Assembly (NCBI GenBank): GCA_018304465.1 | Contig: JAGVWC010000009.1 | Coordinates: 32,001-96,000 of the forward strand | Length of the DNA stretch: 64,000 nt | From: Candidatus Iainarchaeum sp. | GTDB taxonomy: Archaea > Iainarchaeota > Iainarchaeia > Iainarchaeales > JAGVWC01 | Direction of reading: 5' to 3' | In this document: piece after piece, positions 1 through 64,000 of the stretch | Layout: the number at the start of each line of letters is the position of its first letter | How positions within the stretch are numbered: position 1 is the first letter of the stretch | Notes under the pieces: model-generated | Seen by the model: the letters and a program-made list of their open reading frames with translations, nothing else | What the model was told of the DNA's origin: nothing | The model's database searches: none | Translations under genes and position numbers: made by a program

Positions 1-653
1 GTTTTTTGAGCGCCTTTTAGCACCGCGAGTTCCATTCCTTCGACATCAATTTTAATCAAAGAAATGGGGCTTGATAATCGCAAGTGGAAAAGGATGTCAT
101 CTAAGGGTCGTACGGGTACTTCTTTGGATTGGGATAATTGTATTTTTTTTTCGTGTTCCATTAATTCTTTGCTTGAAGGGTCCGCCGTAGCCAGCGGAGA
201 AAAGGCGTGTTCAAAAAAAATTGTTTTTTTTTCTTCTTTGTCCGAAAGTCCCATTTTAATAATCAATAATTGGTCCGAAACAGGCGAGTCAGAAAACGCG
301 GTCTCTACAAGGTCTGCAACTGTCGGATTGATTTCAAACGCAATAGCGGGTTGATGCGTGGTGTTGACGTAAAAAGCAGAAAAAAAAGCGAGATTGGATC
401 CGATATCAAGAAAAGTTCCTTGGGGAAGTGAAAAAAAATCAAATTCCGTAAACCACGAAGGACTGAAATCAGTCGCATGATCATGAAGAAAACCTAAAAA
501 AGTGCGATGATGATTGACTGGGATCCAAAAGTGGGATTGGTACAGCTTTTGTTTTCGAAGGGATCCATTGGCGAGCAAGGCTGGAAGTTGAAACATCAAC
601 AGGGCTTTGTCGGTAGCGGTGCGGGCATACGAAAGGTATTGAGAAATGGTCAT
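1..653 (-). CDS. FkbM-family methyltransferase (3' end outside window)
   Basis: Hand translation from ATG at 653 gives FLDIGSN...IAFEINP...LIKIDVEGMELAVLKGA; absent from the ORF track because it runs off the edge. Confidence 0.85.
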   Translation of the reverse strand, partial: MTISQYLSYARTATDKALLMFQLPALLANGSLRKQKLYQSHFWIPVNHHRTFLGFLHDHATDFSPSWFTEFDFFSLPQGTFLDIGSNLAFFSAFYVNTTHQPAIAFEINPTVADLVETAFSDSPVSDQLLIIKMGLSDKEEKKTIFFEHAFSPLATADPSSKELMEHEKKIQLSQSKEVPVRPLDDILFHLRLSSPISLIKIDVEGMELAVLKGAQK

Positions 654-675
654 AACAGTTTTATCACCAGAGCAC

Positions 676-1734
676 CTAAAAAACCTTTTTTGAAAACCCG
701 TTTTGACTCAAGTGGGTTTCAAGAAGCGTTTGGAGTTTTTCCTGAAAAGGTGTAAAGGAAAAAATTTTTTCGATTTCTAAAAACGAAGCCTGCGGGGGAG
801 TCAGTGCATCGGTTACTGCTTTTTTGAAATTGGATAATTGAGGGTTTGTCACGACTTTACAGTAGGGGTGCGAAATTTCTTTTGCGATCCCAAACGGGGT
901 GGTGACAACAGGCGTGTGAGTGGCTAATGACTCAATCGTAACAAACCCAAAACTTTCAAATCGGCTTGGAAACAAAACCACGTCAGCGGCCGCGTAGTAT
1001 TCTCCCAGCACAGCAGGAGATACTGGTTCGCGAGCATCAATCCATTTGGAAGTAGCTTTAGGGAAAGTAATTGAAATAAAGTGCCAGTCGGTTTCTTTGG
1101 CCAGTGCTTCGACACGATCAAATCCTTTGTAGTATTCCGGTCGCCCCACAAACAATACGATTCGTTCGTCTTCTTTTACCCCGATTTTCTTTCGGGCTTT
1201 TCGTTTGTCACGAGGATGAAAAAAATTGGAATCGGCAGGCGGATGAATTACTTGCGAATCCAATCTATAATCAGTTTTCAATAATTCTCGGCAAAAATTT
1301 GAATTGGAAACCAGAAGGTCAGCGTTTGAAAAACTTTTCTTTTCAAACCACGCATAGGCGTATTCACATCGAAGACGATTAAATCCCCACGGCATCGCGT
1401 TTTTGGCCAGCGATTTCCAGGTTCCATGCACGAGTCCGATTTTTAAAAAAGGTGTTTTTTTGGGAAGTGCCCATCCGTAAAGACCGTTGTAGAAAACGAC
1501 TTCAGGGTCAAGTTCGGCTAAACGCTCGTTCAGTTGATTAGCCACTATTTTGGCTTTGTAGGGTTCGGATAGAAAAGGCCATGAAATGGAATCCGAGAAC
1601 GGAGTAAAATAAATGGTTTGAAGGCCATCCAAGGCATTCGATAGCAACTGAGAATAGCGTTCGACACCCGCCGGCACGGATTCAAAGGGTTGACCGGTGA
1701 GTAGCACCGCAGAAAAGCGCTTTTTTGAAGACAT
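676..1734 (-). CDS. GT4 glycosyltransferase
   Basis: LFVGRPEYYKG and FPSRFESFGFVTIESLA motifs. Confidence 0.9.
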   Translation of the reverse strand: MSSKKRFSAVLLTGQPFESVPAGVERYSQLLSNALDGLQTIYFTPFSDSISWPFLSEPYKAKIVANQLNERLAELDPEVVFYNGLYGWALPKKTPFLKIGLVHGTWKSLAKNAMPWGFNRLRCEYAYAWFEKKSFSNADLLVSNSNFCRELLKTDYRLDSQVIHPPADSNFFHPRDKRKARKKIGVKEDERIVLFVGRPEYYKGFDRVEALAKETDWHFISITFPKATSKWIDAREPVSPAVLGEYYAAADVVLFPSRFESFGFVTIESLATHTPVVTTPFGIAKEISHPYCKVVTNPQLSNFKKAVTDALTPPQASFLEIEKIFSFTPFQEKLQTLLETHLSQNGFSKKVF

Positions 1735-1962
1735 GGGGATATTCCTTTAGTTTGACCACAGCAAATCCAATAACTTCCACATAATTTAAGATGCTATAAA
1801 AGATCATTTCGTTTGAATAATAAAAGGCTTTTGGGTCAGCAAAAATCAGAATAAGAATAAAAGTATGATGGTTGTGTTTTTTATTGAAACTAAATAAGGA
1901 ATACTTCCGAAAAATAAATTTTAATTTGCATTTCTTCATGAATTGTTTCCAAAGTGTTGACA

Positions 1963-2745
1963 ATGGAATTCCATCATTTTAAACGAACGTTTCGAAAAAT
2001 AAAAAAGACCCCGTCTTCAATCATCGGGATGTTTTCGCCGCGAAAAATTTCAATGGCCGTTTCATATATGTTTGAAATGAGCGAATACGAATTTGTTCAT
2101 CGTTTGACCGGTTGTTCGGAAAAAAAATTTTTTCGTCTTTTGGAAGAACTGAATTCTCAGAAAAAATTTTTCAATGCATTGGATAAAAAGCATAAAAAAT
2201 ATCTCAAAGATTCGATTTGGGAGCGTTTTCAGCCGTGGTTTCGCATCCTGTACATATTGATTCGGATCCAAAAACCCGAAAAAATGGTGGAAACGGGAAC
2301 TTTTTCAGGTTTGTCCACTTCAATTATTTTGCTTGCGATGAAAAAAAATCGCGGGGGACATTTGTACTCAATCGACCTTCCGATTCGGAATCCCAAAAAG
2401 GCCAAAAAAGACTGGATTTTAGAACCGCTTCCACCGGGAACTCATCCGGGATTTGCTATTCCGAATGTGTTGCGTAGTCGATGGGAATTAATCGAAGGAG
2501 ACAGTGGAAAAAATTTGCCTAAGTTGCTGGAAAAACTGGGGGAAATCGAAATTTTTTTCCACGATTCGGATCATTCATATGACCATATGATGATGGAATT
2601 TGGAACGGCCTGGCCATACATTAAATCCCGCGGACTATTACTGGCGGACAATGTGGATTGGAACCAGTCATTTAAAGATTTTGGTAAAAAGGTCGGGCAC
2701 AAACAAAATCAAAAATTTGGTTTTGGCGGAATTCTGAAACACTAA
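1963..2745 (+). CDS. Class I SAM-dependent methyltransferase (Methyltransf_24-like)
   Basis: VETGTFSGLST, LYSIDLP, FFHDSDHSY, LLADN motifs; start at second Met inferred. Confidence 0.85.
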   Translation: MEFHHFKRTFRKIKKTPSSIIGMFSPRKISMAVSYMFEMSEYEFVHRLTGCSEKKFFRLLEELNSQKKFFNALDKKHKKYLKDSIWERFQPWFRILYILIRIQKPEKMVETGTFSGLSTSIILLAMKKNRGGHLYSIDLPIRNPKKAKKDWILEPLPPGTHPGFAIPNVLRSRWELIEGDSGKNLPKLLEKLGEIEIFFHDSDHSYDHMMMEFGTAWPYIKSRGLLLADNVDWNQSFKDFGKKVGHKQNQKFGFGGILKH

Positions 2746-2755
2746 TTTTTCATGA

Positions 2756-3103
2756 TTACAATATCAACACCATGGCCATTGCATACTGGACGTCATGGGA
2801 AAGCGAACAAAAGATTGTTCTTTTTTTGAGTCCTGTTTTGTGAATTCGGATGGATGGAGACCCGTTTCGTAGAACAACTTCAATTTGGTTCCATGGAATT
2901 TGGGCTTGAACGCATTTTCGGACCGCTTCTTTGGCGCAGAATCGAGCGGCAAAATGTTGTCCGGGAACCGATTGGGCATTGCAATACCGGATCTCGGCCG
3001 CTGTAAAGACGCGCTGATAAAATCGTTTGTTTTTTGAAAATGGCCGCTGTTTGAATCGTCGCACTTGCTCAAAATCGATTCCGATTCCCTTCGGCTTTTT
3101 CAT
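2756..3103 (-). CDS. acpS: Holo-ACP synthase (AcpS-type phosphopantetheinyl transferase)
   Basis: GIGID, FAARFCAKEAVRK, SLSHD motifs; start MKKPKG inferred. Confidence 0.9.
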   Translation of the reverse strand: MKKPKGIGIDFEQVRRFKQRPFSKNKRFYQRVFTAAEIRYCNAQSVPGQHFAARFCAKEAVRKCVQAQIPWNQIEVVLRNGSPSIRIHKTGLKKRTIFCSLSHDVQYAMAMVLIL

Positions 3104-3125
3104 GCACAACACTTTGGACAAATTC

Positions 3126-3131
3126 TTTAAA
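3126..3131. promoter_or_regulatory. Palindromic TATA box (TTTAAA) probably shared by divergent acpS and ACP
   Basis: 22 nt from the acpS ATG and 23 nt from the ACP ATG. Confidence 0.5.
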
Positions 3132-3154
3132 ACACTACGTTACAGCAATCTTTC

Positions 3155-3379
3155 ATGCTCGAAAAGATCGAGAGTATTATCGCAAAGATTTTCGGAGCCA
3201 AAAATCCGCTTTCGAGATCCACTGTTCTTTCTTCGATTCCGTCTTGGGATTCATTGAATGCATTATTGTTGATCAGTGAGATTGAACAGGCGTTTGGGGT
3301 TACTTTTTCGGACCAAGAAATTTTATCGATTAAAACGATTGGCGATATTGAAGATTGCATTCGAAAAAAGAAAAGCTAA
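3155..3379 (+). CDS. Acyl carrier protein
   Basis: 74 aa; WDSL phosphopantetheine site and ISEIEQAFGV...TIGDI helices; lies between acpS and FkbH. Confidence 0.9.
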   Translation: MLEKIESIIAKIFGAKNPLSRSTVLSSIPSWDSLNALLLISEIEQAFGVTFSDQEILSIKTIGDIEDCIRKKKS

Positions 3380-5208
3380 GAAACGATTTTTATTTTTCCC
3401 GGAATTGCTTGTTTAAACTCGTTTTTTCCAAGTGAAAAAAACCAGTGCGAGTCTCCTTTAGAAGTTGTTTTTTCGTTTGAAAACCCCGCGTTTAAAAACA
3501 AGTCTTTGGAAACTTGGTTTTTTTCGGTTCGAAGATAACGTCCCCTCACCATTGCGGCTTTTTGGCGTTTCGCGTTTTCGAGGACATATTGTAAAAGCGC
3601 GTACTCTACTTTGCGGCCTAGTACCCGGCAACTGAGCAAAAAGGAATCAATATTCCATTCGTTTGGATTCGTTTTGTCCAAAATCAGGACGCCGACAATT
3701 CCGTTGTCTCCAAAGCGGTCTTTGACACGGATTGCCAGTATGTTCCACTTGGAGTTTTTTTGCATGTTTTCAATTTCAGCCACCGTATATCGTTTGGTCG
3801 TGAGATTAAACTGGTTGGTTTTGTGCACGAGTTGGGTGATGCGATCCAGGTTTTCGGGTTTTGCCGAAAACACCGTGATTTCTTGTTTTAATCCTTTTAA
3901 ATAAGCTTCGAGCGAACCGGCTTGTTCTTTGAATTCAGTTCTTTGGCGTTGTTTTTGGTACATTTCTTTTTTTTCCAGGTCTTCTTTGGTGATTGCGATT
4001 TTTTCAAAAAACGGTTGTTTGGATAAAAACAACCGGTATTCTTTGGGATCTTCGGGCATTTCTGGCACTGTGACCTGCGGCAGCATTGTGGCTACGAGGC
4101 CTCGTTCAATTGGGTTGTCATCGACAAACACCATGCTGTCGAGCCCGATGTTTAGTTCGTCGGCAATGGATTGGAGGTTTTGGGCTTTGTCCGTCCAGTT
4201 GATTCGAATCGAGGCAAAATCGCTTTTTTGGAGTACCATGTCAGAGTGTTTTTGAAACACTTCTTCGACGTCTTCCGGATTGTTTTTGCTATTGATCGCA
4301 AGCAAAATTCCGCGTTCGGTTAGTTGTTTTAGAAATTGTTGAAATTCAAAAAATTCTTTTCCGGCACTGGTTTTGCTGAGTTTAATATGTTCTAAACCAT
4401 CTTCTCCGATAACGCCTCCCCAGAGCACATTGTCCAAATCCAAGACTACGCATTTTTTGGTTGTGCCCTTGAAGGCGCGCACGTATCGGTTTAATTGATT
4501 GGCAATAAACACCATGAAATCATAGGACCATCGGATGTCCCCGCGGTAATATAATCTTGGATCAAAGGCGCGTTCGCGTCCAAACACACTGGCCGCATAC
4601 TCAGTATCCAATACAAATACGTTTTTTACGTTGGAAAACGTTTTGGCCAGTTGTTGATTGGTTTTTTGAATGAGTTCTACTTGTCCCGAACTTTTGTTAT
4701 CCAAAATTCCAAGGGATAAGGGAAACGGAAGGCGAAAATTACTCACCAAAATTAAGGACCTGGTTTTTTGAACAAGCACTTCGACTAGTTGGCCTACGTC
4801 TTTAACGGCTTCTTGGCATTCTTTTTCTTTTTCCAAAACGGTTGTTTTCAAACTCCATTCAAAGCTTTTGGGAAGAATGGTTTGTCCATCCAGAGCCAAA
4901 AAAACGATTTCGGGGGAAAACGCGTATAGTTCGGAAGATGGATCCAAGATTTCTTTATGCACTTGGTTGTAAGGTCCAAAGTAAATCGTGGGGTTAAACC
5001 CTGCCAATCGACAAGCCAGGGAAAGCGGAATCTCCATGGGTCGAATCGTAAAATTGGACAATACTGCAATTTTGAGGGGTGGGAGAGAATTGGTTTCTTT
5101 TTGGAATTCGTGAAAAAGATCAGTGGTTTCAAGATACGTCAATGCATCGCGGTTCTTCAACAGGAGAAGATATTCCTCGAACAAGGTTTTGCGAAGGGTT
5201 TGGGTCAT
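3376..5208 (-). CDS. FkbH-like HAD-IIIC glyceryl-ACP transferase/phosphatase
   Basis: VLDLDNVLWGG, NSKNN, FVDDNPIER, KTNQFNLTT, DRFGDNG, FLLSCRV motifs. Confidence 0.93.
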   Translation of the reverse strand: MTQTLRKTLFEEYLLLLKNRDALTYLETTDLFHEFQKETNSLPPLKIAVLSNFTIRPMEIPLSLACRLAGFNPTIYFGPYNQVHKEILDPSSELYAFSPEIVFLALDGQTILPKSFEWSLKTTVLEKEKECQEAVKDVGQLVEVLVQKTRSLILVSNFRLPFPLSLGILDNKSSGQVELIQKTNQQLAKTFSNVKNVFVLDTEYAASVFGRERAFDPRLYYRGDIRWSYDFMVFIANQLNRYVRAFKGTTKKCVVLDLDNVLWGGVIGEDGLEHIKLSKTSAGKEFFEFQQFLKQLTERGILLAINSKNNPEDVEEVFQKHSDMVLQKSDFASIRINWTDKAQNLQSIADELNIGLDSMVFVDDNPIERGLVATMLPQVTVPEMPEDPKEYRLFLSKQPFFEKIAITKEDLEKKEMYQKQRQRTEFKEQAGSLEAYLKGLKQEITVFSAKPENLDRITQLVHKTNQFNLTTKRYTVAEIENMQKNSKWNILAIRVKDRFGDNGIVGVLILDKTNPNEWNIDSFLLSCRVLGRKVEYALLQYVLENAKRQKAAMVRGRYLRTEKNQVSKDLFLNAGFSNEKTTSKGDSHWFFSLGKNEFKQAIPGKIKIVS

Positions 5209-5951
5209 GGCATGATGCTCCCGCCGCTCACAACAATATTGGATCCGGTCAAATATTGGCTTTCATCACTTGCCAAAAAAACAATGGTTTGAGCAATTTC
5301 TTTTGGCGTAGCAATGCGTTTGAGCGGAATCTCTTGGGTTTTTTGGCGGAGGGTTTCTTCGGATAAATGAGCAATAGCATCGGTTTGGGTGATCCCAGGA
5401 GAAACCATGTTGACGCGGATTTGATAGGCGGCCAGTTCGCTCGCAAGTGATTTGGAGAGGCCCATTAAGGCGGATTTCGCCGAAACGTACGAACTCAACA
5501 TGACCGGGGGTTTTCCAAGGGCATAAGTGGAAAGAATATTAATAATACTCCCTTTTTTTTGTTGGATCATAGAGGGCAGCACGCTTTGGATACAGTAAAA
5601 GGATCCACCCAAATGTACCGTAATATCTTTTTGGACATCGCTCCATTCAAGTGTTTGAAAACGTTTGGGAAGAATGGGACCGCTGGCATTATTCACGAGC
5701 ACGTCAATGGATTTGAACCGATTCAAGGCTTGTTGAACCATAGAGTGTACTGCGTTGGGGTCCGTTACATCGGCTTGGATGGCAATGGCGTGGGAACCAA
5801 GTTCTTTGGCGAGTTTTAATGCATTGGCGGAATCCGAGTTATAATTAATGATGACTTTGGCGCCTTCAGATACACATAAACGACAAATTTCGCTTCCGAT
5901 GCCGCCGCTTCCGCCGGTTACCAGCACTACTTTGTTTTTGAGTCGCTCCAT
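5205..5951 (-). CDS. FabG-like SDR ketoreductase
   Basis: TGGSGGIG, LVNNA, YVSAK, VNMVSPG; 4-nt overlap with FkbH. Confidence 0.9.
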   Translation of the reverse strand: MERLKNKVVLVTGGSGGIGSEICRLCVSEGAKVIINYNSDSANALKLAKELGSHAIAIQADVTDPNAVHSMVQQALNRFKSIDVLVNNASGPILPKRFQTLEWSDVQKDITVHLGGSFYCIQSVLPSMIQQKKGSIINILSTYALGKPPVMLSSYVSAKSALMGLSKSLASELAAYQIRVNMVSPGITQTDAIAHLSEETLRQKTQEIPLKRIATPKEIAQTIVFLASDESQYLTGSNIVVSGGSIMP

Positions 5952-5955
5952 GGAT

Positions 5956-6387
5956 TCACCTCAATACCTTGACTTTGGCAACCCCGTCCACCAGAATTTC
6001 TTCTTTTGCATTTCGGGCTTGGGTTTGGATGGTTAAAATGCGCGTTGAATCGGATTTTGCAATGACGGTTCCTTGAATCGTGAGTCGAGAAGGAAGAAAG
6101 ACGGGTTTTCGAAAAACGCTTTCCTGAGAAAGATACAGGCAATATTTTCCTGGAAGATGCATCCCAACCAATTGCGAAAAGAAAGCGTTGATAAGTGCTC
6201 CGTGACAAATAGGTTGCGAAAACTCGGTTTCTTTGGCATACGTTGGATCCATGTGAAGCGGGTTGTAATCCCCTGAAAGGCCTGCAAATTCTTTTACTGT
6301 TTGATGGTTAACCGTTACAGGAAAGGAAACATGGCTGCCGATTTGAATTTCGTCAAATACTTTTTCTTCGACCGAAGCCGCCTTCAT
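5956..6387 (-). CDS. MaoC-family hot-dog dehydratase
   Basis: FAGLSGDYNPLHMD...ICHG motif. Confidence 0.9.
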   Translation of the reverse strand: MKAASVEEKVFDEIQIGSHVSFPVTVNHQTVKEFAGLSGDYNPLHMDPTYAKETEFSQPICHGALINAFFSQLVGMHLPGKYCLYLSQESVFRKPVFLPSRLTIQGTVIAKSDSTRILTIQTQARNAKEEILVDGVAKVKVLR

Positions 6388-6935
6388 AAGGTTGACACCA
6401 CCCGTGCTGGATTTCCAAGTGCAACGGAATGAGGGGGAATACTCGAAGCCACAACGCTTCCTGCGCCGATGAGCGCGTATGGTCCAATGTGCACACCAGG
6501 TAAGATAATAGACCCGCTTCCGATGTATACATGGTCGTGAATTTGAATCGGGTCGCTGGTAATGGAGCGACCGGGAATAGCACAGGGTCGAAATGATGCG
6601 GATGGTTTGGCTGAGACTTTTGACATGGATTCGATTCCATGAGTTAAGAAGGTTACGTGGGGGGCAATATCCACATTGTTTCCGAGAATAATTTTTTCTT
6701 CAAGATCAAACATCGTGAGGTTTCCGATCACTACGTCATTTCCAATCTCTAGATTTTTGTAGGAATAGATTTGAAAAAAGCGTAATTCTCCCATCACAAC
6801 GTTGGATCCGATTCGGCATCCAATTAATCGAAATAAAAAAGTTCGAATGGGGGGAAGCAAAATGATCCTCTGAATTCGGTCAAAAATGAGGAAAAAAAAG
6901 AGGACTATGCGACTTGGCTTTTGAGTCATGAACAC
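6384..6935 (-). CDS. Hexapeptide-repeat acyltransferase
   Basis: VYIGSGSIILPGVHIGPYALIGAGSVV...GNPARV; 4-nt overlap with MaoC. Confidence 0.88.
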   Translation of the reverse strand: MFMTQKPSRIVLFFFLIFDRIQRIILLPPIRTFLFRLIGCRIGSNVVMGELRFFQIYSYKNLEIGNDVVIGNLTMFDLEEKIILGNNVDIAPHVTFLTHGIESMSKVSAKPSASFRPCAIPGRSITSDPIQIHDHVYIGSGSIILPGVHIGPYALIGAGSVVASSIPPHSVALGNPARVVSTL

Positions 6936-6970
6936 CTAAACAACTATGTAAAGATATGGTATATATTTTT

Positions 6971-7927
6971 TTAGTTACGGTGTCCGGGTGGGGAAAAGAT
7001 CCCTTTTAATGAAAATGAACGTAGGTATTGAGAAATAGTTGGGTAATATAGGACGAAAAACAACCCGCTCGTCGCCTGGTTGATAATCAAGACAATGGTT
7101 AAAGCCAGCAAGGAAATTTCAACAGGGATCGAAATCAAGGTATACAAATATACCAGACTCCCTTCCTTTAGTCCGATGCCACTGGGAGTAATGGGAATAT
7201 ACCCAATCAAAAGCGATGCGATACTTAGAATGACAAACGGAATAATGGGCGGAGAGAGCCCAAACCCCAAGAAGACAATGTAAAGCGTCATACTTGCGAT
7301 AACAAGTCGAAGAATGCTTAGAACCAGATTCAAAAGAATTCTTTTTTTTTCGAATAGATACAATTGAATGGTTTTTCCGAATCCTTCCAACAGCGGTTTT
7401 TCAGTGGGAAAAAAACGCTGAATAACTTTTCGCACCAATACGCGTCCCGTAGGGGTGAGACTAAAAAAAGATAAAATCATTAATCCCGCGATTCCAAGCA
7501 AAAGCATAACGAGGGTATTTTCTAAGAAAAACGCTACGGATAACGCCACAAAAATCAAAACTGCCACCAGTGAAATCAGTTTGTCCAAAAATACCATCGC
7601 GCTGGTGCTTCCTAGGCGTGCGCCTTTTTTTTCCAAAAAAGTCGCTACAAATAGTTCACCTAAATGACCAGGCAGGAAAGCATTGATTGCAAAAAGGAGA
7701 TTGGACAGCGTTACGGATTCTTTGAAAGAAATTTTCAATACGGGTTGTGCAAAAAAATATAGATTCAATCCCGAAACAAGGAAAGTGAACGCGATAGGAA
7801 TAAGAGTCAATAAGAGAAAAACGAAATTAAAACGAGAAAACGCGGCAATAATTTTTTCAGGTCCGACGGTCAAATAAAGAATACTCAGAATCAGGAGTCC
7901 GATTCCAATTCCGATTCTTTTGTCCAT
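6971..7927 (-). CDS. UPF0104 flippase-like membrane protein
   Basis: Multi-TM; PGHLGE and PITPSGIGLKE motifs. Confidence 0.85.
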   Translation of the reverse strand: MDKRIGIGIGLLILSILYLTVGPEKIIAAFSRFNFVFLLLTLIPIAFTFLVSGLNLYFFAQPVLKISFKESVTLSNLLFAINAFLPGHLGELFVATFLEKKGARLGSTSAMVFLDKLISLVAVLIFVALSVAFFLENTLVMLLLGIAGLMILSFFSLTPTGRVLVRKVIQRFFPTEKPLLEGFGKTIQLYLFEKKRILLNLVLSILRLVIASMTLYIVFLGFGLSPPIIPFVILSIASLLIGYIPITPSGIGLKEGSLVYLYTLISIPVEISLLALTIVLIINQATSGLFFVLYYPTISQYLRSFSLKGIFSPPGHRN

Positions 7928-7959
7928 ACAGATCCATTAAACATTTGAAAGAAAAAGGG

Positions 7960-9069
7960 TTAGTTTTGTGAAAAAAAGTTTCGAACGACTTGAATGACAT
8001 AGTCAATTTGTGCGCGTGTAATTCCCGCACCACTAGGCAATGACACTCCACTCGAGCTAATTTCTTCGGAAACAGGAAACGATTCGGAAGAGTGGTACGG
8101 TGGAAGTTGACTCAAGGGATAAAATACACGACGCGAATCAATTCCGTGTCTTTTTAGGACATTCATAAACGAATCACGATGAGGTACCTTGATCGTGGTC
8201 ATCCACCATACGCTTTCTGAGTTTTTTGGGGATTGTTGAAATTCAATTGAAGAAATATCCGAAAGACCGTTCAGATAGGCTTTGTACACTTCTTTTTTTT
8301 GTTGAATAATTTTTTGGATTCCTTCCAATTGTCCCAATCCAAATCCGGCTTGTAAAGCGGTCATTCGATAGTTGAACGCAATTTCGGGATGCCAGTATTG
8401 TTGCTCGGGAATCATTCCGTGGTTTTTCAAAAAATTAACCCGGTCGATTAATTGAGAATTGTTCGATACGACCATTCCGCCTTCGCCCGTCGTAATGATT
8501 TTGTTTCCAAAAAAGCTGAATGCGCTCAAGTCTCCGAATCCGCCCACGGTTTTTCCTTCAAAGCGGGCGCCGTGTGCTTCCGCCGCATCTTCGATGAGAG
8601 GCAGCTGGTGGGTTTTGGCAATTTTGGTTAATGCCGACATGTCACACGGAGCACCATATAGATGAACACACACAATTGCTTTGGTTTTATCCGTTATTTT
8701 TTCTTCGATTTTTTTTGGGTCCAAGTTCCAGGTTTTTGGATCCACATCGACAAACACGGGTTTGGCCCCTAAATATGCCGCGGCATTGGCGGTTGCAATA
8801 AACGACAAATTCGGCATCAAAACTTCGTCGTCTTTTTGGATTCCGACCGCGTGGTACGCCAAATGCAAGGCGGCAGTTCCATTCGAAACCGAAGTTGCGT
8901 ATCGGGTTCCCACAAATTGCGCGAATGCATCTTCAAAGCGTTTGACAAACGGGCCTTTGGAGGAAACCCATTTGGTTCGAATGGCTTCGGTTACGTATTT
9001 TTCTTCGTTACCGCAAAGGATGGTATCGGCAATGGGAATGAATTCGTGGACTTCTTTTTGTAAGGTCAT
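7960..9069 (-). CDS. DegT/DnrJ/EryC1/StrS NDP-sugar aminotransferase (perosamine synthase-like)
   Basis: SNGTAALHLA, IEDAAEAHG, FSFFGNKIITTGEGG; start MTLQKE inferred. Confidence 0.93.
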   Translation of the reverse strand: MTLQKEVHEFIPIADTILCGNEEKYVTEAIRTKWVSSKGPFVKRFEDAFAQFVGTRYATSVSNGTAALHLAYHAVGIQKDDEVLMPNLSFIATANAAAYLGAKPVFVDVDPKTWNLDPKKIEEKITDKTKAIVCVHLYGAPCDMSALTKIAKTHQLPLIEDAAEAHGARFEGKTVGGFGDLSAFSFFGNKIITTGEGGMVVSNNSQLIDRVNFLKNHGMIPEQQYWHPEIAFNYRMTALQAGFGLGQLEGIQKIIQQKKEVYKAYLNGLSDISSIEFQQSPKNSESVWWMTTIKVPHRDSFMNVLKRHGIDSRRVFYPLSQLPPYHSSESFPVSEEISSSGVSLPSGAGITRAQIDYVIQVVRNFFSQN

Positions 9070-9076
9070 TTTTTCC

Positions 9077-10066
9077 TCATTGGACGAGCGATTTTTGTTT
9101 GGCTGCTTCCCATGGCCATTTTTGATCATTCTCGTTGAAATAGTCCACGGTTTTTTGCAGTCCTTCTTCAAAGGATACTTTGGGTTCCCAGCCGGTTAGT
9201 TTATGGAGTTTGAAATAACTGGCTTGGAGTTGTTCAACATCGAGGGGTCGTAAGCGTCGTTGTTCAATGGAAATATCAATGGAATCATGACCCATGATGG
9301 CCGATATTTTTTCGGCGATTTCTTTGATGCTAAAATCGGTTCCATAGCCGCCGTTAAAGACTTGGCCCACGGCTTTGGGTTCTTTCATCAATGCGATCCC
9401 GGCTTTGGCGGCGTCAGTTACGTAAGTAAAGTCGCGGCGGGCATTGATATTTCCGAGTTTGAGCTTGTTCGATTTCGATAATTGTGAAATGAGTTCCGGG
9501 ATAATGTAAGGATGGGTTTCGCGGGGTCCAAAGCAATTGAATTGGCGCAAAATAATAACGGGCAGTTCTTGTTCGTAATGTAAGGTGTAACAGAGTCGAT
9601 CCGCAGCGGCTTTGGCCACTGCGTAGGTCGAATGCGGATTGATGGGATGGTGTTCGTCCATGGGAACTTGACGCGCGGTTCCATAGACTTCGCTCGTGGA
9701 CCATTGAATGATGCGTTCAACCCCGGTTTTTTTGGCTGCCAGCATGACATTTAATGCACCGGTGGCGTTGATGTCAAAAAAATCAAAGGGTTTGTCGTAA
9801 CAATCGGGAATATACGGCATGGCCGCGAGATTGAACACGTATTGGATATGATGATCCTTTAAAATCTGGGAAAACAGGGGACTTCGGATGTCTTCTTCAA
9901 TGATCGTGATTTCGTTTTTGATTTCTTCAAGGTTTTCGTGTAATCCGCTCATGAAATTGTCCAGTATCGTGACATTGGCGTTTACAGCCCGTAACTCTCG
10001 AACGAGGGTAGAACCGATAAATCCGGCGCCCCCCGTGACCATAACGTTTTTTCCAGATAAACTCAT
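9077..10066 (-). CDS. NDP-sugar 4,6-dehydratase (LegB-like extended SDR)
   Basis: TGGAGFIG, LAAMPYIP, STSEVYGTA, YAVAK. Confidence 0.85.
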   Translation of the reverse strand: MSLSGKNVMVTGGAGFIGSTLVRELRAVNANVTILDNFMSGLHENLEEIKNEITIIEEDIRSPLFSQILKDHHIQYVFNLAAMPYIPDCYDKPFDFFDINATGALNVMLAAKKTGVERIIQWSTSEVYGTARQVPMDEHHPINPHSTYAVAKAAADRLCYTLHYEQELPVIILRQFNCFGPRETHPYIIPELISQLSKSNKLKLGNINARRDFTYVTDAAKAGIALMKEPKAVGQVFNGGYGTDFSIKEIAEKISAIMGHDSIDISIEQRRLRPLDVEQLQASYFKLHKLTGWEPKVSFEEGLQKTVDYFNENDQKWPWEAAKQKSLVQ

Positions 10067-10196
10067 AACAATCCCCAAGTATTACTTCTTACTACTTTAT
10101 CCTACCTTTATGTTTTTATAAAGATTTTGGTGCGATCAAACCCCTTTTTCCGGTTTCGAATGCAAATTTAAATACTTTGACGGTTTTTTTGGATAG

Positions 10197-10931
10197 ATGA
10201 AGGAAAAAATATCCATTTCACTTGATTCCGGCACGATTGCGTCCCTGGATCAAAGTATTGATAATAAATTGATTCGAAATCGAAGCCAAGCCGTCGAATT
10301 CGTTTTGGCCCAATATTTTGATTCCAAAGCCCCGCTCAAAGCCGTGTTGCTGGGCGGCAAACTGGAAGAATCCGCCAAACTGTTGAATTTGAACAAGATT
10401 CTGGATGAATTGGCCCAAGCCGGCGTCACGGAACTCATTGTCGCGGGCGGAAAAGCAACGGAGCGGATTTTTTCGGAAATCCAAAAACATCCGTTTTATT
10501 CGAAAAAATGCATGTACTTGCGTGAAGACGCTCCGCTTGGAACCGCGGGCGCGGTAAAACTGGCGGCCAATTATTTGCAGCACGCGTTTATCGTCACGTA
10601 TTTGGACGTCGAATTTTCCATGGACTTGGCCAAGATGGTTGCGTTTCATAAAAAATCCCGCGGACCGGCCACCATGGCGGTCACGTATGTGGAAGGAAAC
10701 AACCTGACGGATTACATTCGGATTTCAGGGGAAAACATCAGCGAATTCGAATACAAATCCGGTCGCACCACCAAATTGCAGAACGCGGCCGTGTATGTAT
10801 TCGAGCCCTCGATTTTGGAAGAGTTGCCTTCAAAAGGCGGCTTGGAAAAAGAATTGTTTCCGCAATTGGCCAAAGAAGGAAAGCTTCGCGGATTCATGTT
10901 CGACACCAAATGGAAGCATCTTGAAAAATAA
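10197..10931 (+). CDS. Ribbon-helix-helix domain fused to degenerate nucleotidyltransferase domain
   Basis: N-terminal KISISLD...RNRSQAVE; C-terminal EDAPLGTAGAVK; lacks the GxGTRL/PK loop. Confidence 0.75.
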   Translation: MKEKISISLDSGTIASLDQSIDNKLIRNRSQAVEFVLAQYFDSKAPLKAVLLGGKLEESAKLLNLNKILDELAQAGVTELIVAGGKATERIFSEIQKHPFYSKKCMYLREDAPLGTAGAVKLAANYLQHAFIVTYLDVEFSMDLAKMVAFHKKSRGPATMAVTYVEGNNLTDYIRISGENISEFEYKSGRTTKLQNAAVYVFEPSILEELPSKGGLEKELFPQLAKEGKLRGFMFDTKWKHLEK

Positions 10932-10937
10932 CATCGA

Positions 10938-12029
10938 TTATTTTTTCTTGTGGCCGCGCGCCAATTCCGCTAAAACGGCTTCAAGCGTGATGCGAAGAAC
11001 CGGGGTCAAACGACCGCTGTTTTTTTGAATGAAATCCATAATTCCTTTTTTTGAGAATTTGATAATGGCAAAATAAGCCGCTTCGTCATCTTTTGGTTTG
11101 TTTCGAAGCTGATATTCGCCAGGTTTGGTTTCGATGAATGCCTCGCGGACAAAATCGTATGGGTCACTGGCCCGATATTCAATGGCGTAAACGAATTCCG
11201 CACTCGGATCCACTTTTTCCAGGCTTCGCGCAAAAGCGATTGGTTCGCCTTTTTTAATTGTGCGACGCGTGGTTTTCAATGTTCGAAGTCCGCGTCCAAG
11301 AAAGGAAAGATTCTTAGGCGAAAACCCGGTTTCTTCCGCGATTTCGTTCAAGGCGTGCCGCGCGGGAACGACGGGTTTTTTTCGGAATTTTTTCGAATCG
11401 CTTTCAACGGTTCCGCCGATGACGTGAAAAAAATGATCGTACAGACGCGTGTTTCCCCGATTCGGAATTACCAAAAACGTTTTTCCAATCGAAAGCAATC
11501 CAGACGCGCCAAGCAATTGGGAAAACGTTTTGGCATACCCGATTTTTCCGCGAGAGCGGTTTTCTTCTCGAAATAATTTTCGGACTTGGGTTTGCATCAT
11601 TCCCCGAAGCACATCTCGTGCGCGCAAGTTGTCGCCGTATGTTCCCGGGGCAAGGGTTACTCGCAAGGTTCCTTTTTTGGTAACGTCCATGCGATCAATG
11701 GTGTGTTTGGTCGTTGGATGCCGATCCGCGTAAGACCACGGGGCTTTTCCGCCGTTTTCACGTGTTTTTCGGGCAAGTAAATCATTTGCTTGTGTAATGA
11801 CTGCTTTTGCAGAGGGAGTTTTTTTTGTTTTTTGTTTATATGCGACTTTGGGCGAGTGAAAACCAATGCGGCCCACGGCGGATAGTTCACCGGGGTGTTC
11901 TGGCTTTTTTCGTTGTCGCACGATCAGGAGGTTTTGTTTGAGTTTTCGAACACGATAACCTGCAGCAGGCATAACAATAAGAGCATGCGCGGCATATTTA
12001 TCTTTTTCTGTTTTTTCGTACCGAATCAT
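10938..12029 (-). CDS. Highly basic protein with Nudix-like box
   Basis: HVIGGTVE...ARHALNEIAEETG. Confidence 0.55.
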   Translation of the reverse strand: MIRYEKTEKDKYAAHALIVMPAAGYRVRKLKQNLLIVRQRKKPEHPGELSAVGRIGFHSPKVAYKQKTKKTPSAKAVITQANDLLARKTRENGGKAPWSYADRHPTTKHTIDRMDVTKKGTLRVTLAPGTYGDNLRARDVLRGMMQTQVRKLFREENRSRGKIGYAKTFSQLLGASGLLSIGKTFLVIPNRGNTRLYDHFFHVIGGTVESDSKKFRKKPVVPARHALNEIAEETGFSPKNLSFLGRGLRTLKTTRRTIKKGEPIAFARSLEKVDPSAEFVYAIEYRASDPYDFVREAFIETKPGEYQLRNKPKDDEAAYFAIIKFSKKGIMDFIQKNSGRLTPVLRITLEAVLAELARGHKKK

Positions 12030-12060
12030 TAAAATAGTGTTTTTGAAGTAGTTTTCATGT

Positions 12061-13200
12061 ATGAAAGTCTTTGTCGTAGGTCCGATTTACCCTTTTCGCG
12101 GAGGAATTGCGCACTCGAACAGGATTCTTTGCGAAAACCTCCAGAAAAAGCATGACGTGACGGCGATTTCTTTTTCGCGCATGTATCCAAAAATCTTGTA
12201 CCCTGGGAAAGAGCAAAAAGAAGTCACGGAAGACGCTTCGTTTGCGGTGAAAACGGAGTACTTTCTGGATTCCATGAATCCACTGACGTGGTTTAAGGTC
12301 GCGGACCGGATCAAAAAAGAACAGCCGGACTGGGTGGTGTTTCAATGGTGGCACACGTTTTTTGCTCCCCTGTACTGGACGATTGCGAAATTTGGGAAAA
12401 ACCAAAAAACACGGTTTTCCGTGGTTTGTCAAAACGTGTTGCCGCACGAAGAAAGCAAAGTGCACGAGTCCTTGACGAAATTTTTTTTCGGAAAAGTGAA
12501 TTATTTTATCACATTATCCAGTTCGGATCTGCAAATTTTGAAAAAATTGTTGCCGTCGGCGAACGCGAACTGGATTACGGAATCAACGTACGAAACCCAG
12601 TTTGGCCAAAAGTCATCCAAAGCGGAGGCCAGGAAAAAGCTGGGTGTGAAAGGAAACGCGATTTTGTTTTTCGGGTTCGTGAGGCCGTATAAGGGATTGG
12701 AATTTTTGTTGCGGGCGATGCCTGAGCTTTTGAAGAAAAAACACGATTTGACCTTGATGATTGTAGGCGAGTTTTGGAATGATAAAAAAGAATATTTTAA
12801 TTTGATGGACGAATTAAAAATTAAGGATCATTTATTGATCGTTGACCGATATGTGGCCAACGATGAGGTTCCGACGTATTTTTCGGCCGCGGATGCCGTG
12901 GTATTACCTTATGTTTCTTCTACCGAATCAGGAATCATTCAATTGGCTTATGGACTAAACACGCCAGTGATCACAACGGCAGTCGGCGGAAATGTGGATC
13001 TGATTGAACATGAAAAAACCGGGCTGCTTTGCAGACCCAAAGACCCAGCCGATTTGGCCCAAACGGTTCTTTCGTTTTATCAAAAAGACCTTGAAGGCCC
13101 TATCAAAAAAGGAATGCGACAAAACGCTGACTTGTTTAGATGGACCTCGGAAAAAGAAAGCGTTTTTTTTAACCAAAAACAATCCAAAGGAAAGGAGTGA
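12061..13200 (+). CDS. GT4 glycosyltransferase
   Basis: FFGFVRPYKG, VVLPYVSSTESG. Confidence 0.92.
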   Translation: MKVFVVGPIYPFRGGIAHSNRILCENLQKKHDVTAISFSRMYPKILYPGKEQKEVTEDASFAVKTEYFLDSMNPLTWFKVADRIKKEQPDWVVFQWWHTFFAPLYWTIAKFGKNQKTRFSVVCQNVLPHEESKVHESLTKFFFGKVNYFITLSSSDLQILKKLLPSANANWITESTYETQFGQKSSKAEARKKLGVKGNAILFFGFVRPYKGLEFLLRAMPELLKKKHDLTLMIVGEFWNDKKEYFNLMDELKIKDHLLIVDRYVANDEVPTYFSAADAVVLPYVSSTESGIIQLAYGLNTPVITTAVGGNVDLIEHEKTGLLCRPKDPADLAQTVLSFYQKDLEGPIKKGMRQNADLFRWTSEKESVFFNQKQSKGKE

Positions 13201-13204
13201 AACC

Positions 13205-13441
13205 GTGTCACAAGAGTTGGAGATTGTAAAAGGGTTTAAATCCAAGTTTCTAGACTTTGTTCCGCCCGAAAAAAAAGAGCGGATAGAAAAAGAATTCGGA
13301 AAAGTTGTGGCGGGCATTCCACCCACAGAACTAGAAAAAATTTCAAAGTATATTTTGTTGTATAAAAACAGGGTAACAGATTCTGAACAGATTTATTTTT
13401 CAAAAAAATCTGCTGATTTGTTGAAACCATTTTTTCTTTGA
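13205..13441 (+). CDS. Small hypothetical protein (78 aa)
   Basis: GTG start after AAGGAGTGA SD-like sequence; fills the gap between two GT4 genes. Confidence 0.55.
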   Translation: MSQELEIVKGFKSKFLDFVPPEKKERIEKEFGKVVAGIPPTELEKISKYILLYKNRVTDSEQIYFSKKSADLLKPFFL

Positions 13442-13477
13442 AAAACATGCAAAAGAGTGAAATTGAGTTTGAAAAAA

Positions 13478-14563
13478 ATGAAAATTGCTTTGGTTTGTCC
13501 GCGAACGCCTCGAGAGAGTTTTGCCGGAATCGAAAACTTGGTGATTCAGGTTGGAAAAGGGTTAAATGCCCGTGGCGTCGACGTTTCCATTGTTACGACA
13601 GCGGAACATCCCAAACCATCCGTTTTTGAAGAAATTTCCGTCCAAGAGTTTCCGCGTTGGGCGCCCAGCGAAAATTATTTTCTTTCGCCGGAACTCGTAA
13701 AAGGTCTTGAAAAGGGAAAATGGGATATTATTCACTGTTTTGGATATAACAATCTTATTACGTTTATGGTGATGGCCAAAAAAAAGAAGGACCAGTGCTT
13801 GGTGGTGTCTCCGGCCAGTGCAGGTACCTCTTCTTTGTTTCGAAAAATGCTTTTATTTCCGTATCGACATTTGTTCAACTGGTACAGCAAAAACATTGAT
13901 GCGGTCGTTTTTTTGTCGGAATTTGAAAAAAATCTCTTTTTGAAAGATCTTCGAGTAAACCCAACGAATACATGGATAATCCCAATTGGAGTGGACCAAC
14001 GATTCATTGATTCGATTAAAGTCCAAAAAAAACATGAAATTGTTTCTGTTGGACGGCTTGTGAAAAACAAAGGGTTCGATCGATTATTACAGATTTTTGC
14101 GATTATTTCAAAAAAAGATCCAGGTCTTCGGCTTCGAATTATTGGAAAAGGAGTGGAACGAGTTACTTTGGAACACTTGGCTAAAGAACTTGGGATCCAA
14201 GACAAAGTGGATTTCATGGGCGAAATTCCGTTTTCGCGGCGAACAGAATTATTTACTTTTCTAAAACAAGCCAAAGCATTTGTTTTTCTGAGTAAGTATG
14301 AAAGCCAAGGAGTTGTTATTTCCGAAGCCATTGCATCTAAAACTCCGGCAATTATTTTTCCGAATTCGGCACAAAAAGAATTCATAGACCAGGGTTGGGC
14401 GGTTGGTGTTTCGGAAAATGATACAAACGAGAACATTGCAGAGAAAATTTTTGAAGTTGTTTCGAATCCCGATGAATTTGTTTCGAAAGAAAACCCTCCA
14501 AGTATCGAAGAGATTATTCAAAGGCATCAAGAGCTTTATGAAAAATTGAAGGAAAAAAAATAG
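13478..14563 (+). CDS. GT4 glycosyltransferase
   Basis: SVGRLVKNKG, LSKYESQGVVISEA. Confidence 0.9.
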   Translation: MKIALVCPRTPRESFAGIENLVIQVGKGLNARGVDVSIVTTAEHPKPSVFEEISVQEFPRWAPSENYFLSPELVKGLEKGKWDIIHCFGYNNLITFMVMAKKKKDQCLVVSPASAGTSSLFRKMLLFPYRHLFNWYSKNIDAVVFLSEFEKNLFLKDLRVNPTNTWIIPIGVDQRFIDSIKVQKKHEIVSVGRLVKNKGFDRLLQIFAIISKKDPGLRLRIIGKGVERVTLEHLAKELGIQDKVDFMGEIPFSRRTELFTFLKQAKAFVFLSKYESQGVVISEAIASKTPAIIFPNSAQKEFIDQGWAVGVSENDTNENIAEKIFEVVSNPDEFVSKENPPSIEEIIQRHQELYEKLKEKK

Positions 14564-14574
14564 TTGTCAATCGA

Positions 14575-16050
14575 TTAATTTTGAATCCATCGATAAATCG
14601 TAAGTGAATGCGGTGAAGTGGATTCAAATACTTTTTCTAGGTGCGGGGAATTTGCTTTGACAAAGTCAATGACTTGTTTGCGTTCTCGATCAATGGCATC
14701 TTGTCGTTCGGGAGCACCTGAAACAGTAGAATAACGTAGCACCATCACGTAGACAGGCCCCGAAAATTTATTGATTTCGTTTTGCGCATTCAAAAAAGGC
14801 GTGTCAATTCGAATGTATTTTCGATCCCCAAAAAAAGCTTTGGAAAAATAAATGCAATCATCACTCGAACCAACGGTCAGGGATCCTTCGGGAATCGTTT
14901 GTTTAATCGTATCCAAAACTGTTTGTCGTCCAAGAAGGGATTGTTGATGAACAATCGTTCCAATGACACTGCCCGCAAATAACCCAATGGTTAAGACCGC
15001 AAGTATTGCCGGAACAGATACATGAATTTTTTTACCCAGCCATTTGAGGGTTTCTTCGACGTGGTGGGCATATGGAATCATCAATAACCCAGCAACGGGA
15101 ATCAGATATCGCATTCGCCCCGTAATGGTTACTGGTGAAAAAAAATCGTAGGCATAGATATCCGTAGTGCGTGAAAACAGCCATAACACGACAAAAGTGG
15201 AAATCAATGCTTCCATCGCCAATGGTTTTTTTCGAAAAACAATTGGAAGCAAAACCATAAACGGATAGACAATTAATAAAATGGCGGTGAAAACCAAAAA
15301 GTTTGAAACAACGTGTGTATTTTCTTTGGCTAAGAAGTTTCCCGCCGAATACCCATACGGGGTTTGAAGTGGTCCTCCGTACATTAGCGTATTGAAACCC
15401 ATTACGAGTAGTCCAACAAGGAAAAAGCCAGCGATCATGGAAAGCAGCTTTTTTCGATCGGATAAAAGAGCGACCAATCCAAAACCTGAAAACAATAAAG
15501 CGGCATCGTTTCTAACAAACACAGCCAGACCGAAAACAAGCCCGGATAAAAACCAGTCTTTTGCGTTATTTCTTAGATACAATAAGGTTCCACCTAATGC
15601 AAAGGTGAGAACCAATAATTCTGGGAATAGTGTGCGACTCGCCCATAAAAATGCAGGAAAGAAAAGATAAAGTACAACTAATCGTTCATCGATTTTGAGT
15701 TTTCGTAAAATTAGCAAAAACAAAATTCCGTTCAACAAATGAATAACAAGCCCGCTGAGCATCAGCCCCATGATTCCGAATGGAACAAAGGGAATCAAGA
15801 CGACCGATTTTCCTAAAAAATAGGTGGAGAAATAATGTCCATTAACCATGGCCCCACCGCAAAAATCTACTGGATCAGAATCGAATAGTGATCCATTTAG
15901 CAGTAAATAGGCATTACGCGCGTATTCATGTTCGTCAATCGAAATCGGAAGCGGTGGAAAAAAAAAGGCAAACACCAAAGAGAAAAGCACAAATACGACT
16001 GGTACGAATATGCGCGGAGAACATAAGGACTCAAGAAAGTTGGTTTCCAT
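14575..16050 (-). CDS. Multi-TM GT-C-like glycosyltransferase
   Basis: IDEHEY acidic first loop, many TM helices, RYLIP motif. Confidence 0.65.
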   Translation of the reverse strand: METNFLESLCSPRIFVPVVFVLFSLVFAFFFPPLPISIDEHEYARNAYLLLNGSLFDSDPVDFCGGAMVNGHYFSTYFLGKSVVLIPFVPFGIMGLMLSGLVIHLLNGILFLLILRKLKIDERLVVLYLFFPAFLWASRTLFPELLVLTFALGGTLLYLRNNAKDWFLSGLVFGLAVFVRNDAALLFSGFGLVALLSDRKKLLSMIAGFFLVGLLVMGFNTLMYGGPLQTPYGYSAGNFLAKENTHVVSNFLVFTAILLIVYPFMVLLPIVFRKKPLAMEALISTFVVLWLFSRTTDIYAYDFFSPVTITGRMRYLIPVAGLLMIPYAHHVEETLKWLGKKIHVSVPAILAVLTIGLFAGSVIGTIVHQQSLLGRQTVLDTIKQTIPEGSLTVGSSDDCIYFSKAFFGDRKYIRIDTPFLNAQNEINKFSGPVYVMVLRYSTVSGAPERQDAIDRERKQVIDFVKANSPHLEKVFESTSPHSLTIYRWIQN

Positions 16051-16058
16051 GAAAAAAC

Positions 16059-17024
16059 CTATCGTTTTGATTTGGAATTGTTCTTTTCTAGTTGCATCTT
16101 TTTTTGACGGTACAATAAATCTTCAGTAATTTTGCGGTTATTTTTGATCATTTCCGCCACTAATCCCAAGGCCATAATTTGAGAACCGAACAGCAAAAAG
16201 GCAACAGACACTAATGCCAATGGAAAATGAGGCGTCACTTGTCCGGACTGCAGGAAATGAGAAAGAATGAATAGTCCTCCCGCAAGTCCGACAAGAAAAA
16301 TACTGCCTCCAATCGCTAAGAAGACGCGCAAAGGCTTGTAGTTTAAGTATCCCATAAGTAAAACCAGTGCCGATTGTTTGGCGTACCCAAAAAGGCTTGA
16401 AATCAAACGAGATTTTCCCGAACGCTTTCGAAAATCAATCGGGACTTCGACGACCTTGAAGCGATGATATGCTGCTTGAAGAATGGTTTCTTGAGTATAG
16501 GTGTAACGCGATAAAACCATGAGTCGTAACGCTGCTTCGCGCGAAAATGCCCGAAACCCCGTTTGACCATCGGTGATGGGTAAACCGGATACAATGGAAA
16601 CCGCTTTGGTGGCCAGAATGTTCCCGACGCGATTTGCCCACGGCATGTATTCGATGTGGCCTGCAAACCGCGACCCTAATACCAGATCAGCATTGTGTTC
16701 AAGAATCGGATTGACCAAAAGCGGAATTTGGGTTTGATTATATTGATTATCTGCATCCGTATTCACGATGATATCCGCGTTAAGATCAAATAACGCGGAT
16801 TCCAACCCGTCTCTAAAAGTTTGTGCCAATCCACGATTGTTCGAGTGGCGTAACAGGCGCGCACCGAAGGCTTTTGCAACCGCACTTGTTTTGTCGGCGG
16901 AACCGTCATCAATGACTAACACTTCGATTTCAGAAATACCCGGGATCGTTTTGGGGATTTCTTTAAGTACAAAAGGAAGCGAAGTTTCTTCATTAAAAGC
17001 GGGAATGATGATAACCAATTTCAT
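16059..17024 (-). CDS. GT2 polyprenol-phosphate glycosyltransferase (DPM-like)
   Basis: IPAFNEE, DDGS, TDADNQY, DGQTGFRAF; two C-terminal TM. Confidence 0.9.
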   Translation of the reverse strand: MKLVIIIPAFNEETSLPFVLKEIPKTIPGISEIEVLVIDDGSADKTSAVAKAFGARLLRHSNNRGLAQTFRDGLESALFDLNADIIVNTDADNQYNQTQIPLLVNPILEHNADLVLGSRFAGHIEYMPWANRVGNILATKAVSIVSGLPITDGQTGFRAFSREAALRLMVLSRYTYTQETILQAAYHRFKVVEVPIDFRKRSGKSRLISSLFGYAKQSALVLLMGYLNYKPLRVFLAIGGSIFLVGLAGGLFILSHFLQSGQVTPHFPLALVSVAFLLFGSQIMALGLVAEMIKNNRKITEDLLYRQKKMQLEKNNSKSKR

Positions 17025-17094
17025 ACGGATCGCTATAATGGGATGGTTCTTTTGGGTTTTATTTGTTTTGGTATCCTTACAGGTTTACCCTAGT

Positions 17095-18081
17095 TTAAAA
17101 AGAGGCAAAAACCTCCTTGAGTAAATACGAAAGGTTGGTGGCTCTCCGGACGAAAAAAAGGAAACCCACAAAAGCGGGTAAGATGGACGCGAGTGTCAAA
17201 TATAATAGTGAAAACGCGATGGCCTGATCGGCCGCTACGCTAAAAAAAGAAAATAAGACCAGAAAAAAAGTTTCCCGAGTCCCTAATCCTGAAATGGAAA
17301 TAGGCAATGCTTCAATAAGCGTCGCAAACGGAATGGCAATTACAAAAAACCAAAACGGAACATTGATTCCGATTGCCAAAGCAATAAAACCAGCCGAGAT
17401 AATGGCAAGTATCCAATTGAGACTTCCAAGAAGCATTGCAACAAATATTTTATTCTTTTTTTTTCGAAACACGTCCACATGGGAATAAAAAAAATCAAAC
17501 GCGCTTTTGGCTTTGGGTTTGATGACTTTTGGAACTAGTAGTTCAAAAAAAGGACGAAAAGTGGCAGCGGTTCGGTGCTTGTTTTTGAGAAAGAAAAAAG
17601 CGGCAACGATGCTCCAGCACAAAAGGACAATGAAAAAAGAAGCGGTCGGATCAAACCCGAAAAGAAATAATCCTCCAACTATTGCAAGACTTCCTGTGGC
17701 CACCAATAACAGGATATCCAATACGCGGTCGGCAAAAATGGAAAAAATCGTATGTCGGTAATCATGTTTTCCCAAAAAGAAAGCACGACCAAAATCCCCT
17801 ACCTTCGCCGGCGTTATCGCTCCGAGATAAAATCCGATGATAATAGCGCGGGCAAGATTCCAAAACCCAAATTTTTCTTCGAGTATCTCAAGAAGAATCT
17901 GCCATTTGATGGTTCGGATGACAATAGAGCAAACCAACAAGCCCAAAGAACCCATAATCCAGAAGTAATTGAGATTGGTTAAAACCACTGCGAGTTGTTT
18001 TAAATCCACGCGTAAAAGTACCGCAACAAACAGCACCAAACCGATTAAAGGAAGAAGTTGTTCAAACCAATTGATTTTCAT
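17095..18081 (-). CDS. UPF0104 flippase-like membrane protein
   Basis: TPAKVGD, PISISGLGTRE. Confidence 0.85.
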   Translation of the reverse strand: MKINWFEQLLPLIGLVLFVAVLLRVDLKQLAVVLTNLNYFWIMGSLGLLVCSIVIRTIKWQILLEILEEKFGFWNLARAIIIGFYLGAITPAKVGDFGRAFFLGKHDYRHTIFSIFADRVLDILLLVATGSLAIVGGLFLFGFDPTASFFIVLLCWSIVAAFFFLKNKHRTAATFRPFFELLVPKVIKPKAKSAFDFFYSHVDVFRKKKNKIFVAMLLGSLNWILAIISAGFIALAIGINVPFWFFVIAIPFATLIEALPISISGLGTRETFFLVLFSFFSVAADQAIAFSLLYLTLASILPAFVGFLFFVRRATNLSYLLKEVFASF

Positions 18082-19712
18082 GACGCATTCTCCGTTTTTT
18101 TGTATACTTCAAATCCATTGGATTCGAATACCTTGGGAAAAGGAAGGGAAGTTGGATAAAATCCCTTGGGAGCTACAATAAACTGGACATCCAAGTTTTG
18201 CAAGCAATCAATGCAATGGGTCTCGAGAATTCTTTTTTTCTCAAGACTTTTTTTGATTTCGAGTTCAAATAAAGGGTCTGTGGATCGCGATACCATCGAG
18301 ATGAAAAAACCATTCAGTACATCAAAAGGAATTTTATCCGAAAAAACCGCTAAAAGCGACGAATTAGGGGTTAGAAAAAGCGTTTTGGCACGTTCGGGAA
18401 ACTGTTCTTTGAATGAAAACGCAAAGGCCGCTTGTTCCCGGCTAATTTTGCTTCCTTCTCGCAACCGTGAAAGTTCATTAGAGTAAAAAAAGCTTCCAAG
18501 GATCAGCAGTAACAATAACATTGTAAGAGCCGGCTTAAACCACCGCCTCAGATCTAATCGATTCAAGAATAATCCCCCCAATACCACCGCGGCAAGGGAT
18601 GCAAGTTCGGCCAACTTGCTAATAACAGGAATGCCCGTGAATAAGACCAATAGCAATGAGAGAACCACGACGGCAAGTAAGAACCATTCAATGACCTGTA
18701 TTGGTTCTCTTTTTTTGAGGTAAAAAAAAATCGTGAATAACAGGATTACCAACGGAACCCACCCCAGTAACAAAACAGTGGATGAAATCGCTTCGAGCAA
18801 AGAATACTGTGTGATGGATGTTTCAATAGGAAGGATTTGTTCGTGATACACGACTTGGTTCCATCCCTGCTGGCCCATGGCCAAAAAAGTTCCAAATACA
18901 GGGATCGCTAAGAAAATCGCAAGCCCGATTTTTAACCAAGGGAGATTTGAAAACAGTTCTTTGCGAATAGATTGCCTAAAAAAGACGACCCCAAGTACTC
19001 CCAGGAATCCTAAAAAAAGGAGAGGAGAAAAGTGCAAGAGCAATGCCGTTGGAAAAAAAAGAAAAACCGCGTCACTTTTACTTAACCAGGCCCATACCAC
19101 GGCCAGAAAAAAAACAGTTCCGAAGATACCGGGAAATAGACCCAACAAAAACGATTGAAAAACAATTTTAGATCCACAAAAAAGAAGTGCCGCCCAAAAA
19201 CCGGTGTTTTCTGATTTGAAAAATTTTGAAACAACCAAAAAAACAAGAATGACTTCCAATGCTGCAAAAACCGCGCCTAAAAAATATAAGATGAACAAAT
19301 CAGGTACCATTGAAAAGAAATCCACAAAGGGTTTGGCAAACAAGGTGAACCCAAAAAAATAATACGCCTTGACAGGAGAATACGGAGCATACGTGGTTGG
19401 AATTTTTTCTTGGGTAATTCGTTGGTGAACAAAGTGCATTCCGTCCGTTGACCCTAAGTAACCAGGACCCGCAAACACCGAAAACAACACCAAAATGAAA
19501 ACCAACCCAGCGAATGCCCAAATGGGAATCGGAATGGATTGATTAAAGTCGGGTTCGATTTTCTTAAGTACAATGAATCCGAGAACGATTCCGATCAAAA
19601 CCGTGAGAATTGAGTTGAGAAAGAATTGTCCGCTCCAATAAGAGAAAACGACCATGATCGCCGTAAACACCAGAAAAAAAAGGAATATACGGGCCGGTAA
19701 GCCATTCGTCAT
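18078..19712 (-). CDS. Multi-TM membrane protein, probable GT-C fold
   Basis: More than 10 TM segments, STDGMHF loop; start MTNGLP inferred. Confidence 0.6.
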   Translation of the reverse strand: MTNGLPARIFLFFLVFTAIMVVFSYWSGQFFLNSILTVLIGIVLGFIVLKKIEPDFNQSIPIPIWAFAGLVFILVLFSVFAGPGYLGSTDGMHFVHQRITQEKIPTTYAPYSPVKAYYFFGFTLFAKPFVDFFSMVPDLFILYFLGAVFAALEVILVFLVVSKFFKSENTGFWAALLFCGSKIVFQSFLLGLFPGIFGTVFFLAVVWAWLSKSDAVFLFFPTALLLHFSPLLFLGFLGVLGVVFFRQSIRKELFSNLPWLKIGLAIFLAIPVFGTFLAMGQQGWNQVVYHEQILPIETSITQYSLLEAISSTVLLLGWVPLVILLFTIFFYLKKREPIQVIEWFLLAVVVLSLLLVLFTGIPVISKLAELASLAAVVLGGLFLNRLDLRRWFKPALTMLLLLLILGSFFYSNELSRLREGSKISREQAAFAFSFKEQFPERAKTLFLTPNSSLLAVFSDKIPFDVLNGFFISMVSRSTDPLFELEIKKSLEKKRILETHCIDCLQNLDVQFIVAPKGFYPTSLPFPKVFESNGFEVYKKTENAS

Positions 19713-19818
19713 ATCGATAAGTGTCTCTTCATCCTTTATAGTTTTTTTGGAACGAGACCGTACCACAGGATTTAAATTGGCCAAAAAACCATTTTAAATG
19801 TCAAAGAAAGGTTTTTTG

Positions 19819-20931
19819 ATGCGAATCCTGATTTTAAATTGGCGAGATATTCGACACCCGGAAAAAGGAGGCGCGGAAATTCTTACGTTTGAAATTGCCA
19901 AGCGGTTGGTAACCAAAGGCCATTCCGTGACATGGTTTTCACCGCGATTTAAGAATTCAAAGCCGGAGGAAGAAATCGAAGGAGTCCAGTTTGTTCGAGC
20001 CGGTGGAAAATACACCGTTTATTTCGTTGCGGCTTGGAAATATTGGCACAACCAACTTGGTTCCTTTGACATCGTTATTGATGAGATGAACGGGATTCCT
20101 TTTTTTTCGCCATTATACATTCGGGAGAAAAAGATCTTGATGCTGCATCACGTGGTTGGAAAGATTTGGCATGTCGAATTTCCATTTCCATTCAGTTCAT
20201 TTGGAGCGCTTTTTGAAAAAGCGGCATTGAAGTTGTACGCTCAAATCCCGGTAATCACCGAAGGAAAATCTACGTGCCGAGATTTAATCCGAATGGGCTT
20301 TCAAGACACTTCCACTATGACGGTTGGAACAGGAATTACTCGACCAAAGAAACCACTTCCAAAAAAAAATAATCAATTGGTGTTTGTGGGCCGAATGAAA
20401 AAAGCCAAGCAACCGGATCATGCCATTAGAGCCATTGGATTACTAAAAAATCGTTTTCCGGATCTTCAATTAAAGTTAATTGGAGGCGGAGACGAGAAGT
20501 ATATTGAAGAGATGAAACAACAAGTCAAAGATCTCGGGCTTGAAAAACAAATTTCATTTTTAGGTCATTTGGGTTTTGAGGAACGAAACCGAATCGTTTC
20601 CGAATCCATGGCAATTTTGGTTCCCTCCATAAAAGAGGGATGGGGTTTGATTGTAACAGAAGCTAATTGTGTTGGGACAATTGCGATTGGATACAATGTG
20701 AATGGATTGTGCGATGCAATTTCGGATGGCGAAAACGGTTTTTTGACTGAAAATAATCCAACGGCATTGGCTGAAAAGATTCGTTTTTTTTTAAGTCTTT
20801 CCACTGAAAAGAAATTGAAATATTCCCAAAAAGCCCTTTTTCATAGCCGTCGATTCGAGTGGAATACGGGCGCTGACGAAGTGGAAGCACTTTTGAAAAA
20901 AACATTAAAAAACACACTCTCGTTTAAATGA
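19819..20931 (+). CDS. GT4 glycosyltransferase
   Basis: LNWRDIRHPEKGGAE, PSIKEGWGLIVTEAN. Confidence 0.92.
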   Translation: MRILILNWRDIRHPEKGGAEILTFEIAKRLVTKGHSVTWFSPRFKNSKPEEEIEGVQFVRAGGKYTVYFVAAWKYWHNQLGSFDIVIDEMNGIPFFSPLYIREKKILMLHHVVGKIWHVEFPFPFSSFGALFEKAALKLYAQIPVITEGKSTCRDLIRMGFQDTSTMTVGTGITRPKKPLPKKNNQLVFVGRMKKAKQPDHAIRAIGLLKNRFPDLQLKLIGGGDEKYIEEMKQQVKDLGLEKQISFLGHLGFEERNRIVSESMAILVPSIKEGWGLIVTEANCVGTIAIGYNVNGLCDAISDGENGFLTENNPTALAEKIRFFLSLSTEKKLKYSQKALFHSRRFEWNTGADEVEALLKKTLKNTLSFK

Positions 20932-21719
20932 CTTTTGATGACGGTAAAGTAATGAAACAATCCAAAGGACTTGCGACCAAAGACCATTACACAATAGATG
21001 TAACCAATCAGTATAGTGGAAAGATCTTGGAGCGAGAGCGCATTTCTCTTGAATTAATGGCCAATGCACATCCCACTTCAAAAACGCGTTTGGTAGACGC
21101 CGGTTGTGCCAAAGGAAAATTGCTAATTGAAATTTGGAACCGTTTTGGTATCAAAGGTATTGGATTAGAGTATAGTAAAACATTTTTGGCCGAAGCACGT
21201 ACTGCCGGAGTTGATGCTCGTTTTTGCGATTTGCACGCGGGGATTCCGCTTGAAGACGCAACAGTGGATATTTTGAATGCGTCCGAAGTCATTGAGCATT
21301 TATATGATCCGGATTTTTTTTTACGAGAAGCAAACAGGGTATTAGCCAAAGGCGGGTCACTCGTGATATCGACTCCGAATCTGTGTGCATGGTTTAATCG
21401 GATATTGCTTCTTTTTGGAATCCAGCCCTTGTTCTTGGAATCAAGTACTGAAGACCGGAGCATTGGCGCCGGACCGCTTCGAAAAATGAAAAAATCAACT
21501 CAAGTGGTTGGGCATGTGCGCATCTTGCATGTGACAGCCTTAAAGGATTTATTGGAAAGACATGGGTTCGAAGTAAAAGAGATTCATGGAACAGTTTTTG
21601 AAAACGAACTACCGGCACCTGCGAGTTGGATTGATCGATTAATGACGATTCGAACCGGCTTAAGCGCGTTGTTGGTTGTGCGAGCCGTTAAAAAAAGAGA
21701 GTTAGTGAAGCAAAAATGA
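20928..21719 (+). CDS. Class I SAM-dependent methyltransferase
   Basis: VDAGCAKG, EVIEHL, ISTPN. Confidence 0.88.
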   Translation: MTFDDGKVMKQSKGLATKDHYTIDVTNQYSGKILERERISLELMANAHPTSKTRLVDAGCAKGKLLIEIWNRFGIKGIGLEYSKTFLAEARTAGVDARFCDLHAGIPLEDATVDILNASEVIEHLYDPDFFLREANRVLAKGGSLVISTPNLCAWFNRILLLFGIQPLFLESSTEDRSIGAGPLRKMKKSTQVVGHVRILHVTALKDLLERHGFEVKEIHGTVFENELPAPASWIDRLMTIRTGLSALLVVRAVKKRELVKQK

Positions 21720-22435
21720 TTTCCATTATCATTCCCGCCTACAATGAAGAACTGCGCATCGAAGCAACGGTTATGGATTACCATGATTTCTTTTTTTCCA
21801 AATCAGACCCGTTCGAAATTATTGTAGTTTCAAATAATTGTTCAGATAAGACGCCTTTGATTGTTGCGGCGCTTTCCGAGAAATATCCAGAAATTCGATT
21901 GATAAACATCCCTGAAAAAATCGGAAAAGGGGGGGCCGTAAAAGAGGGGATTTTGAAAGCCAGGGGCGATTGGGTGGGGTTCACCGATGCTGACAACGCC
22001 ACAAAACCAAAAGAGTTTTACAAAATTTTTTCCGCTGCCACAAAGAGCCAGTGTATTGCGATGGGTTCCAGAGCTGTTAAAGGAGCCAAAGTATTGCGTC
22101 AACCAACATACCGAAAATATTTAGGACGCGGATTTAATGCTATTGTACGATTTTTGTTTAAGTTACCGTTTCGCGATACCCAATGCGGAGCCAAAATTTT
22201 TCCGAAAGAAGCCGCTGCACAGGTTTTTAAAAACGTAAAATCCAACGGATGGGAGTTTGACGTTGAGCTGTTGTATGAAGCAAAGAAAGCAGGGTATAAA
22301 ATTGTCGAAGTGGCAGTATTGTGGGTGGATTCTGGAGAAACAAAAATAAAACCAATGACTATTCCACACATGTTTTTTGGATTAATCAAAATGCGTTTGG
22401 AAAAAAATAAATCCGGGAAAAAAAATGACGACTAA
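21716..22435 (+). CDS. Dolichyl-phosphate glycosyltransferase (ALG5-like GT2)
   Basis: GKGGAV, FTDAD, DTQCGAK, WEFDVELL. Confidence 0.9.
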   Translation: MISIIIPAYNEELRIEATVMDYHDFFFSKSDPFEIIVVSNNCSDKTPLIVAALSEKYPEIRLINIPEKIGKGGAVKEGILKARGDWVGFTDADNATKPKEFYKIFSAATKSQCIAMGSRAVKGAKVLRQPTYRKYLGRGFNAIVRFLFKLPFRDTQCGAKIFPKEAAAQVFKNVKSNGWEFDVELLYEAKKAGYKIVEVAVLWVDSGETKIKPMTIPHMFFGLIKMRLEKNKSGKKNDD

Positions 22436-23360
22436 AAAAGTGTTGATCACGGGGATTTCGGGCTTTTTAGGAGCCTGGAGTGCCAAAGTATTACTTGAAA
22501 ACAAATTTGACGTTTACGGGTTGGTTCGAAAAAAAGGGGGACTATCCTCGCTTTCCTTGCTAGACCTTGATACCAAAATTCCGTTGATTGTGGCAAATCT
22601 TAGAAATCTGAAGGATTTAGAGGCGATTTTTCAAGAAAACGAGTTTGATTATTGTTTGCATTTTGCAGGGCTGACAAACCCAGCATATTGTAAAGACCAT
22701 GTACATGAAACCTTTGAAGCCAATGTTGCGGGAGTTTGGAATTTATTAGAAGCGATTCAGAAAAAAAGCCCTCAAACGAAAACAGTTGTTTCTTCGAGTT
22801 ATCTCACGGAGCAACACAATATGGAGTCTTCTCCGTATGCAGTATCTAAACTCTTGGGAGAATGGATCGCAAAAACTTATTCAAAACGATTTGGACTAAC
22901 CGTTGTAAATGTGCGTAATTCCAATTGTTTTGGACCCGCGGATGTTCATCTGGAACGGATTATTCCGTCCACCATTCTTTTGGCCCTAAATCGGAAAAAA
23001 ATTAGTGTTTTTAACGAAACCAATGCGCGAAATTTTGTATATGTTAAAGACGTGGCCAAGGGATACTTACATTTGTTGAATGCTATGAATAGAAACACTG
23101 CGGATTTGGATGGATTGATATTTGCTAATGATAAAAAAACACGGATATTGGATTTAACTCAACGCATTGTGAAATTAACCGAAACAAACGCGCCCATTGA
23201 GTTATTGGGAAAAAGTCACGAAGAAACACCAGAGGTTTCAATTACGCCAACCCAAGAGAAGATCGGTTGGAGTCCGTCGTATTCATTGAATGACGCATTA
23301 ACCGAAACCGTTGAGTGGTATCGGGGCCATCGAAATCAACTTTCAATCAAAAAAGATTAG
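22425..23360 (+). CDS. NAD-dependent epimerase/dehydratase
   Basis: TGISGFLG, YAVSK, NCFGP. Confidence 0.85.
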   Translation: MTTKKVLITGISGFLGAWSAKVLLENKFDVYGLVRKKGGLSSLSLLDLDTKIPLIVANLRNLKDLEAIFQENEFDYCLHFAGLTNPAYCKDHVHETFEANVAGVWNLLEAIQKKSPQTKTVVSSSYLTEQHNMESSPYAVSKLLGEWIAKTYSKRFGLTVVNVRNSNCFGPADVHLERIIPSTILLALNRKKISVFNETNARNFVYVKDVAKGYLHLLNAMNRNTADLDGLIFANDKKTRILDLTQRIVKLTETNAPIELLGKSHEETPEVSITPTQEKIGWSPSYSLNDALTETVEWYRGHRNQLSIKKD

Positions 23361-23455
23361 AATTTTCCACGAAGCTTATGCCGTGCTTAAACGGTCCCAA
23401 TATCAAAGACCAAATAATTTTATCACTCTTCACGGAAAGCTGGTTTTGTGCTTGA

Positions 23456-24202
23456 TTATTTAAAGCGTCGTCGGACAGCTTCTAGAGTTTCGATGCTTCC
23501 AATATCAAACCACTCATCAGTGGCAGAACCGTACACGAATCCATAGACCGACTTTTCTTTGAATAACCATTGGACGAATTCCCCTGGTTTGTCAGGGGAC
23601 AGTCCAAGTGAAAGGTATTTTCGAAAAAGTTTGACTGTTTCTTTCGAATAAAAATAAATTCCGATGGATGCCAAAGTTGAGGTTGGTTTGACTGGTTTTT
23701 CAATAAACTGAGTTACTTTTCCATTAGAATCAAGATTTACGATTCCAAATAGTTTGGCTTGATCTGATGTTTTAACATCGTAACACGCAATCACATCGGA
23801 TTTTTTTTTCGTGAAAAAATCCTGAAACGGTTTGATGGAAAACGAAAACAAATTGTCTCCTGAAACCCAAGCAATGTCTTCGTTTATGTTTTCTGTTTCA
23901 ATGACGAACTGGGCATCTCCAATTGCGCCAAGCCGTGTTTCATTCGAAGTGGTTCCATCATCGAGCACCACGATTGGAATTGAAACCGTTTGTTGACGTT
24001 TTTTTGCCCATTCTCGAAATTGAGAAGCGAATTTGTGATTTGAAACGACCACGATTTTTGTGATGTTATTTAGTTCGATAATTTTGTCCACGACGTAATC
24101 CATCATTGGGCGTCCTCCAATTTCGAGAAGCGCTTTGGGTTTGTCAAGTGTTAGCGGGTAGAGTCGCGTGGCATATCCCGCCACAGGAATAAGTGCAATC
24201 AC
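23456..24202 (-). CDS. Sugar-phosphate nucleotidyltransferase
   Basis: AGYATRLYPLTLDKPKALL, EKP, WFDIG. Confidence 0.9.
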   Translation of the reverse strand: MIALIPVAGYATRLYPLTLDKPKALLEIGGRPMMDYVVDKIIELNNITKIVVVSNHKFASQFREWAKKRQQTVSIPIVVLDDGTTSNETRLGAIGDAQFVIETENINEDIAWVSGDNLFSFSIKPFQDFFTKKKSDVIACYDVKTSDQAKLFGIVNLDSNGKVTQFIEKPVKPTSTLASIGIYFYSKETVKLFRKYLSLGLSPDKPGEFVQWLFKEKSVYGFVYGSATDEWFDIGSIETLEAVRRRFK

Positions 24203-25497
24203 ACGGGTTTCCTCCCAACACTGATGTATTCAAAACCAATTTTTTTCATTTGTTCAAGCGAGAACAGATTGCGTCCGTCAAACAAAATGGGTTTTTTGAG
24301 AATGGTTTTGGCTTGTTTCCAATCAAGTCCTCGAAATTGGGGCCATTCGGTCATAATTGCCACCGCATCGGCGCCTTTCATACAGTCGAATTCATTGACA
24401 GTAAACTCGACATTGGATAGCTTTTGATTGGCATTGTCCATCGCGACAGGATCGAACACTCGAATTTTAGCTCCTGCTTTTTGGAGTCCGGCAATGATAT
24501 CAAGAGCAGGTGCACTGCGCAAGTCATCTGTATCTGGTTTGAAAGCTAATCCAAGTACTGCAATTGTTTTTCCTTCCAAGGACCCGAATTTTTTTTGTAT
24601 TTTTTCCACGAAATTCGTGCGTTGCAACTCATTGATGGATTGGACTTCTTCGAGTAAGCCAAATGAGATTCCTTTGGCTGCCGCGATTCGAACAAACGCA
24701 TCCACATCTTTTGGAAAACAGCTTCCACCATACCCGATTCCCGCCTTAAGGAAATGCGGTCCGATGCGTTTATCTAAACTCATTCCGTATACGACGTCAT
24801 CGATATTGGCTCCAGTTTTTTCGCAAATATTAGCCAAAGCGTTCGCATACGAGATTTTGAGCGCCAAAAAAGAATTGGATGCATGTTTGATGAGTTCTGC
24901 ACTGGAAATATCCGTAAAGATAATCGGAGCCTTTAAAGGATCATACAATCGTTTCATTTTCTCGCGTGAACTTTCGCTTTCTGTTCCAATAACAATGCGA
25001 TCAGGTCGCATGAAGTCGGATACAGCTGTTCCTTCGCGAAGAAATTCAGGATTGCTTACAACATCAAACTTAACTTTGTGTCCGTTTTGGGTGTGAAGAA
25101 TTTCGTAGAGGCGATTTCCGGTTTCAACGGGAACGGTGCTTTTTTCAACCACAATTTTGGGGTCTTTGGCGGCTTTGGCAATTTCGTAAGCCACGTTTTC
25201 CACGTAGGAAAGATCGGCTTCTCCGTTGGGTTTGGAAGGAGTGCCTACCGCAATAAAAATGATTTCGGATTCGTTTATGCTACGGGGGAGATCTATTGAG
25301 AAAAATAATCGGTTTTGTTCCGTGTTTCGTCGGACCAGATCTTCTAATCCTGGTTCGTAGATTGGAATGATTCCTTTGTGGAGTTTGTCGATTTTTTCGG
25401 TGTTGTTATCTACACAAATAACCTGGTGACCAATCTCTGCCAAGCAAGTTCCCGTTACCAATCCAACATAACCAGTTCCAACGACAGTGACTTTCAT
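24199..25497 (-). CDS. ugd: UDP-glucose/GDP-mannose 6-dehydrogenase
   Basis: GTGYVG, SNPEFLREG, GYGGSCFPKD, FKPDTDDLR. Confidence 0.95.
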   Translation of the reverse strand: MKVTVVGTGYVGLVTGTCLAEIGHQVICVDNNTEKIDKLHKGIIPIYEPGLEDLVRRNTEQNRLFFSIDLPRSINESEIIFIAVGTPSKPNGEADLSYVENVAYEIAKAAKDPKIVVEKSTVPVETGNRLYEILHTQNGHKVKFDVVSNPEFLREGTAVSDFMRPDRIVIGTESESSREKMKRLYDPLKAPIIFTDISSAELIKHASNSFLALKISYANALANICEKTGANIDDVVYGMSLDKRIGPHFLKAGIGYGGSCFPKDVDAFVRIAAAKGISFGLLEEVQSINELQRTNFVEKIQKKFGSLEGKTIAVLGLAFKPDTDDLRSAPALDIIAGLQKAGAKIRVFDPVAMDNANQKLSNVEFTVNEFDCMKGADAVAIMTEWPQFRGLDWKQAKTILKKPILFDGRNLFSLEQMKKIGFEYISVGRKPV

Positions 25498-25560
25498 AAT
25501 GTTCCCTCGTATTACCCGGAGTAATTGCTTAAAAAAGTAAATTGGTTCAATCGACGAAGC

Positions 25561-26490
25561 TCACTTGAGAAAAACGTTGTGGTTATACCAAGCAATGGTT
25601 TTTTCAAGGCCTTCATCAATCGAAAAACGCGGAGAAAAGCCGATTAATCGTTGCGCCTTGACAATGCGGGGTTCAAATTTTTCCACTTCACCGGGTCGAA
25701 TCGAAGAAACCGTGATAGCGCACTCGGAGTGATTTTTTTGGCAAATTTTCTTGGCGACTTCCAAAAGCGAAACCGCTTGTGGAAACGCTAGATTGTAGGC
25801 TTCGTTCTTGGCGGTTTCAAAGTTTTTGATGCCGCCCATGATTCCTTCGATGGCATCGTCAATGTAGGTAAATGCCAAGGACTTTTCTTTGCCAAAAATC
25901 GTAATGGGTTCATTTTGACGAGATTTTCGCAATACAATCGGAATAAAGCGTTCGCTGGTATCAAATTTTCCATACACATTTGAAAAACGGAAAATTTCAT
26001 AATCAATCCCAAAGCATTTTTGATAGGACACAACAAAGGATTCACCCGAAATTTTAGAAGCAGCATATGGAGACTCGGTGTTTTCAAGTGAAACATCGGA
26101 TTCGTCATGAATCATTTGGGGAGTATTTCCATAAACCTCCCGGCTGGATGCAAAAATTAAACGCGAGATCTTGTTTTTTCGACAGAATTCAAGCGTATTC
26201 AAGGTGGAAAGCACGTTGTCAACCGCTAGCTGCGGGTTTTGAACCGAAGGAAAAACGTAGGCATTGGCCGCGAGGTGAACGCATAGGTCGGCTTTGGAAG
26301 AAATTTTTTCAAGTTGAGCGGATTTGGTTAAATCAACGATCACGGTTTTTTTGTCAATCGCTTTGCTCCATTGATTATGAACTTTATCAACACCAATAAA
26401 ATCAATTTTTTCGGAAATGAGGCGTTCGCAGAGCGCGGTTCCAATCATTCCACTGGAACCCGTGACAATGATTTTTCGGATTTTACTCAT
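25561..26490 (-). CDS. NAD-dependent epimerase/dehydratase
   Basis: TGSSGMIG, SSREVYG, YAASK. Confidence 0.88.
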   Translation of the reverse strand: MSKIRKIIVTGSSGMIGTALCERLISEKIDFIGVDKVHNQWSKAIDKKTVIVDLTKSAQLEKISSKADLCVHLAANAYVFPSVQNPQLAVDNVLSTLNTLEFCRKNKISRLIFASSREVYGNTPQMIHDESDVSLENTESPYAASKISGESFVVSYQKCFGIDYEIFRFSNVYGKFDTSERFIPIVLRKSRQNEPITIFGKEKSLAFTYIDDAIEGIMGGIKNFETAKNEAYNLAFPQAVSLLEVAKKICQKNHSECAITVSSIRPGEVEKFEPRIVKAQRLIGFSPRFSIDEGLEKTIAWYNHNVFLK

Positions 26491-26538
26491 GTCTCAAAAC
26501 CTTCAAATTACAAAAAGATTCATTTTTTTAACCTGCGT

Positions 26539-27441
26539 TTAAAGCAATAATTTTCCAAACCGGATGCTTCCCACCAACCGAGAGGATTTCACCGCAATGA
26601 CATATGCAATTCCCCCCAAAATAATTAAAATAGTGTGAAGGGGAGTCGAGTTTTTGAGAAACGTAATTCCTCGAGGACTGGATAGTTCAAATTTTCCCTT
26701 TTTTTGCCAAAGTCCCGTCGCAACAGCAAAATCAAACCACGGATCGATCCAAAAACCCCATTTAATGTTAAGAAATTCCTTGCAAACGGAAGAAGGGTGT
26801 TTTTTGTAAAGCAAAACATCATTCTGGTGGTAGACCAATCGTTGCCACACATGCTTTAGAAAATTAATCAGTCCGTTAGGTTTGACCATTTCGTGATCAT
26901 GAAGATAACCGGCTTTCACGAGTTTGAATTTGTATCCAAGTTCCATGATTTTAAAACTCAAATCAGTGTCTTCACGATAATACCGGTATTCTTCGTCATA
27001 ACCTCCAACTTGATCCAATAGTTCTTTTCGAAAACCCGTCGAAGTTCCTCCATAATAATCGTACGCGCTAACGACGCCGACTTCGGGAGAATCAAATCCC
27101 GCGACCATTTTTGAAAGCCAGTCTTTTTCGGCGATGCAATCATGATCCATATTGATGACCAATGGAAAACGAGCAAAGCGAATCCCCGCATTTCGGGATT
27201 TACACACGCCTTGGTTTTTTTGAAAATCAATAAAACGGATCTTTGTTTGGTTGGCAAATTCGAAGTGCATCATATTCCGAGTTTCATCCGTAGAACCGTC
27301 ATTCACCACAATGATTTCGTAGTCGCCTGAAAAATCTTGATTAAGAAGATTGTAAAGCGTTTTGCGAAGGGTTTTGGCATTGTTTAATGTCGCAATGACA
27401 ATCGAAGCACCAAAATCAGGATTTTTTTTGAGGCGGGGCAT
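26539..27441 (-). CDS. GT2 glycosyltransferase
   Basis: VNDGSTD, MDHD, VGGYDE...EDTD. Confidence 0.88.
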   Translation of the reverse strand: MPRLKKNPDFGASIVIATLNNAKTLRKTLYNLLNQDFSGDYEIIVVNDGSTDETRNMMHFEFANQTKIRFIDFQKNQGVCKSRNAGIRFARFPLVINMDHDCIAEKDWLSKMVAGFDSPEVGVVSAYDYYGGTSTGFRKELLDQVGGYDEEYRYYREDTDLSFKIMELGYKFKLVKAGYLHDHEMVKPNGLINFLKHVWQRLVYHQNDVLLYKKHPSSVCKEFLNIKWGFWIDPWFDFAVATGLWQKKGKFELSSPRGITFLKNSTPLHTILIILGGIAYVIAVKSSRLVGSIRFGKLLL

Positions 27442-27525
27442 CCTAATGAATTATTCGCAAAACAGGGTTTTTTAATCCTCAGGTACAGGAAAATTAAGGA
27501 CACCTACGAGAGGAGAAATGAAAAA

Positions 27526-28416
27526 ATGAACGTACTGGTTACCGGCGGAACTGGGTTTATTGGAAACGCCTTGGTAAAAGAACTTCTATTGCGAAAAAAC
27601 GAAGTCATCGTAGCTTCGATGCGTTCAAATTCCCCTCAAAACCAGCCGGTTAAAATAAGGACAAGTAATTTGAAAAACTTGGAGGATTGTGTCAAAGCCA
27701 CCAAGGACATGGACGCAATTTTTCATTTGGCAACCGCAGGCGAAAAAGGAAAAACCCAGGAAGAAATCCAATCGGAAAACGAAACCATGATGAAAAATCT
27801 GTTGGAAAGTGCCAAAAAAAATCAGGTGAAATCATTTTTACTTGCAAGTACGTTGCTAGTGAATTCATTTCTTGAAAATCCAAAACAAGAAACGTCTCGT
27901 CGCGGATACATTCAAAGTAAACTGAATCAAGAAAAAATGCTCGTACAAACCGCAACGCAAGCAGGTTTTTCTTTTTGCATTGTTCGGATTGGAAATTGTT
28001 ACGGTCCGGGTTTTTTGAGTTCAGGCCAGCCAAGTGTGATCGGTACGTTCATCACCAAGGCCATAGAAAACCAACCGATACCCGTGTTTGGAGAGGGAAA
28101 TCAGAAGCGCTCGTTTATTCATGTGGACGATGTGGCCAAAGGAATGTGCGCCGTGTTTGAATCAAACAAGGCCAATGAACCATTGGACTTAACGTTTCCA
28201 GAAACGATTACCATTAACGATTTGGCCAAAAAAATCATTTCCTTAACCAACTCCAAAAGCGAGATTAGTCGGATTCCGCAAGATCATGTCGATGTATCTC
28301 GTCCCATTTTTGACATGGAAAAAACCCGGCTTAAAACCGGTTTTGTTCCTCAATTTTCGCTTGAAAAAGGGCTAAAAGACACGATTTCGTGGTACCAGAA
28401 AAACAAAGGCAAGTAA
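27526..28416 (+). CDS. NAD-dependent epimerase/dehydratase
   Basis: TGGTGFIG, YIQSK, GEGNQKRSFIHVDD. Confidence 0.85.
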   Translation: MNVLVTGGTGFIGNALVKELLLRKNEVIVASMRSNSPQNQPVKIRTSNLKNLEDCVKATKDMDAIFHLATAGEKGKTQEEIQSENETMMKNLLESAKKNQVKSFLLASTLLVNSFLENPKQETSRRGYIQSKLNQEKMLVQTATQAGFSFCIVRIGNCYGPGFLSSGQPSVIGTFITKAIENQPIPVFGEGNQKRSFIHVDDVAKGMCAVFESNKANEPLDLTFPETITINDLAKKIISLTNSKSEISRIPQDHVDVSRPIFDMEKTRLKTGFVPQFSLEKGLKDTISWYQKNKGK

Positions 28417-28468
28417 TTGTACCAAACTGCATTTAAAAACCCGGCCAGGAAATATATCAGAATTACGT

Positions 28469-29437
28469 ATGTCTACACGCACGATTTTGGTGACCGGTGG
28501 CGCGGGTTTTATCGGAAGCCATTTTGTCAAACACCATTTGAAAAACTACCCTTCCGACCAAGTGATTAATTTTGATAAACTGACGTATGCGGGTCGGCTT
28601 GAAAATCTCAAAGAAGTCGAAAAAAACCCGAATTATTCGTTTGTGAAAGGCGATATTTGCAATCCATCCGAAGTCGCCAAGGTGATGAAAAACGTGGATA
28701 TGGTGGTTCATTTTGCCGCGGAATCCCACGTGGATCGAAGCATCCAAAGCTCGATCGAATTCCTTGAAACCAACGTGATCGGAACGTATCGATTGCTGGA
28801 AGAAAGTCGAAATCAAAACGTGTCCAAGTTTGTGCAAATTTCAACCGATGAAGTGTACGGACAAATCATGTCCGGCAGTTTTAAAGAAACCGACGTGTTG
28901 AATCCTCGAAATCCATATTCTGCCAGCAAAACAGGGGCGGATCGCTTGGCCTACAGTTTTTTTGAAACCCACAACGTCCCGGTCGTGATCACGCGTTCAA
29001 GCAACAATTACGGGCCCAATCAGTTCCCCGAAAAATTGATTCCGTTGTTTGTCACGAATTTGTTGGTCAAAAAAAAAGTGCCTGTGTACGGAACCGGAAA
29101 AAACATTCGGGATTGGTTGCATGTCGAAGACAATTGTCGCGGAATCGAAGCCGTGTTATCCAAAGGAAAAAACGGGGAAGTATACAACATCGGCGGCGAA
29201 AACGAATACACCAACATTGAAATCACGAAAATGATTCTAAACGAACTTGGAAAAGGCGAAGAAATGATCGAATACGTGGAAGACCGCAAAGGTCACGATT
29301 TCCGATATGCGCTGGATTGTTCCAAAATCAAAAAAGAACTGGATTGGAAACCCGTGATTTCGTTTGAAAAAGGAATCAAAGACACTATTCGTTGGTATCA
29401 AGACAACGAATGGTGGTGGAAACCGCTGGTGAAGTAA
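28469..29437 (+). CDS. rfbB: dTDP-glucose 4,6-dehydratase
   Basis: DKLTYAG, HFAAESHVDRS, STDEVYG, NNYGP, RDWLHVED. Confidence 0.96.
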   Translation: MSTRTILVTGGAGFIGSHFVKHHLKNYPSDQVINFDKLTYAGRLENLKEVEKNPNYSFVKGDICNPSEVAKVMKNVDMVVHFAAESHVDRSIQSSIEFLETNVIGTYRLLEESRNQNVSKFVQISTDEVYGQIMSGSFKETDVLNPRNPYSASKTGADRLAYSFFETHNVPVVITRSSNNYGPNQFPEKLIPLFVTNLLVKKKVPVYGTGKNIRDWLHVEDNCRGIEAVLSKGKNGEVYNIGGENEYTNIEITKMILNELGKGEEMIEYVEDRKGHDFRYALDCSKIKKELDWKPVISFEKGIKDTIRWYQDNEWWWKPLVK

Positions 29438-29439
29438 AA

Positions 29440-29817
29440 ATGAAAATAAAAAAAGAAATGGAACTTTTTGAGCCAAACAAGGAAAAGAATTTTGACCTGG
29501 CCCAATTAGATGAAGAGGATCAAAAAAGTTGGAGGGATCAGGCGGTCAGAGCAGTTCAAAATTCTTTCTTAAATTACTATTTAGTTGTGGGATCGGCTTT
29601 AGTTCTATTACTTGGAATTTTATTGGACCCCCGAAAATTCCTAGAAACCTATTTGCCTCAACAAGTTCAAAACATTTGGGTTGCAATGATTTTTGTTTTG
29701 GTAGTTGGGATGTTATTAGCATATATACTTCACAGAACTAGAAATGAAGCCAACAAAAGAATTGAGAAAATATGGCAAGAATATTTAGATAATAAAAAAA
29801 AGGAGTCAAAAAAATGA
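29440..29817 (+). CDS. Small two-TM hypothetical protein
   Basis: Two hydrophobic segments; tightly packed between rfbB and rfbA. Confidence 0.65.
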   Translation: MKIKKEMELFEPNKEKNFDLAQLDEEDQKSWRDQAVRAVQNSFLNYYLVVGSALVLLLGILLDPRKFLETYLPQQVQNIWVAMIFVLVVGMLLAYILHRTRNEANKRIEKIWQEYLDNKKKESKK

Positions 29818-30560
29818 AAGGTGTTATTCTTGCAGGCGGAATGGGGTCAAGACTAAAACCTCTTACGTCCGTGACCAACAAACATTTGTTGCCGATTTAT
29901 GACAAGCCCATGATTTTTTATCCGATTCAAATTCTAAAGGACGCGGGCATCACGGAGATCATGGTTGTCACGGGAACGCATCACGCAGGAGCCATCTTTC
30001 AATTGTTGGGAAGCGGCCATGAATATGGTGTAAAGTTTACATACCGGGTTCAGGACCAAGCCGGCGGGATTCCGCAAGCGATTGGTTTGGCGGAAGGATT
30101 TGTCGGGGACGACAAGTTTGTGTCGGTGAACGGGGATAATATTTTGTTTGAAAACATCAAGCCGTTTGTGGACGAATTCGAAAAAGGAAAAGAAGAAGCC
30201 CGGATTTTGTTGTACAACGGTTCAAGAGAAGATGCCCAGAAATCCGGCGTTGCCGTGCTGGAAGGCGACAAGGTGTTAAAGATCGTGGAAAAACCCAAGG
30301 ATCCACCCAGCAATTGGATTTCAATCGGTGTTTTGATGTTCACGCCAGGCGTGTTTGATATCATCAAGACGCTAAAGCCAAGTGCGCGGGGAGAACTCGA
30401 GATTTCGGATGTGCAAAACGAGTATATTCGACGCGGAACATTGAAAGCCAGTAAATTGCGCGACGAATGGCTGGATGCGGGAACGATTGATGAACTGGTG
30501 CGCGTGAACCAGATCATTGCCGAACACGAACAAAAGAAAAAAAGGGATTCTTATACATAA
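29814..30560 (+). CDS. rfbA: Glucose-1-phosphate thymidylyltransferase (RmlA/SpsI-like)
   Basis: LAGGMGSRLKPLT...NKHLLPIYDKPMI, PSARGELEI, WLDAGT. Confidence 0.9.
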   Translation: MKGVILAGGMGSRLKPLTSVTNKHLLPIYDKPMIFYPIQILKDAGITEIMVVTGTHHAGAIFQLLGSGHEYGVKFTYRVQDQAGGIPQAIGLAEGFVGDDKFVSVNGDNILFENIKPFVDEFEKGKEEARILLYNGSREDAQKSGVAVLEGDKVLKIVEKPKDPPSNWISIGVLMFTPGVFDIIKTLKPSARGELEISDVQNEYIRRGTLKASKLRDEWLDAGTIDELVRVNQIIAEHEQKKKRDSYT

Positions 30561-30566
30561 CGTGGT

Positions 30567-31538
30567 GTGGGTTTGCAGCGATTCATCTCCGTCGTGATTC
30601 CGGTTCACACCCGGCGTTCGGAATTGGAAAAAAACCTGTTAGCTTTAGAGCGGCAAACGTATCCCAAAACAAGGTTTGAAGTCGTTTGCGTTGGGCAAAA
30701 CGAAAACGCGCTTCCTGAGTCGTTTTGCAGACCCGAACGGTTTTCGAAGACGCGGAAGAATTTTTCTTTTTTTTCGATTCCGTCGCGCTGGCCGGATGCC
30801 AAAAGAAACGCGGGAATCAAAAAAAGCCGGGGGGAAATCGTCGCGTTTACGGATGACGATTGTCTCGTGGCCGAGGATTGGCTGGAAAAAATAAACCTGG
30901 CGTTCGAACAGAACCCAAAAATCGCGGGAGTCGAGGGAAAAACCGTCGGACAATCCGAATTGTTGTTTTCACACGCGACAAAAAACGAGTGCGGGGGGCT
31001 GTATCCGACGTGCAACATGGCTTTTCAAAAAAACGCGTTGCAACAAGTGAACGGGTTCGATGAACGATACCATTTTTTCCGCGAAGACATCGACTTGGCG
31101 TTTGCAGTTCAGAAAAACGCCGGACCGATTGTTTTTGACGATCACGTGGTCGTGGTGCATCCCGAGCGAAAAACGAGTGGGTTGTCCGTGTTAAACGAAT
31201 TGAAGATGTTTCGCGGAGACGTGCTGTTGTTCAAAAAATATCCAGCCGAATACAAACGAACGTTTGGTTGGCTTGGAAAAGGCGCGTTGAAACAATCATT
31301 CGCGACGTTTTTTTTGTTGGTCATGTTTTCGGTTTTTTTGGAACTGGGTTTTCCGGTCGCGGCGTTGGGAATGGTGTTCGCGTGGATCGTGTTCAAGTTT
31401 TTCTTATTGATGCGAAAGAAAAAATTTTCGTTAATCGAGGGAGTTTTGTTTTTGATCGCAAGCGGGGCAAAGGATTTGCTCGCCCCGGTTTATTATTTCA
31501 AGTATTGGCTTGAAGTAAATGAAAAAGAAAAGGGATGA
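30567..31538 (+). CDS. GT2 glycosyltransferase with C-terminal TMs
   Basis: AFTDDD, TCNMAF, GFDE...EDID. Confidence 0.88.
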   Translation: MGLQRFISVVIPVHTRRSELEKNLLALERQTYPKTRFEVVCVGQNENALPESFCRPERFSKTRKNFSFFSIPSRWPDAKRNAGIKKSRGEIVAFTDDDCLVAEDWLEKINLAFEQNPKIAGVEGKTVGQSELLFSHATKNECGGLYPTCNMAFQKNALQQVNGFDERYHFFREDIDLAFAVQKNAGPIVFDDHVVVVHPERKTSGLSVLNELKMFRGDVLLFKKYPAEYKRTFGWLGKGALKQSFATFFLLVMFSVFLELGFPVAALGMVFAWIVFKFFLLMRKKKFSLIEGVLFLIASGAKDLLAPVYYFKYWLEVNEKEKG

Positions 31539-31634
31539 CCGTGGGAAAATCGGTTGTTTTTGAACAGGATTTTTATCTTGCAAAACAGGGTTGAATGGAA
31601 AAGTATTTATCACTCAAAAACAAAGGGTTTACGA

Positions 31635-32618
31635 ATGGAAAAAAAGTGGTGGAACGGCGTCGTTTTCGAGCAAGACATTTACCTGGCGAAGGAATCCGAG
31701 GCCCGTGCCCGGATGAAAATCGCCGAAAAAGCAAAGCAAATCGGTTTTTTGCGGTTTGGCGGCGAATTTTTGTTTATGAAATCAAATGATGTTCAAGATT
31801 TGGAAAAACAGGAAGAATTGGCCAGGGAAATTTTCAAGCAGCATGAGAACTTGTTTGACGAAACCTATTTTTCGATTCATTGCCCATGGATTCCAACGGA
31901 TTCGACTTCGATTGAAACCAGCTTGGAAGCGCTGCAGACGCTTGAAAAATTATTGTCATTTGCCCCCGATTTGGTGTCGGTGATTAATCTTCATTTTGGA
32001 ATCGTTCCGCTGGACCGAAAATCCGTTTTCGATTCGTTCGAGAAAAAAAAAGAGGTGTTGGAGACGCTGGGAGGAGTATTGAATGATTTGAACCATAACG
32101 ACCAACGAATTTGCGTCGAAACGATTCTGATGCCATCGGATCTGCCGGATTCTTTTTTTTATTCGGGAATGCTTCCAAGCGATTTCAAATTTTTGACAAA
32201 AAACAAAAACGTCGGAGTCACGATTGATACGTGTCACGCCGGTATCAGCCAGGAGAATTGCCGGGAAATGCTTCAAAAAAACGCGTTATGCGAAGGATTG
32301 GAAAAAAAAGATTTGGACGAAGTCAACGCGCTTGCCAAAGACCCGATCGAAGCGTATCTGTCGCTTGGAAACAAGATTTGGCATGTTCATTATTCGGATT
32401 ATAAAAATCGACCCGGACAAAAGCCTTTGCACGGGCCCCCGTTTCCGGATGGAGAACGAAACGAAAACGATTTGTGGAAAGATTTGGAACGGATCCGAAA
32501 AGCGACGGACAAAAAAAAGCTGGGTGCGACGCTTGAAATCGTTGAAACCGATTATTTGACGTGTTCCAATATGTGGCAAAGCCTGCAATGGATCGCGCGA
32601 CAAGGGGGATCAAAATGA
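31635..32618 (+). CDS. Xylose-isomerase/AP-endonuclease-2-like TIM-barrel protein
   Basis: SIHCP, NLH, CVET, TIDTCH, HVHYSD, LEI metal-ligand pattern. Confidence 0.75.
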   Translation: MEKKWWNGVVFEQDIYLAKESEARARMKIAEKAKQIGFLRFGGEFLFMKSNDVQDLEKQEELAREIFKQHENLFDETYFSIHCPWIPTDSTSIETSLEALQTLEKLLSFAPDLVSVINLHFGIVPLDRKSVFDSFEKKKEVLETLGGVLNDLNHNDQRICVETILMPSDLPDSFFYSGMLPSDFKFLTKNKNVGVTIDTCHAGISQENCREMLQKNALCEGLEKKDLDEVNALAKDPIEAYLSLGNKIWHVHYSDYKNRPGQKPLHGPPFPDGERNENDLWKDLERIRKATDKKKLGATLEIVETDYLTCSNMWQSLQWIARQGGSK

Positions 32619-33340
32619 ATTTGGGAATTCGAAAAGCATTCGTGTTGGCCGGCGGAAAAGGGGAACGTTTGCGACCATTGACCTTGGAAACCGCAAAACC
32701 GCTCGTCGAAGTCGCGGGAAAACCGATTCTTCAATGGAACCTTGAGCTGCTTCGGTCGTACGGCGTCGAAGAAGTTGTTCTTGGAATCGGTCATATGGGT
32801 CACCAGGTACAACATTTTTTCAAGGACGGAGAGGATTTGGGAATCGCGATCGCGTACAGCGTCGAAAAAGATTTTCTTGGGACCGCGGGCGCGCTCAAAT
32901 TGGCCGAGCATTTTTTGGACGACGAGGAAACCTTCATCATGATGAATGGCGACGAAGTCAAAGACGTTTTTTTTGACAAAGTAAAGAGCGTGTACGAAAA
33001 AAACGACGCGCAGGGCTGTATTTCATTGACCCGCGTGAAAGACGTTTCCGAATTCGGGTCCGTGAAACTGGATGGCGAGCGAATCACGGCGTTTTTGGAA
33101 AAAAGCCAGTCGCCGCAAAACGAACAAGGACTCGTGAATTGCGGAGCGTATGTTCTTTCAAATCAGGTGTTTGATTTGATTCCAAAAGAACAAAAGGTTT
33201 CGATTGAAAAAGACGTGTTTCCGAAGCTTGCGGAACAAAAACGCTTGTTTGGAATCGAGTCAACGGGACAATGGTTTCCAACAGATGATTTACCGCGGCT
33301 TGAAAACGCCCGAAGTGGATGGAAAACAACTTTTAAATGA
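32615..33340 (+). CDS. NDP-sugar nucleotidyltransferase
   Basis: LAGGKGERLRPLT...KPL, LGTAGAL, MNGD. Confidence 0.9.
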   Translation: MNLGIRKAFVLAGGKGERLRPLTLETAKPLVEVAGKPILQWNLELLRSYGVEEVVLGIGHMGHQVQHFFKDGEDLGIAIAYSVEKDFLGTAGALKLAEHFLDDEETFIMMNGDEVKDVFFDKVKSVYEKNDAQGCISLTRVKDVSEFGSVKLDGERITAFLEKSQSPQNEQGLVNCGAYVLSNQVFDLIPKEQKVSIEKDVFPKLAEQKRLFGIESTGQWFPTDDLPRLENARSGWKTTFK

Positions 33341-33370
33341 ATCCCCCCATAAAACCGGTATCGCGATTAC

Positions 33371-33901
33371 ATGGAATTACGAGAACACATTCGAACCATT
33401 TCGGATTTTCCAAAACAAGGCGTTTTATTTAAGGATATCACGCCGCTTTTAGCGAACAAAAAGGCTTTTCGGCAATGCGTTGATGAAATCGTCGAGCATT
33501 ATTTAACGAAAGGAATTCATTTTGACAAAGTTGTGAGTGCCGAATCCCGTGGATTTATTTTTGGTTCTGTGCTCGCGTATGAATTTCATGCAGGATTTGT
33601 TCCATTGCGAAAACCCGGAAAATTGCCATGTAGTTGCATCCGGGAGGAATTCAAAACCGAATATTCCACTGATGCATTTGAAATGCATGCGGATGCATTA
33701 CGACCAGAGGAATCGGTATTAGTCGTTGATGATATAATTGCCAGTGGAGGAACACTGGAAGCCGCAGCGCGGTTGGTGGAACGAAGCGGCGCAAAAGTCG
33801 AAGGAATTTGTTGTGTAATTGAGTTGCCGTTTTTGGGCGGAAAAGAAAAAATAAAAAAATACGATTTTTTTTCGTTGTTTTCATTTGAGAAAGGCGAATG
33901 A
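33371..33901 (+). CDS. apt: Adenine phosphoribosyltransferase
   Basis: DFPKQGVLFKDITPLL, ESRGF, RKPGKLP, VVDDIIASGGT. Confidence 0.95.
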   Translation: MELREHIRTISDFPKQGVLFKDITPLLANKKAFRQCVDEIVEHYLTKGIHFDKVVSAESRGFIFGSVLAYEFHAGFVPLRKPGKLPCSCIREEFKTEYSTDAFEMHADALRPEESVLVVDDIIASGGTLEAAARLVERSGAKVEGICCVIELPFLGGKEKIKKYDFFSLFSFEKGE

Positions 33902-34683
33902 AGATGATTGGAATTATTGGGGGAACCGGGTTGGAAGACTCGAAAATCCTAAAAAATACGGAAGAGAAAACAGTTTCCACGCCGTGGGGAGATCCTTCAA
34001 GTCCGATTACGCTCGGGGAAATTGCGGGAAAAAAAGTAGCGATTTTGTCTCGGCATGGACGAAAACACCAGTTTAATCCAACCAAAGTGAATTATCGCGC
34101 CAATATTTGGGCATTAAAAGAGCTGGGATGTCATCGGTTACTTGCGTCCACGGCGTGCGGTTCTTTGCAGGAAGAAATGCATCCGGGAGAACTCGTAATT
34201 GCGGATAATTTTATCGATTGGACACGTCATCGAACCGTTACTTTTTTTGAAAAAGACCAAGTGGCACATGTTCCCATGGCGGACCCGTTTTGTCCGACGT
34301 TGCGAAAGAATTTAGCCGACTCCGCAAAAGAGCTCAATCTTTCTTTTCATTCAAAAGGAACCATTGTAACCATTGAGGGCCCTCGTTTTTCAACGCGTGC
34401 CGAAAGCCATTTGTTTCGATCTATAAAAGCCGATGTGATTAACATGACCACGGTCCCGGAAGTGATTCTTGCGCGGGAAGCCGGCATGTGCTATGCGACT
34501 ATTGCGTTGGTAACGGATTATGATTGCTGGAAAGAAACCGAAGAAAGCGTGGATATTGCAACTGTGCTTCGGGTAATGAAGCAAAATGCGGAGAACGCTA
34601 AAATGCTTTTTATCCAAACCATTTCAAAAATTGAGGACGATCGGTGCCATTGCCAGCAATTCATTGAAAAATCCTTACTCTAA
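33898..34683 (+). CDS. mtaP: S-methyl-5'-thioadenosine phosphorylase
   Basis: GIIGGTG, RHG, NYRANIWAL, EGPRFSTRAES, VTDYDCW. Confidence 0.95.
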   Translation: MKMIGIIGGTGLEDSKILKNTEEKTVSTPWGDPSSPITLGEIAGKKVAILSRHGRKHQFNPTKVNYRANIWALKELGCHRLLASTACGSLQEEMHPGELVIADNFIDWTRHRTVTFFEKDQVAHVPMADPFCPTLRKNLADSAKELNLSFHSKGTIVTIEGPRFSTRAESHLFRSIKADVINMTTVPEVILAREAGMCYATIALVTDYDCWKETEESVDIATVLRVMKQNAENAKMLFIQTISKIEDDRCHCQQFIEKSLL

Positions 34684-34712
34684 AAATATACATAAGGAGA
34701 ATTTTTCGAGGT

Positions 34713-35180
34713 TTGTTTTTCGTGAACGTAAAGGGTAATCTGATCACGGCATGGATGCATTTGCTGGTTTTTCACGAGTTAAACCGGCTGCGCGTGACGC
34801 ATGAATGGCCGATCGAGAAAATTTTACCCGAAAAAACGGTGCTTCTCACCAAAAACGGTTCGGTGCGATCGGGAAGATTCGATTTTTTGGTTCAAACCAA
34901 GGACAAGTCCATCGGAATTGAAGTGTTGACGCGTCCAAGTCAGGGAAAACTCAAGCAAAAACTCGCTTACGCAAGCGAAGTGGACGAATTCGTGTTCGTG
35001 GTTCCAAAAGAAGCGCTGGAATTCTACAAGAAAAAAGATCACAAAATTCCAAGCAGAGTCCGGCCGAGTTTTTTCGGAAAAGAATTCAAAAGCCCGAACC
35101 TGAAAGCCTGGATCGTTGATCTGGCAGACGGACGCATTCTGAAAAAAAGCGTTTTTTCAAAAGTATTCAACACGAAGTGA
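34713..35180 (+). CDS. Hypothetical protein, PD-(D/E)XK-like fold
   Basis: H...RFDFLV...IGIEV pattern. Confidence 0.5.
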   Translation: MFFVNVKGNLITAWMHLLVFHELNRLRVTHEWPIEKILPEKTVLLTKNGSVRSGRFDFLVQTKDKSIGIEVLTRPSQGKLKQKLAYASEVDEFVFVVPKEALEFYKKKDHKIPSRVRPSFFGKEFKSPNLKAWIVDLADGRILKKSVFSKVFNTK

Positions 35181-35279
35181 GCCGCGACCGGTAATTTTGT
35201 TTTCCGAAACACAAGCCCTCTAAAACCCTTATCGTCAGGCATAAAAAGACTTTGATGAATTTTCCCTATTGGAGCGATT

Positions 35280-36428
35280 TTGATGTCAACCGTGGCAATT
35301 GTAGGAGCGGGACCAGCCGGATTGAAAACGGCGGCACACTTGGCCAAGGAAGGCATTGACGTCACGGTGTTGGAAGAACACGAAAAAGTCGGGGAACCCT
35401 GCAATTGTTCTGGACTCATCAGCGTGGAGGGCGCCAAAAAAGCCGATTTGCCGCTGGATGACTGTTTAATCGGAAAAATAACAGGAGCCAAACTTTTTGC
35501 TCCAAACAACGCGATGCTGGTGGTTCAGCGAAACACAGCGGTTGCAAAAGTCGTGGACCGCGCCAAACTGGATCAGTTACTGGCCAAAGAAGCCCAGAAA
35601 TTCGGCGCGAATATCCGAAGCAAAAGCCGCCTGATCGATATCCGGAACGAAACCTTGTTTTTGGAGTCAAGCGGCCGCGGAGAAATTTTAAAAAGCAAGA
35701 TCGTGGTGGGTGCCGATGGTCCGAGTTCGAAAGTGCGAAATCTCATGGGAATCGAAGCCGGAATGAACGATTTCATCCATTCGTACCAGGTGCGCGCCGA
35801 AGGCGTGTTCGATCCGAATTTTGTCGAATTGTATTTCGGCGGGTTTGCGGTTAATTTTTTCGCGTGGGTAGTACCCGAATCCAAAAGCGTGGCCAAAGTC
35901 GGGCTCGGATGCAAAACCGGTTTGAATCCGAAGAATCAATTCGAAGCGTTTTTGAAGGCAAAGCAGATGGAATTGTACGATCGATTCGAGGAAAAAAGTT
36001 TTTTGATTCCGTGTCGAAAACCCTTGAACAGTCTCGTGGCGCAAAACAAGCTGTTGGTGGGCGACGCGGCGTTCCAAACCAAGGCGACGACCGGGGGCGG
36101 GATCGTGACCAGTTCGCTTGCGGGAAAACTCGCGGCGGAAACGATTCGCGAGCATTTGTTTGAGAAAAAAAAACTCGAAAATTACAACAAAAAACTCGAT
36201 TGGCTTAACAAGGAACTCAACATGCATTGGAAGATTCACAATTATTATACCAAATTAAACGACAACCAGGTCAATAAACTGTTTGAAAAAGCCAAGAAAG
36301 CAAAAGTCGAGGAATTGCTGTCGGATTACGGCAACATGGATTTTCCCACGCAGTTCATTCCGAAATTGGTTTCGAATCCGCGCGTGATCTTTTTCTTGCC
36401 GGACGTGCTGCAATTCTGGCGAAGCTGA
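35280..36428 (+). CDS. Geranylgeranyl reductase family flavoprotein
   Basis: VGAGPAG, PCNCSG, VGADG, FAWVVP, VGDAA...TTGGGI. Confidence 0.92.
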   Translation: MMSTVAIVGAGPAGLKTAAHLAKEGIDVTVLEEHEKVGEPCNCSGLISVEGAKKADLPLDDCLIGKITGAKLFAPNNAMLVVQRNTAVAKVVDRAKLDQLLAKEAQKFGANIRSKSRLIDIRNETLFLESSGRGEILKSKIVVGADGPSSKVRNLMGIEAGMNDFIHSYQVRAEGVFDPNFVELYFGGFAVNFFAWVVPESKSVAKVGLGCKTGLNPKNQFEAFLKAKQMELYDRFEEKSFLIPCRKPLNSLVAQNKLLVGDAAFQTKATTGGGIVTSSLAGKLAAETIREHLFEKKKLENYNKKLDWLNKELNMHWKIHNYYTKLNDNQVNKLFEKAKKAKVEELLSDYGNMDFPTQFIPKLVSNPRVIFFLPDVLQFWRS

Positions 36429-36497
36429 AAAATAGGACGCCAGGAAGCCCGATTGGAACCCCGATCGAAATAATAATTTGTCGGGATTTGTTTGTAC

Positions 36498-36812
36498 ATG
36501 ATTTCTTTTTCGGAAAAAGTATTCGCGGCCATGAAGCGGATTCCAAAGGGCAAAGTGTCGACCTATCGGGAAATAGCCAAATTCATCGGAAAACCCAACG
36601 CTTTTCGGGCCGTGGGGAACACGTGCAATAAGAACCCGAACGCGCCAAGAGTCCCCTGTCATCGCGTGGTAAAATCGGACGGTCGGGTCGGCGGATACGC
36701 GTTTGGAGAAAAAAAGAAAATTTTGTTGCTTCAAAACGAGGGGATCAAGGTTAAAAAAGGAAGAATTCTCAATTTTGAAGATTGTTTATTGAAAACATCA
36801 GAAGGAAGGTGA
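36498..36812 (+). CDS. ogt: O6-methylguanine-DNA methyltransferase (DNA-binding/catalytic domain only)
   Basis: IPKGKVSTY, RAVG, PCHRVV. Confidence 0.92.
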   Translation: MISFSEKVFAAMKRIPKGKVSTYREIAKFIGKPNAFRAVGNTCNKNPNAPRVPCHRVVKSDGRVGGYAFGEKKKILLLQNEGIKVKKGRILNFEDCLLKTSEGR

Positions 36813-36816
36813 AAAA

Positions 36817-37128
36817 TTGCCTCGACGAAACCAACGAAAAGATTCGAATCGCAGCCGAAAATTCATTCGCGTTCGAAAACCGCGTAGTGCCGGATCGCAA
36901 GTCGCGCAGGCGTTTAATGTTCCGATCGGAAGCAAGATTCGAAGAAAATACAATCCGCTGGCCCGAAGAAAAAAATTCGATGTCGTGCAATCCAGAACCG
37001 CGGGCCTAAAAGTCAGACTGAACCCCGGAATGACCCTACAATTGGCCCTTGAAAAGCTTAAGAAGCTGGGAAAAAAAGAATCAAAAGGAAAATTAGTGCC
37101 GAAATCAAAACGCAGAGGCGACCAATGA
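36817..37128 (+). CDS. Small Arg/Lys-rich hypothetical protein
   Basis: Fills the ogt-DAHP synthase gap with 4-nt overlap; very basic. Confidence 0.5.
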   Translation: MPRRNQRKDSNRSRKFIRVRKPRSAGSQVAQAFNVPIGSKIRRKYNPLARRKKFDVVQSRTAGLKVRLNPGMTLQLALEKLKKLGKKESKGKLVPKSKRRGDQ

Positions 37129-37940
37129 CCAAAATGCCGCTGTATTTGCGAAAAAACACGTCCGACCAATCGGTCGTAAAAGTCGGTCCTGTGCGCATTG
37201 GCGGGCCGAAAATCGCGGTGATCGCGGGACCGTGTTCCGTGGAATCCGAAGCCCAGTTGTTGCTTTGCGCGGAATTCCTGAAAAAAAGCGGGATCAAAAT
37301 CATGCGCGCCTCGGCGTTCAAACCGCGGACCAGCCCGTATTCGTTTCAGGGATTAGGCGAAGAAGGCCTCAAGTTGTTGTCCAAAGTCGGCCATCAAACG
37401 GGGCTTGCAGTTGAAACCGAGGTCATGGATGTACGCGATGTGGCGGTTGCGGCCAAGTACGTGGATGTATTGCGGGTAGGAGCGCGCAACATGCAAAATT
37501 ACGATTTGCTGGAAGAAATGGGAAAACAGAAAAAACCGGTGATTTTGAAAAACGGTCTTGCAGCCACGATGGACGAATTCCTAAACGCTGCGGAGTACAT
37601 TCTTAAAGAAGGAAACCCGAATGTTATCTTATGTTTGCGGGGAATTCGGACTTTTGAAACCAAAACCCGTTTTTCGTTTGATCCCGGTTTGATTCCGGCG
37701 CTCAAACACGAAACCCATTTACCGGTAATCGTAGACCCGTCGCATCCGGCGGGAAAACGTGAATTCGTTCCGGCAATCGCGCGCGCGGCGATCGCGGCCG
37801 GAGCGGATGGATTACTGATCGAAGTGCATCCGAATCCCGTGCTCGCGTTAAGCGACAACGACCAGCAGCTGGATTTTCCGGAATTCGAAAAACTGCTCGG
37901 CGAGTTAAAACGCGTGACGATTGCTGTCGGCAGGCAATAA
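37125..37940 (+). CDS. aroF: DAHP synthase, type I-beta (no regulatory domain)
   Basis: IAGPCSVES, FKPRTSPYSFQGLG, GARNMQN, DPSH, EVHP. Confidence 0.9.
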   Translation: MTKMPLYLRKNTSDQSVVKVGPVRIGGPKIAVIAGPCSVESEAQLLLCAEFLKKSGIKIMRASAFKPRTSPYSFQGLGEEGLKLLSKVGHQTGLAVETEVMDVRDVAVAAKYVDVLRVGARNMQNYDLLEEMGKQKKPVILKNGLAATMDEFLNAAEYILKEGNPNVILCLRGIRTFETKTRFSFDPGLIPALKHETHLPVIVDPSHPAGKREFVPAIARAAIAAGADGLLIEVHPNPVLALSDNDQQLDFPEFEKLLGELKRVTIAVGRQ

Positions 37941-38235
37941 AAAAACAAGCCTGGTTTGGAAACCGCCAACGAGAAGTTCGTCTTCAAAAAAGGATTAAAA
38001 AACCGCTTTGACAAGTTTTTTACATGACCATCCAACTTACCTACTTGCAAGGCGACTGAAAAGGTCTAGCGGAGCCGTTCGAAGCCAGTTGTATTATATC
38101 CGGCAACAGCTTCTCGCGGGAAGTCATTTATCCGGCCTATTGAAAAGAAAAAAAATCGACGGGTTCCGAAAAGCGGTTGACGACTCCAAAAACCAAATCG
38201 GAAGGTTAATATAGAGGAATTGACTTGACACACGT

Positions 38236-40125
38236 ATGAAACACGGGTTGCGGTTATTGTTCGCGCTCGTTCTGATTTTGGGTCCCGTGCTCGGACAATC
38301 CCCAGATTCTTCAGTGCTCCCAGGTGAAAACGGCGAGTTTCCAGCTGATCAAGGACCGCCGGAAAACAGTTCGGGCGAACAAGGGCCAGGCCCGCCGGGC
38401 GCAACCGGTCCAGTGCCGCCGGGTTGTTCGACCAACGAAACCGCCGCAGGGGTTTTGGAGATTTCGTGTGAGTTTGACAAAAGCGCGTTTTCGGATTTTG
38501 ATTTGAGCGCACAGGTTCAATCTTGCGCGGATTCGTTTGAAATGATTAATGGCTCGCCGGCGTGCATCGCGCGTGGAAAAACGAGTTTTAAGGAAGCATC
38601 GTGTCCGAGTGCCGGACAGATCAGCGCGTTGAAATCCAAGTGCGACGGCGAACTCAAGGAATTCGTCGACGAAGCGAATTGCAACGCCGTGGTGTGCCTG
38701 CACAGCCAGTTCAAGCAAGAGTTCGACCAAAAAATCGCGGAGACTTTTGGCGAAGAACCGGTCAAGGCCAAAGTGTTTTCGTGCCAAAAAGACGGCGGAA
38801 CTCCGATCATTGTGGGGGAAAACGTGAAATGCCTGCGGCAAATCGACGATCCGGTGCTGGTGGAAAAAAACCTGGGATCGTTGACCGTGGACGACGTGGC
38901 GGGAGCGGCTGACAAACTCGGACAGCTTAAAACCAAGTTGGATACTTTATCGGAAAAGATGTCGACGGCCCAGGAAAAGTTCGAGCAAAACGGAAAAACC
39001 GAGCAAGTGGAAGTGTTCGAATTCGGAAAAGAAAAAATCGCGTTGGTTCAGGATCAGATCAGTCAGATTCAAGAAGCATTGTCCGACCCCGCGGAACTTA
39101 GCGTCTCGGACCGGCAAGAATTGTTAATGGATATTTCGACGATCAAAAAGACGATTTCCGAAGTGACGGTCACCGTGGCCAGCGGAAAAATCGCGTCTGA
39201 AAACGAATTGGCGGACGAGATGTTCGCGCGTCTCGACGCGTATTACGGAACCCCGTGGAAAAACAAAGCGGAGTTCCAAGAGTGGCGCGACCGCGAAAAA
39301 CAAGCCTTTGACATCATCCAAAACTGTGAGCAGTATTCTGCGGCGTCGCCCAAGACTTTCGTTCCGCCAGATCCTGACGCGCGCGTAGTCAAAATCGAAG
39401 TCATGGGACTCGTGGGCACCAAATGCCGTTTCGTGTTGCATTCGGCGCGCGGGGACAAAGCCGAGTTTTTGCTTCCGGGCGAATCGTACCTGGGCTGGAA
39501 CGGACCCGAAAAATTGTTGGGTTTGACCTGCAGCGGCGATTGCGAGTGGATGACTCAGTTACTTGAAATCGTCAAGAATGGAGGTCCGAGTTCCGATCCG
39601 CAGCAGGTTTGCATTCAAAAATGCGTGTACAAGAATTGTTCGGAAGGACATTTCGCGTGCCTGGAAAAAAACCGGGTCGCGTGCGAAGCGGAATGTGGAA
39701 TTGAAAAAGAACCCTTGCCGATCGGGCCCAGTGGAGAGGTCGACAAGTACCCGTTGTGTGTTTCGATGTGCGCTGGAGGTCTGCGGTGCGGCGGTGACAT
39801 TGTTAATGCCACGTGCAGCGAGTGCGAGGAAAAATGCATGACCCAGTACGGCCCCGGCGCGTGGTATGAACGCTGTCTCAACAATGAACAATTACAGGCC
39901 CAAAAAGCCAGATGCGGAAATGGAGAATACGCCGAACCCGTGGAAGAATTCATCAAGGACAAGACGTGTATTACGGGCGTGGTCTGCAAGCAATTCGAAC
40001 CGCCTGCGGGCGACGATCCGGGAACCGGGCCTGACGTCGGCCCGACTGGTCAAGTCGTGTTGCCGGAACTGGAAAACGACTGGGTGTCGGGTTTTCTGGA
40101 TTGGCTCAATGAGTGGTTTGGATGA
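38236..40125 (+). CDS. Secreted Cys-rich protein with coiled coil
   Basis: Signal peptide, many Cys, amphipathic C-terminus GFLDWLNEWFG. Confidence 0.75.
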   Translation: MKHGLRLLFALVLILGPVLGQSPDSSVLPGENGEFPADQGPPENSSGEQGPGPPGATGPVPPGCSTNETAAGVLEISCEFDKSAFSDFDLSAQVQSCADSFEMINGSPACIARGKTSFKEASCPSAGQISALKSKCDGELKEFVDEANCNAVVCLHSQFKQEFDQKIAETFGEEPVKAKVFSCQKDGGTPIIVGENVKCLRQIDDPVLVEKNLGSLTVDDVAGAADKLGQLKTKLDTLSEKMSTAQEKFEQNGKTEQVEVFEFGKEKIALVQDQISQIQEALSDPAELSVSDRQELLMDISTIKKTISEVTVTVASGKIASENELADEMFARLDAYYGTPWKNKAEFQEWRDREKQAFDIIQNCEQYSAASPKTFVPPDPDARVVKIEVMGLVGTKCRFVLHSARGDKAEFLLPGESYLGWNGPEKLLGLTCSGDCEWMTQLLEIVKNGGPSSDPQQVCIQKCVYKNCSEGHFACLEKNRVACEAECGIEKEPLPIGPSGEVDKYPLCVSMCAGGLRCGGDIVNATCSECEEKCMTQYGPGAWYERCLNNEQLQAQKARCGNGEYAEPVEEFIKDKTCITGVVCKQFEPPAGDDPGTGPDVGPTGQVVLPELENDWVSGFLDWLNEWFG

Positions 40126-40424
40126 AAACCGCTTTGATACTGATTGGTTTGATGGGAATTCTACTGCTGGTGGGTTGCACCCAGTATTCACCTCCAGCAA
40201 CGGGAACTGGGGACGACTCGACGCCTCAAACACCGGAAGCGATGATCGGTCAAAACCAGGATTCGAATTCCGGTTCGCAAAGTTCCAGGACTCCTTTGAC
40301 GCCATCGGCTGAACCGGGACTCGAGGCTCCGCCGTCACCTGCGGAACCCACGCCGGAAAACATAGCGAGCGAACTGGACGACTTGATGACCGACTTCGAC
40401 GACGTCGAAACTGATTTGAAGTAA
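40122..40424 (+). CDS. Small acidic lipoprotein
   Basis: LLLVGC lipobox followed by a P/S/T/D-rich tail. Confidence 0.75.
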   Translation: MKTALILIGLMGILLLVGCTQYSPPATGTGDDSTPQTPEAMIGQNQDSNSGSQSSRTPLTPSAEPGLEAPPSPAEPTPENIASELDDLMTDFDDVETDLK

Positions 40425-40702
40425 ACTGGTTAACCATAGCTCCGTTTTGGTGGCGGGATAGTGAAGGCGCTCAACGATTTTTGGAACGCTCTCCGCGTAC
40501 ACGCGGCCAGATACACCTCCAACGAATGGAGTTTTACTACAATTTCATCAAGAATCGGGATGGTGGTATCGAACCACCAGCCGTTAGACTCGACTACGTT
40601 AGATGCCTGCCAAAAACCAGTATAAAACAATGATTCGCCCAACTGCTCGAACAAGCCAGTGCCCTATGGCGCCGGCTCACCAACCGAAAATGTCACCAGT
40701 TC
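40423..40702 (-). ncRNA. Putative structured ncRNA, unassigned
   Basis: End-to-end pairing, at least six hairpins including a T-loop arm, G-U wobbles on the minus strand, AT-rich TATA-like tract just upstream. Confidence 0.55.
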
Positions 40703-40750
40703 CAAAAGCGATGAGAAACTATTAATAATATTAAATCCAAACTAATTCTG

Positions 40751-43700
40751 ATGCGTTTAGTTGTATTGTTTTTTATCGTCGCGATGATGGTGCCAGCGTT
40801 TGGCCAAGTCAACGTGATGGTAAATGACACCCTCGAACCGAATCAAGCGGATGATTTGCGGATCGGATTCCACATCAGTTTTGGTCGAACGCGGTATTCA
40901 GCGGATTTTACGAATAACCTGCTGGGACCCACGAATTTTGAAGATGGCGGCAATTGGGGATTGTTTCAGTATACTGGAGAATGGGGGCTTTCGTCCAATC
41001 CGTCCGGAGTAACGCTTTCATTGGATTCTTCCGCCGGAAATTTCATGCATGGAAAATCAAGCCAGAAAATCGCGGTGACGTCGGGTTCCGCGGTTCCGCT
41101 GAGCATGGGACAATACCAATCGTATAAAGAATTTCAGGTCGGGCCCACGTACGAGTTTTCGTGTTATATGAAACAACAGGGATTAACGCAAAATCCGCGG
41201 CTTCGAATCAGGTATCAGTGTCCGGAAGGACTCGTGGACCGATTTGAGGAATTTCCCGTATCGGATTCGTGGCAAAAATACGCGTTTCGTTTTTCGTTTA
41301 ACCAAAAATGCGCTCCGGCGGACCCCATTCAGGGAAGCGGAAGCAGCACCCGCGTCGATGTATTGAGCACCGGAACGCTTTGGGTGGACAGTTGCCAGTT
41401 GGTGGACCTAAACGATACCACGGACTGGGGGTTGTCGGCGCGGATGATTGAAGCCGTCAAAAAACTTCGCCCGGGAACGATTCGTTGGGGCGGACTCAGC
41501 GCAAACCCGATCGCGCCAAACAACATTATGGTGTCAAACCCTTTCGAAGCGACGTTGTATCAATCCGCGACCGGGGGATACGGCAGTCAGACCATGACTT
41601 TGAACCAGTTCATGAAACTGACCCAATTATCCGGAGCGGATCCGCAATGGGTGCTTTCCCAGCGGTTTTCGATGCAGGATCACACGAATTTTTTCGAGTA
41701 TTTGTTCGGCCCCGAATCGTCGGTGTACGGAAGCAAACGCACGGCGGATGGATACGGACCTTGGACCGGAAAATTCAAAAACTGGTTTTTCGAACTGGGA
41801 AACGAATTGCTGTGCTGTCCGTCGGATTCGTGCACGCCGCTTGCCTCGGGAGCCCCGTTGTGCGCGAATGGTTCGAACCAACTGCTGACCGCGGGCCCGT
41901 ACGCGGACTGGTCAACGGCACGCATCAACCATTTGAAAAACAATCCGCATTGGGATTTAAGCAAAATGAAAGTGGGTTTTGGAACCTGGTATTTTGGAAA
42001 AGAAGCGTACTCGCGTTTGACGTTAACTGAAGAAGCCGCGAACACCAACGGCGGAAAAGGGGATTTTTTGTTGACGGCCGAGTATTATCCGGATAACCCT
42101 TCTGCGTATTACACCACTCCAACCACCAATGCGAGCAAAAACCCGTTTTCTAATGCCACGGATTACTATAATGTGATCATGGGCGAGTCGGCGTACGGCG
42201 AAAAAATCCTGCAATATCACTTGGCGCTCTCGCAAGCCAGTTACACCAAACAATTACCCTATGGTTTTTATGAAGCGGGCGCAGCGGGAACCAAAACCGC
42301 GGGAACCCAGTTCAATCTGGAAACCTCGCAGGGGTTCGGAATATCCGCAGTGGATTTGGCGGTTAACATGCGCCGCATCGGCATGCTGATGATGGGCAGT
42401 TTCGCGTTAAACGGATTGGGTTGGAGCTGGGGATACATGGATAATTACCCCGTGCTCAAAAAACGGCCCAGCTATTATTTGTCGGAAATGTACGGGAGTT
42501 TTACCCGCGGAAAAATGCTGACCACGACGTTGTCCGGAAACATCATGACGTTTGATCCGTACGGTCCTGCCGCCGGCAGCGTGACCATTCCGGGAATGGA
42601 ACGATATCCGCAAACGTATCCGCAAGACGTGCCCGAAATCGCGGTGTACCCATTCAAATACAATAACCGGTATTCGTTTTTGATCATTAACCGAAGCCAA
42701 ACCAACACGATTCCGGTCAGCTTAAGCCTGCCGTACTCGCCGTCGAGTACGGCGCAGATTCATTTCGTGACGGCGGATTCGATCCAGGCCAACAATAACA
42801 CAACGGAAACCGTGAAACTACAGCACCAAACCGTTTCGAATTTTTCGAATAATTACACGGTGCAAGCCAAACCGTTTTCGGCGTACGTCGTCGTTAATTA
42901 CGCGGCGTCCACCACGGTTTGTTTGGATGAAGACCAAGACGGGTACGGAGCAAACGAATACGAAATCGCGCAATGTTCCGCTTCGACCACCAAAGTGGAT
43001 TGTGATGACGTGAATCCCCGCATCAAACCCGATAACTCAAACGCGTTTTGCGACTGTAATCCTTCGGATGGATATTACATCGGCGGATTCGAAATCACGG
43101 ACAGCATCGACAATGATTGCGACGGAACCGTGGATGACTTGAACGGACCGGTTCAGCCGCCGGTTTGTCTTGATTCCGATCATGACAATTACACGAGCGC
43201 CACCTGCGGCGGATCCGACTGCGACGATTCCAACGCGTCGATTCATCCGAACCAGACGGAAGTGTGCTCGGATTTGCGGGACAATGATTGCAACGGAAAA
43301 TCGGATTGTAACGACGCGTCGTGCAGTCAGTTTCCCGCGTGTCTCCAGCTTACCTGTACGGACGCGGATAACGACGGTTACGGCAGCGCGAATCTTTCGC
43401 AATGCGCGAATTCCCAGTTGGATTGCGTGGACACGAATGCCTTGATTAATCCCGGAAGAACCGAAGTCTGTGGAAACGGAGTGGATGAAGACTGTAACGC
43501 CGCAAACGATTTGTGCCCCGCGGGGCCCGCATGCACGCTGAACGCGGATTGTAATTCGGGTTTTTTGTGTTGCAATAGCGCATGTCGGGTCAGCGCGTGT
43601 ACTTCGGATGCCAATTGTAGCGCTGGAAAACGATGCGAAAACCCGGGTACTTGCGCCGCGACTTGCGTCACCGCGCCGCTTCCACCCGTGTGTACGGTGG

Positions 43701-44509
43701 ACGCCAATTGTAGTGGTGGAAAATTGTGTTGTAGCGGCGCGTGCATCACTGCGGCCTGCAGTTCTACCACGCCTTGTCCAACCGGATTCGAATGCAAAGA
43801 AACTGGGTCCTGCGGAGCATATTGTTCGTTGATTCCGTTGAAAAAATTCAAGATTACGACCCCCGCGTTTTTGGTGAACGGCCAGTCCTTTACCGTGAAT
43901 GTAAAAGACGAACTGGGAACCGTTTTGTCCGGAGTACGCGTACAGTACGGAGATGAGAACAAACAAACCGATGGAAATGGATCGGTTTCGTTTGTGGCTA
44001 AAACGGGTAAAACCGTTGTGGAAGTGGCCAAAGACGGGTATCAAACCGCAAAAATCGTAAAATTCATCAAATCCAGCGGAAGCGCGGGACCCAACAACCC
44101 GGTTTCAACGGTTGCGGGAGAAATCCAGTTATCCTTGGTGGATGAAAATATTTTCGTGAATGAAGAATTTGTCGTGATTGTTACGGACGATAATGGCTCG
44201 CCGCTTCCAAACGCCACGATTCGATACGGAAATCAAACAAAGCAAACGGATGAAGAAGGAACCGTTACCCTGACCGCACAAAAAAATGTGGTGGCGATTA
44301 CCGCTTCGAGCGGAGCCAAACGCAGTTCGTTAACTATTTTTCCAAAAACAAACCCTGTGACCCCGGATGGCGGAGAAGAACCGCAACCGGAACCCGGTGC
44401 GATTGACTGGATTGCCGTTGTCGGCGGCATCGCGGTAGTCTTGTTTTTGATCGTGTTGGGTTTACGCGTGTATTACATGGTTCGAAGAAACCAGCCCGCT
44501 AATCCGTGA
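40751..44509 (+). CDS. Membrane-anchored multidomain glycoside hydrolase (clan GH-A, GH51-like) with metal-binding and Cys-rich repeats
   Basis: Signal peptide; CBM-like region; LRPGTIRWGG and FELGNEL; DxDxDG/DNDCDG repeats; Cys repeats; two Ig-like repeats; C-terminal TM. Confidence 0.8.
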   Translation: MRLVVLFFIVAMMVPAFGQVNVMVNDTLEPNQADDLRIGFHISFGRTRYSADFTNNLLGPTNFEDGGNWGLFQYTGEWGLSSNPSGVTLSLDSSAGNFMHGKSSQKIAVTSGSAVPLSMGQYQSYKEFQVGPTYEFSCYMKQQGLTQNPRLRIRYQCPEGLVDRFEEFPVSDSWQKYAFRFSFNQKCAPADPIQGSGSSTRVDVLSTGTLWVDSCQLVDLNDTTDWGLSARMIEAVKKLRPGTIRWGGLSANPIAPNNIMVSNPFEATLYQSATGGYGSQTMTLNQFMKLTQLSGADPQWVLSQRFSMQDHTNFFEYLFGPESSVYGSKRTADGYGPWTGKFKNWFFELGNELLCCPSDSCTPLASGAPLCANGSNQLLTAGPYADWSTARINHLKNNPHWDLSKMKVGFGTWYFGKEAYSRLTLTEEAANTNGGKGDFLLTAEYYPDNPSAYYTTPTTNASKNPFSNATDYYNVIMGESAYGEKILQYHLALSQASYTKQLPYGFYEAGAAGTKTAGTQFNLETSQGFGISAVDLAVNMRRIGMLMMGSFALNGLGWSWGYMDNYPVLKKRPSYYLSEMYGSFTRGKMLTTTLSGNIMTFDPYGPAAGSVTIPGMERYPQTYPQDVPEIAVYPFKYNNRYSFLIINRSQTNTIPVSLSLPYSPSSTAQIHFVTADSIQANNNTTETVKLQHQTVSNFSNNYTVQAKPFSAYVVVNYAASTTVCLDEDQDGYGANEYEIAQCSASTTKVDCDDVNPRIKPDNSNAFCDCNPSDGYYIGGFEITDSIDNDCDGTVDDLNGPVQPPVCLDSDHDNYTSATCGGSDCDDSNASIHPNQTEVCSDLRDNDCNGKSDCNDASCSQFPACLQLTCTDADNDGYGSANLSQCANSQLDCVDTNALINPGRTEVCGNGVDEDCNAANDLCPAGPACTLNADCNSGFLCCNSACRVSACTSDANCSAGKRCENPGTCAATCVTAPLPPVCTVDANCSGGKLCCSGACITAACSSTTPCPTGFECKETGSCGAYCSLIPLKKFKITTPAFLVNGQSFTVNVKDELGTVLSGVRVQYGDENKQTDGNGSVSFVAKTGKTVVEVAKDGYQTAKIVKFIKSSGSAGPNNPVSTVAGEIQLSLVDENIFVNEEFVVIVTDDNGSPLPNATIRYGNQTKQTDEEGTVTLTAQKNVVAITASSGAKRSSLTIFPKTNPVTPDGGEEPQPEPGAIDWIAVVGGIAVVLFLIVLGLRVYYMVRRNQPANP

Positions 44510-45248
44510 ACCGTTGTGAAAGCGCGTGGAATTCGTGTTCCCACAGTTCTTTTGGAAACGTCACGGGTCCCAGCGGAAGAAAACCGGTAGTAAACAATCC
44601 TGTTTGGTCGAGCTGTTTTCCGAACACGAATTCGAAGTACCCGGGCAAATGCGCGTATTCGCGGATGACCATGCGAATGTGGTACGGTGACAGGAATTTT
44701 CCGTGATGTGACAATAATTCGAATTCGTGGCTTGCGAAAAAATCGAGAAAACCGTGAAGAGATTCTTTGGGCTGGGATAATTCGCGTTGGTTGGATACGC
44801 CGGGCTTGTGAAGGGATTCGCACACGATGTTTCCGGCGCCATCCGAAAAAACGCTTCCGACAAAACCGTTTCCCGGATTCGTGATCTGGGTCGTGACCAG
44901 ATAAGAATAATCCAACAGAACCGACGGGTTGTTGGCGATCCATTTTTCGACTTCCGAAAACGATTTTACGCCAAACAAGTATCCTTTGGTTAATTGCGGC
45001 GTGCGTTCTCGGTCCGAGGGTTCAAAAATAAACAAGCATGGAGAAAACTGGTTGACGAATACGCGTATTTTTTCCTGCAACTGCAAAAGATCCGACGGGT
45101 TTTTAGGGGAAAAAGATTCCCATTTCACGGTTGAAAGACCCAACGCCAGAATTTTTTCATAAACGTCGGTCGTTGAAGCCGCGTTTTGAATCGATTTGTT
45201 TTGACCCGCTTTTTGCAACGCGTTTTCCCATTGATTCCACGTGGCCAT
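44499..45248 (-). CDS. Hypothetical protein
   Basis: 249-aa ORF with normal composition; no motif recognised. Confidence 0.6.
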   Translation of the reverse strand: MATWNQWENALQKAGQNKSIQNAASTTDVYEKILALGLSTVKWESFSPKNPSDLLQLQEKIRVFVNQFSPCLFIFEPSDRERTPQLTKGYLFGVKSFSEVEKWIANNPSVLLDYSYLVTTQITNPGNGFVGSVFSDGAGNIVCESLHKPGVSNQRELSQPKESLHGFLDFFASHEFELLSHHGKFLSPYHIRMVIREYAHLPGYFEFVFGKQLDQTGLFTTGFLPLGPVTFPKELWEHEFHALSQRFTD

Positions 45249-45387
45249 ATCGTTTTTTCGAAGACCAAAAAATTATTAATTCAGTTGACTGGTTCAACCT
45301 TTGGATCCGAAGGAAAAATTTTCGAAAAAATCCTTTTCAACCAAAAACCGTTTTTTTAACAGGGTTGATTCGATGTCGTTCCCTTTG

Positions 45388-46191
45388 TCAGTTTCTTTTC
45401 ATGCGCGATTTTTTCAGCGCTTTTGTTCTAGAGCAGCCCATTTCTTTTAGCCAGCGCGCTTTGAGGCTCGCATGATCCTGGAAAAATCCAGAATGATAAT
45501 TTGGATTGGGGCGAAAAATGTCGATTTCCTGCCAAAACAGGCTGGTGTCCAAAAGGGGGCGCAAGCTTGCCGCCGCGACCTGATAGCAACGCAGCCAGTA
45601 ACGTTTGTCGGCAAATGGACGCTCGCCGTGTTTTTCCGTGCTGCCAACATTGATGAATACGCCACGCACGTTCCCTCGAACTTGGTTTCGAATATATTCG
45701 CGGAGCAGGTTCTTGGATTTTGAGTAGGATTGCCACCATGGAACGACAAAACGGTCACTGATTGATCCGAAGGCGCACAGCGTCAGGACGTTTTTTTTTC
45801 TCTTACCCCAAGATTTTGCTCGCTTCAGAAGTGGCTCTGTCAAGTTTTTGAATCCAGAAAAATTACTGGAAAAGACGTCGTCGTCAATGCCATCGCGATC
45901 CGCATCATATTTGGGCCGTCCGGTCTTTTCGAAAAAGAATGGTCCAATGGCATATACCAGTATGATTTCACGATAATGCCGAAGCGGAAGATCGGAAATG
46001 AACCGTTCGGAACTCTGGGAATCAAGAACGTTCACCGCATACAGGTTTTTTTTTGGATCCGCGGTGTTTTGGGAAATACCGACACATTGTGTGTTCGGAA
46101 GCGAACCTAGAAAACGCGAAAACGTTTCACCCATCTTGCCGCGTGCGCCGGCGACAATAACGAGTCGAAAGGATTCTTTTGCTTGCGCCAT
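45388..46191 (-). CDS. Divergent Rossmann/SDR-like protein
   Basis: VAGARGKMG, FGSIS, YSKSK. Confidence 0.65.
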   Translation of the reverse strand: MAQAKESFRLVIVAGARGKMGETFSRFLGSLPNTQCVGISQNTADPKKNLYAVNVLDSQSSERFISDLPLRHYREIILVYAIGPFFFEKTGRPKYDADRDGIDDDVFSSNFSGFKNLTEPLLKRAKSWGKRKKNVLTLCAFGSISDRFVVPWWQSYSKSKNLLREYIRNQVRGNVRGVFINVGSTEKHGERPFADKRYWLRCYQVAAASLRPLLDTSLFWQEIDIFRPNPNYHSGFFQDHASLKARWLKEMGCSRTKALKKSRMKRN

Positions 46192-46281
46192 ACTTAAATT
46201 CGGTTATCTTCCCTATTCTACTTCCCGTTCAAGCGGTTTTTAACCGTTTAGTTTAAATTGTTCGACAGGCCACTTGTTCTA

Positions 46282-47136
46282 ATGCCCTTGGAATTTGTCT
46301 TGCCATTCGGAAAAAAAAGCGGCCTGAAAAACTTGATTTTCAGCATTCTGGCCAATGAACACCCCTTGCGTCTCATCAACCTGGTTACGCGTATCCGTCG
46401 ACGGTACGGAAAAGAGGTTTCGTTCCAAGCCGTGCGCAAAGCGGTGCTTGGACTCGTAGAGGAAGGTATTTTGGTGCGCGAGGAAAACAGGTATTCAATT
46501 GACAAGGCATGGTTGCGCGGAATCAAACAGTCAGTTGACGCATTGTACGCGGACCTGAACGAGGAAAAAAGCACCGCAAAGCGGACGGAATCGATTCGAG
46601 GAGAAGTATCGATTTTTTCCTTCGATTCGCTTAACTCCATGGTGTTGTTTTGGCAAGATATAATTTCGAACTGGTTTTCATCCTTCAAAAAAGGTGATTA
46701 CAACATGAATTGCTACCAGGCCGCACATGCATGGGAAAGCTTACTTCACTTGGAACGCGAAAAGACGGTAATGGGCCAGTTGCGCAAAAAGAGAATCAAA
46801 AGCGTGATTGTCTGTATGGGCAATACGCCATTAGACCACAACATCATGCGTTTTTACAAAAAAATCGGGGTCAAAATGGTCATTCGACCGTCATTTTCGC
46901 AGTTTGATCGTGGGCATTATTTGGCAACATACGGCGATCTCGTAGTGCAAACCCAGTACCCGGGCGAAATTATGCGCGCCCTTGAACGCTTTTTCAAGAA
47001 AAACAAGTCTCTTGAAGACCTTGACCTGAAAGCATTGTCGGACATCGCCAACCAAAAATGCGCCTTGAAACTCACGGTAATCAAAAACCTTGAAATGGCA
47101 CGACAACTCAATCGTTCGATTATGGCCGTGCCTTAA
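46282..47136 (+). CDS. Winged-HTH transcriptional regulator (TrmB-like architecture)
   Basis: N-terminal VSFQAVRKAVLGLVEEGIL wHTH, C-terminal effector-type domain; divergent from the SDR-like gene. Confidence 0.7.
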   Translation: MPLEFVLPFGKKSGLKNLIFSILANEHPLRLINLVTRIRRRYGKEVSFQAVRKAVLGLVEEGILVREENRYSIDKAWLRGIKQSVDALYADLNEEKSTAKRTESIRGEVSIFSFDSLNSMVLFWQDIISNWFSSFKKGDYNMNCYQAAHAWESLLHLEREKTVMGQLRKKRIKSVIVCMGNTPLDHNIMRFYKKIGVKMVIRPSFSQFDRGHYLATYGDLVVQTQYPGEIMRALERFFKKNKSLEDLDLKALSDIANQKCALKLTVIKNLEMARQLNRSIMAVP

Positions 47137-47166
47137 TTGAAAAAAAAAGCACGGTTGAAGGGATAT

Positions 47167-47197
47167 GACTTTTACAGCATTAGCCCCGGAGAAAATA
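47167..47197 (+). repeat. att-like site 1 (outermost)
   Basis: GACTTTTacagcaTTAGCCCCGGAGAAAATA; 18/18 identical to 50423-50440. Confidence 0.75.
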
Positions 47198-47257
47198 CAT
47201 CTGAAACTGTGCAAAAAAGAGTTTCCGAAACAAATTCTCCAGGCACTTGGAAATTGA

Positions 47258-48328
47258 TCAGGGATAAAAATCGATTCGCGGATCAACAAACTTTTTCCAG
47301 TATTCCTTTTTTTCCGTCACATTTTGCGGAACGGTGTAAATATCCGAGCGGAGAGGCTTTCCCGCCACACTTTCTTTCATAGCGCGGGTCGGCTTCCAGT
47401 CCAAGCCAATTTTTTTCATCGCTTTTTGAAACAGATAACATCGGAGTTCAAGCATTTTTTGTTTCAGTTTTTCCTTGTCCAAACCTGCAAGTCGTTCCCA
47501 CTGTGCGACCGAAAAATCAGACAACACCATTTCCAATTCTCGGATTTTTTCAAACGGAACTGGCTTTTTATCCAGCAACACCGCCCAATGAGTCAGCCCG
47601 TTAATTGGGTCGCCCTCATATGCGCTGTGTGCAGAGACGGTATCTATTTTGATTCGCACGTTTTCGTAGACACAAAAAATTTGTAGGTCTTTTCCCGGCA
47701 ATGCGCTCGCTTGAGGCCAAAGTTCTGTTGCCTTTAAATTTAACACTTCTTTTATTGCCAACGAGTGGTTTTTCCCGAATACGTTCGTGGCATCATACGG
47801 ACCGTTGACTTCGATCCCAAAATCAGTGTAAATGTCTGAGTACAACCCGTTAATGACGTGGTATCCGGCCATATACAACCGTCCTAATTGGCGTGCGATG
47901 TCGGGAGTGGCTTTCAAAAATGCGATTTCTTTAAGCATTTTTTGAATTTCGTCTTCCGAATAGACTGAATTGATTCCATCTACGCAAAATGGGTTGGAGT
48001 GGCGTTGTATATTGTTGATTTCATAAAAAAATTCAACCAATTCCAGTCTTTTTTTTTTGCTAATCTTCGCGAGTTTCAATTCCGTTGTGAGAAAGAAAAG
48101 TTGGGTGCTGAGCGCGCTTGGATTTGGAAACAATTTGGCCAATTCTTTCTTGCTCAGTCCGCTTTCGTCGCATTTTTTCTTCAAGTTTGCCAAGAAGTCA
48201 ATCCATTCTTTTGCGTATAAGGAGTGCATGGCAATAAAATCAACTGGCTGAAGCGTAGTCGTATCCATCCCGACAAGTGCGTCCGAAAATCCGTCCACCA
48301 GTGGGTCTAACCAGGCATCATTTTTCAA
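47258..48328 (-). CDS. Hypothetical protein
   Basis: Long ORF; TTG start overlapping the end of the PEP-mobile gene inferred. Confidence 0.65.
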   Translation of the reverse strand: MKNDAWLDPLVDGFSDALVGMDTTTLQPVDFIAMHSLYAKEWIDFLANLKKKCDESGLSKKELAKLFPNPSALSTQLFFLTTELKLAKISKKKRLELVEFFYEINNIQRHSNPFCVDGINSVYSEDEIQKMLKEIAFLKATPDIARQLGRLYMAGYHVINGLYSDIYTDFGIEVNGPYDATNVFGKNHSLAIKEVLNLKATELWPQASALPGKDLQIFCVYENVRIKIDTVSAHSAYEGDPINGLTHWAVLLDKKPVPFEKIRELEMVLSDFSVAQWERLAGLDKEKLKQKMLELRCYLFQKAMKKIGLDWKPTRAMKESVAGKPLRSDIYTVPQNVTEKKEYWKKFVDPRIDFYP

Positions 48329-48647
48329 GCGCAAACACTTCCCCGGTTTTTCCATCCATTTCAACCAGTTGTCCGTTTCGAAGGCGTACCGTCGCATCTC
48401 TTGTTCCAACCACACAAGGGATTCCCATCTCACGCGCAACAATAGCAGGATGGGACATCATAGCCCCGATATCGCAAATAATTCCGCCCGCTTTTGACAT
48501 GAGCGGAACCATTGTTGGATCAGTAATTCGCGTGACGAGGATATCGCCGTTTTGAAAAGACGGCCAGTCGGTTTTTTCCAGGATGACCTTTACTTTCCCC
48601 CTTATTTTTCCAGAACTTACCCCAACACCCTGTAAAATTTTTTCCAA
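48318..48647 (-). CDS. Stand-alone PEP-utilising enzyme mobile (phosphohistidine) domain
   Basis: GDILVTRITDP, GAMMSHPAIVAREMGIPCVVG. Confidence 0.92.
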   Translation of the reverse strand: MEKILQGVGVSSGKIRGKVKVILEKTDWPSFQNGDILVTRITDPTMVPLMSKAGGIICDIGAMMSHPAIVAREMGIPCVVGTRDATVRLRNGQLVEMDGKTGEVFALEK

Positions 48648-48658
48648 ACAACCACCCC

Positions 48659-49408
48659 TTATTTTCGCACTTGAATCGTTCTACGCGTTCCGTCACTGTA
48701 GACGAGTTGAATAACGCTTTGTCCTCGTTGTAATGCCTTGCCTACCGGTACTTTTCTTCCGGTAAGCGCTTCAACGGCATAATCTACTTGGATTGGAATT
48801 CCCTTTTCCCCGCCGTGACTCACGAAATTCAAAAAATAAACCGGAGAACCTCTGGTTAATTCTTTTCCGTGTAATCGAAAAATATCTGCAACCTCGGTCA
48901 CTTGGTGCATTTTTTCTCGCACACGCGCTTGGGATTCAAAACTTGGTACGGATTTACCGGCTCCGTATTGTTCCATTTTTCCGATAATATTTTGCTGGGC
49001 CTTTCTTGTTTTTGGATACTGTCGAAATCGTTTGTCCGTATTAACAAGGGCCAAACTTGGATTTTGAACGTGATGATGTCCTTGTACGTGAATGCCCTCA
49101 TCTGAAAGTTTTGCGGAAATACCCAAAAAGTTGGCTTGGTCTGTTTCGACCGCGCGTTGTAATGGAGAAGCGATTCCGGTATAGAAAAGGCCGCGTGCTC
49201 TAATCTGACGCCAGATGCTTGGATTTCGCTTTAAAACTTCTATGAAACGCTCGCCATGACGTGTTGCATGTGCAAGACCGGGCAAGCTAAGAGGATATTG
49301 ATTTTCGTTTGCCCAACGTCCCGGTTGCATGATGGCTCGGTCATGTCGCGTGACGGCAAAAATTCCAACCAAACGTTTGGAAGACGCAGTCCTCTTTATC
49401 GGCTTCAA
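48659..49408 (-). CDS. Divergent histidine-phosphatase-fold protein with basic N-terminus
   Basis: TRHD, ASPLQRAVET, FVSHGG. Confidence 0.65.
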   Translation of the reverse strand: MKPIKRTASSKRLVGIFAVTRHDRAIMQPGRWANENQYPLSLPGLAHATRHGERFIEVLKRNPSIWRQIRARGLFYTGIASPLQRAVETDQANFLGISAKLSDEGIHVQGHHHVQNPSLALVNTDKRFRQYPKTRKAQQNIIGKMEQYGAGKSVPSFESQARVREKMHQVTEVADIFRLHGKELTRGSPVYFLNFVSHGGEKGIPIQVDYAVEALTGRKVPVGKALQRGQSVIQLVYSDGTRRTIQVRK

Positions 49409-49454
49409 CGGTGCTCACCTTGACAATTTATTCAATAAACCTGCAAAGGCTTTT

Positions 49455-49680
49455 TTAAGGTGCTTTTCCCAACTTTGGTTGAAGCGCCAGTAAAATCGCT
49501 TTTGTTTGTTATTCCAGTGCCGCCATGCGCGCTTCGAGCTCTTTTTCTCGGCCCAGTTTTTCGGCCACGACCTTTGGATTGATTGAGATGCCGCAGGTCG
49601 GACAAACCCTGGTGATTTTTTTTGGGTTACGAATACCACAAAATCTGAAATATGCGGAAAAAATTGTTTCGGGGTTAGGG
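49455..49680 (-). pseudogene. Zinc-ribbon plus coiled-coil remnant, possibly an integrase C-terminus
   Basis: FRFCGIRNP...VCPTCGISI...ELEARMAALE*QTKAILL; no start codon, internal stop. Confidence 0.45.
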
Positions 49681-50121
49681 TTGAGAATGATGTGTGAGGA
49701 AGTCTCTCGGCGATACGACCTTGATTTTTTGCAATTCTTTTATCTTGAGCACGTTCTTGTCTCCGCTAATTAAAAAATCTGCATTAGCAGTTAGAGCGCA
49801 ATGAAAAAACTTGTCATCGTCGGGGTCTTCTGGCACGACTTTCGGCAAATACTTGGGTTGCACAAAAGCTGATTTTTGCTCGAAAGCCGCAAGCGCAAAA
49901 TCTCGAAATTCAACGGATGCGTACTTGGCGATTGCGTCGCGACCTAACACCCCCCTGATTTCACCCAAGATTTCTTCAGTCGCAAAGTTCTGGATTTTGT
50001 CAGAAAGCAACAACTTGAAAATATTGGCAGGCGGGCTTTCGCGCGACAACACAGCCGAAATAATGACGTTGGTGTCCAGTACCACATTAGGCTTTCTTTC
50101 GGGTTTTTCGGATAACGTCAT
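49675..50121 (-). CDS. PIN-domain toxin (VapC-like)
   Basis: VVLDTNVIISA, DPDDDKF, LISGDK. Confidence 0.92.
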   Translation of the reverse strand: MTLSEKPERKPNVVLDTNVIISAVLSRESPPANIFKLLLSDKIQNFATEEILGEIRGVLGRDAIAKYASVEFRDFALAAFEQKSAFVQPKYLPKVVPEDPDDDKFFHCALTANADFLISGDKNVLKIKELQKIKVVSPRDFLTHHSQP

Positions 50122-50344
50122 TGATTTCTTCCTCGGTAAACTTGTTTTTGACGCCGGCACGCAAACGCTGGAATTCGGATACCAATTTCTGTGTATTCAT
50201 TTTCTTTAAAACAATAGTGTTCTTGTCCAACGGAGAAACCGTAAAAATCGTCTCCGATTCGGATTCCGTGAATTCACGCGTTTTTTTCGGAATAACAAGC
50301 TGGCCCTTAGTGGACATACGAGTCGTTTCAACAATTGTTTCCAT
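50087..50344 (-). CDS. AbrB/MazE-family antitoxin
   Basis: MSTKGQLVIPKKTRE; upstream of and overlapping the PIN gene. Confidence 0.9.
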   Translation of the reverse strand: METIVETTRMSTKGQLVIPKKTREFTESESETIFTVSPLDKNTIVLKKMNTQKLVSEFQRLRAGVKNKFTEEEINDVIRKTRKKA

Positions 50345-50389
50345 TCGTTTCACCCTGATACTATTAAAGGACAACCAATTTTTAAAACT

Positions 50390-50424
50390 TCTTAAAAGTA
50401 GGAAAATCTTAAAAGTAAGATTTT
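50390..50424. promoter_or_regulatory. Tandem palindromic operator of the TA operon
   Basis: TCTTAAAAGTA(G/A)GA at 50390 and 50407; the second is inside a perfect AAAATCTT/AAGATTTT inverted repeat next to the TATA box. Confidence 0.6.
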
Positions 50425-50488
50425 AGCCCCGGAGAAAATAACAGGGGAAGAGTAGGAGCCCAACCTCTTTTCGGCTTTTTGTCTTGCC
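50423..50488 (+). repeat. att-like site 2
   Basis: 54/66 ungapped identity to 52943-53008. Confidence 0.85.
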
Positions 50489-50545
50489 TTTTTTTTTATG
50501 AGTTGTACGTAAGGGTTTTTAGAGACTTGTGCCAAAATAACTTTA

Positions 50546-51088
50546 ATGGCATGGAAAGTTATCAATTCAAAGTATGCGTTTGACAACAAATTTGTGAAAG
50601 TCAGACAAGACGAATGCCTATTGCCGAACGGGTCTTCATCCGATTTTTTTACTGTAGAAATTCGAGATTGGGCACTGGTAGTTGCGTTTACGCCTTCAAA
50701 AGAAATCGTTTTGGTAAAACAATACCGGCACTCCGCCGGTCAAGAGCTGATTGAATTACCCGCAGGAGTAATGAAAAAAGATGAAAAACCGGAAGACGCA
50801 ATAAAACGTGAATTTTTGGAAGAAACCGGCATGGGACTAAAACAGATAGAAGAACTGGGAGCCTGGTTCACCATGAGCGGAAAAAGCAATTGTAAAACTA
50901 CCGCGTTTTTTGGGATTACGATGGAGCAAAAAGGAGCACAGCAATTGGACAAAGAAGAAAATATTCACATTCTTTTCAAAAAACCAAAAGAAGTTTTGCA
51001 AATGATTGCAACCGGAGAAATCAAAACAGCCCCTTATATCGCGGGAATCTTGGCCGCAAAAGAAAAACATCCCGAATATTTCAAGTGA
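50546..51088 (+). CDS. Nudix hydrolase (ADP-ribose pyrophosphatase-like)
   Basis: KQYRH, ELPAG...AIKREFLEETG. Confidence 0.92.
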   Translation: MAWKVINSKYAFDNKFVKVRQDECLLPNGSSSDFFTVEIRDWALVVAFTPSKEIVLVKQYRHSAGQELIELPAGVMKKDEKPEDAIKREFLEETGMGLKQIEELGAWFTMSGKSNCKTTAFFGITMEQKGAQQLDKEENIHILFKKPKEVLQMIATGEIKTAPYIAGILAAKEKHPEYFK

Positions 51089-51106
51089 CCTTGAAGGTTT
51101 TGAAGA

Positions 51107-51868
51107 TTGAAGGCGATCATTTTAGCGGGTGGCCAAGGAAAACGATTCGGAATTGCTCAAAAAATACTGCCAAAATCGTTGGTTCCGATTGGAGGAACGC
51201 CAATTCTGAAAGCGGTTATTGAGGATTTTGCGCAAAATCCAGAAGTAGACGAAGTTATCATTCTTGCAGGGGGAAACCGAAGAATTCGAAATTTTGCCAA
51301 CTGGACTCGCTTCAAAAAACCCGTGGCCGTTCTAAACGTGGATAAAGGCGTTTTTGGAGACCTATTGAGTGTTCGAGACAAAATCGGAAATCAGCCTTTT
51401 ATCATAGGAAATGCTGACAATCTGGTTCTTGCCAGACTCCCAACCAAGGAACAATTTGAAAAGTCCAATGCTTGGATGGTAACCGCAGTTACCCGAATCA
51501 AAAAACCAGGAGAATTTACGGGAATTGAATTTGAAGGCGAAACCGTTACCCGTGTCGATGAAAAAACAAGAACAAGTCAAACCGACTTCGGGGTTGTTGG
51601 CAAAAAAATGCTTTCGCCAGAAGTAATGGATTTTATTGCAACCCAATCATTTCCAAGAAACTCCGGCATTGGGGCATTAACCCAACGCCTTTTCGAAACC
51701 GGAAAAAAAATAGTCCCAATTATCGTTCCACGAGAAAATATTATCCACGTTACCAACTTTTCGGATTGGTGGAAACACAGCAAACGCTATGATTCCTTAC
51801 GCGCCGCATGGATTGCCACCAAATCAAGAATTCCGAAAAGAAAGCCCAGACGACCATACAAACGGTGA
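51107..51868 (+). CDS. Nucleotidyltransferase family protein
   Basis: ILAGGQGKRF...LPKSLV, GNAD, DEK. Confidence 0.85.
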   Translation: MKAIILAGGQGKRFGIAQKILPKSLVPIGGTPILKAVIEDFAQNPEVDEVIILAGGNRRIRNFANWTRFKKPVAVLNVDKGVFGDLLSVRDKIGNQPFIIGNADNLVLARLPTKEQFEKSNAWMVTAVTRIKKPGEFTGIEFEGETVTRVDEKTRTSQTDFGVVGKKMLSPEVMDFIATQSFPRNSGIGALTQRLFETGKKIVPIIVPRENIIHVTNFSDWWKHSKRYDSLRAAWIATKSRIPKRKPRRPYKR

Positions 51869-51869
51869 A

Positions 51870-52844
51870 TCATAGGCGGGCCACTATGATTTTGGCAACA
51901 TCGTTAAAACGGGTTGCTGAATTCTCATTGTCAAACCACGCGGACAACAACAACTGGTTCCCAATCACCCGTGTTTGTTTGCCAAGCACAATAGCAGAAA
52001 ACGAAGAACCAATAAAGGCGTTTGAATCCTTTTCCGACTTCAAGAGCTGAACAAGGCCCTTCAAACTTTTCCTGCTTGCTTCCTCAAAAATACGGTTTAC
52101 CTGCCGCGGAGTGGCCTTTTTCTTCAAAACAAATCGTAGGTCCATCAAAGAAACGCCCGGATACGGGACCGTTCGATAATTCACAAAAAAATCCTTAAGA
52201 ACCGGGAAGAGTTTAGGCCCTACGTACTCCAAAGTGCAGGGCTTTAGCAAAATTTCACCAAACGGTTTTGAGATTTTATTCAGAGGTGTATTGTGAATAA
52301 CGCTTGCCGAAGCCGACAAAATTCCAAACTTGGAATGAACGATCTTGGCGACCGGAAGAAAACAATTGATGGTACAAGACCCATATGAGACAACATGGTG
52401 CTTTGAAGCAGCATATTCCTTTTCGTTAAACCCAACAATAAGCGTTTTATCTGCCGACATAGAAGTAGCTGAAATCAAAACTTTACGAATATTTTTCCGA
52501 AAATGCTGCATCGCTTGCTTTCGTTTCGTAAACTGACCAGAACACTCAAACACCAGTGAAACATCTTCAGACCACGGAATTAATCCTGGTTTTGATTCGG
52601 ATAAAAGCCCAATTTTTTTGTTACTTATCGAGAGCGTGTTCTTTCCAATCAGCCTAACCGGAAATCCGATAGGCCCAACAACGGCATCTGCTTTTAGGTT
52701 TCGAACAATTTGTGAAGGAGACGAAAACGGTTCATTAATTTGCACAATTTCATAGTTGGTCTTGCCCGAATTTTTTTCATGTATCCAAAGTCGAAGCAAA
52801 CGAAGCCCAAAACGACCAAGACCATTCAAACCAACTTTAATCAA
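51870..52844 (-). CDS. Divergent type I GAPDH-like dehydrogenase
   Basis: GLNGLGRFG, FECSGQF, GSCTINC, WFDNE; TTG start at 52844 inferred. Confidence 0.85.
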   Translation of the reverse strand: MIKVGLNGLGRFGLRLLRLWIHEKNSGKTNYEIVQINEPFSSPSQIVRNLKADAVVGPIGFPVRLIGKNTLSISNKKIGLLSESKPGLIPWSEDVSLVFECSGQFTKRKQAMQHFRKNIRKVLISATSMSADKTLIVGFNEKEYAASKHHVVSYGSCTINCFLPVAKIVHSKFGILSASASVIHNTPLNKISKPFGEILLKPCTLEYVGPKLFPVLKDFFVNYRTVPYPGVSLMDLRFVLKKKATPRQVNRIFEEASRKSLKGLVQLLKSEKDSNAFIGSSFSAIVLGKQTRVIGNQLLLSAWFDNENSATRFNDVAKIIVARL

Positions 52845-52929
52845 ACCAATCCCCAAGTTCAACAAAATTGATACGTTGATTCTATTAAAACGGTTATTTT
52901 CACCGACACTTGCCGAAGACGACATTTCG

Positions 52930-53008
52930 GACTTTTTCCCTGTTAGCCTCGGAGAGAAAAACAGAGAAAAAGTAGGAGTCCAACTCCTTTACGGGATTTT
53001 GTCTTGCC
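52930..53008 (+). repeat. att-like site 3 (both arms, attP-like)
   Basis: ACTTTTTCCCTGTT-15 nt-AACAGAGAAAAAGT inverted repeat (13/14) around the tRNA-like core. Confidence 0.85.
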
Positions 53009-53066
53009 GTTTACTGACTGTGCGGAAGTCTTTTTATTACTTTTTGTGTTGAGCAATAATTCATTT

Positions 53067-53098
53067 TATTGCTTAATATAATAAGCAATATTTATAAA
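53067..53098 (+). promoter_or_regulatory. 9-bp perfect inverted repeat plus TATA box upstream of the ATPase
   Basis: TATTGCTTA-atataa-TAAGCAATA followed by TTTATAAA, 22 nt before the ATG. Confidence 0.6.
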
Positions 53099-53120
53099 CG
53101 GTTTGGCAGATAATTAAGTC

Positions 53121-54398
53121 ATGATTTCAAAACAGGCCCTGAAAACGGTTATTTCAGACCAATGGAAGGAATTCGAATCCTTAAAGGATTCCGTTCCGCG
53201 AAGCGTTTTTTCCAAAGCCTCTTCGTATACCGGCGCTTCGGCATTTGTCGTCAAAGGCGTGAGGCGTTGCGGGAAGTCCACTTTGCTCAAACAGTTGTTA
53301 AAAGCGAAGTTTGATGGGAATTTTTTTTATTTCAATTTTGACGACGATCGGATAGCCGGTTTTATCACTGCCGATTTTCAAACTTTGATTGAAACCTTGA
53401 TTGAGGCATATGGAGAGAAAAAGACCGTTCTTTTCGACGAGATTCAGAACATTGCCGGCTGGGAACTGTTCATCAACCGGATTTTGCGCCAAGGCTACAA
53501 GGTTTTCATCACCGGTTCCAATGCGAACCTGCTAAGCAAGGAGCTTGGAACCCATCTGACGGGCCGTCATGTGGACATTGAACTGTACCCATTTTCATTT
53601 TGCGAGTTCTTGAAAGCAAACAAAATCGAAGTCCCGAGAAAAGGGTTCTATTCTACCGAACAAAAAGCCCAATTATCCAAAAAATTCAAGGAATACATTT
53701 TGAAAGGAGGAATGCCAGAACCCGTCGTACTAAAAAACGAGGAAATGTTGACCCAAGTATTCAACGATATTGTGCAAAAAGATATTGTCACCCGATACAA
53801 TCCGCGAAAACCGTCCGAACTCAAAATCGTATTAAAATTCCTGCTGGCCAATGTTTCAAATCCCATCACATATCGTTCCATCCAAAGCAACTTTAACATT
53901 AAATCCGCGAACACGATACAAAAATACACAGAATACGCGGAAGAAACATACCTAGTTTTCTCAGTCCAACGGTTTGAAAAAACACTTAAAAAGTTTGATA
54001 AAAACCCGAAAAAAATATATTGCGTCGACAACGGGTTGATCCTGAAGAATACTCCAACGATTTTGGAACGAAAAGGCGCCTTGTTGGAAAACATTGTTGC
54101 GGTTCAATTGAAACGCATTGGAAAAGAATTTTACTATTACAAAAACAAGTCCTCGCATAACGAAGCCGACTTCGTGGTACCCGATGAAAAAACCGCGATT
54201 CAGGTTTGTTACGAACTCACGGACACCAATAAAGAACGAGAACTAAAAGGATTAACCGACGCAATGAAGGAAACCAAAGCAAATACGGGGCATATTCTTA
54301 CGCTGGAGCAGGAACAGGAAATAGAATACAATGACAAGAAGATCCCTGTCAAACCCGTCTGGCAATGGTTAATCGAAACTGAACCCGATAACACGTAA
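53121..54398 (+). CDS. AAA+ ATPase (AAA_14 / DUF4143 type)
   Basis: GVRRCGKST, FDEIQ, TGSNA, KKIYCVDNG, EADF...IQV. Confidence 0.93.
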   Translation: MISKQALKTVISDQWKEFESLKDSVPRSVFSKASSYTGASAFVVKGVRRCGKSTLLKQLLKAKFDGNFFYFNFDDDRIAGFITADFQTLIETLIEAYGEKKTVLFDEIQNIAGWELFINRILRQGYKVFITGSNANLLSKELGTHLTGRHVDIELYPFSFCEFLKANKIEVPRKGFYSTEQKAQLSKKFKEYILKGGMPEPVVLKNEEMLTQVFNDIVQKDIVTRYNPRKPSELKIVLKFLLANVSNPITYRSIQSNFNIKSANTIQKYTEYAEETYLVFSVQRFEKTLKKFDKNPKKIYCVDNGLILKNTPTILERKGALLENIVAVQLKRIGKEFYYYKNKSSHNEADFVVPDEKTAIQVCYELTDTNKERELKGLTDAMKETKANTGHILTLEQEQEIEYNDKKIPVKPVWQWLIETEPDNT

Positions 54399-54421
54399 AA
54401 ACTGTGATGAGAAGAAGGAAA

Positions 54422-56257
54422 ATGAGCCATATATTTCAATTCAAGATTCAACTGGATGAAATTCAACCGCTTATTTGGCGGCGTTTTCTGGTCGGAGACG
54501 GGATAACTTTTCAACAGCTTCATGAAACCATCCAGACCGCCATGGAATGGGAGGATTCTCACATGTATGAATTCGTAATTGGCGAACATACGATTATATG
54601 CAGTGAAGAAGGGCATAATTTTGCCGAAGCGGACTTTCGAAAACTGTTCAAATCACCCGAATTTCTGAAAATGCTCGAAAAGCAGCAAATCGGAAAAGAA
54701 GGAACGATGCTCAATCTCAGAAAAGTTAACGCGCTAAAAGAAAAAATAGAAAAAAACAAGCCAAAGCAACTATTTGACCTGGAGACCCCGCTTCAGGCAC
54801 TCGTAAACAAAGAGGGGCAAGAATTCAAGTACAGCGATGACTTCGGAGACAACTGGAACCACACAGTCACCTTGGAAAAAATAATTGAGCAAAAAGACGC
54901 AAAAGAATACCCGATCTGCCTTGAAGGTGCCCGCGCAACTCCGCCTGAAGACTGTGGAGGCGTCACAGGGTATTACGAACTCGTGAAGGCAATGGCAAAC
55001 AAAAACAGCCCGCAACGGAAAGAATTGTTGGATTGGCTCGGATATGAATTCGATCCGGAAAAGTTTGGCCCGAACCAAATCAACAAGACGCTTTCCGACA
55101 AAACAACCCGCGAATTTTCGAATGAAGAATCAGCAAGAGTCCCTCTTTCTCCGCTCGTTCGGAAACTGACCCAACTTGACAACGAAGAAGGGTATAAACT
55201 CGGACAAAAAGAGGCAATGGATATGATGGCCCGCACAATCGATGAAATCGTTCAGGGCGGAGAAGCAATAACCCCTGAGCTTGGAATGCTATTGAATAGA
55301 GAAGAAACCTACAGCAGTTATTTTGCACTAAAAGCAATGCGAAAAATCGGTAGTCCGAAAGCGATACCGCCCCTGATTCAATTCCTGAAGACTTTTGAGA
55401 ACGGAGATTATTACGAATCCTACGAAGAAGCGATGTTCGCGCTTAACGACATTGGCAAGCCATCCATAACACCACTAATAAACGAAATAAGATCAAGTTT
55501 CAAAAAAAAGGAATATTACACCTATCTCGTGGGGGGCCTTACGCAGATTAAAAGCGAAGAAGCCTACGCATTCATGCTGGAAATCGTAGAAGATTACTTG
55601 AAAAACGACAAAAAATACGGGGCCTGGTTTGACATTGTTCATTTCATTTTTGATCTCGACAAACAGGAAAAAAAGGAAGCCATTCCGCTTCTTCAGCGAA
55701 TACTACTTGAAAAAGCGCTTGATCCGCGGCAAATTCGCGAAATAGCGGACACGATCAAAGAGATTGAAGATCCAAAAAAGTTTAAGGAAAGAATCGATCA
55801 AAAAATGGATGCCATCGACGGAGCTGAGAATATTCCGCTAAAAGAACTGTTAACGACCGAATGCGACGTTAAAGCGTTTCGGGAACTCGAAAAGGATTCA
55901 GAAAATTTTTACAAAACCTTCGATACGTTCTTTTTCATGATTGACGTGAGCGTTAAGCAATACCATAAAGTGAACCCCGATTTAACGGACGAAGACGTTC
56001 TTGAAGCATTGAAGCGCATAAAAGAGAATATTTGGAGAGACGAAAACGACACCGAAGTGGAAGCGGTTATAAAGAAGCAAATCAAACAGTATTTGTTATC
56101 CGCAAAACAAGAGGGGCAAATGGTAAGCACGATTGAACTGAAAACGCTGGTAGGAAAGATAATAAAACGAATCAAAAACCAATCGTTGGGGGAAGAAAGT
56201 TATTTGGAATCCATCGACTCACTTTTTGGCAAAAGCCCGGGCAACAGACCTGTTTAA
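54422..56257 (+). CDS. pRiA4b ORF-3 family protein with HEAT-like helical C-terminus
   Basis: IWRRF, AMEWEDSHMYEF, DFGDNWNH, PPEDCGG, FDPE. Confidence 0.88.
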   Translation: MSHIFQFKIQLDEIQPLIWRRFLVGDGITFQQLHETIQTAMEWEDSHMYEFVIGEHTIICSEEGHNFAEADFRKLFKSPEFLKMLEKQQIGKEGTMLNLRKVNALKEKIEKNKPKQLFDLETPLQALVNKEGQEFKYSDDFGDNWNHTVTLEKIIEQKDAKEYPICLEGARATPPEDCGGVTGYYELVKAMANKNSPQRKELLDWLGYEFDPEKFGPNQINKTLSDKTTREFSNEESARVPLSPLVRKLTQLDNEEGYKLGQKEAMDMMARTIDEIVQGGEAITPELGMLLNREETYSSYFALKAMRKIGSPKAIPPLIQFLKTFENGDYYESYEEAMFALNDIGKPSITPLINEIRSSFKKKEYYTYLVGGLTQIKSEEAYAFMLEIVEDYLKNDKKYGAWFDIVHFIFDLDKQEKKEAIPLLQRILLEKALDPRQIREIADTIKEIEDPKKFKERIDQKMDAIDGAENIPLKELLTTECDVKAFRELEKDSENFYKTFDTFFFMIDVSVKQYHKVNPDLTDEDVLEALKRIKENIWRDENDTEVEAVIKKQIKQYLLSAKQEGQMVSTIELKTLVGKIIKRIKNQSLGEESYLESIDSLFGKSPGNRPV

Positions 56258-56296
56258 AACCGTTTGCAAAAATCCAATCGCCCAAATTGGCTTGAT

Positions 56297-56900
56297 TTAA
56301 TCCAAATCCCAAAAATCGGTTCCGTTGTCTTGAAGTTGTTCAAGGCGCATCCAGATGACGACCGCTCTGCGCTTTTTTTCAGGGAGTTTGCAGATAGTAA
56401 TCGCGCCCGCGTTCATGAGACGATAGAATTCGCTGACCGTGATCGGATTTTGACCGAATTGTTTGGCGAGTTCTTCGAATTTTTCCCTGCAATCAAAAAG
56501 AATTTCGTCATGGTTAAAACATTTCCGATCACAGTTGTTCCCTGCATAAGTATTGATTGCTCTGACGATGAGCAGAACCAGAGGTTTTTTCCGGAATTTT
56601 CCAATGGACGTCAAGACCCATTTTATTTCGGCATACGAAAAATCTTGCGGCAATGTTTTTTATTTCGGTCAAGCCTTTGTTCGGGTTTTCGTTGACCGCT
56701 TTTTTGATTAATTCGATTTTGGTAGGAGAAAGAAGTTCCTCAATCCGCGTTCGCTTTTGCCCCAATAAAATTCGAATGTGGTTTTCGATGGTAGAAAATG
56801 CGAGTTTTCGCTTGTAGGCAATTTCAGGCATTGAAAACCCCGCTTTATGCAATTCCAGAGTCATTTCAAGCGAATTTATCAATGCATTCTTTTCTTTCAT
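56297..56900 (-). pseudogene. Frameshifted HTH protein (RecQ C-terminal HTH_40-like)
   Basis: EIAYKRKLAFSTIENHI...LTEIK continues in another frame as LPQDFSYAEIKWVL; shift at the A6 run 56656-56661. Confidence 0.7.
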
Positions 56901-56980
56901 TCATTAAGAAGTAGGAAGTTTTCAGTATAAATGATGATAGGATATCAGCCCACGATTTCATAGAACGCTCTGTCGGCTAC

Positions 56981-57007
56981 GACTTTTTCCCTGTTAGCCC
57001 CAGAGAG
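56981..57007 (+). repeat. att-like site 4
   Basis: 25/27 identity to 52930-52956; TTAGCCCCAGAGAG 14/14 identical to the tRNA 3' end. Confidence 0.88.
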
Positions 57008-57136
57008 GCCGAAGAACGGAAGTAATCAGCCTGTGAAATTTTTTTCTTCGCTTCATTTATATTACGACGTTGAAAAATATAAATGTGACGTTTTTGATTT
57101 GGGGCTTTCATGACCGATGTAATTTTTTTGTTCTTG

Positions 57137-57967
57137 TTATTTTTTTGGTAGCGAAGCAAATATTTCTTGTGTGAGTTCCTTGATTTCTTTTTTTGGTCTT
57201 CTGTTTCTGTGGGAATAGAGCGCTAGGAATAGAGCGTATGGCTTCCAGAATTGTTGTGTTTGTGTGAACTCGTTTGTGTTTCCGCCATTTCGCTTGTATT
57301 CGGATATGAATCTTGCTTGTTGTTGTGGAGTTAGTTTCAATTTGGTCATAGTTCGCCAAAGTTCAAAGTCGCGAAATGAAATGCCTGCATCTCCGATATC
57401 AATTGCGACGAGTTTGCCTTTGCGTGTTACGATGTTGTCGCGTGCCAAGTCGTTGTGTGACAAGACCAGCGGCAGGCGGGTGGCTGCATGGGTCAAAAAG
57501 AATGTGCGCAAGCGATTTGCCTGTGAAGCAGTTAGGAATCTTTCTTGTTCTAGTATTCGGGTTCTTTCTTTTATCCGGTTGAAAACGGTTTCTATTTTGG
57601 GAACCTGAATTTTAAGGGGAATGTGTGCAGAATGCATTTTGGCGACCATTCGAGCCATTTCTGCGATCTGGCCTCCGGTTAATCTTTTTCCTTCAAGGGT
57701 TTCTCCTGCAATATAATCTAACAGAACAAATGGTCCTTTTCTTAGCAACACTTTTTGTACGGGAACTCGGCGTTGTACCCAAGCATTTGATATTGCTTCT
57801 AATTCTTGGGCTCTGCGTGGATTTTTTTCCATGTGGTAGCGGTACTGTGGATCGGGCCTGTTGTCAATAAACACATGTCTTTCGTTAACTGAACCGCGAG
57901 TGACTTCCCGAAATTGTGGGGTAATCACAGGGCTTTTTTGAACCTGTTTTCTGCTGCTCCTTTTCAT
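57137..57967 (-). CDS. APH/choline-kinase-like phosphotransferase with basic N-terminus
   Basis: LDYIAG, LSHNDLARDNI, AIDIGDA. Confidence 0.85.
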   Translation of the reverse strand: MKRSSRKQVQKSPVITPQFREVTRGSVNERHVFIDNRPDPQYRYHMEKNPRRAQELEAISNAWVQRRVPVQKVLLRKGPFVLLDYIAGETLEGKRLTGGQIAEMARMVAKMHSAHIPLKIQVPKIETVFNRIKERTRILEQERFLTASQANRLRTFFLTHAATRLPLVLSHNDLARDNIVTRKGKLVAIDIGDAGISFRDFELWRTMTKLKLTPQQQARFISEYKRNGGNTNEFTQTQQFWKPYALFLALYSHRNRRPKKEIKELTQEIFASLPKK

Positions 57968-58036
57968 GGCAACATCAAGAACCAATCACTATTTGTATGT
58001 TTCGAATGCATTGAGATTTGTAAAATGTAACGCAGA

Positions 58037-59268
58037 TTAAATTTTTGAGTCGGTTCCAAAAATCGCGTCTTCGGCTAAGGGTATTTTTTCCAGTATTTGA
58101 ACTACATTAGACTCTCCACCGAAAGCGTGTAAACAGTTGTGACAGACGTATCTTCGTTGGGTGGTTCGAAAAACGATTTTTTGCCGTCTACGATGCGTAG
58201 AAAGACAAAAACAGCAGGGGGGAGAAACGATTCCGATGGCTTCGCGGTAGGCTTGGTTGGCGTCGTCGGAGATTAAGCCGGAGTAGATTTTGATCATTTG
58301 GCTGGATTCGTTTCCCCAGATTCGCTTGCAGGCAAGGGACTGGCTTTTCAGGTTTTTGAGTGCCCAGGTGGCAGCGGATCGGCGGAATTTGGTGAAATAG
58401 ATTTTTTGGCCTTCGTATTGGGAGTATCGGAATCCTTTGGAGGATTTTTTTTGGGCCCAGTGGCCTAGGCCGACTTTGATAGCTAGTCGTTTGAGGGTGA
58501 GGTTGAGTAGTTGGTTGCTGATTGGTTTTGGGGGTCCATTGGTGGTACAAAAGAGAAAGTCATTGGGTTGTTGGCGGGGCTTTTTTCGTACCATTCACGG
58601 ACGTAGTAGGCAAGGTCGGGGGTTAGCAAGACGTTTTCGCGGGGAAAGGTTTTGGATTCAAGGAATGAGGCGGCTACGGTTCCGTCGGAATTGAATTCGA
58701 GGTTTTTTCGGCGTAATCCTAGTAGTTCGCCGGAGCGGGGTCCGCAGCCAAAGCCAACGGCAAGAAGAGCTTTGTGTTGCGTGTTTCCAGCGTTCAATAG
58801 TTTGGAGAATGTTTCGTCGGTGATGAGGAATTCGTCGAGTTTTGCTTTTCGCTTGGGGTCGGAATAGGGATTTTGAACGGTGATGGCGTCTTTGCAATTG
58901 AGCAAAATGGTGGGATAGCGATCGGGATTGGTCCACTTGATCCAGATTTTGATGTTTTTGACCATTTCCCGCCAGGTATGCAAGGAATAAACTTTGTGTT
59001 TGTTTTCGTATCGCTCAATGAGTTTAACCAATTCGTTGGTTTCGCTTTCTTGAAACGGTTTCAAAGGCTTTTCGAATAAGGTGGAAAAGAAGTGTAATTG
59101 GCTGGCTAAGCGGCTTTTTCGGGCAATGCTTAATTGTTTCTTTTTGAATCGATAGTTTTCGAGAAAATCAAGAATCAGAGTCTTATTAGGATTAGGTAAA
59201 CGATTGATTTTGACGAGTTCGGCAGCCATTCGCCGTTCTAAACAGTGCGGATCAAATATCTGGTCCAT
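58037..59268 (-). pseudogene. Tyrosine recombinase/integrase, split by a 1-nt frameshift
   Basis: GPRSGELL and SKT in the first ORF; FRRSAAT, MIKIY and a C-terminal Cys cluster in the second; shift near 58576-58586. Confidence 0.85.
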
Positions 59269-59332
59269 ATAATTAATCCCTCTCCTTTCACATAGTTAAG
59301 AAACGAAGAGAAGACTAATTACTTTCAGTTAT

Positions 59333-59424
59333 TAGCCCCAGAGAGATTCGAACTCTCGTCACGGGAGCGCTCCTACTTAGACATAATCAGAGTCCCGGAT
59401 GCTTGGCCACTACACTATGGGGCT
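59333..59424 (-). tRNA. tRNA-Gln(CTG) with 19-nt intron at 37/38 (59368-59386)
   Basis: AGCCCCA/TGGGGCT acceptor stem, CGGGA/TCCCG anticodon stem, GAGAG-TTCGAAT-CTCTC T arm; BHB motif CTCT/GGAG with GAT and CGC bulges; CCA not encoded. Confidence 0.96.
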
Positions 59425-60381
59425 GTGGATGTGGAGGTTGATTAGTGACTTCTTGCTGAAGAATGTTTAAAAGCTTTCGTTGTTTTGTCGGGTGCCAAAA
59501 ACCGACTTTTTTTTCAAATCGTGCAAGAGACGAACGTCGTTTGATCTGAAGCGAGTAAAGCATTTTGTATTTCGGATTTTTTAATCACGTGCCGCGGAAA
59601 GGACGAATGCCTTCGGCTTCCAATAAAGGGCAGATTTGATCGAGTATTTTGCAGCTTGTACTGGCATAACGAATCGATCGGGTGCTTGGAATGCAAGATC
59701 CGTCGGAATCAAACAACCCGCGAATGCAGGCTTTGTAAGATCAGTATTTTGGGTTTGGAAGATTCGATCTGGAATAATTATTCGGTCGGCTTTTTTTCCG
59801 CCGATAAAGCCGAAATACGTGCAAAAAAACCAATGGAACACAAATGAGCTGATAGATAGACAGACACATCCACGGCGAGGGTATTTTTTCGGTTTCAATG
59901 CAAAAGTGGAAACCAACAGATAGGAATACAACTCCGCATGATCCGAAGAATCGAAAAATACTTGTATGACCCGCTTACGAAATCCCTTCTGAAAACTCCC
60001 AGAAATCGATCCGTCGCCGAGCAATAATCCGACGATGTAACATAGTTCCGGCGACAGTTTTTTGGGAAACTTCATTTTGTGTCCCGAATAGTTCGCGCTG
60101 AGATAAAATTCTTTTTCGTCGAATCGTTGTCGGTATTCGAGTCGCTTTTCCGCCGGAAGAAATTCGATCATGCGATCGAGTTGTTTGAGCGGAATTGGTT
60201 TTCCTCTCCAAGGCCATTCGCAAACCTGTTTAAATTTCAGATTTAATTTTCGGGCAGTTTCGGTTACGCCACCAAGTTCGTGGCACATTCTTTTTATTTC
60301 TTCTCGGATTCCGTGAGCGAATATTTTTTCTTCGTTGTCTTGGCAAGCAGGTTCAAAAATCGATAATGTTTCGTTTTGCAT
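59387..60381 (-). pseudogene. Two-motif LAGLIDADG endonuclease-like pseudogene
   Basis: YIVGLLLGDG; second motif CIRGLFDSDG after a frameshift near 59733; TGA at 59585-59587; then VGFWHPTKQRKL. Confidence 0.85.
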
Positions 60382-60503
60382 TCACGGAATTCGGATTTGC
60401 TTTTTTTACGTCTTTAGAAGCGGTGCATCGCCAGTGAAATAGTAAGCATTGCCTCTTGCCATCAAGGATGGCAAAGTCTCTTGAAGGAACCGTACGAAAT
60501 CGG

Positions 60504-61202
60504 CTATTTTCCGTATCTGCGATCTCGTTCGTTGAATTCGGTAACGGCTTGGTTGAGGTCGTTTTTCTGGATTTCGGGCCAGTATTTGTCCAAAAAATAG
60601 AGTTCGGAGTAGGCGGATTGGTAGGTTAAAAAACCGCTTAGGCGTTTGGTTCCGCTGGTGCGGACAATCAAATCGGGAAACGAAAAATCGGAGTACAGGA
60701 ATCGTTTGAATGTTTCCGTGGTGACGTCCGATAATTTGAGTAATCCTTGTTGGTAATCCGTCGCGATTTTTTTGGCGGCGTCCACGATTTCGTTTTGTCC
60801 GGAGTAACCGATCGCGAGGTTGATGGTGCGGGTTTTGTTATCTTCGGTTTTTTTTTCCAAGTCCGTCATTTTTTCTTTGAGTTTTTTTGGCAACAGATCG
60901 GTTTGCCCGATGAAGCGTAACCGAAGGTTTTGGTCTTCGAAAATCGGATTGGCCGCGGCTTTGTCGAGTTCGCGGTCGAATATTTTGAGAAGCAAATGCA
61001 GTTCGGTTTTGTTTCGCGTCAGATTTTCCAACGAAAGCGTGTAAAAAGTCCCGGTTTTAATGGCGGGATAATCGGATAGCCAGTGCATGACGTCCCACGC
61101 TTTTTGGGTGCCCAAGCGATAGGAATCCACCAGGGAAATACCGTGTTGTTTGGCGAACCGGCGGTTTCCATCCGGAATAAACGCAATAGACGAGAGTTCC
61201 AT
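60504..61202 (-). CDS. uppS: cis-prenyltransferase (polyprenyl diphosphate synthase)
   Basis: IPDGNRR, SLEN, DLIVRTSG, RLSGFL, RRYG. Confidence 0.95.
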   Translation of the reverse strand: MELSSIAFIPDGNRRFAKQHGISLVDSYRLGTQKAWDVMHWLSDYPAIKTGTFYTLSLENLTRNKTELHLLLKIFDRELDKAAANPIFEDQNLRLRFIGQTDLLPKKLKEKMTDLEKKTEDNKTRTINLAIGYSGQNEIVDAAKKIATDYQQGLLKLSDVTTETFKRFLYSDFSFPDLIVRTSGTKRLSGFLTYQSAYSELYFLDKYWPEIQKNDLNQAVTEFNERDRRYGK

Positions 61203-61319
61203 AAATTTGTCTCCGATAAAAACGATTCATTGGTTTTGGTACAATCCTCGAATGGAGTGCCCAATAACCTGCCCTAAATACCTAATAACAACGCTTTTAA
61301 ATTTCGAATGTTGTGGTCT

Positions 61320-61580
61320 ATGAAGGGAACGGATTTGGTTTCACCAAAAGAAGCGGAGCGACAAAAACGCATTGACGCGATTTTGAACCGGATGCAACAG
61401 CAGATTCGGGAAGTAGAAGCCCTCAAAAAAGAACTTGAAACCGAACCCGGAAAAGAGCCTTCTCCAACAGAAGCCAAAAAATTGATTGAAGAAATCAAGG
61501 TTCCGGATTTGGAAGTATTGCCGGACAAAAAAGAAAAGCGGGTTGTGAATTCGTTTGTTATCGAACAAGACCCGCAATGA
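61320..61580 (+). CDS. Small acidic coiled-coil hypothetical protein
   Basis: E/K-rich ORF downstream of a TATA-like TTTTAAAT. Confidence 0.6.
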   Translation: MKGTDLVSPKEAERQKRIDAILNRMQQQIREVEALKKELETEPGKEPSPTEAKKLIEEIKVPDLEVLPDKKEKRVVNSFVIEQDPQ

Positions 61581-61971
61581 AACGATTTGTGAAAACGTGC
61601 GGTTCGCGTCCACTACTTGGCAACGGTTCAAGGGGTTGATGTTCGAGCAGGAAAAAAATTTCGATTATTGTCTCGTGTTTGAATTCGATGGTTCCCACCG
61701 CATCGAAGCGAGTATTCACATGCTGTTTGTTTTTTTTCCGATTGACGCGGTGTATTTGGATGAAAACAAAAAAGTGGTGGACATCAAACGAAATTTGAGA
61801 CCCTTTTCCCTGAATTATACTCCCAAAGCGCCCAGCAAATATTTAATCGAGATTCCAACGCACCTTGCCAGCGCGATTGGGATCGGAGACCAGTTATTTT
61901 GGGAGCTGGATGTCAAAAAGCGGGATGTGCAGCCGTATTTCCCAGCGACTCGAACCGCCGCAGGACTTTGA
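61555..61971 (+). CDS. DUF192 family protein
   Basis: RFKGLMF, IHMLFVFFPID, YLIE. Confidence 0.88.
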   Translation: MLSNKTRNETICENVRFASTTWQRFKGLMFEQEKNFDYCLVFEFDGSHRIEASIHMLFVFFPIDAVYLDENKKVVDIKRNLRPFSLNYTPKAPSKYLIEIPTHLASAIGIGDQLFWELDVKKRDVQPYFPATRTAAGL

Positions 61972-62106
61972 CCGATGGTATGAGTGTCCATCGGCATTAG
62001 TATCCTGGCATTGGGTGCGATCGGGTACGAATATTTCAAAAAATAGTCGTCAACATAACGGGGGCTCAAACACGTTTTTTTAAATCGTTTGCTAAAGAAC
62101 TTGTTC

Positions 62107-62292
62107 ATGGACTTAAGCGGTTATATGAAGCGAAGCCGGTCCTCCGGAATGCGTGTCAATGACCGTGCGCGGTTTTGTTTGAATTGCAGCAAGCAACTCG
62201 ACAAGGAATCCGGGCACTTGTTTTTCCAGGGTTTTTGCAGTCAAAACTGTAAAGACGACTATTTGGAATCGATCCGTTCCGGAAAAGGATAA
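62107..62292 (+). CDS. Small zinc-finger (TRASH-like) protein
   Basis: CLNC...FCSQNC. Confidence 0.6.
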   Translation: MDLSGYMKRSRSSGMRVNDRARFCLNCSKQLDKESGHLFFQGFCSQNCKDDYLESIRSGKG

Positions 62293-62351
62293 ACCGTTTT
62301 TCTGAACCCAATCAACGCATTTTTATTCCTTAACTTCGTTTTCTTTGAAGC

Positions 62352-64000
62352 ATGACTGCTTCACAAACGGATTATTCGTGTCTTTCGGCCGAAGACGCTT
62401 TAAAATCCCTTAAAACAACCGAAAAAGGGCTTTCAAGCGAATGGGCGGAAGTTCGGTTAAAAGAAGTGGGGCCCAACGAACTGGCCAAAAAAAAGAAAAA
62501 TCTGGTTCTTGAAATTCTGGTCGAACAGTTTTCGGACGTCATGGTATTGATTTTGCTGGCAGCCGCGATTCTACTGTTTTTTGTGGTCAACGAAACCTTG
62601 GACGCTGTCGTGATTCTGGCGATTGTCCTGTTGAACGCGCTGGTGGGATTCATTCAGGAATACAAAGCGGAAAACGCCATTGAAGCCATCAAAAAGTTGT
62701 CGGCGTTTTCGGCGCGCGTGTTGCGAAACGGAAAAGTCGTGAACGTCAACGCTGCCGAATTGGTTCCGGGTGACATCATTTTTTTGGAAGCAGGCGACAA
62801 GATTCCGGCGGACGGGCGCATCCTGGAGAGTTTTTCGCTGTTGGTGGACGAATCATCTTTGACGGGAGAATCCACGGTTGTCGAAAAATCTTCGGAACCG
62901 CTTTTACGTCCAACTGATTTGGCGGACAAAAAAAACATGGTGTTTAAACAGACGATTGTCGCGAATGGAAAAGCCACGGTGGCGGTCACGAATACCGGAA
63001 TGACCACCGAAATCGGAAGAATCGCAGGATTGCTTTCCGAAATCGAGTCCGAAGAAACCCCGCTGGTCAAGCGGTTGAAAAAAGCGTCGGTCCAAATCGG
63101 AATTTTTATTACGGTCGTTTCGGCGGGGTTGATTCTGATTGGTCTTTGGCAGGGAAAAGAAGCCATGGAACTGGCGCTGGTTGCGATCAGTTTGGCGGTC
63201 GCCGCGGTTCCGGAAGGATTGCCTGCCATCATTACGATTACGTTGACGATCGGCGCGACGGTCATGAGCAAAAAAAAAGCGATTGTGCGCAAAATCCAGG
63301 CGGTGGAAACGATCGGCAACTGTTCCGTGATTTGTTCGGACAAAACCGGGACTTTGACCAAAAACGAAATGACGGTCACGCGGGTTTTTTCTTCGTCAGG
63401 AGAATTCGTTGTTTCGGGAAGCGGTTTTGACGTCCAAGGCGCGTTTTTTTCGGGAACCAAAAAAGTGTCGGTGGAAAAAGAACCGGAATTGGATTGGCTT
63501 TTGAAAGCCGTGGTGTTGGCCAACGACGCCACGTTTTCGGCGACCGAACAACGCGGGGATTCGACGGAATTGGCGTTGCTGGTGGCCGCGTACAAAGCGG
63601 GATTAAAACAAGACGAATTATCGTCCCGGTTCGAGGTGTTTGAACAAAACCCGTTTAACACCGAGCGAAAAGCGATGAGCGTGCAGGCGCGGCAAGAAGG
63701 ACGACACTTCGTGTTCGTGAAAGGAAGCGGAGAAACGATTTTGGAAAAAAGCGACCGGATTTTCGTGAACGGAAAAGAAATCGCTTTGTCGGAGGAATGG
63801 AAAAAGAAAATGCTGTTTCAAAACGCGGAAATGGCGTCCCTTGGATTACGCGTTTTGGGCGTGGGAATGATTGAAAGCAAATCGCCGGTTCCCAAAGAAA
63901 AAATGGAGGAAAACGTGGTGTTTTTGGGTTTAGTGGGAATGATCGACGCCGCACGACCCGAAGCAAAAGAATCCATTGCCAAGTGTCATCACGCGGGAAT
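62352..64000 (+). CDS. P-type cation-transporting ATPase (type II, Ca2+-like), 3' end outside window
   Basis: Hand translation: GPNEL, QEYKAE, DESSLTGES, VPEGLP, CSDKTGTLT, KGSGE, GMID. Confidence 0.93.
   Translation, partial: MTASQTDYSCLSAEDALKSLKTTEKGLSSEWAEVRLKEVGPNELAKKKKNLVLEILVEQFSDVMVLILLAAAILLFFVVNETLDAVVILAIVLLNALVGFIQEYKAENAIEAIKKLSAFSARVLRNGKVVNVNAAELVPGDIIFLEAGDKIPADGRILESFSLLVDESSLTGESTVVEKSSEPLLRPTDLADKKNMVFKQTIVANGKATVAVTNTGMTTEIGRIAGLLSEIESEETPLVKRLKKASVQIGIFITVVSAGLILIGLWQGKEAMELALVAISLAVAAVPEGLPAIITITLTIGATVMSKKKAIVRKIQAVETIGNCSVICSDKTGTLTKNEMTVTRVFSSSGEFVVSGSGFDVQGAFFSGTKKVSVEKEPELDWLLKAVVLANDATFSATEQRGDSTELALLVAAYKAGLKQDELSSRFEVFEQNPFNTERKAMSVQARQEGRHFVFVKGSGETILEKSDRIFVNGKEIALSEEWKKKMLFQNAEMASLGLRVLGVGMIESKSPVPKEKMEENVVFLGLVGMIDAARPEAKESIAKCHHAG

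Follow-up and report, generated by a model that had tools for sequence, protein, structure and literature searches.

A probable composite island formed by successive integrations at the 3' end of a tRNA-Gln(CUG) gene in Candidatus Iainarchaeum

The DNA analysed here (the window) is a stretch of 64,000 nt from a contig of Candidatus Iainarchaeum sp. (JAGVWC010000009.1, positions 32,001 to 96,000). A 13-bp core, TTAGCCYCRGAGA, has five exact matches in the window, all on the + strand and all intergenic, starting at 47180, 50423, 52943, 56994 and 59332 (S1 to S5). These sites delimit four units, A (3.2 kb), B (2.5 kb), C (4.1 kb) and D (2.3 kb). An earlier note on this DNA had reported the five same-strand cores, the intergenic position of the four outside the tRNA and the unit sizes; the core-to-core spacings of 3243, 2520, 4051 and 2338 bp confirm its description, apart from the start of S4, which it had placed at 56993. 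The features of the locus are:

47180..47192, +, S1 core (TTAGCCCCGGAGA), outermost att-type site and distal border of the array
47193..50422, unit A, all four genes on the - strand
47258-48442, -, 394-aa ORF, no family assigned (Pfam, PHROGs, NCBIfam)
48659-49408, -, 249-aa ORF, no family assigned (Pfam, PHROGs, NCBIfam)
49512..49640, -, possible integrase remnant (C-terminal zinc ribbon), weak match to the integrase-family HMM
49675-50160, -, PIN_3 toxin (Pfam, PHROGs, NCBIfam)
50087-50374, -, AbrB-like antitoxin, 95 aa (Pfam, PHROGs, NCBIfam)
50423..50435, +, S2 core, same as S1 over 18 nt
50436..52942, unit B, genes on both strands
50436..50492, +, unit B right-of-core arm, homologous to 52956-53012
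50546-51088, +, NUDIX hydrolase
51107-51868, +, sugar-phosphate nucleotidyltransferase
51870-52925, -, divergent type I GAPDH, start 18 nt from S3
52930..52942, +, left-of-core arm (GACTTTTTCCCTG), common to units B and C
52943..52955, +, S3 core (TTAGCCTCGGAGA), attP-like junction with both arms present
52956..56993, unit C, genes on both strands
53121-54398, +, AAA_14/DUF4143 ATPase (Pfam; PADLOC PDC-S01, E 3.7e-106)
54404-56257, +, PRiA4_ORF3 + HEAT protein
~56303-56900, -, HTH_40 gene, frameshifted (two-frame alignment)
56981..56993, +, unit C left-of-core arm, same sequence as 52930-52942
56994..57006, +, S4 core (TTAGCCCCAGAGA), exact core match
57007..59331, unit D, kinase and integrase, both on the - strand
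57018..57031, +, D-type arm motif GGAAGTAATCAGCC, inverted partner of 59313-59326 (11/14 complementary)
57137-57985, -, APH/choline-kinase-family kinase
58037-59268, -, tyrosine integrase, frameshifted, start ~60-65 nt 3' of tRNA-Gln(CUG)
59313..59326, -, D-type arm motif GAAAGTAATTAGTC, 5 nt 3' of the tRNA
59332..59344, +, S5 core, 3' end of tRNA-Gln(CUG)
59333..59424, -, tRNA-Gln(CUG) with a 19-nt intron (manual fold), its 3' end bearing core S5
59581..61202, -, native flank, a 266-aa HTH protein and undecaprenyl-diphosphate synthase (UPPS)

Shuffling gave an expected core count of 0.09, and none of 100 shuffles reached five. A genome-wide scan, which the earlier note had proposed as a check, found the core not to be scattered: in 1,246,008 bp (15 contigs) exact copies were confined to these five, and the one-mismatch matches were two, on another contig and on the opposite strand; over the same genome, a control with the reversed core pattern gave three forward and two reverse hits. 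The window contained no sixth copy at up to two mismatches. At core position 9, S4 and S5 carry A, the state of the host tRNA, and S1 to S3 carry G, which matches the tRNA-Gln of other lineages. S1 lies between a 292-aa ORF ending at 47136 and the 394-aa ORF ending at 47258; the left border of the array is set by S1 only, because the genes to its left have no syntenic homologues in relatives.

The fifth core had been taken for the 3' end of a tRNA-Gln, and this holds. ARAGORN called the gene Ile, or Glu with an intron within the anticodon, and Rfam gave no match at gathering score for 59333-59424; folding by hand gives tRNA-Gln(CUG), with the intron at position 37/38, and at the syntenic position relatives have a gene called as tRNA-Gln(ctg). 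The gene is also closely similar to the tRNA-Gln(UUG) of the same genome. Its UPPS-tRNA-Gln(CUG) neighbourhood is kept across the order Iainarchaeales, of which we compared 196 genomes including the window's own (G-numbers below), and 8 of the 15 loci retrieved around tRNA-Gln hits have it. An integrase stands at the tRNA in one of these eight genome loci (G001), and an integrase hit in none of 28 metagenome UPPS loci, where the best UPPS match had 60% aa identity.

Unit A carries the toxin-antitoxin pair; a comparison of its 394-aa ORF with the Atlas returned nothing usable. A palindrome adjoining S2 (~50403-50424) folds as a hairpin, and the pair together with this upstream palindrome is homologous to G026:C36, where the PIN/AbrB pair lies behind three same-strand tRNA-end-like 13-mers. 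The possible zinc-ribbon fragment covers HMM positions 335-375 at 10 bits, with an E-value of 0.0085 among the 594 ORFs of the window and of 0.35, ranking ninth, among 28,733 ORFs genome-wide.

In unit B the GAPDH is an accessory GAPDH, with 27-36% identity to the usual GAPDH of the order and 67% identity to that of one other genome of the order only (G113). There the GAPDH and nucleotidyltransferase form a pair (69% nt identity) directly after a tRNA-Leu and a partial tRNA fragment. The GC content of units B and C is 0.40-0.43, vs 0.46-0.50 for the contigs, in favour of foreign cargo. Differences in GC and in the core variants fit separate origins of the units but leave the time of their joining undated.

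The ATPase of unit C is, by sequence, a candidate defence gene; a homologue adjoins an integrase in G028. A 193-aa HTH_40 protein of G002, a genome of the same family, aligns to unit C in two frames (56879-56643 and 56656-56303), and a 143-aa ORF at 56264-56695 (+) is probably spurious. In other genomes, homologues of three cargo modules have a tRNA end, an att-like tRNA fragment or an integrase as neighbour.

Unit D holds the single integrase of the array, in two pieces (58483-59268 and 58037-58594, both on the - strand) with a frameshift near 58546-58588 and a foreign C-terminus in place of its own. This frameshift and that of the HTH_40 gene recur in contigs of other runs. The earlier description of integrase-less units was borne out for A, B and C, in which we found no integrase; units B and C gave no integrase signal in six frames and no transfer genes by Pfam, and a Pfam search of units A to D detected no replication module (helicase or primase). 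The integrase matches PHROGs integrase families and NCBIfam XerA. Its family profile hits the archaeal XerA structures 4a8e and 5hxy, the nearest that are solved (E 2.5e-24 and 6.8e-23), and, more weakly, IntI4 (E 3.3e-13), and 10 family members all keep R178, R296, Y329 and four cysteines of the zinc ribbon; as judged from these sequence matches, it is a Xer-like family of tyrosine integrases whose C-terminus bears a zinc ribbon. The gene of an SSV-type (class I) archaeal integrase contains its att site and is cut in two when the element integrates. We rejected this type here: the core is upstream of the start codon and outside the gene, and only the frameshift interrupts the gene between its N- and C-terminal parts.

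The arms that flank the cores are modular, as the earlier note had described. To the right of the core, 50423-50492 and 52943-53012 are 81% identical over 70 nt, core included; to the left, 52930-52956 and 56981-57007 are 93% identical (25/27), again with the core. Units B and C thus have both flanking arms in common, and these arms had no significant match in the order's 195 other genomes and none in IMG/VR. At S3 an inverted repeat (52931-52944 / 52960-52973) is 13/14 complementary. The D-type motifs form an inverted pair around the reconstructed attP of unit D; the motif differs from the B/C arms and is conserved beside integrase orthologues in G001 and G177 and at a site in G002. A site in G002:C3 is homologous to S4 and has the same right flank (GAGAGGCC.AA). 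As single-stranded DNA, S3 has the only strong hairpin among the five sites (-15.7 kcal/mol, z -4.16); S2 (z -2.38) has a small hairpin from the palindrome of the toxin-antitoxin pair, and S1, S4 and S5 have z-values between 0.05 and -0.94.

We then placed the array in the context of its integrase family. Homologues of the integrase occur in 55 of the 196 genomes; two same-order genomes that carry them are Candidatus Iainarchaeum, in agreement with the DPANN-type host suggested before. Of 72 integrase loci surveyed, 52 have a same-strand tRNA 3' end within 400 nt upstream. Repeats of the last 12 nt of the tRNA (at most one mismatch) numbered 14 in 371,625 bp downstream, two in 288,621 bp upstream and none in 660,246 bp of opposite strand. 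Arrays with at least two downstream cores are present at five loci (the window, G146:C9, G102:C84, G077:C4 and G090:C8), each with one integrase, and the integrase-less units of the four other arrays contained no integrase fragment. In G149 an integrase element directly abuts the tRNA; in G146, of the same genus, 4.3 kb of integrase-less units has been inserted precisely where that element meets the tRNA end. The insert consists of a HicA/Fic unit and a one-gene AAA_14/DUF4143 unit that have an arm of ~50 nt in common; the one-gene unit measures 1.5 kb between cores, has flanks of ~100 nt and is tRNA-proximal to the integrase element. Adjacent integrase-less units with a common arm occur in three separate genomes. 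In the comparison of relatives envisaged in the earlier note, a gain of units exactly at the core was seen in another genus; same-family genomes break at the tRNA-Gln locus. G002 has an HTH_40 gene and an integrase C-terminal piece (59-63% aa identity), homologues of genes on either side of S4, ~2 kb apart with no core between; units C and D may therefore share a history or have swapped modules, and would then not have arrived fully independently. Contigs from four other runs had the same arrangement and no joints at cores, and so gave no hint that units move today, contigs being blind to rare forms.

We conclude that 47180-59344 is probably a composite island that arose when elements integrated site-specifically, one after another and at least four times, into the 3' end of tRNA-Gln(CUG). 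From the repeats we infer the following steps. An incoming circular element would carry an attP composed of the 13-bp tRNA core and its own arms; a tyrosine integrase would then recombine the sites, restoring the tRNA end and leaving the displaced core as a direct repeat. Because each integration leaves a displaced core, S2 to S4 would be hybrid junctions, with the left arm of one unit and the right arm of the next, and the sites do behave as the att-type junctions of serial integration that the earlier note had supposed. Unit A would be an older module that brought the toxin-antitoxin pair, and unit D a minimal element (kinase and integrase) of a family widespread in this DPANN order. Units B and C would be sibling modules with the same attP type, unrelated cargo and no integrase, and S3 looks like an intact attP because they share this type on both arms. 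We lean towards the view that B and C arrived without an integrase but with att sites, moved in trans by a related, non-resident integrase; they may quite possibly be deletion derivatives of integrase-bearing elements instead. The array is now decaying, since frameshifts disrupt the integrase and, in unit C, the HTH_40 gene; it is probably immobile as long as no other integrase works on it.

Other readings of the locus have to be weighed against serial integration. That the repeats are not recombination sites, but chance matches or functional tRNA-like fragments (promoter or terminator elements, decayed tRNA copies), is extremely unlikely: the core is only 13 bp long and the toxin-antitoxin pair's operator-like palindrome forms the left flank of S2, but the copy number far exceeds expectation, the copies are on one strand, unique in the genome and downstream of a tRNA with an adjoining integrase, and the family-wide repeats have a strong directional bias. 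The earlier note had favoured an active accretion platform, integron- or tycheposon-like, in which the resident tRNA-adjacent integrase captures and excises cassettes in trans. Four units with one integrase, the attP-like S3 and the integrase-less units in the family's other arrays would suit such a platform. We nevertheless think it very improbable, because the integrase is frameshifted with a replaced C-terminus, its arm motif, conserved in G001, G177 and G002, is absent from the B/C arms, a strong hairpin is found at one of five sites, and the units are multi-gene and on both strands; moreover, with insertion at the proximal site, D would be the last arrival, because it adjoins the tRNA. 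The resident integrase is unlikely as the mobilizer.

An array built elsewhere, which arrived or was inherited as one composite with S2 to S4 as fossil junctions and no recombination in this lineage, appears improbable to us. Composite transfer is known for tandems of ICEs with CIMEs, according to the account in PMC5704250, and the S4-like site of G002 with the same right flank and its two homologous genes are in favour; the two core variants and the differing GC of the units argue against it. It is possible, if rather doubtful, that each unit is the stump of its own integrase-bearing element, with the integrase later deleted and no mobilization in trans. This CIME route is the usual one in bacteria, as outlined in PMC5704250, and for archaea PMC8371274 reports integrases lost once an element has integrated. 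The weak zinc-ribbon fragment in unit A, the pseudogenes in units C and D, the integrase that neighbours the ATPase homologue of G028 and the truncated integrase remnant in G002 point in the same direction; the unit A fragment, taken with the precedent for decay in PMC5704250, speaks for deletion over integrase-less arrival. Against this route, B and C and the integrase-less units of the four other arrays contain no integrase fragment, B and C retain both arms intact, the one-gene unit of G146 lies tRNA-proximal to the integrase element, and arm-sharing neighbouring integrase-less units recur in three separate genomes.

The locus has the tRNA-adjacent recombinase and the direct repeats of the tRNA 3' end of a tRNA-targeting integrative element, and lacks the intact recombinase. 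Integrons have attC sites that fold as imperfect hairpins, and mostly promoterless single-ORF cassettes in one orientation downstream of Pc. Like an integron, the array has one recombinase beside site-bounded units with sites in a single orientation; unlike one, it has tRNA-derived cores rather than attC hairpins (only S3 folds), units of two to four genes on both strands with their own upstream regions, and an integrase profile closer to XerA than to IntI4. The integron-like nature proposed before is not upheld by these features.

Streptococcal ICESt1/ICESt3-type islands grow by tandem accretion of integrative elements with CIMEs (PMC5704250), and, as described there, share with the array serial site-specific integration at a gene's 3' end, tRNA or otherwise, the chimeric att sites that this leaves inside the island, and units that keep att sites without an integrase, as B and C do. 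The archaeal host, the zinc-ribbon Xer-like integrase, the absence of conjugation or relaxase genes and the match of the neighbouring integrase-less units B and C in both arms set the array apart from these islands. Prochlorococcus tycheposons, with their own bacterial integrase clade and replication modules (helicase, primase), are, as presented in bioRxiv 10.1101/2020.12.28.424599, likewise tRNA-adjacent islands in a streamlined genome, with elements parted only by partial tRNA copies, newcomers that push older elements inward, degenerate remnants, and metabolic and defence cargo; units A to D differ in having no replication module and one broken integrase for four units. In archaea, Thaumarchaeota iMGEs and cryptic integrated elements form arrays that re-use one site (PMC6563490), and tandem integration at one locus, integrase loss and module exchange between tandem elements are reported for archaea (PMC6563490; PMC8371274). 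The array resembles these in having tyrosine-recombinase elements at tRNA genes, whereas these sources describe Thaumarchaeota, Thermococcales, Methanococcales and halophiles; the units of the array are small (2.3-4 kb). In the searchable text of the review PMC8371274, the words DPANN and zinc are absent.

Accretion of this type is a known route of island building that is not known to have been described for this group before. We suggest, tentatively and as a rather unlikely extension, an exchange across the order Iainarchaeales of small integrase-less modules with tRNA-derived att sites, which zinc-ribbon Xer-like integrases of helper elements, acting in trans, would insert beside many different tRNA genes. 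Its cargo may comprise toxin-antitoxin pairs, the PDC-S01-type ATPase, accessory glycolytic and sugar-nucleotide genes, and kinases. If true, archaea would thereby have a counterpart to tycheposon or satellite systems, and genomes with few other known means of transfer would acquire genes in large part by this route.

At tRNA-Gln(CUG) the window holds a tandem-accretion island that is now in decay; the integrases that built it, Xer-like and with a zinc ribbon, belong to a family widespread in Iainarchaeales. The 13-bp core TTAGCCYCRGAGA is present in the window in five exact copies, all on the + strand (S1 to S5, at 47180, 50423, 52943, 56994 and 59332), against 0.09 expected from dinucleotide-preserving shuffles; no further copies were found there at up to two mismatches. 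In the whole assembly (1,246,008 bp in 15 contigs, with the window as C13:32001-96000) the 0-mismatch copies were these five only, and the two 1-mismatch matches, both on the other strand of contig C15, did not exceed a reversed-pattern control. The recurrence of the core in one orientation, as reported in the earlier note, was therefore reproduced, and the genome-wide scatter that would have spoken against the note's reading was not seen. The cores bound four gene modules beside the tRNA gene:

47193-50422, unit A (S1/S2): two ORFs of unknown family (394 and 249 aa), a PIN_3 toxin and an AbrB-like antitoxin
50436-52942, unit B (S2/S3): a NUDIX hydrolase, a sugar-phosphate nucleotidyltransferase and a divergent type I GAPDH
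52956-56993, unit C (S3/S4): an AAA_14/DUF4143 ATPase, a PRiA4_ORF3/HEAT protein and an HTH_40 gene
57007-59331, unit D (S4/S5): an APH-family kinase and the array's only integrase
59333-59424, - strand: tRNA-Gln(CUG), whose 3' end carries the fifth core copy

ARAGORN read 59333-59424 as tRNA-Ile, or as tRNA-Glu with an anticodon interrupted by an intron. A manual reading gives a CUG anticodon, a 19-nt intron at 37/38 and the same acceptor, D and T arms as in tRNA-Gln(UUG) of this genome; the syntenic tRNA genes of relatives, some of them intron-bearing, are called tRNA-Gln(ctg). We conclude that the tRNA-Gln assignment made from the sequence alone is correct, and that the ARAGORN call is a miscall of an intron-bearing tRNA-Gln(CUG). 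The intron is probably also the reason why the Rfam tRNA model gave no match here at its gathering threshold. In several metagenome loci, the syntenic tRNAs beside the gene for undecaprenyl-diphosphate synthase (UPPS), the native neighbour of tRNA-Gln(CUG), are called Glu, Pyl, Lys or Arg, and these may be miscalls of the same kind. Position 9 of the core is G in S1-S3, as in the tRNA-Gln of other lineages (genomes G017 and G011), and A in S4, S5 and the host tRNA, a split that fits different origins for units A-C and for unit D. Where relatives lack an integrase at tRNA-Gln(CUG), the 12 nt at the 3' end of the tRNA are often found once more, 45 nt to 1.1 kb downstream (locus L020, G020:C36, at 4024-4035; also loci L153, L019, L171 and L150), and these copies may be what previous integration or excision events at this hot spot have left behind.

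The integrase of unit D is a tyrosine recombinase split by a frameshift: an intact 424-aa orthologue from G001, a genome of the same family (69% identical), aligns to it in two frames that overlap at 58546-58588. Its last ~60 residues have no homology to the C-terminus of the integrase family and match an 80-aa zinc-ribbon ORF of G002, a second genome of the same family. Homologues were found in 55 of the 196 genomes of the order, two Candidatus Iainarchaeum among them, which supports the description of the host as a DPANN-type archaeon; a scan of genome contigs with a three-sequence family alignment gave four loci only. The family is marked by a Xer-like core, a C-terminal zinc ribbon and a gene placed ~60 nt 3' of a tRNA. 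At 52 of the 72 surveyed integrase loci, ARAGORN placed a same-strand tRNA whose 3' end precedes the integrase start by at most 400 nt (usually 56-200 nt); the anticodons of these tRNAs vary widely. Of the 20 remaining loci, several have little or no sequence upstream of the integrase match, or no tRNA called; in two of the 20, G146:C9 and G102:C84, additional units separate the integrase from a more distant upstream tRNA. At up to one mismatch, the 3'-terminal 12 nt of the adjacent tRNA recurred on the same strand 14 times in 371,625 bp downstream and twice in 288,621 bp upstream, and not once in 660,246 bp of the opposite strand. A search with 16-mers of all tRNAs, at up to two mismatches, gave 16 matches downstream, two upstream and none on the opposite strand, one downstream and one upstream match being two tRNA-Ser genes that match each other. 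Among ten members, R178, R296, Y329 and the four cysteines of the C-terminal zinc ribbon are invariant, and the family profile is closest to the archaeal XerA structures 4a8e and 5hxy. Taken together, the tRNA adjacency, the downstream repeats, the conserved residues and the XerA-like profile identify the family as tRNA-targeting integrases of integrative elements, and the window's cores as their att repeats.

The genome has other members of the family. An apparently intact paralogue (L089, C15:2617-3873, - strand) shares 44% identity with the orthologue in G001, and its start is preceded, ~75 nt upstream at about 3945 on C15, by the 12-mer TCTGCGGGGCTA, the 3' end of the tRNA-Gln(UUG) on C1, in the orientation opposite to the family norm, and contigs C1 and C15 may be neighbours. 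Further matches lie at C7:683-2053, beside a tRNA-Arg, and at C6:162321-164450. In G177, a genome of another family, locus L075 (C44, 9998-11260) holds an integrase that is nevertheless 84% identical to that of G001, with one in-frame TGA and beside tRNA-Gln(UUG), not CUG; this points to horizontal transfer not long ago and to a change of target from one tRNA-Gln gene to the other.

The flanks of the cores are modular, as had been noticed: the right arms at 50423-50492 and 52943-53012 are 81% identical over 70 nt, the left arms at 52930-52956 and 56981-57007 agree at 25 of 27 positions, and S3 has a 13/14 inverted repeat (52931-52944 / 52960-52973). The earlier note had proposed that the recombinase next to the tRNA mobilized the integrase-less units in trans. 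The attP of unit D, reconstructed from the left flank of S5 followed by the right flank of S4, has an inverted pair of GAAAGTAATTAGTC-like motifs (59313-59326 and 57018-57031, 11/14 complementary). In G001 and G177 the orthologous elements have this motif 3' of the tRNA, and in G002 it adjoins an S4-like core. The attP shared by units B and C, at S3, has another inverted pair, ACTTTTTCCCTGTT / AACAGAGAAAAAGT. Since the D-type motif is kept with the orthologous elements and the B/C pair differs from it, the D-type arms belong with the D-type integrase, and mobilization of the integrase-less units by this recombinase, itself frameshifted, is not upheld. Units B and C seem, from their arms, to have depended on a different but related integrase with the same tRNA core as its target. 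No integrase cognate to the B/C arms is present in the genome's assembly, which is 92% complete, nor do the arms recur elsewhere in it. A BLAST search of the other 195 genomes of the order with 52925-53020 returned chance A-rich matches only (E > 0.001), and two pattern scans of IMG/VR gave one match each, limited to the 18-21 nt queried.

Nor does the locus resemble an integron, as had also been proposed: among its sites only S3 forms a strong hairpin, unlike attC, and its units, unlike cassettes, hold several genes on both strands. The window integrase likewise differs from the SSV type, having no split-gene arrangement. The locus has parallels in known forms of accretion. For bacteria, tandem accretions at tRNA genes with integrase-less, att-flanked units (CIMEs) are established (PMC5704250). 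In the Prochlorococcus tycheposon islands, according to bioRxiv 10.1101/2020.12.28.424599, partial tRNAs separate neighbouring elements, older elements are pushed inward by newcomers, and degenerate remnants are present. For archaea, PMC6563490 and PMC8371274 describe arrays that arise by re-use of one site, loss of the integrase after integration and exchange of modules between tandem elements. Full-text literature searches on DPANN integrases and mobile elements, supplements apart (which may list DPANN cases), yielded no description of arrays of this kind in Iainarchaeota, and the words 'DPANN' and 'zinc' are absent from the archaeal recombinase review PMC8371274. The observation in the earlier note is confirmed and its interpretation supported in part: what is new is the lineage to which known biology (CIMEs, tycheposons, archaeal tandem integration) is extended, not the mechanism.

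The GC content of units B and C is 0.40-0.43, against 0.46-0.50 across contigs. Elsewhere in the order, the unit B GAPDH has a 67% identical counterpart in a single genome, G113; against the GAPDH of 89 further matching genomes, identity falls to 27-36%. The GAPDH-nucleotidyltransferase pair of G113 (69.4% nucleotide identity over 1747 nt) begins 51 nt past tRNA-Leu(UAG), with a partial tRNA 3' fragment in between and no distal repeat of the tRNA-Leu end; in the window it begins 18 nt past S3, in the same orientation to the core. The PIN/AbrB pair of unit A recurs with its upstream palindrome in G026:C36, behind three same-strand, tRNA-end-like 13-mers that occur nowhere else in that assembly, two of them with identical 42-nt left arms. 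The unit C ATPase, which matches the PADLOC candidate defence family PDC-S01 (E 3.7e-106), recurs with ~90 nt of upstream sequence in six genomes at 66-71% nucleotide identity; in one of these, G028, it stands directly behind an integrase of the family, with no att repeats around the pair. Judged by these shared neighbourhoods, the cargo modules appear to travel. The region upstream of the AAA_14/DUF4143 gene (window 53030-53120; locus L179, 8600-8713) is conserved across genomes and contains repeated TTGAGCAATA / TAAGCAATAT-like motifs, perhaps a promoter or operator that moves together with the gene. In G002, homologues of the unit C HTH_40 gene and of the C-terminal piece of the unit D integrase lie ~2 kb apart with no core between them, so that units C and D may have exchanged modules or had a history in common.

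Unit A holds a 42-aa zinc-ribbon-like piece with a weak resemblance to the C-terminus of the integrase family (significant in the window, E 0.0085, but not genome-wide, E 0.35). Its 394-aa ORF belongs to no family in Pfam, PHROGs, NCBIfam or PADLOC, and has a poor Atlas model (pLDDT 0.35) whose best matches score below 0.8. The HTH_40 gene is frameshifted, a 193-aa G002 homologue aligning in different frames at 56879-56643 and 56656-56303; the 143-aa + strand ORF that overlaps it is therefore probably spurious. The HTH_40 frameshift (within 56264-56900) lies at a T6 run near 56656. Runs of T6-7 are present in both this and the integrase frameshift region, and both sequences are unchanged in contigs of other sequencing runs.

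Five loci, the window included, have at least two downstream cores:

window: three downstream cores by the 12-mer rule, four by pattern
G146:C9: four downstream cores
G102:C84: two downstream cores
G077:C4: two downstream cores
G090:C8: four downstream cores

Each has exactly one integrase, and no integrase fragments were detectable in the integrase-less units of the four arrays outside the window. G146 and G149 are two species of one genus, and align through the flanking genes, the tRNA, the integrase element (84% nucleotide identity) and its distal att region. G146 has an extra 4.3 kb exactly between the tRNA 3' end and the core that precedes the integrase, made up of two core-bounded units (HicA and Fic; a single AAA_14/DUF4143 gene) with a common arm of ~50 nt. 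Gain unit by unit at the cores, which the earlier note had set as a check in related genomes, is thus seen at another tRNA and in another family of the order, and not at this locus.

Here a metagenome scan with UPPS found no close relative (28 loci, best 60% amino acid identity), and at tRNA-Gln(CUG) the assemblies of G001, G002 and G003, from the same family, are broken; for these reasons, the left border of the island is set by S1 alone. In locus L184 (G024:C1, 9439-11167), a weak homologue of the 292-aa ORF just left of S1 stands beside an ATPase homologue, and the true left border may, by this resemblance, lie beyond S1. Still further left, 40751-44509 encodes a 1252-aa protein with MopE-type metal-binding motifs and carbohydrate-binding domains, which has three paralogues elsewhere in the genome (C12, C15). 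On the other side, 61627-61860, overlapping a 138-aa + strand ORF, has 68-77% nucleotide identity in many genomes of the order. Among contigs of four sequencing runs (X5, X6, X8 and X9) on 44500-62500, those of X5 bridge S1-S5 in the window's arrangement, and none of the four runs has joints at the cores; because contigs cannot reveal rare forms or excision, this bears on mobility neither for nor against. A joint 46120>47911 (side 22) and a replacement of 37 letters within 49077 to 51574 appear to come from other organisms; loose ends at 59329, 59341 and 59360 lie in the conserved tRNA and come from short, unassignable contigs.

DPANN archaea, whose genomes are tiny, are believed to rely on other cells; to our knowledge, little is established about their acquisition of accessory genes. 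Together with its parallels, seen in at least five further genomes of the order, this locus suggests that tRNA-linked, site-specific accretion has repeatedly supplied Iainarchaeales with genes for defence, for toxin-antitoxin pairs and even for metabolism. The more interesting question is whether the integrase-less units are satellites, moved in trans. With a defined integrase family, inverted-repeat arms specific to unit type and integrase-less neighbours that share arms, both arm specificity and mobilization in trans become testable.
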